The notes beneath the pieces are model-generated. The model saw nothing but the letters and a program-made list of their open reading frames with translations, did not search any database and was not told where the DNA came from. The position numbers were made by a program, and so were the translations under genes. From a virus (taxonomy: Duplodnaviria; Caudoviricetes), in IMG/VR virus record IMGVR_UViG_3300012816_000001, positions 1 to 44,508 of that record: 44,508 nucleotides of DNA; one strand, written 5' to 3'. Of this stretch, positions 1-44,508 are shown piece by piece. Each line of letters opens with the position of its first letter. Positions within the stretch are counted from its first letter, which is position 1.

Positions 1-123
1 AGCTGCCTGATGGTAGGCCTGACGCGTTTGCCCAGCTTGATATAGAGCTCAACTGCTCGAATTCGATCTTCGTAGGAATACATGAACTACCTCCTGGTAG
101 TCCAAGTTTTCGTCCGCACCCCC
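1..123 (-). mobile_element. Left end of an IS3-family-like insertion sequence (runs off window)
   Basis: Minus strand reads GGGGGTGCGGACGAAAACTTGGACTACC, then AGGAGG RBS and ATG at 83 giving MYSYEDRIRAVELYIKLGKRVRPTIRQL, an N-terminus I recognise from IS3-type transposases. The junction at 123/124 cuts an integrase gene. Confidence 0.75.
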
Positions 124-1072
124 GAACTGGGACAAAGCGGACGCCAGTAGGTGTCTTCGCATCCTTGATGTGCATGAGCACGACACCATCATCAGTCTTG
201 ATGTTCTTCAATTCCAGAGATGTGCATTCCTCAATACGCATCCCTGAGAACAGACAGACCAGTGGCCCCCAAAAATAGTCTGGGGTGATGGCCATGCGCT
301 GATAGTTAGCCCAGTTGTAGATGGCCTTCAAATCATCGTCATAGAACTTGTCCCGCGACTTGATGGTCTTCTTGGAGTGGGCGATCAGGTGGTTTGCAGC
401 AGGGTTGTCACCCTTCACGTAGTTGTTCTTGATGGCGAACTCAAAGAGTGCATTCAGCTTGCCAAGGTGTGCATTCACGGTGTGAGGGACTTTGCCTTCA
501 CTAAGCATTTTTTCCTTGAAACGCTTAATGTCGTCGCGGGTGATGTCTTCAAGAAAGAGGTTGCCGATCGCCAACCGGAAGGCGTCGTAGGTGGTCTGGT
601 ACTTCTCCACGCTGGATGGCTTCAGGGTCAAACTGACCTCGCTGATGACCTCGTCAGCGACCGCCCGAAAGTGCGGCGACTTGGGCGTCATGCTGACTGC
701 TGACCTTGGCTCGGGCGCACTCTCTGATGGGCTGGACCTTGGAGCACTCCGCACCCGCCCAAGGCTCTCAAGAATTTGAAGACCCCGCTCTTGCTCCTCG
801 GCAGTGTCGGCCCGAAAGATGCCTCGCTCCATGTCAATTTCCAGGAGCTCGCGTATCGCCTTTTCATCCAGGTTTGGGATCTTTTTCATGGCCTCCACTC
901 GCAAATTCAGCAATGCAACAAGGCATTGTGCCAGCCGTGCATCGCGCGTCTGCAGAGACATGTAGAGAGTTTTTTGACTGAGATTTTTCTGGTGCAACTT
1001 GGGCAGTGACCAGCGGAAAAACCAGATACCTGACTTGGCGTCTTTGACCAGCCGTGGCATGGGTGCTCGCAT
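124..1072 (-). pseudogene. Tyrosine recombinase/integrase truncated by IS insertion
   Basis: Manual translation: MRAPMPRLVKDAKSGIWFFRWSLP...NPA...FSGMRIEECTSL...KTPTGVRFVPV, then IS sequence. The catalytic R and K are present; HxxR/H/Y are missing. AGGAG RBS near 1082-1086. It is absent from the ORF track because the frame runs off the window. Confidence 0.85.
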
Positions 1073-1107
1073 GAAAAAAGGCTCCTTGAGCCAACTTTTC
1101 GAGCAAC

Positions 1108-1174
1108 TTGTGGGTGAGAGTTGTGGGTTGAATAACCCGTGTGCCTGAAAAAAGTCTTATGAATCAAGACCTTA
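1108..1174. promoter_or_regulatory. att-arm features of the left element: direct repeats and IHF site
   Basis: TTGTGGGT at 1108-1115 and 1121-1128; AATCAAGACCTTA at 1162-1174 fits the IHF consensus WATCAANNNNTTR. Confidence 0.55.
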
Positions 1175-1181
1175 AAGCACT

Positions 1182-1255
1182 TGGAGCGGGTGAAGGGAAT
1201 CGAACCCTCGTATGAAGCTTGGGAAGCTGCCGTTCTACCATTGAACTACACCCGC
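1182..1255 (-). tRNA. tRNA-Gly (anticodon CCC), CCA encoded
   Basis: GCGGGTGTAGTTCAATGGTAGAACGGCAGCTTCCCAAGCTTCATACGAGGGTTCGATTCCCTTCACCCGCTCCA folds as a cloverleaf with TTCGA T-loop. One C-U mismatch in the anticodon stem. Confidence 0.97.
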
Positions 1256-1261
1256 ATTTCG

Positions 1262-1426
1262 CAACCCGTTGATTTCAAACGGAATGTTGCGCTAAGTGCT
1301 TGATTTTACAGCCGGATTTGCTGTGATGCGGCTTTCGATGTTCCCTCCATCTGCCCTCATTCACCCCGCGCTGCATATACTCCCGGTGTAGTTTAAGTGT
1401 AGTTTCTGGTGGTCCGAAACCTACAC
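1262..1426. promoter_or_regulatory. Prophage att arm: two IHF sites and arm-type repeats
   Basis: IHF consensus matches on the minus strand at 1262-1274 and 1293-1305. GTGTAGTTT direct repeats at 1386-1394 and 1397-1405, with inverted CTACAC at 1421-1426. Confidence 0.6.
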
Positions 1427-1463
1427 TACGCTGCACGGGGCGCACTCAACAGGTGGGGAGTAT

Positions 1464-2774
1464 ATGGTTTTTGATGCAAGGGCCGCGAAAGCGCTGCAGG
1501 CGGGCGATGCGATGGCTGTGCCTGGTTGCCCTGGCTTGCGGCTGCTGGCCACCAAAAACCTCAAGACCTGGACGTACCGTTACAAGGCGCCGGATGGCAA
1601 GCTGCGCCAGGTGGCCATTGGGCCGTGGCCTGCGTTGACGCTGCATGACGCCATGGCCAAGTGGATGGAGCTACGGGGCCAGAAGTCTGCGGGCGTTGAC
1701 CCGGTGGCTCAGCGCAAGGCCCTGCGCGCAGCTGCAAAAGCTACACCGGCCGCGTCGAAAAGCTTCACCGTGGCCATGCTGGTGGCTGACTACGTGAAGG
1801 GGCACCTTCAGGTGAATCGCAAGGCTGCCGGTGCCGAGGCGGCGCGGAAAGCGCTGGACCGGCTGATCGAACAGGAGCCCGAGCTGGCGGCAGCGGATGC
1901 AAGCCTGGTGACGCGCGCGCAGTGCTTTGACGTGCTGGAAGCGCGCAAGGCCACGCCCATGGCCACGGCCAAACTGCGGTCGATGCTGGGCTCTGCCTGG
2001 GAATACGCGCTCGATGCGGGGCGCTTGGACGGCAACACGCCCAACTGGTGGCGCCAAGTGATGAAAGGGCGCCTGAAGAGCAAGGGCAAGGTGATGTCAG
2101 GCAAGCACGTGGGCCAGCGGCGGCGGGCGCTTCGCGATGACGAAGTGCGCGCGCTGCTGGCTTGGCTGGGCAACATGCACCAGGTTGGGCAGGATGCCAT
2201 GGTGATGTACCTGTGGACGTGCACGCGGGGCAGCGAGATTTTTGGCCTGCGGCCTGAGCAGCTGGCGATGCAGAGGCAAGGCGACGATGCGGTGCTTTGG
2301 TGGACCATACCCAAGGAGCAGACTAAGAATGCCAGGTATGCCGATGCGGTGGATCTGCGCGTGCCGCTATGGGGCAGGGCGCGCCAGGTGGTGGAGCGCC
2401 GCCTGGCCAGCGTTGGTCAATCAGGCTACCTGTTTGAAGACACCCGGGGCAGACCGTACACACAGCATGCATTCAGCACCTATGTGTACGATTTGCAGCC
2501 CTACAGCCCCAAAGCAAAACGCCGGGACAACCCGGCGCTGCAATTGCCTGTGACCGACTGGACGCCCCACAACCTACGGCGCACCGGCCGCACCATGTTG
2601 GCTGCGCTGGGGTGCCCTGCAGAGATTGCAGAGGCTATTGTGGGCCATATGCCCGAAGAGATCGAGGCCACGTACAACGTGCACACCTACGACCAGGAGC
2701 GGCAGGTGTGGCTGCGGCGGTTGAGTGATCACTTGGAATCGCTCGCATCATCTGGCGCGCCTGCGCGGCCGTAG
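1464..2774 (+). CDS. int: Prophage tyrosine integrase with N-terminal arm-binding domain
   Basis: GLRL...KTWTYRY arm domain; catalytic CTRGSE, TKN, HNLRRT, GH and TYN all intact. Confidence 0.95.
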   Translation: MVFDARAAKALQAGDAMAVPGCPGLRLLATKNLKTWTYRYKAPDGKLRQVAIGPWPALTLHDAMAKWMELRGQKSAGVDPVAQRKALRAAAKATPAASKSFTVAMLVADYVKGHLQVNRKAAGAEAARKALDRLIEQEPELAAADASLVTRAQCFDVLEARKATPMATAKLRSMLGSAWEYALDAGRLDGNTPNWWRQVMKGRLKSKGKVMSGKHVGQRRRALRDDEVRALLAWLGNMHQVGQDAMVMYLWTCTRGSEIFGLRPEQLAMQRQGDDAVLWWTIPKEQTKNARYADAVDLRVPLWGRARQVVERRLASVGQSGYLFEDTRGRPYTQHAFSTYVYDLQPYSPKAKRRDNPALQLPVTDWTPHNLRRTGRTMLAALGCPAEIAEAIVGHMPEEIEATYNVHTYDQERQVWLRRLSDHLESLASSGAPARP

Positions 2775-2998
2775 CCCGAGTTGCGTGCAGGCTTGAGGTC
2801 TGACACGGGCAGGCTTCGGCCCCAGTCCTCCAGCTCTTCCACCAGCCAGGCGCTACGGCCTGCGGACAGCTTGCGCGGCTTGGGGGCCAAGCCCTTGGAT
2901 GCCATCTTTTCTAGCTGAGTGGACGAAAGTGATAGGAAGGCAGCAGCGGCCTCACGGTCCAAGTACAAGGGCTTTATGGTGACTTTGGCGCTGGTCAT
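2729..2998 (-). CDS. AlpA-like excisionase / recombination directionality factor
   Basis: MTSAKVTIKPLYLDREAAAAFLSLS...PKPRKLSAGRSAWLVEELEDW; last gene of the leftward operon; overlaps the int 3' end convergently. Confidence 0.85.
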   Translation of the reverse strand: MTSAKVTIKPLYLDREAAAAFLSLSSTQLEKMASKGLAPKPRKLSAGRSAWLVEELEDWGRSLPVSDLKPARNSGYGRAGAPDDASDSK

Positions 2999-3282
2999 GA
3001 AGCACCTTCTTGCTTGCGGGCTGCGATCAACCGATCTAGACCCGTTGGCTGGTGGTCGGGAGTGTTGATGGGGCCCACGTCCCACACGCTTTCGCACAGT
3101 TGCTGGGTGTGCGGGTGCTTGACGGCGTGCATTGCTGTCGCTTCGGGGCTGTGGTTAATGGCGACGTCTGAAAGGCGGCCAAAAGCTTCCTCCAGCCCGG
3201 TGCTGCACCCTGCGTCGGCGAAGTTGTCGATGTTTGGCTCGCCGGGGAAGGCGGGGAGGAGGGTGAGGGCGTTGCGTTTCAT
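2995..3282 (-). pseudogene. N-terminal remnant of a C5 DNA cytosine methyltransferase
   Basis: IDNFADAGCSTGLEEAFGR..DVAINHSPEA.AMHA..HPHT..LCESVWDV matches phage Dcm-like N-termini. Motif I is degenerate and the ORF ends before the catalytic PC/PDC motif. Confidence 0.8.
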
Positions 3283-4043
3283 GCGGCCTCCCCTTGGGGG
3301 TGATAGGCTTTACCTATTTCGGAGGGGCTATGAAAAATGTTGAAAGCGTTGGCTGGGGGGAGCTTGTTGCACAGAGTGTTGGGGTTTTCTGCGTAGTTAC
3401 TTGTCTGCTGGCTTTTTTCCCAGGCTGGGAGTTTGTAGGGAAAATATTTGCCGAAAAAGATGCCCCTGCTTGGGTTCAGGCAATTGGCTCGATAGCGGCC
3501 ATTCTTGTTGCGGTTGGTGTTGCTAGTTGGCAGTCCAGAGAGACGGCGGCGAAAGAGGAGAGGGCTGAGGCTCAAAAAATCGCGAGCGAAAGAGAATTCG
3601 CTGCTTATCTTTTGAATACTTTTTGTGGGACATTGTTTGCAGTCGTAAGTAAATTTAAGACCACACAAATTATCTACGCCTGGGATCTGCGATTGATGAG
3701 TGTCTTGTTGAGTGAAGAGTTGAGCAATGTAAAAAATATGCCTGTCTTGGCAATCTCTGCTGAATCGAGAAGAGCATTTTTCGGATTCAAACTGATAGCT
3801 ATTCAGTTCATCGAGGCAATTGAATTTGCTGAGCGCTCGGCTTCTCACATTCAAGGCCAAGGTATGGTTGTTGAAGAAACAGCGAAGTCGGTTTTGCAAA
3901 GTCTTATTGTGGATAAACATCCACAATTGGACCTGCTGCATGAAATACTTAAATCTGACAAGCATAAAGATGGTCATATTTAGCAACGTAAGTTCTGCTT
4001 TCGGGACATAGCTGCAAATCAAATAGGGAGTGCAATTTTTCAT
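3279..4043 (-). CDS. Operon-strand ORF (254 aa) spanning the 3330-3983 gene in antisense
   Basis: Starts at a TAATG overlap with the upstream gene and ends at an ATGA overlap with the downstream gene. The protein itself looks like an antisense translation. Confidence 0.4.
   Translation of the reverse strand: MKNCTPYLICSYVPKAELTLLNMTIFMLVRFKYFMQQVQLWMFIHNKTLQNRLRCFFNNHTLALNVRSRALSKFNCLDELNSYQFESEKCSSRFSRDCQDRHIFYIAQLFTQQDTHQSQIPGVDNLCGLKFTYDCKQCPTKSIQKISSEFSFARDFLSLSPLLFRRRLSGLPTSNTNRNKNGRYRANCLNPSRGIFFGKYFPYKLPAWEKSQQTSNYAENPNTLCNKLPPANAFNIFHSPSEIGKAYHPQGEAA
3330..3983 (+). CDS. Low-GC membrane-anchored cargo (moron) protein
   Basis: GGAGG RBS; two hydrophobic N-terminal segments (incl. APAWVQAIGSIAAILVAVGVA); AT-richer than its flanks; antisense to the operon; TGnTAGGCT extended -10 at 3301-3309. 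Confidence 0.8.
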   Translation: MKNVESVGWGELVAQSVGVFCVVTCLLAFFPGWEFVGKIFAEKDAPAWVQAIGSIAAILVAVGVASWQSRETAAKEERAEAQKIASEREFAAYLLNTFCGTLFAVVSKFKTTQIIYAWDLRLMSVLLSEELSNVKNMPVLAISAESRRAFFGFKLIAIQFIEAIEFAERSASHIQGQGMVVEETAKSVLQSLIVDKHPQLDLLHEILKSDKHKDGHI

Positions 4044-4819
4044 TATTCGCACGTCTCCGCCTGCATCTTTCGCCGTGCTTTCATCATCAACGCGGTTCTC
4101 CAGATAGCTACCTTTTCCGCCAGGCCGGTACGGTCCAACTCGATGAGGCTGTCGAAAACCGACGCAGCGGTCAGCAGCTCGGCGGCGTTGAAGCCCATAC
4201 GGCCGGTGCGCTGGTGGTGCAGGGCGACGGCTTCGTAGGTATTGAGCTGGCCGGCAATGGCGGTCATGGCCTCGATGGTGAACTCGGTGCCGTCTTCGGC
4301 CAGCAGGTGGATCAGCTGTGAGTAGGTGAAGCCTGTTTCCATCCAGTCCCACAGGTCGGCGCGGTCAGCGGTGCCGGAAGTGACGCGGCCGATGAGGTCC
4401 CAGTGAATGAGCCGGGCATCCAGTTTTTGGTGAGGGGTGGTACTGGCGCGCCAGAATTTGGGCAGGTCCTTGGGCTGTGCCATGGCGGCTTGTATCGCCA
4501 TGGATTTCAGGTGTTGAGCGGTTCTCATGGCTGGGGTACCCACTTCACTGTGGCCGTCAGGGAAGTGCAGGCGGTTGCCCACGCGGCTGGGCAGGCGGTA
4601 GGCGGTAAAGCGGGCGTCGGTCAGCCCGGGGTTGCGGTCCAGCTCGGGGCAGCGGTAGTGCGGGCTTTTCAAGAACTCGCTGCGCTCGCGCGCTTCGCGG
4701 TCCACGCGCTCGGACTGGGCGCGGCGGCGGGTTGCGTTGGCGGCGCGGGTTGCGGCGCTTTTTTGAACTGGGGTTGGGTGGCGGGCCTCGTAACTGCCTG
4801 GTTCTGGGGCACAGCTCAT
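4043..4819 (-). CDS. Hypothetical phage early protein (possibly two fused genes)
   Basis: ATGA-coupled to the HD gene; MSCAPEPG...; internal ATGA at about 4525-4528 (MRTAQH...). Confidence 0.65.
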   Translation of the reverse strand: MSCAPEPGSYEARHPTPVQKSAATRAANATRRRAQSERVDREARERSEFLKSPHYRCPELDRNPGLTDARFTAYRLPSRVGNRLHFPDGHSEVGTPAMRTAQHLKSMAIQAAMAQPKDLPKFWRASTTPHQKLDARLIHWDLIGRVTSGTADRADLWDWMETGFTYSQLIHLLAEDGTEFTIEAMTAIAGQLNTYEAVALHHQRTGRMGFNAAELLTAASVFDSLIELDRTGLAEKVAIWRTALMMKARRKMQAETCE

Positions 4820-5454
4820 GCCAACACCTCGGCACTCGCGCCGCACTGCGCAGTCAAAGTCTGGTACCGCTCCACAAATGCGTCCCGGTGGTGCCGCCAG
4901 CTCATGGCCACGCGCACGGGGCTGTTCAGGTCCACGGCCTCCACGGGGCGCACCTCGGCGCCTGGGGTGTCCAGGATGGGCCAGGGGGCGTTGATGGCGG
5001 GGTCGTAGCGGGTGAGGTCGCGGCGCTCGGTGGCCAGGGCAATCAGGTCGGCGCGTTTGATGAAGTCGCGGTAGCCGGTGTAGGCGGCCTGCAGGCCGTA
5101 GTGCTTTCGCATCATCAGGGCCAGCGGGTTCTCCAGCGACAGCCAGGCGGTGCCCAGCTCCCATTTGATGGGACTGGCAACGTCGCCGCACATGCATTCG
5201 TGGGCGTCGTGCATGAGGCCCGCAAGCTGTGCGATGGGTGGCAGGCCCATGTCTTGCAGGATGTCGCTCACAAACATACTGTGCTCAGCAACGCTTTCGG
5301 GTCGGATCGTGTGGCCGGTGAAGCGGTTGATCAGAGCCAAGCTGTGGGCGATGACCTCGATGGTGGGCATGCTGCCCAGCATTGCGGCGGGGCCGCTGAT
5401 GGGTTGGTCGGCGCCGTGGGCGGTGACGAGCCAGTGGGAGGTGGTTGCAGTCAT
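4816..5454 (-). CDS. HD-domain phosphohydrolase (YfbR-like 5'-deoxynucleotidase)
   Basis: IAHSLA..NRF.GH, SVAEHS, LMHDAHE, GD..SPIK and AD..ALATE.RDL motifs. Confidence 0.88.
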   Translation of the reverse strand: MTATTSHWLVTAHGADQPISGPAAMLGSMPTIEVIAHSLALINRFTGHTIRPESVAEHSMFVSDILQDMGLPPIAQLAGLMHDAHECMCGDVASPIKWELGTAWLSLENPLALMMRKHYGLQAAYTGYRDFIKRADLIALATERRDLTRYDPAINAPWPILDTPGAEVRPVEAVDLNSPVRVAMSWRHHRDAFVERYQTLTAQCGASAEVLA

Positions 5455-5458
5455 GGCT

Positions 5459-5638
5459 TCACTTCACGTTGCTGAAATCGGCCTTCATCACCACCTTGAT
5501 GGGGATGCCGAAGTCTTGGGCGGCGATCTTTTCCAGCGCGGAACAGATAGCCTCGTAGTGGGCTGTGGTGGGCTGGTTTGTCTTGACCAGCGCCTGGGTT
5601 GCCTCGGCCAGTGCACGGCGGTCTGGTGCGCTGCTCAT
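5459..5638 (-). CDS. Small hypothetical protein (59 aa, below track cutoff)
   Basis: MSSAPDRRALAEATQALVKT...ADFSNVK; ATGA-coupled; fills the operon gap. Confidence 0.65.
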   Translation of the reverse strand: MSSAPDRRALAEATQALVKTNQPTTAHYEAICSALEKIAAQDFGIPIKVVMKADFSNVK

Positions 5639-5859
5639 GTCGTTGCGCCTGCGCTTGGGGTGGTTGCCTTGGCCTTGGGCAGCGCCAGCAGGTACACGGC
5701 CTTGAAGTGCATCCCGGCCTCGCTGGCGAAGGGGTAGGGGCAGGAGTCGTTGAGGCTCTTGCCTTGCTGGGCGGCCTCGGTGGCGCGCTTTTCAATGGTG
5801 GCTTTGCTGACGATCATGTGACCCAGGCGGCTGTTGTAGACGGTGAGTTCTTGGCTCAT
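5635..5859 (-). CDS. Hypothetical protein (74 aa)
   Basis: MSQELTVYNSRLGHMIVSK...SCPYPF; operon position and codon usage. Confidence 0.65.
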   Translation of the reverse strand: MSQELTVYNSRLGHMIVSKATIEKRATEAAQQGKSLNDSCPYPFASEAGMHFKAVYLLALPKAKATTPSAGATT

Positions 5860-5902
5860 GTGGAATCCGTCCCGGTGGTGTATTGACAGGCGGCAGTTGG
5901 GC

Positions 5903-6250
5903 TCAGCCGTTGCCACGGTCAGCGGCTTCGCGAGCCAGGGCGGCATACGCGGCAGCGGCCTCCATGTCGCTGGCATTTGGCGCGAGCCCGTTGCGAGCGG
6001 TGGCGGCGGCGCGGGCCATGTGCACGGTCTGCAAAAAGGCCCAGCCCTGGCGCTCGGTCAGGGTGGTTTTTTCCATGGCGTTAAACGCTGTGACGGCGGC
6101 GGTCATGCTGCGGCCGTTGGGGTTGTCCAGCGCTTCGTGGTCGGTGATGGACTGGGCAGCGCTGCGCAGTGTTTCTTGAGCGCAGAGCACGGCAGGCGCT
6201 GCAGCCTGGGGTTGTGCAACGGCTTTGAGAGTCTTGATGGGGTTGGCCAT
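5903..6250 (-). CDS. Hypothetical phage protein (DUF6378-like)
   Basis: RSM.A.V.AFNA....LTE.QGW.F motif; AGGA RBS. Confidence 0.6.
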   Translation of the reverse strand: MANPIKTLKAVAQPQAAAPAVLCAQETLRSAAQSITDHEALDNPNGRSMTAAVTAFNAMEKTTLTERQGWAFLQTVHMARAAATARNGLAPNASDMEAAAAYAALAREAADRGNG

Positions 6251-6268
6251 GGTGGGTCCTTGGGATGG

Positions 6269-6634
6269 TCAGGCGGTGGCCGCCTCGGTGTTTGTGGGGG
6301 CGCTGGCGCGGCGGGGCAGCAGCTGCATGCGCACGACGTGGCCGCGCAGCTCGGGCAGGGGTGGGAAGGTCTGCGGGCCGGGGTGGGCGCGCAGGCGCTC
6401 CAGTTCCACGTGCAGCGGGGCGCCTGGGGTCAGGCTCGGCCGGTGGGCATTCCAGAAGGCTTGCGCCTCTGGTCCCACCCACTGCACGCGGTAGCCTTCC
6501 TTGATCTCTTTGCCGGTGCGGGGGTGGCGGCCTTGGTTGTCCAGCAGCACAAGCTCCAGGCGGAAGTTGCCGGCGCTGTCTTTGTCTGCGACAGGGTTCT
6601 GCCTGCCGATGAAGAGGGTGCCCTTGGCTTGCAT
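6269..6634 (-). CDS. Hypothetical protein, possibly OB-fold/SSB-like
   Basis: AGGAG RBS; beta-rich pattern (G.L.IGR...V.W.G..A......L.PG..L.VE). Confidence 0.6.
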   Translation of the reverse strand: MQAKGTLFIGRQNPVADKDSAGNFRLELVLLDNQGRHPRTGKEIKEGYRVQWVGPEAQAFWNAHRPSLTPGAPLHVELERLRAHPGPQTFPPLPELRGHVVRMQLLPRRASAPTNTEAATA

Positions 6635-6675
6635 GGTTGGCTCCTGCGTGCTGCTGAATTGATAGCTGCTGGCGC

Positions 6676-7536
6676 TTACGCCTTGCCGATCAGCACCGTG
6701 TAGCCGCTCTTTTCGCGGACGGTGTTGACGTACCCGGTGAAGGCGTCCTCCACGGCGCGCTCGGGGCGCTCCAGCTCGTACCAGAACTTCACGGTGCCGC
6801 TGTGGATGCGGTACTTGAGGCGGGCGGTGAGCTTGTAGCCCTCGCCGTTCTTGAAAATGCGCAGGCCCAGGGCGAAGGTCTGCGGGATCTTCAGCGTGCC
6901 ATCGGCGCCCGCTGTGGCGTTGATGACTTCGTTGTAGGTCAGCTGGGTCTGGCCGTCTTGCAGGCGGCGGGCGCTGCTGAAGTTGATGCCGTTGGTGGCC
7001 TGGATGGTGGTGGCCACGGTCAGCAGGTTCTGCGCCTGGTCACCCTGGATGTCTGCCAGGTTGTCTTCGATGAACTCGGCAAACTCGGTCTGGCCCATGC
7101 TGACCGTGTTCTTGTCGAGCCACTTCTTGAACTCGGGCGTGTACACGGCGGCAAAGGTGGCGCGGTGGTCGCGCCAGCCGGGCGCCAGGGTGCTGCGCTG
7201 GTCGTTGAAGACGGCGGTGATGGTGCGGGCGTCGGGGTCGGCGTAGATGTAGCCGCGCTCTTGCGCCACTTGGTCGGCGCAGTAGGCCAGCAGGCTATTC
7301 ACATCGCCCAGGCTGACGGTGCCCTGCGCGCGGCGGCGGTGGGGCTGGGCGGCCTCGATGGTGGCGGTGATGTCCTTGAGCTGGTAACCCTCGGGCAGCG
7401 TGATCATGGTGGCGCCGTCGATAGTGCGGGGCGCCAGGGCGCCGGCCACGTTGGCGGCCAGCTTCTCGGCAATGCTCAGCGCCTCGGGGGCGTGGTCGGC
7501 ACTGATCGCGCCGAGGGTGTTGGTGGTTTCTTCCAT
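6676..7536 (-). CDS. DUF2303 (YfdQ-like) family protein
   Basis: A.FND...GWRDHRA...EFKKW...Q.EFAEFIEDN..DI...IP..F...IF..G...ARL.YR. Confidence 0.88.
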   Translation of the reverse strand: MEETTNTLGAISADHAPEALSIAEKLAANVAGALAPRTIDGATMITLPEGYQLKDITATIEAAQPHRRRAQGTVSLGDVNSLLAYCADQVAQERGYIYADPDARTITAVFNDQRSTLAPGWRDHRATFAAVYTPEFKKWLDKNTVSMGQTEFAEFIEDNLADIQGDQAQNLLTVATTIQATNGINFSSARRLQDGQTQLTYNEVINATAGADGTLKIPQTFALGLRIFKNGEGYKLTARLKYRIHSGTVKFWYELERPERAVEDAFTGYVNTVREKSGYTVLIGKA

Positions 7537-7541
7537 GGTGC

Positions 7542-7892
7542 TCAGGCCTCCTTGAATTGAGCGGGTGGGGTGGTGGTGGTGACTTCACGCAGCTCCAGCG
7601 ATTGCTGGCGGGGGTGGTTGCGAGTGGTTTCACCGTCTTCGGTGAGGTAGAAGAAGTCCGTGGGTGTCTCGGGCTTGGGCAGGGCCAGCGTCCGGTCCAC
7701 GGTGATGTTCACGCGGTCGATGTCGCCGCCGCTGGTGTTGCGCACGGCGGGCACGACCTTGATGGTCAGCGTCAACTTGCCGGAGCGGCCGGTGACCTGC
7801 ACGGTGCGTAGCAGTTCGGCCAGGTCGCTGGTCAGCGCGGCGTGTGTGCTGCCCTCGTTGATCTCGTTCAGGAGGTGGGCAAAGGATTTCAT
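7542..7892 (-). CDS. Conserved phage protein (YfdP-like partner of DUF2303)
   Basis: L..V..TG..GKLTLTIKV.P...FY.T.DG...R..PRQ..L; AGGA RBS; usual synteny. Confidence 0.8.
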   Translation of the reverse strand: MKSFAHLLNEINEGSTHAALTSDLAELLRTVQVTGRSGKLTLTIKVVPAVRNTSGGDIDRVNITVDRTLALPKPETPTDFFYLTEDGETTRNHPRQQSLELREVTTTTPPAQFKEA

Positions 7893-7938
7893 GGCGTCCT
7901 TGTGTGTTATGAAATTGATAGCTACTCGCGCAAGCGCA

Positions 7939-8187
7939 TCAAGCGCTAGCGCACGAAATCAGCACAAAAGCGAGGGCGAGCGCGATGCCTGCAACCCACA
8001 GCGCAAAGCCCAGCAGCTCGGTGCGGGTGGCGGGTGCCTCGTCGGTCACCTCGCAGGCCTGCGGCGTGGGGCAGGTCTTGTGGCCCTGGCTGCAGCGGTT
8101 GGCGTTGCAGGCGCGGTAGCTGGGCGTGGTGTGGGCGCCGGTGCGCGGGCGGGCGCGGCGGTCGGTGGTGGGGTGGGTGGTGGTCAT
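7939..8187 (-). CDS. Small Cys-rich protein with C-terminal TM helix
   Basis: C...C.QG...CPTPQAC then a hydrophobic tail; ATGA-coupled. Confidence 0.65.
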   Translation of the reverse strand: MTTTHPTTDRRARPRTGAHTTPSYRACNANRCSQGHKTCPTPQACEVTDEAPATRTELLGFALWVAGIALALAFVLISCASA

Positions 8188-8336
8188 TTCAGCCATCCCA
8201 TCAGCACGGCAAAGGCGACGCCCAGAAACAGGCCGATCACCAGGCCTTGCCACCAGCCCACGGTCCAGGCGGCGTCGGTGTTCTGGCTGCGCAGGGTGGG
8301 CAGCGCGGTGGGCTTGCGCATTTGCGGCTGGCTCAT
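8184..8336 (-). CDS. Small single-TM protein (50 aa)
   Basis: MSQPQMRKP...GWWQGLVIGLFLGVAFAVLMGWLK; GGAGG RBS; ATGA-coupled. Confidence 0.65.
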   Translation of the reverse strand: MSQPQMRKPTALPTLRSQNTDAAWTVGWWQGLVIGLFLGVAFAVLMGWLK

Positions 8337-8482
8337 GCAATCCTCCGCGCGGTGGATGCGGGTAGGCCCATGCCGTGGGCTTCGGCGATGGCGTGGCACT
8401 CGCTGGTGGCCCACACGCGGTGCTCGGTCTTGCCCGCACGCACGATGTAGAGGCGGACGTGGCGCAGAGTTGGGGTGTTCAT
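8333..8482 (-). CDS. Small hypothetical protein (49 aa)
   Basis: MNTPTLRHVRLYIVRAG...ATSECHAI; ATGA overlaps at both ends. Confidence 0.6.
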   Translation of the reverse strand: MNTPTLRHVRLYIVRAGKTEHRVWATSECHAIAEAHGMGLPASTARRIA

Positions 8483-9111
8483 GCCGCACCGCCTTGCTGC
8501 TGACCTACGATGGCGTTTTCACCGGGAGTAACGCTATGGGTATTGATTCGGGTCTGATACAGGCAATCACTCTCGCCATTGCTGTGCTGGGAGCCGTGCT
8601 TGGCGTCTTGAATGCCTGGCGCAACTGGGTGCACGACAGGTTGCGGGTTCGGGTGGATGTTTCGACGGCCATTGGCGTCGGTGGTGCGCCTGCCATCAGC
8701 ATCAATATCCGCAACCTGAGTCGGTTCGATGTGACCATCACCCACATCGGGCTTCACTGCATCGGGCGCCAGCGCCATATGCAGTTGTGGCAGCCCTTGT
8801 TTACCCGTGGCGAGGCCTTGCCGGTACGCCTGGAATCGAGGGCATCCTGCACAGTCGTTCAAGCTCTTGCCGCAATGCCAGAAGAGGGCTGGCTGACAAT
8901 CGAGTGCGTATATGTCACCACTGCGTGCGGCAACGAGGTCACGGGTGGCAAAGCCCTTTTCCGCAAACACGGGTCCACCATTGCAAAAAGCGCTGCGGAA
9001 GCCCGCTTGCAGGCGGCTGAGCAAAGTTGGTAGTGGCGGGAGCACTGTGCGCAGCAGCACGGCGCCAGTGCTGAAACGGCTGCTTGCGGTTGTTTCGGTG
9101 GTGGTCTGCAT
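8479..9111 (-). CDS. First ORF of the PL operon (210 aa), spanning the 8536-9033 gene in antisense
   Basis: Strong GGAGGA RBS right after PL; its stop overlaps the next start (ATGA). Confidence 0.5.
   Translation of the reverse strand: MQTTTETTASSRFSTGAVLLRTVLPPLPTLLSRLQAGFRSAFCNGGPVFAEKGFATRDLVAARSGDIYALDCQPALFWHCGKSLNDCAGCPRFQAYRQGLATGKQGLPQLHMALAPDAVKPDVGDGHIEPTQVADIDADGRRTTDANGRRNIHPNPQPVVHPVAPGIQDAKHGSQHSNGESDCLYQTRINTHSVTPGENAIVGQQQGGAA
8536..9033 (+). CDS. Cargo protein with N-terminal TM helix and beta-rich domain
   Basis: GGGAG RBS; MGIDSGLIQAITLAIAVLGAVLGVLNAW...I.IRNLS...VTI..IG; TACGAT -10-like at 8506-8511. Confidence 0.8.
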   Translation: MGIDSGLIQAITLAIAVLGAVLGVLNAWRNWVHDRLRVRVDVSTAIGVGGAPAISINIRNLSRFDVTITHIGLHCIGRQRHMQLWQPLFTRGEALPVRLESRASCTVVQALAAMPEEGWLTIECVYVTTACGNEVTGGKALFRKHGSTIAKSAAEARLQAAEQSW

Positions 9112-9146
9112 CGTTCCTCCAGGGCGCCGGGGTGGCGCGTGGAGGG

Positions 9147-9209
9147 ATTATGTTCCACATATGGAATGTATGCAATGCCATAAATGGATTTATGGGACCT
9201 AATTTGGAA
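9147..9209 (-). promoter_or_regulatory. PL promoter with three operator-like sites
   Basis: TTGCAT-17 bp-CATAAT on the minus strand; 14-bp sites TTCCACATATGGAA (9153-9166), TGCCATAAATGGAT (9176-9189), GACCTAATTTGGAA (9196-9209). Confidence 0.8.
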
Positions 9210-9210
9210 C

Positions 9211-9238
9211 AAAAAAGCCCGCACGAGGCGGGCTTTTT
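9211..9238. terminator. Bidirectional intrinsic terminator ending the cI operon
   Basis: AAAAAAGCCCGC-ACGAG-GCGGGCTTTTT. Confidence 0.9.
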
Positions 9239-9255
9239 GCTGTCAATGGGGTGGC

Positions 9256-10080
9256 TCAGGCTGCGGCGGCTGCCCAGGTGGCAATGTTGTGTGCCAGCTC
9301 TTCGCTGTTGTCAGACTGGTAAAGGTGAAGGGAGCTGGCCCGGTACATCACGTTGTCAATGACATCGTCGCGCTGTTGCGCCAGCTTGCTCGGCTCTTGA
9401 GTAGGGCGCAGCAGAAAAATGGCCTGATGAGCGCGCTGGCGGTACAGGGCAGCGCATTGCAGGTCTAGCACGCTGTCCATCAAGTGCGCCTTGAGAGATG
9501 TGGGGCTGTAGTCTGCACTGCGCACGGCGCCCACTCCGTTGCGAGGTTGCAGTGGTACCGTGACAGGCCGTGGGCCTTGCGGAGTATTTACCAGCGTGAC
9601 CGGGGTGTTTGCCACCACCTCCCCCAGCATGGGCAGCAGCTTGCGCAGCTCGCCCAGCACCAGCGTGGTTGCGGCTGCGTCGTCCAGTTGCAGCCGGTTT
9701 GACGCCACACGCTGCGGTAGCGCAACCGTCACCTGCTCCTGAAACGTCATGCGCAGAATGTCTTCCGCCTTGGTGTGGTAGTAGGGCAGAGGGGTGTCAA
9801 AAATGATCTGTGGGCTGGGCGATGGCAAGCCTTCGGCAGCGCAGGCGGCTGCAATTTTGGCCAGGTTGACCACCGATGCGGCGCCGCCGCCGTAAAGGCA
9901 TTCCAGCCGCCCGGGCTCTTCGATGCAGCGCACATGGCGCTGGCCGGTGGCCTCTTGCACACACACACCAACGTTGATTCGTTCGCCCGTAAACGGGTCC
10001 GGCTCGCAGCGAATGACGAACACCTGCCCAGCTTGCGCGGCGGCAGCAAGGTCAAGTGGGGGTGCGGTCAAAAATTCCAT
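9256..10080 (-). CDS. DUF3037-like protein
   Basis: VIRCEPDPFTGERINVGV N-terminal motif; directly downstream of a HipA-like kinase. Confidence 0.75.
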   Translation of the reverse strand: MEFLTAPPLDLAAAAQAGQVFVIRCEPDPFTGERINVGVCVQEATGQRHVRCIEEPGRLECLYGGGAASVVNLAKIAAACAAEGLPSPSPQIIFDTPLPYYHTKAEDILRMTFQEQVTVALPQRVASNRLQLDDAAATTLVLGELRKLLPMLGEVVANTPVTLVNTPQGPRPVTVPLQPRNGVGAVRSADYSPTSLKAHLMDSVLDLQCAALYRQRAHQAIFLLRPTQEPSKLAQQRDDVIDNVMYRASSLHLYQSDNSEELAHNIATWAAAAA

Positions 10081-10085
10081 GGTCT

Positions 10086-10874
10086 CTACGGCAGCAACTG
10101 TAGCCGGTCCCGATACCAGCGCGCAACATCCAGGCTGCGCCACCATACTGCGTCAAGGGCCAGGCATGCCTCGCGGCTGCCTGCTACTGCTGCCCGCAGC
10201 GGCTGCCATTGGTTGTACAGGGTCTCAATGGCCACGTCAGCAGCTGCGGCCAGCGCGCCGCGTTGTGGTGGGGTGAGTGTTTTGATGGACTGGCAAAAAT
10301 CTACCAGCTTTGCCGGGGCCCAAGCAGTGGGGTGCAGCAAGCTATCTTCCAGCCAGTCGCAGCCGCCCAAAATGTCGCTGTGGTCGATGGCGACAAAGCT
10401 GCGGGGGCCGGTGAACACAAGGTTACCCATGTTTCGATCACCATTGATGCACAGCTGGTCGGCCGCAGCCAAGGTGGAAAAAGCGTGGCAGGCCAGCAGC
10501 CGCTCTGCCAGCTTCTTCATTTGGTCGGCACTCGCTGGGTGGTAAATCTCTTTGGGGGTGCCTTCGCTGCGGGGCATGGGCTCAAAGCTTACGAACGACC
10601 AGGCCATGCGTGTGTCGCCTGGTATGGGTGCCCGCAGCACTGCAGCGGGTGGCTGTGGCACTGTCAGCGCGGACATGAACACATACCCAAACCACTCGTT
10701 AAACAGCGAGCGTGGGGCGTTGGCAGGGAACTGCTTGACGTAGGCGCGGTGCGGGATGCCGCTGGCATTGCGCACCAGGGCCAAATGGGTCAACGCGCGG
10801 ATTCCGCCTTGTTGCACCTTGATGGTGCGAAGGTAGTGTTTGTCTGGCAACACTACCGGTACCGTGATGCTCAA
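10086..10874 (-). CDS. HipA-like (PI3/4K-fold) kinase
   Basis: AYVK, LFNEW, D.LC.NGDRNMGNL and AIDHS motifs; TTG start overlaps the cI stop (TTGA). Confidence 0.85.
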   Translation of the reverse strand: MSITVPVVLPDKHYLRTIKVQQGGIRALTHLALVRNASGIPHRAYVKQFPANAPRSLFNEWFGYVFMSALTVPQPPAAVLRAPIPGDTRMAWSFVSFEPMPRSEGTPKEIYHPASADQMKKLAERLLACHAFSTLAAADQLCINGDRNMGNLVFTGPRSFVAIDHSDILGGCDWLEDSLLHPTAWAPAKLVDFCQSIKTLTPPQRGALAAAADVAIETLYNQWQPLRAAVAGSREACLALDAVWWRSLDVARWYRDRLQLLP

Positions 10875-11338
10875 GTCTTGCCCCCTGGCGGTTGGCCCGT
10901 GGCGATGGCTGATGCGGTTGGTGCCCCGTGGCTGGCGCTGGCTCTGTTCAGGCTGTCATGCAGCCAGGAAATATCGCCATCGGTCAGCCTTCCTGCGGTT
11001 GCTTTTTGGCAGATCTCTTCTACGAAAGCGCGTGTGCGTGGGCTCAATGCTCGCCATTGTTCTTCTGCAATCACTGGCGGGCGTGGCTCTGGCATCCTGA
11101 GCGGCTGTCCCGCCTTCGCGCGCGCGGCGAGTTCCGGGTCAAGTAGGTCGCATGCGCGAAGTCGGAACGCCTCAGCTACCTCTTCAAGTTTGTCGATTTG
11201 GGCTGCAGCTTCGTTCAGTCGCATGCGTCGGACTGTCGTTTTGCCTACGCCCTGGCGTCCAGCAAACTTGTTTTCGTTGCCAAAGCCAGCATCAGCAAGG
11301 GCATTGAGATTTGCTGCAAGGACTTCGCGAACGTTCAT
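10871..11338 (-). CDS. cI: Repressor (XRE HTH) without S24 peptidase domain
   Basis: LAANLNAL...GVGKTTVRRM......QIDKLEEVAEAF HTH; divergent from cro; GGGAG RBS. Confidence 0.8.
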   Translation of the reverse strand: MNVREVLAANLNALADAGFGNENKFAGRQGVGKTTVRRMRLNEAAAQIDKLEEVAEAFRLRACDLLDPELAARAKAGQPLRMPEPRPPVIAEEQWRALSPRTRAFVEEICQKATAGRLTDGDISWLHDSLNRASASHGAPTASAIATGQPPGGKT

Positions 11339-11362
11339 GTTCGGAATCTCCCATGCCGAGAG

Positions 11363-11405
11363 GTGCAAATATGGATTTGATTGGATTCCGAATGTGGAAC
11401 ATAAT
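11363..11405 (+). promoter_or_regulatory. PR promoter with operator
   Basis: TTGATT(11377)-17 bp-CATAAT(11400). Operator TTCCGAATGTGGAA at 11386-11399. Shares ATTCCnnATGTGGAACATAATCC with PL. Confidence 0.8.
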
Positions 11406-11412
11406 CCAGACC

Positions 11413-11649
11413 ATGCGAAATGACCTCTACGCCTACGTCATGGCGAACCTCGATGCCCGGCGAATATCTCTGGCGCGGGTCTCCCGCGAGGCAGGTATTC
11501 CCTACGAGTCTTTGAAAAAGATCGCCCACCGACGCACGCCCAACCCGGGAGTGAAGCATGTGCAGGCGCTGGCGGACTACTTCGACGGCAGAAGTGCTGG
11601 CGTCGGAGTGGTTGAAGCTGCGCATCTCGACGTGGGGAGGGTGGCGTGA
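11413..11649 (+). CDS. cro: Cro-like HTH regulator
   Basis: VSREAGIPYESLKKIAHRRTPNPGVKHVQALADYF. Confidence 0.85.
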   Translation: MRNDLYAYVMANLDARRISLARVSREAGIPYESLKKIAHRRTPNPGVKHVQALADYFDGRSAGVGVVEAAHLDVGRVA

Positions 11650-12002
11650 TGGTGCGTTCCGTCGATATCTCCGAAGCGTGCGCCGATGAGCGGCCCGGCG
11701 GGCAGTGCATTCGGATTGTGGGCAATTCCGGCGCGTTGTGCGCAGACCTTGAGCTACTTGCCCAGGCGGCCAAGGGCTCGCTGCAGATCCGCCAGTTTCT
11801 TCTCGATTTTGTTGATGCCGGCGCGCAGTTCGTTGGCGTTGACCGTGAAGTCTTTGCGGCACCTGCTGCAGGTGAGCTTGGGGTTCAGTTTGAGCTTGCC
11901 GATGGGCTGCGCGGTCTTGTGGCTGCAGTGCGGGCAGGGCACGTCGATCAGTTCTTTGTCCAGCAGTCCAGTCATGGGCATCCCTCTCGAAAGATGGTTT
12001 GA
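11646..12002 (+). CDS. Operon-strand ORF (118 aa) spanning the Zn-finger gene in antisense
   Basis: GTGATG overlap with the cro stop; GGGAGGG RBS. Confidence 0.4.
   Translation: MMVRSVDISEACADERPGGQCIRIVGNSGALCADLELLAQAAKGSLQIRQFLLDFVDAGAQFVGVDREVFAAPAAGELGVQFELADGLRGLVAAVRAGHVDQFFVQQSSHGHPSRKMV
11754..11975 (-). CDS. Small Zn-ribbon + coiled-coil cargo protein (73 aa)
   Basis: CPHC...CSRC followed by an amphipathic helix; GAGGG RBS; TTGGCG-17-GACAAT promoter upstream. Confidence 0.75.
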   Translation of the reverse strand: MTGLLDKELIDVPCPHCSHKTAQPIGKLKLNPKLTCSRCRKDFTVNANELRAGINKIEKKLADLQRALGRLGK

Positions 12003-12111
12003 AGTGAGAAGCACATTGTCTTTCGATTGCGGGTGCCCGCCAAACGTTGCTGCAGCGCTCGTATTTATTGCGCTGGGTGCTATCGATTTTGATCTGAAGT
12101 AGGGGATTCCA

Positions 12112-12549
12112 ATGTCCGCTGATCGTGTTGCTGGTGCTGGCAGTTTGCCCATCGACCCTTACTGCTGGCGCCACTTGCCTATGAACTTGGGGCTGTGCGT
12201 CGCGTCCTGGGCTGCGTTGCTGGCATGGCTGTTGAGTGGCAGTGAGGGCGCGGGCAATCTGTTCGCGGTGTGGACCTGGTTTATCGCTTTGGTGTTTACC
12301 GTTGTGGTGAGCATGAGGCCCAAGCGCCTGACCCGAAGCGCCCCGGTACTGCTGCGTTGGGTATTCCGCGCAAGCGGCATCAGTCAGGTGAGTATGTTGG
12401 CCTGGTTTGGTTGCTGGTGGGTGTTTGCTCCGGCAGTGTGGGCGTTCGTGATGGCTGCTATTGAGCGCAGCTATGTGGATCGGCGTATTGCAGAGCAGGA
12501 GGTGGCCCAGGCTGCTACTGAAACCGTAGCGAGGGTTGCGCATGAGTGA
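12112..12549 (+). CDS. Multi-pass membrane protein
   Basis: AGGGG RBS; about four Trp-rich hydrophobic segments. Confidence 0.65.
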   Translation: MSADRVAGAGSLPIDPYCWRHLPMNLGLCVASWAALLAWLLSGSEGAGNLFAVWTWFIALVFTVVVSMRPKRLTRSAPVLLRWVFRASGISQVSMLAWFGCWWVFAPAVWAFVMAAIERSYVDRRIAEQEVAQAATETVARVAHE

Positions 12550-12653
12550 TGCCAACACCATCTTTGCTGATGTGACAGAGATGGACCTCGCGGCGGATGC
12601 CGTGAGTGTCCGTGTGATGCACGGCTGCTCAGCATGGATGGTTTTGCGTGATG

Positions 12654-12935
12654 TCAGCGAGGTGTCTGACGTCGCAGTGCAATTACTTCCTGGATTTTTT
12701 CCAGGTAATGCACCCATAAATGTTCGCGTTGCAGTTCCGGTGATAGTTGCTGCATGGCTGCGATCACTCGGGTGTCGTAGCGCTCCTCCAGCACCTCCAG
12801 AACATCCAGATCCAGTTGTGCCAGTAGGGCCTTCATCAGGGCCTCGGTTGCCATCGTCCGGTTCAGTAGCGCTATGCGCTCTTGATTGAGTGCTTGTATG
12901 TCTGCGCGTGCTGATTCCAGGGTGTATTCGTTCAT
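12654..12935 (-). CDS. Antisense cargo protein, helical (93 aa)
   Basis: MNEYTLESARADIQALNQER...; protein-like helical composition; GGGA RBS. Confidence 0.6.
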   Translation of the reverse strand: MNEYTLESARADIQALNQERIALLNRTMATEALMKALLAQLDLDVLEVLEERYDTRVIAAMQQLSPELQREHLWVHYLEKIQEVIALRRQTPR

Positions 12936-13016
12936 GGGTGTCCCATTCGAAAGTGGCTGTGGTGTGGATATCACATTCTCTTTTGTTTGTGGACGCCCGC
13001 CCCATGCAGGCCGGCA

Positions 13017-13265
13017 TCAGGTCAGCACCCGCTGCTGCAGCTGTGCCAGTGCTGCCAGCGTCCCAGGTGCCGTGCTTTGCGTTGCTGCCATGCGCTGGCG
13101 TGCCAGGTCGCCCCATCTGCGTAGGGCCTCCGCTGAAAAGGTGGGCTCGCACTCCAGCACCAGCACCATCTGCTGCAGCAGTAGCTCCACGGCGGCCAGG
13201 CGCTGGTCGGTGGTGGGTGGTGCGGGTGTTTCGTTCGTTTGCGTGTCTGCCATTGGTGTGGGCAT
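13017..13265 (-). CDS. Antisense hypothetical protein (82 aa)
   Basis: RLAAVELLLQQMVLVLECEP.F..EAL.RW; AGGA RBS. Confidence 0.6.
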   Translation of the reverse strand: MPTPMADTQTNETPAPPTTDQRLAAVELLLQQMVLVLECEPTFSAEALRRWGDLARQRMAATQSTAPGTLAALAQLQQRVLT

Positions 13266-13456
13266 GTGTGGATCCTGTGGTTGCCGTTGGGGTGGCCTGG
13301 GGTTGGTCAATGGTTCTGTCACTCGCACCTCTGTTCAAGCCGCGCAGCGGCCGGGGTGTCTTCTCGCTCCAAATGATCAGGGTCGCAGCGCGCGGGAAGG
13401 TGCGCTGTGTTCCGCTGTGCGGGGTGGTGCGGGTGCTTTTTCTTGGGAGTGATGGC

Positions 13457-13969
13457 ATGGGGATAACTGTCTCAATTCCGGCCGCGCTTGCCTACGGCGC
13501 AAATGAGCCGTTACCGGCCACTCAGATGACGCCTGATGTGATGGTGGCAGTGGCCAACATGCTCAAGGGGCGTATTGGTCATGTGGCTGATCGGCTGGGA
13601 TGGTCGGAGAGCACGCTTCAAAAGAAGATCACCGGCGGCGGGAAGCATGTGTTTTCGGTGCGTGATCTGCAGCTGGTGCAGCACGTGTTGGGTGATGTGT
13701 CGGCCACGCAGTTTCTGGCGGCGGCCGAGGGCTATGTGTGTGTATCGGTGCAATCCGAGGGTGTCACCAGCGCGGCCGAGGGGCTGGCACGCGTGATGCA
13801 AGGCTTGGGCGATCTGGCTGCAGCGGTGGTTGAGGAAACGGCAGGTGGCCGAGCGGCGTCGCCCAATGGCAACCGGCGAGTGCAACACCATGTGAGCGAG
13901 TTGCTGGGCCGGGTGAATGCTCTGGGCGCATTCGTGTCGGCTCAGGTGCCTGTGCGGGGTGAATCGTGA
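13457..13969 (+). CDS. CII-family phage regulator
   Basis: VADRLGWSESTLQKKI HTH followed by a helical C-terminus as in 186/CP76-type CII; GGGAG RBS. Confidence 0.7.
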   Translation: MGITVSIPAALAYGANEPLPATQMTPDVMVAVANMLKGRIGHVADRLGWSESTLQKKITGGGKHVFSVRDLQLVQHVLGDVSATQFLAAAEGYVCVSVQSEGVTSAAEGLARVMQGLGDLAAAVVEETAGGRAASPNGNRRVQHHVSELLGRVNALGAFVSAQVPVRGES

Positions 13970-14799
13970 GCGTCAGCTTGAATGTGCAGTTGCGCAACCA
14001 GGAGGCTGTGCTTGACCAGCTGGCCAAGCTGAGTGGTCCGCAGGCGCGGGGGGCATATGCCAAGGCGCTGAACGATGCGGGCTTTCAGGTGCGGCGCGAG
14101 ATGCAAAAGACTATCCGCGGCTCTTTTGATCGTGTCACGCCGTGGATTGAGCGGTCGCCCAAGGTGTTCCCAGCCACGGCTGAAAAGCTGAGTGTGTCAG
14201 TGGCTCCTACGCTGAGCACCACCAATGCGCCCAGCAAGGGCGGCAAGGTGGGGGTGGATCCGCAGAAGGTGCTGCAGGCGCAGGAATTTGGCGGGCGGCG
14301 GGCAGACAAGCGCAGCGAGTCGGCATTGCGTCGAGCTGGCATCTTGCCCAGCGGATACCAGACTGCCATCCCCAAGCAGCCCTACCCGGGCAGTGATGAC
14401 GGCAAGGGCAACTTGCGCGGTGCGTTTGTGCAGCAGCTGCTGTCGTACCTGCAGGCGTTCAGCGAGCAGGGCTTCAAGGCCAACATGTCGGACAAGCGCA
14501 AGGCCAAGCTGCGCAACCAGCAGGGCATCGGCAACATCGCCACCAAGAAGGTCTACAAGACGACGCTGGGGGTGCGCTACTTTGTGAGCTATGGGCGTCT
14601 GCGGGGTCATCACCTGCAACCCGGAATCTGGGCTGCCCGTGGCACGCACGATGTGGAAGTCAAGCCGGTGCTGATGTTCGTGCGCACGCCGAGCTATCAG
14701 CCACGCATCAGCATGGATGCCATCGCCCGCCAGAGCGATCTGCAGAACTATCTGGACAAGCGTGTACGGTTTCGTATTCGGGAGGCTGCTGGTGTCTGA
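13966..14799 (+). CDS. Basic conserved phage protein (gpZ/HK97-gp10-like)
   Basis: A.ALN..G...R......FDR.TPW...Q..GG.R..KR.E..L pattern; GTGA-coupled. Confidence 0.6.
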   Translation: MSVSLNVQLRNQEAVLDQLAKLSGPQARGAYAKALNDAGFQVRREMQKTIRGSFDRVTPWIERSPKVFPATAEKLSVSVAPTLSTTNAPSKGGKVGVDPQKVLQAQEFGGRRADKRSESALRRAGILPSGYQTAIPKQPYPGSDDGKGNLRGAFVQQLLSYLQAFSEQGFKANMSDKRKAKLRNQQGIGNIATKKVYKTTLGVRYFVSYGRLRGHHLQPGIWAARGTHDVEVKPVLMFVRTPSYQPRISMDAIARQSDLQNYLDKRVRFRIREAAGV

Positions 14800-15325
14800 G
14801 CTGGTGCTTTCCATCAATGACGCGGCCCGCATCATCGAGCGTGTCCTGGCCGGGTGCGTCGATGTGGACGGCTGCCTGATCTGGCAGGGCAGCGTGAAGC
14901 AAGGCAGTGGAATGCCGCAGGCTTCCATTCGGCCGTGGGTGGGGATTTCTCTGCCTCGTCTGGTGTACCAGGCCCAGCATGGGCGTGCACCACGTCATGG
15001 CATGTATGTGGTGCCAGCCTGTGGCAACCGTCGTTGCCTGGGGTGTCTGCGCGAGATGACGCGCCGTGAGGCCCAGCGTCGTGCGGCCCACCGTGGTGCG
15101 TACAGCCACCCCATAGCGCTGGCCAACCGGGCTGCCGCAAGCCGAAGCCGTGCCCGCTATGCCCCTGAGCTGATCGAGCTGGCGCGCGACACATCCATCA
15201 CCCAAGCCGAGGCTGCGCGCCGCACTGGCATCAGCCCATCCTATGTGCGTGGCCTGCGCATGAGCACTGGGCGCGTGTGTGGCCTGGGCGTGTGGGCTGG
15301 CCTGCTGACGAATACAAGACCATGA
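14792..15325 (+). CDS. Degenerate HNH/His-Cys-box endonuclease with C-terminal HTH
   Basis: GCLIWQG...PRLVY...G...ACGNRRCL...TQAEAARRTGISPSYV; the catalytic His positions are substituted. Confidence 0.65.
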   Translation: MSELVLSINDAARIIERVLAGCVDVDGCLIWQGSVKQGSGMPQASIRPWVGISLPRLVYQAQHGRAPRHGMYVVPACGNRRCLGCLREMTRREAQRRAAHRGAYSHPIALANRAAASRSRARYAPELIELARDTSITQAEAARRTGISPSYVRGLRMSTGRVCGLGVWAGLLTNTRP

Positions 15326-16443
15326 ATCACTACCCACACCACATCGGCGACTTCAACACAGCGACACGGCACCTGTCACGGCTGGAGCGTGCCATTTACC
15401 GTGACGCTCTCGATATGTACTACGACAGTGAGTCGCCGCTGGACGGTAGCGACTTCGACCGGCTGGCGAAACGGCTGCTGTGCCGTGACGCTGAGGAGGT
15501 GGCGGCGCTGCAGTTTGTGCTGGATGAGTTCTTTGAGCAGCAGGATGGGGGGCTGTGGACGCACCATCGCTGTGACCGGGAGATAGCCAAGTTCAAGGCG
15601 GCGCAGGCTGACGCGGGTGTGGTGAAGTCCAACGAGAAACAGCGTCAAGTGCGCAGCCGTGCTGAGCGGTCTGCTATGTTTTCTGCACTGAAAGCGGCCG
15701 GCGTCGCGGCAAAGTGGAACAGCAGGATGGGTGACCTGCGGGCCCTGTGCGCCCAGCATGGGATTGCAGTTGGAGGTCCTGCGAGTGACACGCCCAGTGT
15801 CACGGCGCCTGCCGTGACAGGTACGGTGACAGAGTTGCAACGTCACGGCAGTGGCACGGCTACCCAGAACCAGAACCATAACCATATAAAACCCCCCAAC
15901 CCCCCTGCAGGGGGGGCGGATGCGGTGCATGAGGATTCCCCACAACCGGGGCTCGAAGGGCAGGGCGGGGGAGTGCAGGCCCAGCAAGGGGGGCAGGTTG
16001 TCCAGGGCGTGGTGGGCATGCCATCGGCTGCGGCCATGACCACGGCCACGGCGCTGGGTGCGTTCTTCCCCGAGCATCGCCGCACCCGCCTGGTCGAGGT
16101 GGCGCAGATGGTGCAGTCGCTGCACGCGGATGGCACGGTGACCAGCGCGGTGCTGCTGGCTGCGGCAGCGTCACAGGCGACGGTGCTGTGCCGTGACGGT
16201 GGCAAGGCCTGCCCGTCGATGGTGCGATGGCTTCGCGAAAGCCGGTGGCTTGACTCGGCCCTGGCCCCATCGCAGGCCCAGGCGATCCCTGCGAACTGGC
16301 GAGAGACACGCAGCGGCGTTGAGGCCATGGGTGAACGAATGGGCATCGGCTCATGGGACAGCGACAAGTGGCGCCTGTTCGAGAGCTATGAGCGCGAGGT
16401 GGTCGCCGCCGTCGAGGCTCAGGCGCAAGGGGTGGCCGCGTGA
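15322..16443 (+). CDS. Replication initiator, DUF1376/YdaU family
   Basis: MNHYPHHIGDF...TRHLS..E.AIYR..LD.YY..E.PL. Confidence 0.85.
   Translation: MNHYPHHIGDFNTATRHLSRLERAIYRDALDMYYDSESPLDGSDFDRLAKRLLCRDAEEVAALQFVLDEFFEQQDGGLWTHHRCDREIAKFKAAQADAGVVKSNEKQRQVRSRAERSAMFSALKAAGVAAKWNSRMGDLRALCAQHGIAVGGPASDTPSVTAPAVTGTVTELQRHGSGTATQNQNHNHIKPPNPPAGGADAVHEDSPQPGLEGQGGGVQAQQGGQVVQGVVGMPSAAAMTTATALGAFFPEHRRTRLVEVAQMVQSLHADGTVTSAVLLAAAASQATVLCRDGGKACPSMVRWLRESRWLDSALAPSQAQAIPANWRETRSGVEAMGERMGIGSWDSDKWRLFESYEREVVAAVEAQAQGVAA
15785..15895. repeat. Iteron-like GTGACA/GTCACGGC cluster: putative origin inside the initiator gene
   Basis: Copies at 15785, 15798, 15811, 15826, 15841 and 15853 in both orientations, followed by an A-rich tract. 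Confidence 0.55.
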
Positions 16444-16469
16444 CACGCGCCCGCCGACTGTCGCCGATG

Positions 16470-16560
16470 CGCAACACCCCCCGGGGTGCGTCCGGGTCCT
16501 TCCTGAGAGGGTCCCGCACGGGTAATTCGCACCCCGATTTTTGTCTAGTTGTCCTTCGGC
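16470..16560 (+). other. Putative cos/packaging region
   Basis: Non-coding gap before terS with CGGGTCCTTCC...GGGTAATTCG, a motif I recognise upstream of lambda-type small terminases. Confidence 0.55.
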
Positions 16561-16577
16561 TCAGAGGGTAAGTAAGC

Positions 16578-17075
16578 ATGAGAGTGAAGGGCCAGGAGCA
16601 GATTGCATCGCTATTCGGAGTAGCGCCAAAGACCATCACCGAGTGGCAAGTGCTGGGCTTTCCCGTTGCGTTTCAGGGTGGTCCAGGTGTGGCCAGTGAG
16701 TACGACGCACCCGCGTGTGTGCAGTGGCTGGTGTCGCGTGAGGTGCGCAAGGTGCAGTCCGAGTCGCCCAAGGATCGCGTGCTGCGCCTTCAGGGCGACA
16801 AGCTGGAGCAGGAGATGCTCAAGGATGCTCGCCTGCTGATTCCTGCGGATGAGGTCGAACCCCTGTGGGCCAGCGCAGTGCTCAACGCCCGGGAGTACCT
16901 GATGGGCGAGCCCACCCGCCTGGCTTCACTTGCAATCGGACTGGACAAGCCAGCCATGGAAGAGCTGCTGCGCTCGACGTTCACCGAGTTCCTCGGCCGC
17001 CTTGCCAACTGGCGCGCAGCCGACGACGAGTCGGAGGACGCCGAGGACGATGGCGACGAGGATGAAACCGCATGA
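16578..17075 (+). CDS. terS: Terminase small subunit (Nu1-like)
   Basis: IASLFGVAPKTITEWQ..G.P wHTH, coiled coil and acidic tail. Confidence 0.9.
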   Translation: MRVKGQEQIASLFGVAPKTITEWQVLGFPVAFQGGPGVASEYDAPACVQWLVSREVRKVQSESPKDRVLRLQGDKLEQEMLKDARLLIPADEVEPLWASAVLNAREYLMGEPTRLASLAIGLDKPAMEELLRSTFTEFLGRLANWRAADDESEDAEDDGDEDETA

Positions 17076-19222
17076 ACTATGCAGAGTCCGAGCACAACCA
17101 CGAGGGCAGGGCAACAGCCGCCCTCCGGGCGATGCATGCCCGTGTGTGGCGCCGGCTCAAGCCACCACCATTCATCAGCGGCGCGGTGTGGGCGACAAAG
17201 TACCGGGTGCTCAGCAACGAGGAGTCGGCACTGCGAGGCCGCTTCAGCTGGGATGTTTCCCCAGCACTGCGCGGCATTGCGGAGGCGGCCACCATGCCAA
17301 CCACCCGCAAGATCGTGGTGCAAAAGAGCGCCCAGGTGGGCTACACCGTGGGCATCGTCTGCAACATCATCGGGTATCACATCCACTACCGGCCCAGCGT
17401 GATCGTGGCCGCGTTCCCTCGCACCCAGGCGGCCAAGGACTTCGCCAGCGAAAAGCTCGACCCGATGCTGCGGGCCTGCAAGGTGCTTCGCGTCCGCATC
17501 AACCTCAAAAGCCGTGCCGACGGCAACAGTCTGCTGCGCAAACGCTTTCCCGGCGGCCTGGCCAAGCTGGTAGGCACGAACAGCCCCAGCGATGTGAAGT
17601 CCACCAGCGCCCGCGTGGTGGTGGTGGAGGAACCTGACGATGCAGCCACGGACGTGCGCGGTCAGGGCAATTCCATCAAGCTCCTTGAGGAGCGCGTGAA
17701 GACCTACGGCGACCACCTCATCCTCATCGGAGGCACCCCTACAGCCAAAGACGCCAGCGCCGTTGAAGCTGAGATGCGCAAGACGGACAAGCGCTACTTC
17801 CACGTCCCGTGCCACTCCTGCGGCGAGACCCATGTGCTCAGCTGGGACCATGTCACCATCCCCGAGGATGAAGATGCAGCCCCCCGCGAGATTTACGGGC
17901 GCAGCCTGCACGAACAGGCCTACTACACCTGCCCCCATTGCGGTACCACCTGGACAGATGACGAGCGCATCGCCAACCTGCGAAGGGCTGAGCGCGATGG
18001 CGGCGGTTGGGTGCCCACGGCGCAGAGCACCATTCCTGGCTTCTACCTCAACGAGCTGCTGAGCACCTTCGATGAGTCGCGGGTACCTGTGCTGGCGCGA
18101 AAGTACCTGGAGGCCAAATACAAGCTGGACCAGGGCGACCCGGCCGACATGATTGCCTTCTGGAATTCCACGCTGGGCATCACTTGGGAGTACCGAGGCG
18201 AGCTACCCGAAGAGGACACACTGCGCAAACGCGCAGAGGACTACCAGGAGTGGACTTGCCCCGTGGGCGGTCTGGAGATCTTCGCCACTGTGGACGTGCA
18301 GCATGACCGCCTGGCCGTCACCGTGTGGGCCTTCGGTCGCGGTGAAGAAATGTGGCTGGTGCACTGGGGCGAGCTGTACGGCCAGACCGTGGTGGCCCAT
18401 GCCGGCGCCTGGCTGGAGCTGGAAGTGCTGCTGGCCCGCCGCGTGCGCCACGGAACCGGCGCAGCGCTGCCCATCACGGCCGCTGGCATCGATTGCTCTG
18501 ACGGTCAGACCAGTGACGCTGCATACGCTTTTGTGCGCAAGCACAGTCGGCCTGAGCGTGAAGTGCTTGCCCTCAAAGGTGCCTCCGATGCGGTGGGAAG
18601 AGTCGAAATCTGGACGCCGCCCAAGAAAGTGGACCCGAACGGCCGCTCCACCAAGGCCGCGCGCGCAGGCGTCTCTGTGCACATCGTCGGTACCGCCAAA
18701 GCCAAAGACCTCATCCTGGGGTGGTCAGAGAACGCTGGCCGGGTGCGTTTGGAAGGGGATGGGCCGGGCCGGATGCACTGGTTTGAAGGCGTGCGCGACG
18801 ACTTCTACGAGCAGCTGCTCAGCGAAATCAAGATCCCGAGCCGCAAGAACCCCGCCAAGCGCGAATGGAAGCCGCGCACGGATCGCCGCAATGAGGCACT
18901 GGACTGCACCGTGTATGCCATCTACCTGTACAGGCACAAGCGCCTTCATCTGCGCAAGCCCGCCATGTGGGATGCGGTGGAAGTGCGCATTCGGCAGGCC
19001 CCTTTGATGCTGGAAGAAGGGCAGGACGGGATATGGCAACCCACTCCTCAGGGGCAGGTCAATCGGCCTGTGGAGGTTCAGGAAGAAACGCCTGAAAATC
19101 AAGAGTCAATAAGCTCTGATAGCTATAAAAATAATAGCTTATACGCTGAAGAATACCACCGCCCAGCCGCTGACGACAGCGCGGCTGATGAAGACATCTT
19201 CGCCCCCATTGGATTCAGATGA
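17072..19222 (+). CDS. terL: Terminase large subunit (lambda GpA family)
   Basis: KSAQVGYT Walker A, VVVVEEPD Walker B, GTPT, CHSC/CPHC, VDVQ and NEALDC. Confidence 0.96.
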   Translation: MNYAESEHNHEGRATAALRAMHARVWRRLKPPPFISGAVWATKYRVLSNEESALRGRFSWDVSPALRGIAEAATMPTTRKIVVQKSAQVGYTVGIVCNIIGYHIHYRPSVIVAAFPRTQAAKDFASEKLDPMLRACKVLRVRINLKSRADGNSLLRKRFPGGLAKLVGTNSPSDVKSTSARVVVVEEPDDAATDVRGQGNSIKLLEERVKTYGDHLILIGGTPTAKDASAVEAEMRKTDKRYFHVPCHSCGETHVLSWDHVTIPEDEDAAPREIYGRSLHEQAYYTCPHCGTTWTDDERIANLRRAERDGGGWVPTAQSTIPGFYLNELLSTFDESRVPVLARKYLEAKYKLDQGDPADMIAFWNSTLGITWEYRGELPEEDTLRKRAEDYQEWTCPVGGLEIFATVDVQHDRLAVTVWAFGRGEEMWLVHWGELYGQTVVAHAGAWLELEVLLARRVRHGTGAALPITAAGIDCSDGQTSDAAYAFVRKHSRPEREVLALKGASDAVGRVEIWTPPKKVDPNGRSTKAARAGVSVHIVGTAKAKDLILGWSENAGRVRLEGDGPGRMHWFEGVRDDFYEQLLSEIKIPSRKNPAKREWKPRTDRRNEALDCTVYAIYLYRHKRLHLRKPAMWDAVEVRIRQAPLMLEEGQDGIWQPTPQGQVNRPVEVQEETPENQESISSDSYKNNSLYAEEYHRPAADDSAADEDIFAPIGFR

Positions 19223-19521
19223 CTGTTACTGCAACCCCCGAAGAGCCACGCGACCTGTTCAGCATCCTGGAGGCTGAGGCCCGCGCCGTGGCTGCGGCTT
19301 TCGGCGTCAGCACGGCGAACGAACTGGCCGCAGCGTTAATTGATCGCGTGCACCACCGGCTTCATACCGACCGTGTGCGCGTGGTCAAGCGCAGCCGCCT
19401 TCGCCGCCAGGAAGTGCACGAGGCAATGCGACGTGACTTCAATGGCGTCAACCTTGCAGAGGTTGCCGACCGATACGGTTACAGCCGCGCCCAGGCCTAT
19501 CGCATCCTTTCTAAAAAATAG
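19219..19521 (+). CDS. Mor/C-family transcription activator
   Basis: R......F.G.N..E.A.RYG.S....YRIL C-terminal HTH. Confidence 0.8.
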   Translation: MTVTATPEEPRDLFSILEAEARAVAAAFGVSTANELAAALIDRVHHRLHTDRVRVVKRSRLRRQEVHEAMRRDFNGVNLAEVADRYGYSRAQAYRILSKK

Positions 19522-19547
19522 TCTCATTTACGGGCTAGAAATGAGAC
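19521..19547. promoter_or_regulatory. Perfect 9-bp inverted repeat; candidate activator site of the late promoter
   Basis: GTCTCATTT-N9-AAATGAGAC, 25 bp upstream of the head operon start. Confidence 0.6.
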
Positions 19548-19572
19548 ACCCAACCCGGAATGATCCGGGTCC

Positions 19573-19818
19573 ATGGGTATCTACAGCCACCACACCACCG
19601 AAGACTTGCAGGCGATGCGAACTCGCCTCAGCGCTTCGCTGATGGACCGGCTCACCAAGCCCACAAGCATCGGCCACAGCGGCGGCAACGGCGCAAGCCG
19701 CAACGCCTCGTACAGCCAGGACACCGACAAGATCAAGCGTGAGATCGAGGCCATTGGTGCTGAGATTGATCGCCGCTCGGGGATTCCTGCATCGCGCGGC
19801 CCTATCTATCTCGTCTAG
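19573..19818 (+). CDS. Head-tail joining protein (gpW-like)
   Basis: 81 aa between terL and portal; R..SY......I...I..I pattern. Confidence 0.75.
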   Translation: MGIYSHHTTEDLQAMRTRLSASLMDRLTKPTSIGHSGGNGASRNASYSQDTDKIKREIEAIGAEIDRRSGIPASRGPIYLV

Positions 19819-19832
19819 GGCGCAGCACCACC

Positions 19833-21470
19833 ATGTCCAAGCGCCACAGTAGCCCCCAAGCTCGTCAAGCCCGTGCCCATGGCCAGGTTCCCGCAGCCGT
19901 GCGCGTTGGTGGCAGTGATGTCTCCATGGCGGCGCACAGCGGTGCAAGCGGCGGCGATGACCTCGCCATGTATGACTGGAATCCTGCACGCGGTAGTGCC
20001 GATGCTGATCTGCTGCCCGACCTGGACACGCTGACCGCACGCAGCCGCGACCTCGGCCGCAACAATGGTCTGGTGGCCGGTGCCAATCAGACCTACCGCG
20101 ACAACATCGTGGGCGCCACTCTGCGCCTGAGCTGCACTCCCGACTACCGCCTGCTTGGTTGGACTCGGGAGCAGGCCCGCGATTGGGGCAACATGGTCGA
20201 GGCCAAATTCCGCAGCTGGGGCGATACACCCGAATGCCACGCTGGTCGCAAACTAAATCTGCTGGGTCTCACGCTGCAGGCTCTCGGCGCCGCAATGAGC
20301 AACGGCGATGCGCTGGCCTTGCCACTGTGGCTGCCGCGCCCTGGCAGCCGCTGGAACACGCGGTTGATGATGGTCGAGAGCGACCGCCTCAGCACGCCCT
20401 ATGGCATGGAGCACCGAGAAGATATTCGCGGCGGTATCGAGTTCGACCAGTACGGCGCCGATGTGGCGTACCACATCACCAAAAAGCACCCAGGCGACAT
20501 GCTCGCCATGGGCTTCTACGGTGCGGCATCGTCAGCCGCCATGCAGTGGGAGCGCATCCCTGCATTCACGCCTTGGGGGCGCCGCCGCGTCATCCACTTG
20601 GCCGACCACGAGCGTTCCGGCCAGTCTCGCGGCAAGCCCATCATTTCTGCGGTCATGCGTGAGTTCCACATGGCCGGCAAGTATTCGTCCAACGAATTGG
20701 AGTCCAGCGTTGCAAGCTCGCTGATCACAGCTTTTCTCGAATCGGATCTCGATCCGGAGTCCGCCGCATCGCTGTTTGGTGACGATCCCCGTGCTGCCTG
20801 GAAAGCATCACTCAAAGAAGGCCGTGGCAGCCTGCGAAAAATGAAGGGCGGCGCCGTGGTGCCTCTGCCAGCTGGTGCGCGCCTGAGCGCCTTCAACCCC
20901 GGCAGGCCGAATCCCGCTTTCGAAGCCTTCATGCTGGCGGTGCTTCGCCACATCGCAGCGGGCATGAACATGCCTTACGAGCTGCTGCTGAAGGACTTCT
21001 CCAAGACCAACTACAGCAGCGCCCGCGCGGCCCTGCTGGAGGCCTGGCGCTATTTCAACGGCCGCCGCCGCTGGCTGTCAGATCACTGGCTGCGCTGCAT
21101 CTATGAACTGTGGTTTGAAGAAGCCCTGAACGCGGGCGAGATCGAGGCCCCGGGGTTCTACGAAAACCGCTACGCCTACCTGCGTTGCCGCTTCATCTTT
21201 GGTGGCCGGGGCTGGGTGGATCCAGTGAAAGAAGCCACTGCCAGCGTCATGCGAATGAAGTCTGGCATCACCACCCTGGAGCACGAATGTGCAGAGCAGG
21301 GCACGGACTACGAAGAGGTCCTCGACCAGACCGCCGTGGAAGAGGCCATGCGCAAGGCGCGCGGCCTGCCCAGCTTGTACGCGGACCAGATCGTGGTCCA
21401 CCTGAACAACGGCGACGACAACGAAAAAGCCCCGGGCCAGAAGTCCGCAGCCACCGAGGAAACCGCATGA
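19833..21470 (+). CDS. Portal protein, lambda family
   Basis: RSRDL.RNN, R.GQ.RG, NYSSARA.LLE and GWVDPVKE. Confidence 0.97.
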   Translation: MSKRHSSPQARQARAHGQVPAAVRVGGSDVSMAAHSGASGGDDLAMYDWNPARGSADADLLPDLDTLTARSRDLGRNNGLVAGANQTYRDNIVGATLRLSCTPDYRLLGWTREQARDWGNMVEAKFRSWGDTPECHAGRKLNLLGLTLQALGAAMSNGDALALPLWLPRPGSRWNTRLMMVESDRLSTPYGMEHREDIRGGIEFDQYGADVAYHITKKHPGDMLAMGFYGAASSAAMQWERIPAFTPWGRRRVIHLADHERSGQSRGKPIISAVMREFHMAGKYSSNELESSVASSLITAFLESDLDPESAASLFGDDPRAAWKASLKEGRGSLRKMKGGAVVPLPAGARLSAFNPGRPNPAFEAFMLAVLRHIAAGMNMPYELLLKDFSKTNYSSARAALLEAWRYFNGRRRWLSDHWLRCIYELWFEEALNAGEIEAPGFYENRYAYLRCRFIFGGRGWVDPVKEATASVMRMKSGITTLEHECAEQGTDYEEVLDQTAVEEAMRKARGLPSLYADQIVVHLNNGDDNEKAPGQKSAATEETA

Positions 21471-22771
21471 ACTTCGCCCACCTGAACACGCGCATTTTCA
21501 ACACCCCCTTGCTGGTGCACCCGGGCAAGCTGGATGCACTGATTGCTGGCCTGGGTGGCCGCCTGTTGGGCGGTGCTCTGGAGTTCACGCCTGCTGCGTT
21601 GCAGGATGGCCTGGTGCCCGAAATGTTCAGCACTCGGCGCGGCACGCGTGGCGATGAGGGCTATGCAGTTACCGAGGGTGTGGCCGTTGTCTATGCCAGT
21701 GGCGCCCTGGTGCACCGCAGCCGCATTGATGCGGACAGCAACTACCTGCTCGGCTACAACGAACTGGCCCGCCAGGTCGAGGCTGCGCAGGCTGACCCCG
21801 AGGTGCATGCCGTGCTGCAGGTGTGGGACAGCCCGGGCGGTGAAGTGGCGGGCGCTTTCGAATATGCCGACCGCATGTTTGCCCTGCGCGGCGCCAAGCC
21901 CATGTGGGCTATTGCCGACAACATGGCCGCTTCCGCTGCATACCTGGGTGGCTCAGCCTTTGAGCAGCTGGCGGTGTCAGCGACCGGCTACGTGGGGTCC
22001 ATCGGCGTCGTGATGCGCCATGTGGACTTCTCCCGCGCCCTCGACAACGAGGGCATCAAGGTAACGCACATCTTTGCGGGCGACCGCAAGGTGGACGGCA
22101 ATCCTTATGAACCCCTGCCGAAGGAAGTTCAAGCCCAGTTTCAGGAAGAAATCAACGGCCTCTATGCCCTTTTCGTGGATGCCGTTGTCCGTCAACGCGA
22201 CATGTCGGCTGAAAGTGTTCGCGCCACCAAGGCGGCCGTCTTCCGTGGCGTTGCCGCTGTGTCCATGGGCTTGGCAGACCGCGTGGCCACCACCGACCAA
22301 CTCATTTCCGAACTGGCCGCGATGCGTTCGCGGTCGTACCCCGCCGGGCCTTCCGCCCGATCCACCGCCAACGCAACAGGAGAACCCATGTCTGGCACCA
22401 CCCCCCAAGCCCCGGCGGGCGCAGCAGCAACCGCCCCGGTCACTCTCACGCAGGCCGATATCGACAGCGCGCGCGCCGAAGGGCACGCCGCCGGCGTGAC
22501 GGCTGAGCGCACCCGCACCTCCGCCATCCTAGGCCATGAAAAGGCAGGTGGCCAAGTCGCACTGGCACTGCAGTGCATCTCGCAAGGGCTGAGCGCAGAG
22601 CAGTCTGGCGCCATCCTGGCTGCTGCACCTGCGCCATCCAAGGCGGCCGGCAACGGCTTTGCTGCGGCGATGGCTGCCATGGGCAACCCGACTGTGTCGG
22701 GCGTTGAAGCCAGCGCAGGCGGCGGCGACGACGAAGCCGCACTGGCAGCGCAGATCCTGGCCCTGAAGTAA
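21467..22771 (+). CDS. S49 head maturation protease (gpC-like) with C-terminal scaffold
   Basis: DSPGG, AASAAY, GSIGV, AG..K.DGNP.EPL and GLAD. Confidence 0.93.
   Translation: MNFAHLNTRIFNTPLLVHPGKLDALIAGLGGRLLGGALEFTPAALQDGLVPEMFSTRRGTRGDEGYAVTEGVAVVYASGALVHRSRIDADSNYLLGYNELARQVEAAQADPEVHAVLQVWDSPGGEVAGAFEYADRMFALRGAKPMWAIADNMAASAAYLGGSAFEQLAVSATGYVGSIGVVMRHVDFSRALDNEGIKVTHIFAGDRKVDGNPYEPLPKEVQAQFQEEINGLYALFVDAVVRQRDMSAESVRATKAAVFRGVAAVSMGLADRVATTDQLISELAAMRSRSYPAGPSARSTANATGEPMSGTTPQAPAGAAATAPVTLTQADIDSARAEGHAAGVTAERTRTSAILGHEKAGGQVALALQCISQGLSAEQSGAILAAAPAPSKAAGNGFAAAMAAMGNPTVSGVEASAGGGDDEAALAAQILALK
22388..22771 (+). CDS. Nested in-frame scaffold protein (Nu3-like)
   Basis: Internal CAGGAG RBS + ATG in frame; Ala-rich with the AER.R..AI motif. 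Confidence 0.7.
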   Translation: MSGTTPQAPAGAAATAPVTLTQADIDSARAEGHAAGVTAERTRTSAILGHEKAGGQVALALQCISQGLSAEQSGAILAAAPAPSKAAGNGFAAAMAAMGNPTVSGVEASAGGGDDEAALAAQILALK

Positions 22772-22811
22772 TTCAGGTTCAACCCATCCCGAAACTACAG
22801 GAGCGCACACC

Positions 22812-23450
22812 ATGAATCGCGCAAGCTTCTCTTCTTCCGAACTGGCGGTGGATAACCTCATCGCTGGGAATGCCCACCTGCTGCTGGGCCAGCAGATCAC
22901 CCTGGCAGCCGGCGCGGTGTACCCACGTGGCGCCGTACTTGGCAAGCGCACGCTGGGCACCGCCAGCTCGGCATTCGCGGGCACAGGCAACGGCGCCCTG
23001 ACCTTGGATGCCACCACACCGCTGCTGTCGCGGGCGCAAAAGGGTGCCTACGTCATCACTTGCATTGCAGCGGCCTCTAATGCAGGCACCTTCCGAGTGG
23101 AAGACCCCACCGGCGTTGTGCTGGGTGACGTGGCGGTGGGCGCCACCTTTGCCGACCAGATCAAGTTCTCGATCGCCGATGGCGGCACTGATTTTGTCGT
23201 AGGCGACAAGTTCACTCTGACCGTGGCCGCAGGCACTGGGCAATACCTCACCAGCGTAGCTGCTGCGGTGGATGGAAGTGCGGTCCCTGACCTCGTGCTG
23301 TCTGAAACAGTGGACGCCACGCTTGCTGCCACGCCTGCCATGGCCTACAAGCGCGGCGACTTCAACGCCAGTGCGCTCACTTTTGGAGCGGGTCACACCG
23401 CTGCCACTGTGGCTGAAGCCTTGCGCAGCAAGGGCATCGCCATCCTGTAA
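22812..23450 (+). CDS. Head decoration protein (gpD-like) with inserted domain
   Basis: RG.VLG...DGS......L...D......Y..G.FN...L; about 90 extra residues in the middle. Confidence 0.85.
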   Translation: MNRASFSSSELAVDNLIAGNAHLLLGQQITLAAGAVYPRGAVLGKRTLGTASSAFAGTGNGALTLDATTPLLSRAQKGAYVITCIAAASNAGTFRVEDPTGVVLGDVAVGATFADQIKFSIADGGTDFVVGDKFTLTVAAGTGQYLTSVAAAVDGSAVPDLVLSETVDATLAATPAMAYKRGDFNASALTFGAGHTAATVAEALRSKGIAIL

Positions 23451-23512
23451 CGCGCGCTGCAAAAGCAACCGCACCCAGCTCCGTAACCCTACCCATTTCA
23501 CGAGGTCACACC

Positions 23513-24526
23513 ATGGACATCTTTACCACTGGCGTACTGACGCGCGTTGTGCAGGCTCTGCCACTGCCTGCGCCCTTCATCTTGAACAACTTCTTCGGTG
23601 AGATCCAGACGGAAGAGTCTGAAGAAATTCACTTTGACGTGAACAAGAACCGCCCGCGCCTGGCGCCGTTCGTTCTGCCCACTGTGCCTGGCCGTGTTGT
23701 CAGCAGCAAGGGCTACAAAACCTCCACGTTCAAGCCGGCGTATGTGAAGGACAAGCGCGTCTTCACCCCCAATCGCGCCCTCAAGCGGGCTGCCGGCGAG
23801 GCCATCGGCGGCAGTCTCTCGCCTGAGCAGCGCATGCAGCTCCTGCTGCGCCAGGACTTGCTCGACCAGCTCGACATGCTGACTCGCCGCCAGGAGGTGA
23901 TGGCCATCGAAGCACTGGTTACTGGCCGCGTCACAGTGAAGGGCGAGGACTACCCCGAAACAGTGGTGGATTTCGAGCGCCATGGTGACCTGACTGTGGA
24001 GCTGACCGCTGGCGACCGTTGGGGTGAAACTGGCGTTGACCCGCTGGACGATGTCGAGGCCTGGGCGCTGGATGTTTCCAAACAATCTGGTGCGGCGCCC
24101 AACACGCTGGTGATGGATCTCAAGTCTTGGAAGCTGTTCAGCGAAAGCGAGCGCGTGCAGAAGTTGCTGGACCGCTTCCGTGGTTCCGACACGCTGGCCA
24201 GTACCGTGGGTGGCGATGGCGCCAAGTTCATGGGCAACATCGGCGACTACGACATCTGGGTGTACTCCGGCTTTTACGAACACCCCGATACAGGCGCGCT
24301 CACGCCTTTCCTGGCGGACTACACGGTCATTCTCACCAGCAAGCAGGTCGAGGGTGTTCGCGCTTACGGTGCGATTCAGGACGAAGCTGCAGGTCTGCAG
24401 GCCCTGCCGTATTTCACGAAGTCCTGGGTTGAGCAGGATCCTGGCGTCCGCTTCCTGTTGATGCAGTCGGCCCCTCTCACAGTGCCGTACCGCGTCAACG
24501 CCAGTCTGGCCGCGAAGGTCCGATAA
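23513..24526 (+). CDS. Major capsid protein E family
   Basis: LAPFV.P, FKPAYVK.K, RR.E.MA..AL..G and MQSAPL.VP. Confidence 0.96.
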   Translation: MDIFTTGVLTRVVQALPLPAPFILNNFFGEIQTEESEEIHFDVNKNRPRLAPFVLPTVPGRVVSSKGYKTSTFKPAYVKDKRVFTPNRALKRAAGEAIGGSLSPEQRMQLLLRQDLLDQLDMLTRRQEVMAIEALVTGRVTVKGEDYPETVVDFERHGDLTVELTAGDRWGETGVDPLDDVEAWALDVSKQSGAAPNTLVMDLKSWKLFSESERVQKLLDRFRGSDTLASTVGGDGAKFMGNIGDYDIWVYSGFYEHPDTGALTPFLADYTVILTSKQVEGVRAYGAIQDEAAGLQALPYFTKSWVEQDPGVRFLLMQSAPLTVPYRVNASLAAKVR

Positions 24527-24537
24527 GGCGCACCACC

Positions 24538-24858
24538 GTGGCCGTCGCACCCTTCGCCCAAGCCATGGCCGACCTCGGTACAGAGGTCGAGAGCATGCTT
24601 GCCAACGCCACCGCCACCTACCAGGCTGGTGAGCCCTTCGGCGTGCTGTTCGACCGCGCGCAGTCTGATGGCTTTGGTGGTGATGGGCGTGTCATGGACT
24701 CTGCGGCCTGCAGCGTATCGCTCAATCTTGCCCATGCTCCCGGCCTTGCAGAGGGTTCGGAGCTGGTGATTGACGGCGTCGTCTATGTCGTGGGCGGTGG
24801 CGTTCAGGGTGACAGCAGCGGCTGGGCCTCAGACATCAGCATCTTTCCCAAGGGCTAA
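24538..24858 (+). CDS. Head-tail adaptor (gpFII-like)
   Basis: Synteny; G..L.IDG..Y.V.....D..GW. Confidence 0.7.
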   Translation: MAVAPFAQAMADLGTEVESMLANATATYQAGEPFGVLFDRAQSDGFGGDGRVMDSAACSVSLNLAHAPGLAEGSELVIDGVVYVVGGGVQGDSSGWASDISIFPKG

Positions 24859-24863
24859 GCGCC

Positions 24864-25292
24864 ATGTTTGCAGCACTTGCTTCCATCGCCACTTACCTGC
24901 GCAGCGTCCCGCACTTCGAGACCTGGTCTGTGCGGGACGGGCTCAGTGTGGAGTCGCGTCAGGCCCAGAACGCGCTGGATATCCGGTACAGGGGGGCAAC
25001 CGTGGGGGACGCCAAGGGCGCCAGCTCGGTCAATGTCTCGCCCGTTCTGGAAGTCACCCTCATCGTTCCACGTGGCGATAGTGCTGCCAATGAGCTGGAC
25101 GCTGCATTCACGGCACTGCTCGCTGCCCTGCATGGCCACAAGGTGCATGGCGCATCGGCCACTCGCGACGGCTGGACTGCGCTGGTGCTTAACCAGGTGC
25201 AGACCTTCGATCCCATGGACAAGGATGCTGGCTGCCAGCTGCTGTTCACCCATTCCAAGCGTTTTTCGGTGGGCTGCAGTGCCGGCTGTTGA
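24864..25292 (+). CDS. Probable tail terminator/completion protein
   Basis: Size, synteny and alpha/beta pattern. Confidence 0.55.
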   Translation: MFAALASIATYLRSVPHFETWSVRDGLSVESRQAQNALDIRYRGATVGDAKGASSVNVSPVLEVTLIVPRGDSAANELDAAFTALLAALHGHKVHGASATRDGWTALVLNQVQTFDPMDKDAGCQLLFTHSKRFSVGCSAGC

Positions 25293-25341
25293 GCAGCGGC
25301 CACACCCACAACACCCATAACTTTTTGCAAGGACCATCGCC

Positions 25342-25536
25342 ATGTCCACGACTGACACCCAAAAACAGCGCGTCAAGCTCCTCAAGCCGCATGAGCACGC
25401 CCACCGCCAATACCCGGCGGGCTCTGTGCTCACCCTGTCCGCCAAAAAGGCGGAATGGCTGGTGGCCTTGCGCGTGGCTGAAGACGTTGCCACCGATGCC
25501 GCCGACGTGACGCTGCAGCCAGGCTCATCCGTCTGA
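25342..25536 (+). CDS. Small structural-module protein
   Basis: AGGA RBS; V.LLKPH.HA...Y..G..L.......EWL motif. Confidence 0.7.
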   Translation: MSTTDTQKQRVKLLKPHEHAHRQYPAGSVLTLSAKKAEWLVALRVAEDVATDAADVTLQPGSSV

Positions 25537-25598
25537 CGCCAGCAGCCCCATCAGCACCACCCCAACCAAGCACTACCACACAGGCAGGAGCAAGCAAC

Positions 25599-26369
25599 AT
25601 GGACAAAATGATCTGGAGCGGGCAAGGCCCCGTCGAAATCGGCGTGTTCGATACCGCAAACGGTACGGCCGCCATGGGTTACCTCACCAAGCTGCGCGAG
25701 GTGGGTTGTTCCACCCGCACGCTGACCACAACCCTCTCGCAGGAAAAAAAGGCCATCAACGAAACCTGCTCGGGCAACCGCCTCAAGCTGGCCAGCCTGC
25801 CCGGCGCCAAGAGCATGGAGGTGCAGCTGGAGCTGGTCGAGTTCAACGGCCCTATGTTCGCTGCAGCGCTGTTCGGCACCATTGACGAACACGCGGCCAG
25901 CACCGTCACGGCAGAGCGCCTGCCCACCCTGACGGTGGGGGATACCTTCTTCCTCAAGCACCCCGGTGCCTCCAGCATCGTCATCGAAGACAGCACCGGC
26001 ACGCCCGTGGAGCTGGACGAAGGTGTGCACTACGAGATCCTGAGCGCCGCGCACGGTACCGCACGCCTCCTGTCGGTGGCCGGAATCACCCAGCCCCTGT
26101 TTGTGGACTACAGCTACGCAAAGTACGAAAGCATGGCGGCCTTCAGCCAGCCCGGCACCGTGGAGCGCGGCATCGTCTTCAGCGGCATCAACCACGATGG
26201 GCGCAAAGCGCGTCTGATCATCCCCCGCATCGATCTGATGATGGACGGCGACTTCTCGTGGATCACCGACGAAGAAGCCACGCTTACCTTCAAGGGCGAA
26301 GTGCTCTACGTGCCAAGCCTCTCGGGCGACACGCTGTACGGCTCGTTTGCCCGTGTTGACTGGCTGTAG
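25599..26369 (+). CDS. Major tail (tube) protein
   Basis: AGGAG RBS; WSGQG.V.I...L..VG; precedes the tape measure. Confidence 0.8.
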   Translation: MDKMIWSGQGPVEIGVFDTANGTAAMGYLTKLREVGCSTRTLTTTLSQEKKAINETCSGNRLKLASLPGAKSMEVQLELVEFNGPMFAAALFGTIDEHAASTVTAERLPTLTVGDTFFLKHPGASSIVIEDSTGTPVELDEGVHYEILSAAHGTARLLSVAGITQPLFVDYSYAKYESMAAFSQPGTVERGIVFSGINHDGRKARLIIPRIDLMMDGDFSWITDEEATLTFKGEVLYVPSLSGDTLYGSFARVDWL

Positions 26370-26503
26370 CAACCCGGCCAGGTAACCCCACCCCCACCAG
26401 CGCCAGTGCGCGCTGGGTGTCTCCAAGTGCCGCCCATAGCCCCTGTTTGGGCGGCAGTTGAAGCCGCTGCATTGCTTGCTCACTACTTCAGAAAGCTCCA
26501 ACC

Positions 26504-29320
26504 GTGGCATTCCAGCCCATTCAGATCCTGATCAACGCTAAGGACAACGCGTCCGCGGTGTTCCTCAGTCTGCGGGCAACAGTCATTGCCGTGGGCACGC
26601 TGATCGCGTCCTACTTCGGCATCAGTGCCTTCAATGGTGTCGTCAAGGGTGCGGGCGACTTCGAGGCGGCCATGAGCCGCGTCAAGGCAGCCACGGGCGC
26701 CGGGGCAGAGGAGATGGCCAAGCTCACCAAGCTGGCCAAGGATGCCGCCGCATCGTCGGGGTTCTCCAATGTGGAGACCGCTGATGCGCTCACCAACCTT
26801 GCCAAGGCGGGGGCCAATGCCGCCGAGGCCATGGATGCCTTGCCCGGGGTCATCAACCTGGCCCGGGCTGGCGAGGTCGATTTGGCGCAGTCGTCAGAGT
26901 TCCTGACCAAGATCATCGCCGCCATGGGTGGCAAGTTCAGTGACGCTGGCAAATACGCCGACGTGCTGGCCATGGGCGCGAATGCGTCGAACACCAGCGT
27001 CACCGGGCTTGCTCAGGCGCTCAGCTACGCCGCACCAGCGGCCAAGGCCCTGGGGTTGAGCCTGGAGACCACCGTTGGCATTCTGGGCAAGTTTGCTGAC
27101 GGCGGCATTGATGCCAGCCGTGCCGGCACAGCGCTCAATGCCATCCTGTCCCAGTTTCTGGACCCTGCCAGCAAGTTCCGCAATGAACTGGCACTGGCGG
27201 GTATCACCACCACCAACTTTGAAGACGCCCTCAAGCAGCTGGCCGTGGCGGGCCCCAAGGGCGCAAACGCCATCCTGGCCGTGGGTACCGAGGCGGGCCC
27301 AGCGCTTCGCGGCCTGCTCAATCAGGGTGTGGGCGCCCTCAATGAGCTGATCGAAAAGCTCAAGACGTCCGAGGGCAGTGCCGCCGCCACCGCCAAAACG
27401 CTGCGCGACAACCTCAACGGCTCGCTGGGGGCGTTGGGCAACGCGTGGCAGACGGTCAAGGATGTACTGGGAACGCCTGTGCTTCCGGTACTCCGCCAGG
27501 CGGTGGATGAACTCACTGCGTCTTTCCGCAATGCCGTGGCCGATGGCACGGTGCAGCGCTTTGGCGAGGCCATTGCCACGGCCATGCGCAACGGGATCCA
27601 GTTTGTTCGGGATTTCGTTTCCACGGTGGACTTTGGCGTTGTCATCACCAAGCTGCAGGACTTTGCGGATCGCACCAACGAATCGCTCACCAAGGTAGGC
27701 GAGTACGCGACGAACGCAGGAAACGTACTAAAGCTGGCATGGGGCGTGATGACTGCTGGGGTGGATGGCGCAATGGCTGTCATCTACAAGGCTTCGAGCC
27801 TGATTACTGCGCAGCTGGCTGCCATTCAGCTGGGGGCGGCAACCCTGTTGGATTGGTTCTCCAAGATCCCGTTCACCGGCTTGTCGGCACGGTTCAAGGC
27901 GGCAGCTGATGAAATTCGTCTGTCGGCTGAGGCCACGGCGGCATCCAGTGAGGCGCTAGGGAACAAGGCTCGGCAATCCCTGGAAGAATCAGCCAAGGGT
28001 GCTGAGCTGGCGCGCGAGGGTTGGGCTGGTGTCACTAAGGCCATGTCCGAGACGGAGCAACAGGGCGTGCGTACTAGTGCTGCCATTGCCAGGGTGGCGG
28101 AGGAGTTGGGTAAGGGGGCACAGGCCGCTGCGGACTATGGTGTGAGCGTCCAAAAGAAGGCAAACGCAGAGGCGATGGCCTCAATTGCTGCTGCTGATCA
28201 TGCGGACAAGATTGAGTCGCTGCAGAAGCGATATGCCGAACTCAAGGCAGCAGGCGACATCAACGGGGCAATTCAGGTCTTTGATGAGTTGACAAAGACA
28301 CTGCGGCAGGGGGCGTTGACTGCGGATGAGTACGCCAAAAAGATGGCGGCGGTGGCGCAGGAGGTGGAGGATGCATTTAAGTCGCTGGGTGTCACAAGCT
28401 CTGCGGCGTTGCAACGGCAGGCGGATCTATCGGTGCTCAACTACGGGAAGATTCGAGCATCCGGCCTTGCCACAGCCGAAGACCTCTCCAATGCCTTCCG
28501 CAAAGCAGCGGAAGACGCCATTGCAGCCAACAAGGGAATTGCCCCCAGCTGGGTTGAGGCAGAGGCCGCCGCCCGTGGATATCGCATTGTTGTAGACGCG
28601 TCTGGAAAGGCGACGCTGGAACTTGCCAACAAGACCGATGAAGCCACCGGCCGCATGTCCCGTGGCTGGCATGGTGCGCGTGAAGCCATCCAGGCCAATG
28701 CCGATGCCCTGGAAGAAATCAACATGCGGTACAAGCTCACCGCAGATTACACCGAGCGCCAGATTGCTCTGCTGGAGCGCGAGGCCGCCGCCGCAGAGAA
28801 GGCCGCCGAAGCCAAGCGCAAATACTGGAACGTGGACAAAGAGGGCTTCACCCTCGATGCCAACGGCCAGCGCCAGCAGATGACGGTGCCCACGGGTGAA
28901 TTCGTCTTCAACGCTGCCAAGAACGCAGGGCTCAGCGAGGCCGATGCACTCGCCCTGATGGACAAGTTTTTCCAGAACGGCAAGCCCGCCGGCGTGAACG
29001 ATGCCAACGGTCTGAACGGCCCCAGCAAGGACTGGTTCTCCATCGTTGCCGAGGCGATCAGCAAGCTCGTGATCGAGAAGGCCCGCCAGAACGTTGCCAA
29101 TCCGACGGGGGGCTCGAACACCACTGGATCCAGCACGACCACAGAGACCACGCGCCCTGGGCCCGCTGGTGGCGGAAGCGGCTCCGGCTCGGGCATGAGT
29201 TCGGGTGTTTCCATCAACCTCTACCCCGGCGTCGATTTCTCCAGCCGGGCGGAAGCCGAGCGCCTGGCCCGCTTCCTCGCACCCGCCCTCAAAGACCTGC
29301 AGCGCAAGGGCGCGATCTGA
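26504..29320 (+). CDS. Tail tape measure protein (TP901-type)
   Basis: FE.AMS.V.A..GA, L.YAAP.A...G.SLE.T, GI..S.AGT.L; long Ala-rich helical protein. Confidence 0.95.
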   Translation: MAFQPIQILINAKDNASAVFLSLRATVIAVGTLIASYFGISAFNGVVKGAGDFEAAMSRVKAATGAGAEEMAKLTKLAKDAAASSGFSNVETADALTNLAKAGANAAEAMDALPGVINLARAGEVDLAQSSEFLTKIIAAMGGKFSDAGKYADVLAMGANASNTSVTGLAQALSYAAPAAKALGLSLETTVGILGKFADGGIDASRAGTALNAILSQFLDPASKFRNELALAGITTTNFEDALKQLAVAGPKGANAILAVGTEAGPALRGLLNQGVGALNELIEKLKTSEGSAAATAKTLRDNLNGSLGALGNAWQTVKDVLGTPVLPVLRQAVDELTASFRNAVADGTVQRFGEAIATAMRNGIQFVRDFVSTVDFGVVITKLQDFADRTNESLTKVGEYATNAGNVLKLAWGVMTAGVDGAMAVIYKASSLITAQLAAIQLGAATLLDWFSKIPFTGLSARFKAAADEIRLSAEATAASSEALGNKARQSLEESAKGAELAREGWAGVTKAMSETEQQGVRTSAAIARVAEELGKGAQAAADYGVSVQKKANAEAMASIAAADHADKIESLQKRYAELKAAGDINGAIQVFDELTKTLRQGALTADEYAKKMAAVAQEVEDAFKSLGVTSSAALQRQADLSVLNYGKIRASGLATAEDLSNAFRKAAEDAIAANKGIAPSWVEAEAAARGYRIVVDASGKATLELANKTDEATGRMSRGWHGAREAIQANADALEEINMRYKLTADYTERQIALLEREAAAAEKAAEAKRKYWNVDKEGFTLDANGQRQQMTVPTGEFVFNAAKNAGLSEADALALMDKFFQNGKPAGVNDANGLNGPSKDWFSIVAEAISKLVIEKARQNVANPTGGSNTTGSSTTTETTRPGPAGGGSGSGSGMSSGVSINLYPGVDFSSRAEAERLARFLAPALKDLQRKGAI

Positions 29321-29328
29321 GCCACGCC

Positions 29329-32300
29329 ATGCATTCCATCACCCGCACCCGCATCCTCGGTAACTATGCCAACCTGGCACGCGCTGCGGCCATTGTGGCC
29401 AGCACGCAGCGCGCCAGCACCCAGATCCTCACCATGTCCCGCGCGCGGCGTGGCAATGGATCGCTGGTGGCTGCTGGCCCGTACACGGGCGGCGCCGACT
29501 CGGTGATCGATGTGGAGGTGCTGGGCGGCCCGGATGGCGAAGTGCGCGCCACCGCACCCGTGGTCAACGGCGTTGGCAATGGCACCCTGCAGGTGCAGTC
29601 GGTGGAGGCTGGGGCCGACCCGCAGACCCTGCAATTCACACTGCTGGATGCAGGCAAGGCGCCCGTGCCTGCAGTGCTGGACTTTTTCGGGGTGCAGTTG
29701 GCGGCTCGGGCGGTTGGGGTTTTGGGCAACACCGTGTCGCTCTCGGTGGTCCGTGGTCTGGTGTACACCGACCTGCCGTATGCCACCCTGCAGGCTCTGT
29801 CTGCTGGCTCCAGCTCTTTCGATGGCCCCGAGTTCGACTGGGGCCAGCCCGCCGCGACGGCCGCCGAGATCCCGGCCGGGGCGCTTCGCATTGCATTCGC
29901 AGGCCTGCCCACGGTGCACCGCGCCTGGAAGACCTGGAGCAACGGCAAGTTCTCCTATCAGGTGGACCCTCCGCTGGTCTATCAGGTCCCGGCCGACACG
30001 CGTGTGCGCGCCGTGACTGGCGACTACACCATCACCGTAACCGACGGCACCGCGACAGAGGTCTACAGCGCCGTCACCATGTACGACTTCCTCACCCAGG
30101 TGCAGGCGCGCAGCGCGCTGCTGCAGGTGCTGGGTGTGGTGGCCGAAGACCGCACGCCAGGTGGCCAGGCCGTCACCGACATTCCCCTGCGCACCGATGC
30201 ACACGCGCTGCCGGTCATTGCATCCGCTTCACGCCGCGCCACGCTGCAGGTGGGCGCCGTGTCCCCAACCGCCTCTACAGAAAACATCACGATCACCTGC
30301 ATGGGCCGCACCGACGGCGGCGCTCAGTCGTGGTCTGTATCGGGTGGCGTCAGCGGCCAGTTGCCTGCCGCCTACACGGGCGTTCCCTACGCCGCTGGCC
30401 CCGTGGCATTCACGGTGCCTGTCATCCCGGTGTCTGTGGCCTCGGCTGCGGCCATCACGGGCCGGTTCACTGCAGCCTCTCGCGCTGCGGACGATGGCCT
30501 GCCCGCCATTTGCTTCAAGCCGCTCATCCTCGGAGCGGCAGCCATCGACAAGGAGGTGACCTATGTGTACCGCAAACGGCCGCCAGCGGAGTGCAGTTGC
30601 ACGTCCGCCGCCGCGCTGCCCATCAATCTGGAATGCCTGGGCCTCACGCCTGAAGACGGGGGTGCCATGGACCCCGTAATTCAAACGCGCCTGGTGGACC
30701 TCATGGAGTGGCGTGCCGGTTTCCTCGGCACCAACCTGGCTCTCACGCCGTCCGAACTCACAGAGCACGCGAACCTGCGCGCTGACCTGGGAGACGTGGA
30801 GCTGGCCAATGCCTGTGTCCAGGTCCTGCTGGATGCGCTGCTGGAGGTGTCTGACAACACCGACGCATTGGATGCTTGGGATGCGGCCGTGGTGACCTTC
30901 AAGGCGGAGATGGACACATTTGCCACACTGGTACGCCCGTCTGGCTCGTCCGACGTGGTTGTCGGCCTGGGGGGCTATACGCAGGAGTTCGCCCGCAAAT
31001 ACGGCGCAGCCATGGATCTGTGCCGGGCAAAGGCGGGCATCCTCCCAAAATCTGACGCCAGCAGTTTGCAGGGGAGTCCCTGCTGGCGTGACTACGGCGA
31101 CGCGTATTGGTGGGAAGACGCCGCCGGGTACTACCTCCCCATGTTCACCAATCGCGGCTACGTGTCTGCCCGGCGCGATGCGTCGGGCGCCATCGTCAGC
31201 ACTCGCGAGTTCGGTGTGGGCCTGGTCACGCAGTGTGACCACCGGCTCAAGGAAGGCGATCAGATCACCATCACCATCCGGGGCACGCACAACGCTGCCG
31301 ACTGGATGGAGGGTGATCGGTTCACCATTCCCCTCATCGCTGCCGGATCCGCCCCGCTCACGGGCGGCGCCGATGGCGACCCCACACAAACCTGGACCGT
31401 ACGCAGCTCTACCCTGGGTGCGCTGCCGGACTGGCTCTACAACCCCGACACCCCCACAGAGTGGAGCGACGGGCCTGCCACCGTGGCGCTGCAGCCTGGC
31501 GGCATCCCCTTCGAAGTGGGTGACGCCATTGCATTTGCCATCGAAACCGGCCGCCTGCGCTGGCGCCGCGACGGTGGCGCATGGACCGAGGCCGACATCT
31601 ACGGTGCTGCGCCCCTTGCCCTTGGCGATGGTCTCACGCTGCAGGCTGTGCCAGGCGCTGCCCCTTCGTTCCTTGAGGGCGACGCCTGGCAGTTCAAGGC
31701 CGTGGCTACCTACGGCACGGCCCGCATGCGCCAGCCGCGCGACGGCCAGGCGTTCGCGTGGGATGGCCCGGCTGTCACGCTGGACATTGACCTGGGCAGC
31801 GCCCAGCCGCTGGAGCTGGTCATGCTGGCCATGCACACCATCGCGGCCGGCGCCACGGTCACCATCAGCGGCGGCCTGGCCGCCCCCACTGAGTGGACTG
31901 CTCCTGCGGTCGAACATGCCAAGGTGTTGCTGGCTATGGCCGGGGCTTCGACCGCCCGCTTCCTGCGCGTGGCCATCACCGGGGCGGGTGCCGGGGGCTC
32001 CATCGGCTGGCTGTGGGCCGGGCAGGGCTGGCAGCCCACTGTCACTCCAAGCCGTATCGAGCGCTCCCGCGCCTACGGGCTCTCGCGCGGTCGTGGGCTC
32101 AACCCGGGCGCCATCTATCGTGGTTCGGGCGTGGGCGGCGAATGGGCCTGGGACCTTTCGGGCGGCGGCTCAGTGCTGCTGGGCGATTGCGCGGACGATC
32201 TGATCGAGCTGCTGGACCATGCGGCAGAGCAGGGCATGGAGCCCGTGGCGCTGATCCCCGACCTGCTGGCCCCGCGCGATGCGTCCGTGGCCATTGTGGA

Positions 32301-32397
32301 CGCGGACCAGATCGGCATGGAAGAGGATCTCAACTGGCAGTCCACCGGCCAGCGTGCGGTGTCTCTCACCCTGCCCATGCGGGCTGTACTGGCGTAG
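29329..32397 (+). CDS. Large virion/tail-tip protein (1022 aa), family not recognised
   Basis: Follows the tape measure; beta-rich ends with a central helical, Cys-flanked segment. Confidence 0.8.
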   Translation: MHSITRTRILGNYANLARAAAIVASTQRASTQILTMSRARRGNGSLVAAGPYTGGADSVIDVEVLGGPDGEVRATAPVVNGVGNGTLQVQSVEAGADPQTLQFTLLDAGKAPVPAVLDFFGVQLAARAVGVLGNTVSLSVVRGLVYTDLPYATLQALSAGSSSFDGPEFDWGQPAATAAEIPAGALRIAFAGLPTVHRAWKTWSNGKFSYQVDPPLVYQVPADTRVRAVTGDYTITVTDGTATEVYSAVTMYDFLTQVQARSALLQVLGVVAEDRTPGGQAVTDIPLRTDAHALPVIASASRRATLQVGAVSPTASTENITITCMGRTDGGAQSWSVSGGVSGQLPAAYTGVPYAAGPVAFTVPVIPVSVASAAAITGRFTAASRAADDGLPAICFKPLILGAAAIDKEVTYVYRKRPPAECSCTSAAALPINLECLGLTPEDGGAMDPVIQTRLVDLMEWRAGFLGTNLALTPSELTEHANLRADLGDVELANACVQVLLDALLEVSDNTDALDAWDAAVVTFKAEMDTFATLVRPSGSSDVVVGLGGYTQEFARKYGAAMDLCRAKAGILPKSDASSLQGSPCWRDYGDAYWWEDAAGYYLPMFTNRGYVSARRDASGAIVSTREFGVGLVTQCDHRLKEGDQITITIRGTHNAADWMEGDRFTIPLIAAGSAPLTGGADGDPTQTWTVRSSTLGALPDWLYNPDTPTEWSDGPATVALQPGGIPFEVGDAIAFAIETGRLRWRRDGGAWTEADIYGAAPLALGDGLTLQAVPGAAPSFLEGDAWQFKAVATYGTARMRQPRDGQAFAWDGPAVTLDIDLGSAQPLELVMLAMHTIAAGATVTISGGLAAPTEWTAPAVEHAKVLLAMAGASTARFLRVAITGAGAGGSIGWLWAGQGWQPTVTPSRIERSRAYGLSRGRGLNPGAIYRGSGVGGEWAWDLSGGGSVLLGDCADDLIELLDHAAEQGMEPVALIPDLLAPRDASVAIVDADQIGMEEDLNWQSTGQRAVSLTLPMRAVLA

Positions 32398-32406
32398 GGG
32401 GCGGGC

Positions 32407-32679
32407 ATGTACGAACTTCGCATCCACACTGTTCCGCCCCTGGTCTTCGCAGGCGCCACCCTGGCGCAGGTAGGGCAAGAGCATTCGGCCATCAACGGTG
32501 AGGTGCCCGGCATCACGCTGTCGGTGGACAACGCACGCGGCCAGCACACCCAGCTGGTGGCCACGGCAGACGCATTGCGCGCCCAGGCCGAACTGCTGCG
32601 CGACGGCGACGTGTTGTACACAGGCGCCGTGCAGTCCGTGGTGCTGGGCGCCAGCATCGAGTTTGGATTGGAGGCCTGA
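32407..32679 (+). CDS. Small tail protein
   Basis: Operon position and codon usage. Confidence 0.7.
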   Translation: MYELRIHTVPPLVFAGATLAQVGQEHSAINGEVPGITLSVDNARGQHTQLVATADALRAQAELLRDGDVLYTGAVQSVVLGASIEFGLEA

Positions 32680-32683
32680 CGCC

Positions 32684-33958
32684 ATGGCCGCCCAACTGCT
32701 CCTCACCGACAAGCTGCCGCTGCGCCGCGCGTCCGATCTGCCCGGCTACCGTGCCGACGTTGCGGACAAGCTGCTGCCCTGGGTGTTTGGCCGCGCCACG
32801 CTCTCGCCCGTGCCCATCGATCTCGTGGGGCAGGATTGGATCGTGGCTGATCACCCCATCGTCAGCATCGAGCGGGTCACCATTGCTGGCAAAAAGACCG
32901 AGGGTTGGCAGCTCGCCCAGCGGCTGGACGCCACGGGCCATCCCATCGCCGTGCTGCGCCTGGCCCAGCCCACCACCAAGGAGGCTGTAACCGCAACGGT
33001 GGTTGGTCGCCGCCACCCGCAAACCGGTGCAGCGCTCACAACGCCAGGCCCCATCGTGCGCGAGATCATGCGCCTGTGCGGCCGTGTGCAAGACGTGGAT
33101 GCCTGGGCTGGCCTGGACGCGGCCTATGGCACTCTGGAGCTGGGGCTGGTGTTTGATGCCCAGGTCACTCTGCGCGAGGCCCTGGCCGCCGTGGTGGAAC
33201 CCCTGGGGGCGATGTGGCGCCCGGGCTGGGCTGAGCCGCGCGCATTGGGCGAACCTGTGGCCGTGCTGGATGCTCGTTCGGTAGAAACCATCTCCGCCCG
33301 TGTGGAGGCCTCGGGCATGGCCACGGTGGCCCGCGTCACCTACTTGCAGGACTGGGCGGCCAGTGCCGCACGCGGCGCGCAGGAGATCGCTGCGCCCGAT
33401 GCAGTGGAGCGCTGGGGTGATCTGCCGGTGGACATGGCTTTGCCCGGTGTGCGCCGCGCCAAGGACGCGCTGGCCATCGCATCCGCTCGGCTGGCAGACA
33501 TGGCCCGCGTGCCCTGGGTGGTCACCGCCACCGTCGATGCGTCCCGAGTCGGCGTGCTGGTGGCAGGTCAGACCGTGCAGCTGGCTCACCCGCACGCGCC
33601 CACCGGCCCCGCGCTGCTCACATCCGTGGTGTCTGACCGTGAGGCGGGCCAGTACAACCTCACGGCCAGCATGCACACCGCAAGTGCCCCGCGCGTGGAG
33701 CTTCGGCGCCGTCATACCGCCGTGGATGCTGCGGAGGGCGGCACCACCGGTGTGACCTACCGCGACGGGGTGGCCACGTTCACGGTGTACGACGACAGCG
33801 GACTGCCGCTGGCGGGTGCCGCTGTAACGTTCGATGGCTTGTACACGGCCAACACCGACGCCGAGGGCCGGGTGCAGTTCCGTGCTGAGCGCGGTGCACA
33901 CACGCTCACCGTGCGCATGCCCGGGTACGCTGATTTTGAGATGGATGTGGTGGTATGA
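32684..33958 (+). CDS. Tail hub/tip-like protein with C-terminal carboxypeptidase-regulatory-like domain
   Basis: LPWVFG; C-terminal V.D..G.PLAGA.V......TD.EG...F...G...LTV..PGY. Confidence 0.75.
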   Translation: MAAQLLLTDKLPLRRASDLPGYRADVADKLLPWVFGRATLSPVPIDLVGQDWIVADHPIVSIERVTIAGKKTEGWQLAQRLDATGHPIAVLRLAQPTTKEAVTATVVGRRHPQTGAALTTPGPIVREIMRLCGRVQDVDAWAGLDAAYGTLELGLVFDAQVTLREALAAVVEPLGAMWRPGWAEPRALGEPVAVLDARSVETISARVEASGMATVARVTYLQDWAASAARGAQEIAAPDAVERWGDLPVDMALPGVRRAKDALAIASARLADMARVPWVVTATVDASRVGVLVAGQTVQLAHPHAPTGPALLTSVVSDREAGQYNLTASMHTASAPRVELRRRHTAVDAAEGGTTGVTYRDGVATFTVYDDSGLPLAGAAVTFDGLYTANTDAEGRVQFRAERGAHTLTVRMPGYADFEMDVVV

Positions 33959-34557
33959 CAGTCATCCAGCGCACCCCCAATCTCGGTCTGGGTATCCGTA
34001 TGCAGCGCCTGCCCACGGCAGCCCCTGTTGCTGCTCCGACGCCCGGCGGTGGCGAGGGTGGCCCCGCGCGTGTGGCCCTGCTGCCGGACCTGGTGCCCGT
34101 GGCGGCCGAGTATTACTACGACCCCGATACCGGCGCCCCCCTGCGCGCAGGCTCGGGCTTGTGGTCGCTGCAGGTGCTGCGTCCAAAGTTCAGCGGATGG
34201 GGTGTGGTGGGCGGATATGTCCAGATCCAACCGCCGTATGCCGAAGGTGACGGAAAGCCCACAGTGCGCGCGATTGCCTTGGGCGCTGGCTCTGGCGATG
34301 TCTCCTGGTCCTGGACTCTCGATACCCCGCCGTTCCCATCCACCAGCTACATCGCATGGTGGGACGGCGTGAGCGTGGTGGTGCAAGACGGGTCTTTGAA
34401 GATCACCGTGCTGCCCGGAGAAATCGAGGACTGGGCAGATCCCTGGTGGGCCACCTTGACGTGCACAGCCTCCGTGGCTGGCAGCGTGGTGGGCAGCATC
34501 GTGTTGCGGCCAGGTTTCAACATTGACGACGTGGCAAGCCTGCCGCCGCTGGGGTAA
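33955..34557 (+). CDS. Hypothetical tail-associated protein
   Basis: ATGA-coupled; beta-rich. Confidence 0.65.
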   Translation: MTVIQRTPNLGLGIRMQRLPTAAPVAAPTPGGGEGGPARVALLPDLVPVAAEYYYDPDTGAPLRAGSGLWSLQVLRPKFSGWGVVGGYVQIQPPYAEGDGKPTVRAIALGAGSGDVSWSWTLDTPPFPSTSYIAWWDGVSVVVQDGSLKITVLPGEIEDWADPWWATLTCTASVAGSVVGSIVLRPGFNIDDVASLPPLG

Positions 34558-34560
34558 GCC

Positions 34561-37803
<3,243 letters not shown>

Positions 37804-37847
37804 TCGACTCGCGGCGCACACAAACAACAACCAACCAGAGGGAGCCC

Positions 37848-38273
37848 ATGCCAGAACCTGTTTCATCCACCGCAGCGGGCGTGCTGACAGTGGCCACCGC
37901 CACGGCCGCCAGCTCCGTGATCAGCGCGTTTGGCGTATCGCTGGGCCTGCGGGTTGATGTGTTGATCGCGGGCTTTGCCGGTGCGCTGGTGGCCATCATC
38001 CTGCTCAACGCAGTACCCGGCAGCAGCGACACCTGGCGCGAGCTGCTGCGCACCACTGTGCGACGCATGTTTGTGGCTATTGCCAGCAGTCTCACAGCGG
38101 GCTACCTGGCACCGCTGGCCCTGTTGGCTGCGCAGCTGCCCGACAGCCTGCTGCTGGGCGGTGCCTTTGCCGTGGGCGGCGGTGCACAGCAGGTGCTGGT
38201 GTTCGCCATCAAGCGCATCAGCGGCCAGGTGCAACCCGCGCCGCAGCAGCCCGGGGGAGGTGCCACGCCATGA
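37848..38273 (+). CDS. Putative holin
   Basis: GGGAG RBS; 3-4 hydrophobic helices; first gene of the lysis cassette. Confidence 0.7.
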   Translation: MPEPVSSTAAGVLTVATATAASSVISAFGVSLGLRVDVLIAGFAGALVAIILLNAVPGSSDTWRELLRTTVRRMFVAIASSLTAGYLAPLALLAAQLPDSLLLGGAFAVGGGAQQVLVFAIKRISGQVQPAPQQPGGGATP

Positions 38274-38569
38274 CCACCGCAACGTCACTTATCACCGCGC
38301 TGGCCGTGGTGCACTGGGTGTCAGGCCTCATCGTGCTGGCCGAGGCCCTCAACAAGCTGGAGCGTACAGCCCCTTGCAGGCGCGGCCTGCCAGCGCGCGA
38401 GCGCGCCACCGAATGGCTCAAGGCCATCGCCTGGGGGCTGCTGGCTGTGGGCGGCGCTGGCGCACTCATCACCCCGCTGCTGCCGCTGGAGCAGCCCACG
38501 CTGCAGGACGCCTGCGTGCTGCTGGGGTTTGCAACGCTCATCGTTCGTACCCGCGTCAAGGAGGGCTGA
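38270..38569 (+). CDS. Second membrane lysis protein (holin/antiholin-like)
   Basis: Three hydrophobic helices, basic C-terminus, ATGA-coupled. Confidence 0.65.
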   Translation: MTTATSLITALAVVHWVSGLIVLAEALNKLERTAPCRRGLPARERATEWLKAIAWGLLAVGGAGALITPLLPLEQPTLQDACVLLGFATLIVRTRVKEG

Positions 38570-38570
38570 C

Positions 38571-39119
38571 ATGCTCACTGCACCACAACTGCGCGCCGCC
38601 ACCGGCTGCACCGCCGCCAGGGCTGATGATTGGCTGCCGCACATCATCAAGTCCTGCGAAACCTTCGCCATCAACACGCCTGCCCGCCTGGTCTGCTACT
38701 TGCCCCAGATCGGGCACGAATCCGGCCGCCTCGCGTACGTGCGCGAAATCTGGGGGCCCACGCCCGCCCAGCAGCGGTATGAGGGCAGGGCAGACCTGGG
38801 CAACACCCAGCCCGGGGACGGCAAACGCTACATGGGGCGCGGCCTCATCCAGACCACTGGCCGCGCCAACTACCGCGCCACCTGCGACGGCCTGGCCGCG
38901 TACCTGCCCAACGTGCCCGATCTGGAGGCCTTTCCCGCCCTGCTGGAGCGCCCCGACCTGGCTGCCATGAGCGCCGCCTGGTTCTGGCACAGCCGCGAGC
39001 TCAACACCTTTGCCGACCTGGGCGACTTCATCCGCATCACCAAGCGCATCAACGGTGGCACCAACGGCCTGGCCGACCGGCTGGCGCTGTATGAGGCGGC
39101 AAAGGCGGTGCTGCTGTGA
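38571..39119 (+). CDS. Endolysin, glycoside hydrolase family 19
   Basis: QIGHESG, GDG.RY.GRGLIQ.TGRANY, SAAWFW and INGG.NGL.DR. Confidence 0.95.
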   Translation: MLTAPQLRAATGCTAARADDWLPHIIKSCETFAINTPARLVCYLPQIGHESGRLAYVREIWGPTPAQQRYEGRADLGNTQPGDGKRYMGRGLIQTTGRANYRATCDGLAAYLPNVPDLEAFPALLERPDLAAMSAAWFWHSRELNTFADLGDFIRITKRINGGTNGLADRLALYEAAKAVLL

Positions 39120-39493
39120 TGCCCGCCATCAACCCCATGCTGGTGATGCTGGGAATCAGCCTCGCCGCCAACGGCCTGCTGGGCTGGGCCTATCTGGGCC
39201 AACGCGACGACACCGCAGTGGCAAAGACCGCCCTGCGCGACATGGAGGGTCAGCGCGACGGCGCCCGCCAGGCGGCCAGCGCCTGCAGCGACAGCGTGGA
39301 CGACCTGCGCGAGCTGGCGGACAAGCGGGCCCGTGATGCCGCGCCCGCCCGGGCCGCCGCCGCCAGCGCTGCCCAGGGGCACAACCAGCGGGCAGATCTG
39401 ATCTTGTCCACCCCTGCGCCCGTGCTGGGCGATGCTTGCGCCAGCGCCCAGGCCCGGGTGGACGAATGGCTCAAGGGGAGGGCGAAGCAATGA
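39116..39493 (+). CDS. i-spanin (Rz-like)
   Basis: N-terminal TM + Ala-rich coiled coil after the endolysin. Confidence 0.8.
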   Translation: MMPAINPMLVMLGISLAANGLLGWAYLGQRDDTAVAKTALRDMEGQRDGARQAASACSDSVDDLRELADKRARDAAPARAAAASAAQGHNQRADLILSTPAPVLGDACASAQARVDEWLKGRAKQ

Positions 39494-39783
39494 AAAGTGC
39501 TATTGCTTTGATAGCTACTTGCGTTCTATCTGCCTGCGGTACACGCGGAAATCATGTGGAAATCCAGCGCGTGAGCGTGGCTGTGCCCGTGGAGTGCAAG
39601 GAGCCCATACCGGCCCGGCCTGTGATGCCGACCGAAGCCCTGCATCCGGGGGCAGATGTTGACCAGTTCGCCCAGGCGGCGACGGCAGAAATCGAGCGCC
39701 GCGAGGGGTACGAGGTGCAGCTGCGTGCGGCGCTCGCGGTGTGCACCCGGCCAGTTCAGGGCGTTGTGGAAGGGGGGAAGTAG
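39490..39783 (+). CDS. o-spanin lipoprotein (Rz1-like)
   Basis: MKSAIALIATCVLSAC lipobox; V.VPV.C...P.RP Pro-rich region. Confidence 0.85.
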   Translation: MKSAIALIATCVLSACGTRGNHVEIQRVSVAVPVECKEPIPARPVMPTEALHPGADVDQFAQAATAEIERREGYEVQLRAALAVCTRPVQGVVEGGK

Positions 39784-40043
39784 GGCAGGACCAAAAGAAC
39801 GGCGGTGACAGCCGCCGCTAGAGCAGCACAAAACGCACCGCGCGCGCCGTACGTTGCTTGCGTCTTCATGGCGTCGCCAAGTGCTTCAATCATCCGAAAC
39901 GACATTGAATTTTTCATCGCAGGCGATACGTTCGGATTTTCGTACTCTGGCACCTTTACGAGCGCCGAGCGCAGCCAGTAATAGGCGGCGGCTGCCGAAA
40001 ACACGATCACTAGGATGTTGCATGCTTGAATTGCCCATTGCAT
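39756..40043 (-). CDS. Small two-TM accessory protein
   Basis: GGGAG RBS; two hydrophobic helices (..AAAYYWLRSA.V..; ..GAFCAALAAA..). Confidence 0.6.
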   Translation of the reverse strand: MQWAIQACNILVIVFSAAAAYYWLRSALVKVPEYENPNVSPAMKNSMSFRMIEALGDAMKTQATYGARGAFCAALAAAVTAVLLVLPYFPPSTTP

Positions 40044-40126
40044 ATCTAAAGTCTCCCGTGTCGAGATTGAGCACTGCGAAGGCCTCCTGCGCACGGTGCC
40101 AGCCGCATACACAGAATCATCCGAAC

Positions 40127-40342
40127 CTATGCCCCATCGTCGGTGATTATGTTTTTCTGGGTGAAGTGCTCGTCGATGCCGCACTGAGGGCAGCTCACTT
40201 CAAATTCCGCGAACACGGCATGGTGTCGCGTGAAATCGAACTCGGTCTTGCCAGTTGCCAAGCAAGTAAGGCTGCCAAGCTCCACCCGGTCAAGTTGAAT
40301 GACCCCTTGCACGAGGTGCTTGTCAGATTTCCACATGGTCAT
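40127..40342 (-). CDS. Small CxxC-containing ORF, possibly truncated
   Basis: AGGA RBS; a single CPQC without its partner pair. Confidence 0.4.
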   Translation of the reverse strand: MTMWKSDKHLVQGVIQLDRVELGSLTCLATGKTEFDFTRHHAVFAEFEVSCPQCGIDEHFTQKNIITDDGA

Positions 40343-40406
40343 TTGATGATCCTGTCTGTTCTAGTGAAAAATGGGGATCGAGCTGGATGATCGCCGTGTC
40401 GATGCA

Positions 40407-40650
40407 TCAAGCGCCGGCCATCTCGTGTTCAGCGGCCGTGGCCAGGAACGCAGAGCGAGATTGCCCGCGCGCCTTCGCTGCAGCGTCGATGCGCTGAACA
40501 AGGGCCTCGTTCAGGCTGATGTTCGGGCGCACGGCCTTCGAGCACACCTTGGCCAGGTCGATGTACACCAGCAGCCAGTAACCGCCCGAGTAGTCGGGAT
40601 CGTTCGCCCAGACCTCGGGGGGGCTGCGGGCGGCCTGGCCGAAGTAGCTC
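40407..40650 (-). pseudogene. hicB: C-terminal remnant of a HicB antitoxin
   Basis: W..DPDY.GGYW.LV.IDL......VR.NISL.E.LV.RID..A...G.SRS.FLA (RHH); the N-terminal part and hicA are absent. Confidence 0.8.
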
Positions 40651-40977
40651 TCAGGCTGCAGGCATCTTGTCGTATTCGGCCAGCGGCATTTCTGTGCCGT
40701 CATGGGCCACCAGCGCGCCGGCCGTTGAGTCCGCGACTTCAATAGGGCGGTCGTTGAACTTGTTCTTGTCCACCTTGTAGGCGCTCCCCATGGATGAGGC
40801 GCCGTAGAGTCTGCACAGGGCCAAGTCTTCGGCCTGCTTTGGGTTCAGGACGAGCTTCTGCGGTGTCTTGCCTGGGTGCTTGATCCAGTGCGTGCGGAAG
40901 GCGTTGGACGCCCGGCGGTGCAGTTCGGCCATGCCAGGATGGTGTGGGCGAAGGTCAATAATGTTCTGGGCTGCCAT
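40651..40977 (-). CDS. Hypothetical protein (108 aa)
   Basis: Open frame with host-like codon usage; HW..H....PQKL.L...G.LVA.DG.E.PL. Confidence 0.65.
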   Translation of the reverse strand: MAAQNIIDLRPHHPGMAELHRRASNAFRTHWIKHPGKTPQKLVLNPKQAEDLALCRLYGASSMGSAYKVDKNKFNDRPIEVADSTAGALVAHDGTEMPLAEYDKMPAA

Positions 40978-41072
40978 GTCTGGGGAGATTATTGGTTGAT
41001 GTATGCATTCAGTTCTGCAATATTGCAATGATCTTTTTTGAATTATGGGGTGCTTTGTCAATAAAGAAAAAT

Positions 41073-42083
41073 CTAATTTTTCTTAATTGTTTTGTAGAAG
41101 TGGTAACCTTGTTCATTGGTTAACCCGGCGACGCCATGATCTTGTGCAAATTTCTCGTTTTCAATATATATATTACATCCATCGTCGAAGGTATTAATGA
41201 CGATGTTTCCAGCTTGGTTTGATGTCAGTATTTCAAGGTTGCGCCGACTCCATTGAGAGTAGTCAATGTACTTTGATGGAGAACACCCGAGTATGGTTAT
41301 TTTGGGTTTAAGAAAATCGAGAAAGGAATAATCCCTGTCAGAGTGTCTGCCATGATGTGGCGCGAGTAATATTGCACAATTATTCTTTAAATCTGGGTTG
41401 GTTTTTATGACAAATTCCCACGATTTGTCGTGTGCGTCACCTCCAAATATAATATTTCCGGCGGCTGAGCAGTATTGAATCACATAAGATGCTTCATTAA
41501 TATCATCGTTAACATCTGGGTCACACAGAAGTTCTTCATTTGGTGCAAGGATGTACAGGCCATCATGACCTCCATCTTTGCCTTGTTCATTCGCGTAGGC
41601 GAATTTTGCGCCAGCGAGTTTTTTTAATGTGGTTACGCCATCAACTTTTGCGTTGATTAACTGCTGATATTTAATCCAGTCTTCTTCTTTATAGCGATAA
41701 AAATTCTTGAAATCAGGTGCTTCGCGTCTTGCGCCTGTGTCCCAAAAATTTTGAAATCCAATCTCATTGTGTAGTGCGTTTAATCCGTCCATGTGATCCA
41801 TGTCAGGATGCGTCACAATCATTCTAAATATTTTCCCAATTCCGAAGGTTTTTATATAGTTGATTGGATTCGATGGGCGTTCGCACATCCTATAGTTGCC
41901 TTTGATTCCTTGGGCCTCTTTAAAGATATTTAGTAGGCCGGTTGCCCTTGCTTCCATCGCCATGGCATTTTGTCGAACCTCTAAATTGCCGCCGCACATA
42001 TCAATCATGGTCGAGCGGCCAGAGTTGTGCTGAATAATCGAGCAGTCTCCGGGGGATACATTGAGAAGATGAATTGTCGCCAT
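41073..42083 (-). CDS. Stand-alone ComEC/Rec2-type metallo-beta-lactamase-fold hydrolase
   Basis: LNV..GDC.II, ID, THPDMDHMDG, N.AS.V, GGDA and APHHG motifs; markedly AT-rich. Confidence 0.9.
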   Translation of the reverse strand: MATIHLLNVSPGDCSIIQHNSGRSTMIDMCGGNLEVRQNAMAMEARATGLLNIFKEAQGIKGNYRMCERPSNPINYIKTFGIGKIFRMIVTHPDMDHMDGLNALHNEIGFQNFWDTGARREAPDFKNFYRYKEEDWIKYQQLINAKVDGVTTLKKLAGAKFAYANEQGKDGGHDGLYILAPNEELLCDPDVNDDINEASYVIQYCSAAGNIIFGGDAHDKSWEFVIKTNPDLKNNCAILLAPHHGRHSDRDYSFLDFLKPKITILGCSPSKYIDYSQWSRRNLEILTSNQAGNIVINTFDDGCNIYIENEKFAQDHGVAGLTNEQGYHFYKTIKKN

Positions 42084-42556
42084 TATTTTTCAGTGTTTTT
42101 GGGTGCGCTATCTGCCGAGGATCGTGATTTTTCGATGCCCCATATTGCTTGGGCAACACTTTCAATCTTTGCTACAAATTTATCCACATTTAAGCCTGCG
42201 ACAAAAGCTAGGGCAAAAAAACCTATTTCTGAAGAATCTGTAGTTCTACTTGAATCGAGAACCAGTAGGCCGGCTTTCAAAAAGAGATAGCTAACGCCAC
42301 CACTGATGAGGCTGGCAAGTGGTCTTAAGAAATACCATGCATGCCAATCTTTATTCCAATTGTTGTGAACGCAGCGATTGATATACACTGCTCTTAAGCA
42401 GTAAAGACAGCCTCCAATGAGCCCAATGAGGCTGCACTGGGTAATTATTTTTAGTGGCTCAAAATCTTTGGCGAAATAATTTAAAGCTATGCATGCTAAA
42501 AGGTAGGTGCTTCCAGTTATAAGTGTTAATAAGTATCCGGAAATAATAACTATCAT
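42083..42556 (-). CDS. Four-TM membrane protein
   Basis: G.IGG, WYFLRPL.S...G and FALAFVAG; its stop overlaps the hydrolase start (TAATG); AT-rich. Confidence 0.85.
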   Translation of the reverse strand: MIVIISGYLLTLITGSTYLLACIALNYFAKDFEPLKIITQCSLIGLIGGCLYCLRAVYINRCVHNNWNKDWHAWYFLRPLASLISGGVSYLFLKAGLLVLDSSRTTDSSEIGFFALAFVAGLNVDKFVAKIESVAQAIWGIEKSRSSADSAPKNTEK

Positions 42557-42581
42557 TGTTGTCTCGTGAATTTAATTTTTA

Positions 42582-42610
42582 ATGCTATCAATTTGTTACA
42601 TGGATGCCAA
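42582..42610 (-). promoter_or_regulatory. Sigma70-type promoter of the TM+MBL operon
   Basis: TTGGCA-17 bp-TAGCAT with extended TG. Confidence 0.65.
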
Positions 42611-42651
42611 GAGAAATTTGGGGATGTCTTGAAATGTGCTGTGGCTCTTGA

Positions 42652-43950
42652 TCACGCCCTCGCCACCGGCACATCCTCCCACCGCGTCGTGTACTGCGGC
42701 GTGCGCCTCTCCTGCTTCATCCCCCAGTCCTTGCCCTTGTTGGTGCCCCCCGTGGCACCTGAATGCACGGTGCCCTTGCCATAGCGCTGGTTGAGGGTGT
42801 CCAGCGCCACCATCAACTTGGTGCGGTCGCGGTGGTCTTCTTCCTCCAGATCCAGTTCGCCCTGCAGCACGCTGCCAGGCACCAGGTCCAGCAGCATCAC
42901 CCCGGCCTTGGCCATCTTGTAGCCGGGCTCATAGATGCGCCGCATGCCTGCAGCAGCAGCCCAAACCAGCTTGCCGGTGTCGGCAGTGGGGCGGCGTAGT
43001 GGCACCACGATGCTGCGGTTGAACCGGGGCCCGGGTCGGAAAGGGGATGTGTGGCAGAACACCAGCAGCTGGCTGGCCAGGCTGCCTTGCTTGCGCAGCT
43101 TCTCGGCCGCGCGGCTGGCGAACTCGCTCACGGCCTCCACCAGCGGTGGCAGCTCTGTCACCGCGTGGCCGAATGATCGGGTGCAGGCAATCTCTTTCTT
43201 GGGTGTTGGTGCATCGTCTAGGTCAATGCACTGCATGCCCTGCAGTTCGCGCACGGTGCGCTCCAGCACCACGCTCCAGCGCCTGCGCACGGTGGCTGGG
43301 TCCAGCCGGGCCAGGTCCAGCACGGTGTGCACGCCACCTTCATGCAGCTGCGCTGCGATCTTGCGGCCCACGCCCCACACTTCCTCCACCAGCGTGGCCT
43401 GCAGCACGTCGTCCAGGTCCTGGGCGGGCAGGGCGGTCAGGTTGCACACCTGGGCCAGCTCGGCGGGGTAGCTGCCGGGTTTGCGCTCGGCCGTCTTGGC
43501 GATGTAGTTGGCCAGCTTCGCCAGCGTCTTGGTGTGCCCGATCCCGATGCCGCAAGGGATGCCCACCCACTGGTTGATCCGGTCGCGTATGGCCTGGCTG
43601 CGTTTGGTCAGGTCGCCGCGTACGCCCTGCAAGCCGATGAACGACTCATCGATGCTGTAAACCTCCTGCGTGGGGCCCAGGCCCGCCGCCAGGCTCATCA
43701 TGCGGTCGCTCATGTCGCCGTACAGGGTGAAGTTGGCACTCAGCGCCACCAGGCCGTGGGTTTCCTCCATGTGCCGGATCTGGAACCACGGCGCCCCCAT
43801 CTTGATGCCCAGTGCCTTGGCCTCATTGCTGCGGGCAATGGCGCAGCCGTCGTTGTTGCTCAGCACCACCACGGGGCGGCCGTTGAGGCTGGGGCGGAAC
43901 ACCCGCTCGCAGCTCACGTAGAAGTTGTTGCCGTCCACCAGCGCGTACAT
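42652..43950 (-). CDS. umuC: Y-family DNA polymerase V subunit
   Basis: [27 protein letters not shown] and W.MKQE..TP.YTT.W. Confidence 0.97.
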
Positions 43951-43967
43951 GCTGGCCTCCCATCTGC

Positions 43968-44414
43968 TCAGGTGGGGAACAGCTTCACGCACCCGCTCAC
44001 CACACCCCACACCTCAATGGTCTGGCTGTCGCGGGGGATGATGTCGGGATAGGTTGGGTTGGCCGCGCGCAGCTTGATGCGGCCGGCACGCTGGTGCAAA
44101 AACTTCACCGTGCATTCGCCGTCCACAATGGCCACAACGATGCTGTTGTGCTTGGGCTTGATCGCCCGGTCCACCGCAATGATGCTGCCGTCCTCAATGC
44201 CAGCGTCGCGCATCGAGTCACCCCGCACGCGCCAGAAGTAGGTGGCCTGGGGGTGCTTCACCAAAAGCTGCATGATGTCCAGCCGCTCCACCACAAAGTC
44301 ATCGGCAGGCGATGGAAACCCCGCACGCACGCTTACCCCGCACAGGGGCAAGGCCAGCGACTGCGCCGCCGCGTCGTACGGCACGGGTAGCGGGGAATTC
44401 CAAAGACTGTACAT
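43968..44414 (-). CDS. umuD: UmuD (S24 peptidase)
   Basis: AGFPSPA.D cleavage site, GDSM and TVK. Confidence 0.95.
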
Positions 44415-44422
44415 ATTTACAG
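44407..44422. promoter_or_regulatory. LexA (SOS) box shared by divergent promoters
   Basis: CTGTACATATTTACAG = CTG-N10-CAG; overlaps the umuD ATG and the -35 of the rightward gene. Confidence 0.9.
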
Positions 44423-44450
44423 TATAGCTCCCTGCTGCCAGAATGTTGCC

Positions 44451-44508
44451 ATGTGTACCTACTACGAGGTCCCGGGCCGTGAGCAGCTGGTGCTGCACTT
44501 CGGTGACG
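44451..44508 (+). CDS. SOS response-associated peptidase (SRAP) family, 5' fragment
   Basis: MCTYYE start (Cys2), divergent from umuDC; only 19 codons visible. Confidence 0.65.
   Translation, partial: MCTYYEVPGREQLVLHFGD

Follow-up and report, generated by a model that had tools for sequence, protein, structure and literature searches.

Backwards genes lie inside open reading frames of the early operons

The window is the whole of the viral record IMGVR_UViG_3300012816_000001 (Duplodnaviria; Caudoviricetes), positions 1–44,508 (44,508 nt). Its early operons hold backwards genes (cargo), each crossed by an open frame on the operon strand (bridge or outer ORF). The features that matter here are as follows.

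2995..3282, minus strand: N-terminal stub of a DNA methyltransferase, 95 aa, ATGA-coupled to an excisionase-like gene (2729–2998)
3279..4043, minus strand: bridge ORF 1, 254 aa, sharing the codon register of cargo 1; it starts at a TAATG on the stop of the upstream gene and ends at an ATGA on the start of the next
3301..3309, plus strand: predicted extended −10 box for cargo 1 (TG-A-TAGGCT), a candidate inside the tail of bridge 1
3330..3983, plus strand: cargo 1, 217 aa; N-terminal hydrophobic helices with a PAWVQAIGS motif, then a helical domain
4043..4528, minus strand: early gene upstream of bridge 1, its TAA overlapping the bridge start
8479..9111, minus strand: bridge ORF 2, 210 aa, the first ORF downstream of PL, with GGAGGA as ribosome site; its ATGA end lies on gene 8333–8482
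8506..8511, plus strand: predicted −10 box (TACGAT), a candidate 30 nt before the cargo 2 start
8536..9033, plus strand: cargo 2, 165 aa; one N-terminal helix (likely a membrane anchor) and a beta-sandwich; 42 homologues
9145..9182, minus strand: predicted PL promoter/operator (TTGCAT-17-CATAAT), a near-copy of PR
11370..11407, plus strand: predicted PR promoter/operator (TTGATT-17-CATAAT), a near-copy of PL
11413..11649, plus strand: Cro-like gene (profile matches, sequence)
11646..12002, plus strand: outer ORF 3, 117–118 aa, with its start on the stop of cro; a bridge that may also encode a real protein
11754..11975, minus strand: cargo 3, 73 aa, YnfU-family zinc-binding protein (NF038384, 38 bits against a cut-off of 36); 14 homologues
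12004..12102, plus strand: short hand-off ORF; GTG one base past the outer ORF 3 stop, ending 9 nt before gene 12112
12542..12889, plus strand: open frame over cargo 4, out of register with it, whose start falls in the final 8 nt of gene 12112–12549
12654..12935, minus strand: cargo 4, likely a backwards gene by gene-call score, 93 aa; only a weak DUF7653 match
12890..13969, plus strand: open frame over cargo 5, beginning right past the previous stop and running in frame into a cII-like gene (from ~13457)
13017..13265, minus strand: cargo 5, backwards gene, 82 aa; homologues at 43–58% identity in the same slot of phages L001, L002, L004 and L016

The original prediction described cargos 1 to 3 and held that their outer ORFs are exactly in register, that the cargos never use TTA, CTA or TCA, and that the outer ORFs carry real start and stop signals. 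The coordinates of these three pairs proved exact, with a register offset of 0 in each, and the three codons were absent from all three cargos on re-count. Cargo 1 has the claimed 20 Leu and 17 Ser at a GC3 of 0.41; cargo 2 has 16 Leu and 9 Ser (GC3 0.68), and cargo 3 has 11 Leu and 2 Ser (GC3 0.84) with no TTR or TCN codon at all. The translation signals are present in the letters: TAATG (4043) and GCATGA (3279–3282) at the ends of bridge 1, GGAGGA-ACG-ATG (9111, after PL) and GCATGA (8479–8482) at those of bridge 2, and GTGATG (11646–11651) on the cro stop for outer ORF 3. PL and PR are 38-nt near-copies, 79% alike. The hand-off start that follows outer ORF 3 also follows the equivalent ORF in L002. 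Cargo 4 was absent from the earlier list. The frames that cross cargos 4 and 5 are out of register, which shows that a shared register is dispensable.

The caveat attached to the prediction, that antisense ORFs arise by chance and make cases 2 and 3 weaker alone, holds, and only case 1 beats chance by itself. Against GC3-matched genes, the chance of openness was about 3.5e-4, 0.04 and 0.67 for cases 1, 2 and 3; from each gene's own third-base usage it was 6e-7, 0.006 and 0.38. In the empirical control bin for cargo 1, 1 of 17 genes was open, and two AT-rich genes elsewhere in the window hold 13 TTA/CTA/TCA codons each. An open antisense frame in register is also present in 13 of the 36 native window genes of at least 100 aa, so cases 2 and 3 carry little weight by themselves.

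Openness of the cargo 1 family depends on genomic context

Cargo 1 belongs to a large unnamed family of prophage membrane proteins (weak match to phrog_33632), and its predicted structure is all-helical (pLDDT 87.8). All three codons were missing from 59 of 69 viral family genes, where 1.65 (binomial) or 8.75 (empirical) would be expected by chance, and 36 of 44 clusters at 40% identity were open throughout. Other A-ending codons were used normally; only TTA, CTA and TCA were missing.

We also compared family genes by their surroundings, adding genome copies for the context counts and leaving out the short L190 and L202. Family genes flanked by opposite-strand genes were open in 47 of 49 cases vs 21 of 44 elsewhere (Fisher 8e-8, with kin that are not independent); these classes are blurred because the gene caller, a simple model built on composition and amino-acid frequencies, misplaces some starts and at times reports shadow frames as genes. 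Where members lie outside opposite-strand operons, the three codons occur at ~2 per 100. There are exceptions: L100 and L208 are opposite-flanked yet have 8 and 6 stops, and in L086 and L187 the start is coupled but a single stop interrupts the middle of the gene. Outside the family, lone backwards calls were open in only 4 of 16 cases (1 of 13 below GC3 0.8), with operon ends and mis-calls among them.

Promoter evidence was sought before the cargo starts. Over 62 regions, −10-like boxes clustered 29–36 nt before the start (mean score 3.88 vs 2.51 ± 0.19 in shuffles), and the spacing of the cargo 2 candidate agrees with this cluster. For cargo 1, the family-wide scan chose a different hexamer from the candidate at 3301..3309, and a scan of the window found no consensus promoter for the cargos.

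Bridges are coupled at both ends, and one slot holds exchanged cargo

Of 68 open family genes, 50 had a bridge coupled to the gene before it, 49 to the gene after it and 36 to both; among 220 native genes open by chance, the corresponding counts were 20, 28 and 2. These numbers bear on whether the frames are ordinary shadow ORFs produced by GC-rich codon usage. Chance does open many genes (13 of 36 in the window, and 50–59% of genes at GC3 above 0.8), and it can explain case 3 alone. Shadow ORFs should follow GC3 and have uncoupled ends, which is not the pattern seen: 59 of 69 family genes were open vs 1.65–8.75 expected with GC3 matched, only three codons are missing, double coupling stands at 36/68 vs 2/220, and the two AT-rich window genes hold 13 of the codons apiece. 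Codon counts and coupling refute shadow ORFs as the explanation of the cargo 1 family, and as a general account we give them almost no credence.

If the frames are maintained, related phages should carry different cargo between the same flanks with the frame still open, and stops in equivalent slots would speak against the idea. We picked loci solely by their upstream gene in 18 phages, and all 18 were open. In all 16 complete loci the frame finishes by overlapping the next gene by 1 or 4 nt; the other 2 run off the contig. The cargo in this slot varies and includes an unrelated DUF4145 protein and a short membrane protein; most of it shares a W-x-Q-A motif and therefore some common ancestry. 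The outer ORFs of the slot are unrelated in sequence among themselves, and 0 of 10 matched PHROG. Between cro and cII, the genes formed a coupled chain in only 4 of 6 phages.

None of the 18 loci was an empty slot, so the insertion step itself is unseen. This, with the shared W-x-Q-A motif, would fit frames that are relics, the cargo having arisen in or landed in an older gene and inherited its openness. That account is already disfavoured, and we regard it as very improbable: silent sites are saturated and stops are still absent, the codons do occur, at the rate given above, in family members that lie outside opposite-strand operons, and the same rule applies to unrelated cargo. The observations support an openness that is selected, varies with context, is accompanied by coupling at both ends and persists when the cargo between the same flanks differs.

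For slot 1 of this phage, direct scans with cargo 1 and with the methyltransferase stub, its flank, found no viral loci; relatives' methyltransferases are 601–956 aa long vs the 95-aa stub here. GenBank phages gave no match for cargo 1 or L090, and plasmids none for cargo 1.

The outer peptide drifts in the cargo 1 and cargo 2 families

An outer frame could also stay open by encoding a functional protein, for example a self-immunity factor that neutralises its own cargo in lytic growth. This has precedent: in Listeria prophage phi10403S, a lysogen-expressed gene, terI, on the opposite strand in the early lytic module is overlapped by a lytic-operon ORF, anti-TerI2. The latter encodes a conserved, TerI-binding immunity protein, and deleting it left virion yield unreduced in one test (10.1101/2025.02.27.640495). 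Pseudomonas phage Fc02, as far as described, has exclusion activity from both strands of one locus (PMC9936078). A nested immunity protein on the lytic strand can be proposed on this basis, a possibility that the original prediction had not considered.

We compared family DNA without the closest cargo 1 homologues (P0002–P0005). In 12 independent close pairs, changes silent in the cargo that alter the outer peptide occurred at 0.145 per site vs 0.133 for changes silent in both, the latter class comprising just 17 changes. At 40–60% cargo identity, outer first positions were saturated (0.97–0.98) and outer identity was ~24%; for cargo 2 pairs it was only 0.22–0.34. Five close pairs showed silent divergence below controls (0.49 vs 0.76; 0.20 vs 0.40). 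The outer peptides of both families drift freely, free of amino-acid selection, and no conserved outer protein of the anti-TerI2 type was found in either. Bridge ORF 1 had no match in Pfam or PHROG.

Some support for a protein comes from case 3. In 5 of 6 pairs (drawn from 4 sequences and not independent), antisense identity approached or exceeded the 95th percentile of controls, some outer likeness reaches beyond the overlap (borderline, the same number of sequences), and the gene caller scored outer ORF 3 above its cargo. Outer ORF 3 had no match in GenBank phages; it may nevertheless be a real protein, as with anti-TerI2. Taken over all cases, a functional outer protein seems unlikely to us, given the free drift in the 12 pairs and in cargo 2, the unrelated outer ORFs sharing one slot, and the fact that any in-register backwards gene fixes most of its outer peptide.

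Cargo function was searched for in Pfam, PADLOC, NCBIfam, PDB folds and a protein atlas, with nothing specific (the atlas gave unnamed clusters only). Cargo 1 had no Pfam, PADLOC or NCBIfam match and no PDB fold match at E ≤ 0.001; PADLOC gave weak matches in 3 of 67 family members. Cargo 2 (pLDDT 95.6) matched only generic sandwiches (best TM 0.37). Position and precedent suggest a role in defence or exclusion.

Discussion

The pattern is confirmed and general beyond the window: dozens of relatives share a stop-free frame over backwards genes. The reading we favour, and think probable from sequence comparison, is that the frame is kept open so that ribosomes can cross the insert and downstream lytic genes stay expressed. 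The cargo would be made in the lysogen from its own promoter, placed in the bridge tail. After induction, ribosomes would re-initiate at the overlap, read the bridge and pass to the next gene, preserving translational coupling and/or shielding 500–750 nt of mRNA from Rho polarity. We further consider it somewhat probable that product-free bridge ORFs form a hidden class in proteobacterial temperate phages, and that their exchangeable promoter-plus-gene cassettes are banned from using TTA, CTA and TCA for the sake of ribosomes passing backwards.

The prediction had gone further, stating that cargo enters early operons only if the lytic strand stays translatable. Selection on openness stands; "only if" is too strong, because gp50 of phi1026b and 2 of 49 opposite-flanked family genes carry stops. 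In this cultured phage, the three frames on the operon strand contain 7, 2 and 7 stops over gp50 (left operon), no single frame bridges it, and crossing would require a gap of more than 30 nt. Bridging is not universal.

Other observations bear on the mechanism. The C-over-G bias expected of Rho sites was weak (0.058 vs 0.019 in native genes; −0.14 in outer ORF 3). In RNA sequencing runs, a share of 0.10 or less of the words was present, and only as unstranded contigs, which show neither strand nor level. Early antitermination may operate in these phages, a point against ribosome passage; a boxA-like heptamer occurs 10 times in the window in no telling pattern. Lambda also has a backwards gene inside its early PL operon, which we take to be sieB (its ORF is unannotated in the record); in this single example, the three frames on the operon strand have 9, 4 and 15 stops. 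A bridge would be unnecessary in lambda because of N antitermination, which the record annotates.

Several known systems share parts of this arrangement. An opposite-strand gene lies between co-directional operon genes here, as in noncontiguous operons, including Tha/Ith of staphylococcal prophages (PMC11087260; PMC11034616). Those operons are described at the level of transcription, and the parts available to us mention neither an open, doubly coupled frame nor codon avoidance; in Tha/Ith, the antisense gene lies in the lysogeny operon (PMC11034616; PMC11087260). Antisense silencing of cargo on induction, part of the original proposal, is already published for staphylococcal prophages (PMC11087260). 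That layout, which turns defence genes off upon induction (PMC11087260), suggests that outer-frame translation might mainly switch the cargo off or protect lytic mRNA, with coupled ribosomes helping the lytic polymerase win collisions and stripping cargo RNA before double-strand cleavage. The predicted cargo promoter inside the bridge would suit this, yet such a role alone leaves the precise 1- or 4-nt overlap on the next start unexplained (16/16 slot loci; 49/68 family genes), and we hold it to be improbable, slightly more so than a functional protein.

The TerI/anti-TerI2 pair resembles our loci in that a lytic-strand ORF overlaps an opposite-strand gene in an early module; compared by description, it differs in that anti-TerI2 is a conserved immunity protein, whereas the cargo 1 and 2 outer peptides drift. 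At the olg1/gene 10 locus of Fc02, a lysogen-expressed gene is overlapped by an opposite-strand gene that directly follows the cro-like ner, the same position as case 3; both products have exclusion activity, and the account, as far as available, concerns a single locus and makes no claim of ribosome passage (PMC9936078). In Pseudomonas phage JBD26, the minus-strand prophage defence gene tab has its own promoter inside the lytic operon, with anti-Tab coupled upstream; the description seen is of a separate protein, not a frame spanning the cargo (PMC10884400). The mechanistic precedent for ribosome passage is eta/kil of satellite phage P4, where eta is coupled to its upstream gene and its translation is reported to prevent termination so that downstream genes are transcribed (PMC10111431). 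Our bridges are likewise coupled upstream. As described, the elements that eta spans are regulatory RNAs encoded on its own strand, and its product Eta is a real protein, whereas bridges cross exchangeable backwards protein genes; a search of Rfam at gathering score found no immunity RNA inside the frame and only a tRNA in the window. As to the prediction's statement that such a system was not known to be described, antisense lysogen genes inside phage operons are published, and a literature search did not find selection for openness alone.

If the favoured reading is true, translation would be selected here purely for the passage of ribosomes, giving a second means, next to antitermination, of tolerating operon inserts, and temperate phages would follow a testable rule for adding lysogen genes to tightly coupled lytic operons without downstream loss. 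The codon signature could help to spot lysogen-expressed defence cargo, and searching for the three-codon ban together with coupled ends could serve to mine cargo hotspots. Annotation is corrected as well: gp36 of phiE125 is a bridge of this kind, with an unannotated family gene beneath it. A long frame under selection for openness, with a peptide that drifts, would be a clean natural case for the debate on bacterial antisense ORFs, and would bear on the origin of new genes, of which case 3 may be one turning functional.

Nested pairs in a temperate phage

The window is that of a temperate phage, in which the following features frame the three backwards (cargo) genes and the outer ORFs that cover them:

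1464-2774, integrase
minus strand, left early operon
3330-3983(+), cargo 1, inside outer ORF 3279-4043(-) (case 1)
8536-9033(+), cargo 2, inside outer ORF 8479-9111(-) (case 2)
9145-9182(-), predicted early promoter PL
10871-11338, repressor-like gene
11370-11407(+), predicted early promoter PR
11754-11975(-), cargo 3, inside outer ORF 11646-12002(+) (case 3)

Beyond the repressor-like gene come a cro-like gene, a cII-like gene, and then long plus-strand genes; PL and PR are near-copies of 38 nt each. The cro start codon (11413) lies 7 nt past the PR -10 box, and its mRNA may be leaderless. The repressor operon (9256-10874(-)), closed by a two-way hairpin terminator (9212-9238), holds two genes after the repressor, one encoding a 262-aa protein with no named family match, which by motif reading we take to resemble a HipA-type kinase, and the other a product with a weak DUF3037 match; this pair is likely made in the lysogen. 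A tRNA gene (1185-1255(-)) adjoins the integrase and is a likely attachment site. The end of the element carries UmuC- and UmuD-like translesion polymerase genes (42652-44414(-)), near an AT-rich insert of two genes (41073-42556(-)) whose larger product has weak metallo-beta-lactamase-fold matches far under the cut-off, one of them to an anti-phage metallo-beta-lactamase model.

The original prediction held that each cargo gene lies exactly in register within an outer ORF kept open by the absence of TTA, CTA, and TCA, and both properties were borne out on the window sequence for all three pairs, with junction sequences identical to those first described. Homologues belong to the inner ORFs (19 proteins for cargo 1, counting the query, 42 for cargo 2, and 14 for cargo 3, which also scored above the YnfU cut-off), and none of the three outer ORFs had a match in Pfam or PHROGs. 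The accompanying caution that such frames arise by chance was justified: the antisense frame is open in 13 of the 36 native genes of the window, and the GC3-matched probability of openness was 3.5e-4 for case 1, 0.04 for case 2, and 0.67 for case 3, so only case 1 stands by itself. TTA, CTA, and TCA together number 13 in each of two AT-rich genes that lie beyond the early operons. Between cro and cII are two further backwards genes, each spanned by frames that are out of register.

The codon ban follows genomic context

Scanning with the cargo 1 motif yielded 71 viral loci (from the best 80 of 85 confirmed stretches) and 69 distinct genes of this membrane-protein prophage family, whose named members are mostly proteobacterial. 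All three codons were absent from 59 of the 69, where 1.65 to 8.75 such genes were expected. Called genes at these loci (1,065) served as controls; some of them may be bridged cargo too, which would make the empirical expectation conservative. Other A-ending codons were at or above control levels, save GAA and AAA, which were slightly below. Clustering left 51/60, 47/55, and 36/44 clusters wholly open at 60%, 50%, and 40% identity, respectively. A genome collection gave 41 loci with 40 genes; of the 32 genes that were new, just 9 were open, and the collection thereby served as an internal control. When 99 genes were pooled (two short ones dropped; codons counted from the motif onward), openness was found in 47/49 genes with both neighbors on the opposite strand, 19/35 with one, 2/9 with none, and 2/6 at a contig edge. 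The three-codon ban tracks context rather than family.

The proposal that cargo enters early operons only if the lytic strand remains translatable survives as a tendency, given the 47/49, but its "only if" is too strong. The family member phi1026b gp50 lies in a left operon, and none of the three frames on the operon strand is free of stops across it; related loci L100 and L208 lack a bridge, a single stop interrupts the frame in both L086 and L187, and only 4 of 16 lone backwards calls outside the family are open. Because these cases contradict it, bridging is not a law; it is a pronounced tendency of particular slots and cassettes. The backwards ORF of the lambda PL operon, presumably sieB, is also unbridged, which fits, without proving, the notion that a phage with antitermination has no need of a bridge. 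In phiE125 (L240, 5986-6579), the annotated gp36 is the bridge, and the W-V-Q-A family gene on the opposite strand is unannotated. Cargo at the left-operon end near the excisionase and integrase is full of antisense stops in two relatives (L015 17854-18666(-); L013 17245-18525(-)); bridges may be unneeded where nothing lies downstream.

Different cargo in the same slot

Relatives were expected to carry different cargo in the same flanks with the frame still open. A search blind to cargo, using a motif from the 3' end of one upstream lytic gene, recovered 18 loci, and all 18 have an ORF that starts on the upstream stop and covers a backwards gene. Contigs of the family set account for six of these loci, and one cargo is common to L223, L224, and L230. 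The 16 slot ORFs that are complete encode products of 185-253 aa, and each shares 1 or 4 nt with the gene that follows. Most slot cargos have a W-x-Q-A/T motif, but that of L237 is a DUF4145 protein and that of L234 a short membrane protein; the joint empirical chance for the 10 distinct new cargos is ∼8e-10 if they are treated as independent.

In the cargo 2 family, 9 of 13 loci are open as called, and in the remaining four the 1-2 stops fall close to the called start or beneath a start that is uncertain; two members (L175, L177) are open too from a later start. In relative L002, the post-cro slot is taken by a different, cysteine-pair cargo, and the cassette end matches that of the window. 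A coupled ORF chain from cro to cII is present in the window and 3/5 relatives versus 0/38 random antisense stretches, an imperfect null that sets ∼2 kb stretches against 1-2.2 kb intervals that include native genes. In relative L001 (3909-6098), the cro-cII interval contains four backwards genes, all crossed by one continuous chain of coupled ORFs. A cargo slot just upstream of a DNA methyltransferase-like gene recurs in related loci (L095, L105, L109, L111, L130, L150, L188, L209), and likewise in case 1, where only a 95-aa stub of the methyltransferase remains (2995-3282(-)), which retains an ATGA overlap on an excisionase-like gene.

Coupling at both ends and drift of the outer peptide

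Among 68 fully open genes, the outer start overlaps the upstream stop in 50 and the outer frame ends on the next start in 49, with both ends coupled in 36; the corresponding counts for 220 chance-open native genes were 20, 28, and 2. Of the upstream-coupled outer starts, 41 lie ≤21 nt from the cargo stop and 35 have a ribosome-site word. Outer frames in five loci (L116, L117, L129, L133, L139) extend 441-750 nt beyond the cargo start and apparently cover a second gene. Family-wide, a -10-like hexamer clusters 29-36 nt upstream of the cargo start, within the outer tail, a position suggesting that the candidate promoter and the cargo gene probably move together as a single cassette.

In 12 independent close pairs, cargo-silent, outer-altering changes occurred at 0.145 per site and changes silent in both frames at 0.133 (17 changes), and the NN/NS ratio was 0.76, versus 0.78 in the shadow frames of native genes in the flanks. 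Outer first positions were saturated at 40-60% cargo identity. We therefore conclude that what is conserved is the cargo protein, with the outer frame simply kept open. Cargo divergence was below that of the flanks in every change class, consistent with recent cassette exchange. Case 3 may prove an exception to free drift and is one to watch, since its antisense identity ranks close to the top 5% of control values and part of the resemblance extends beyond the overlap (four sequences).

A proposed model for bridged cargo

The stop-free bridge design is real, general, and strongly non-random; selection against stops, coupling, and free peptide drift are what the comparisons show. mRNA left untranslated is exposed to Rho, and ribosomes are handed on where a stop and a start overlap. 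After induction, ribosomes would traverse the cassette and then begin the next gene; in the lysogen, the cargo would be expressed from its own promoter. Strict downstream overlap points to coupling, and the strong start directly after PL in case 2, which has no upstream gene, fits either coupling or protection from Rho.

A search of open-access full texts, a body with little subscription literature, turned up no account of frames that avoid stops, are coupled at both ends, are free in sequence, and span exchangeable cargo. Separate elements of the design appear in PMC9936078, 10.1101/2025.02.27.640495, PMC10884400, PMC10111431, PMC11034616, and PMC11087260. The bridge design pairs the layout of noncontiguous operons with what would be translational read-through of the P4 eta kind.

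Structure models were all-helical with hydrophobic N-terminal helices for cargo 1 and a helix plus beta-sandwich for cargo 2; from position, our guess is a role in defense or exclusion. Since bridge 1 leads to the methyltransferase stub, itself coupled to the excisionase-like gene, excision may be the target that this bridge protects.
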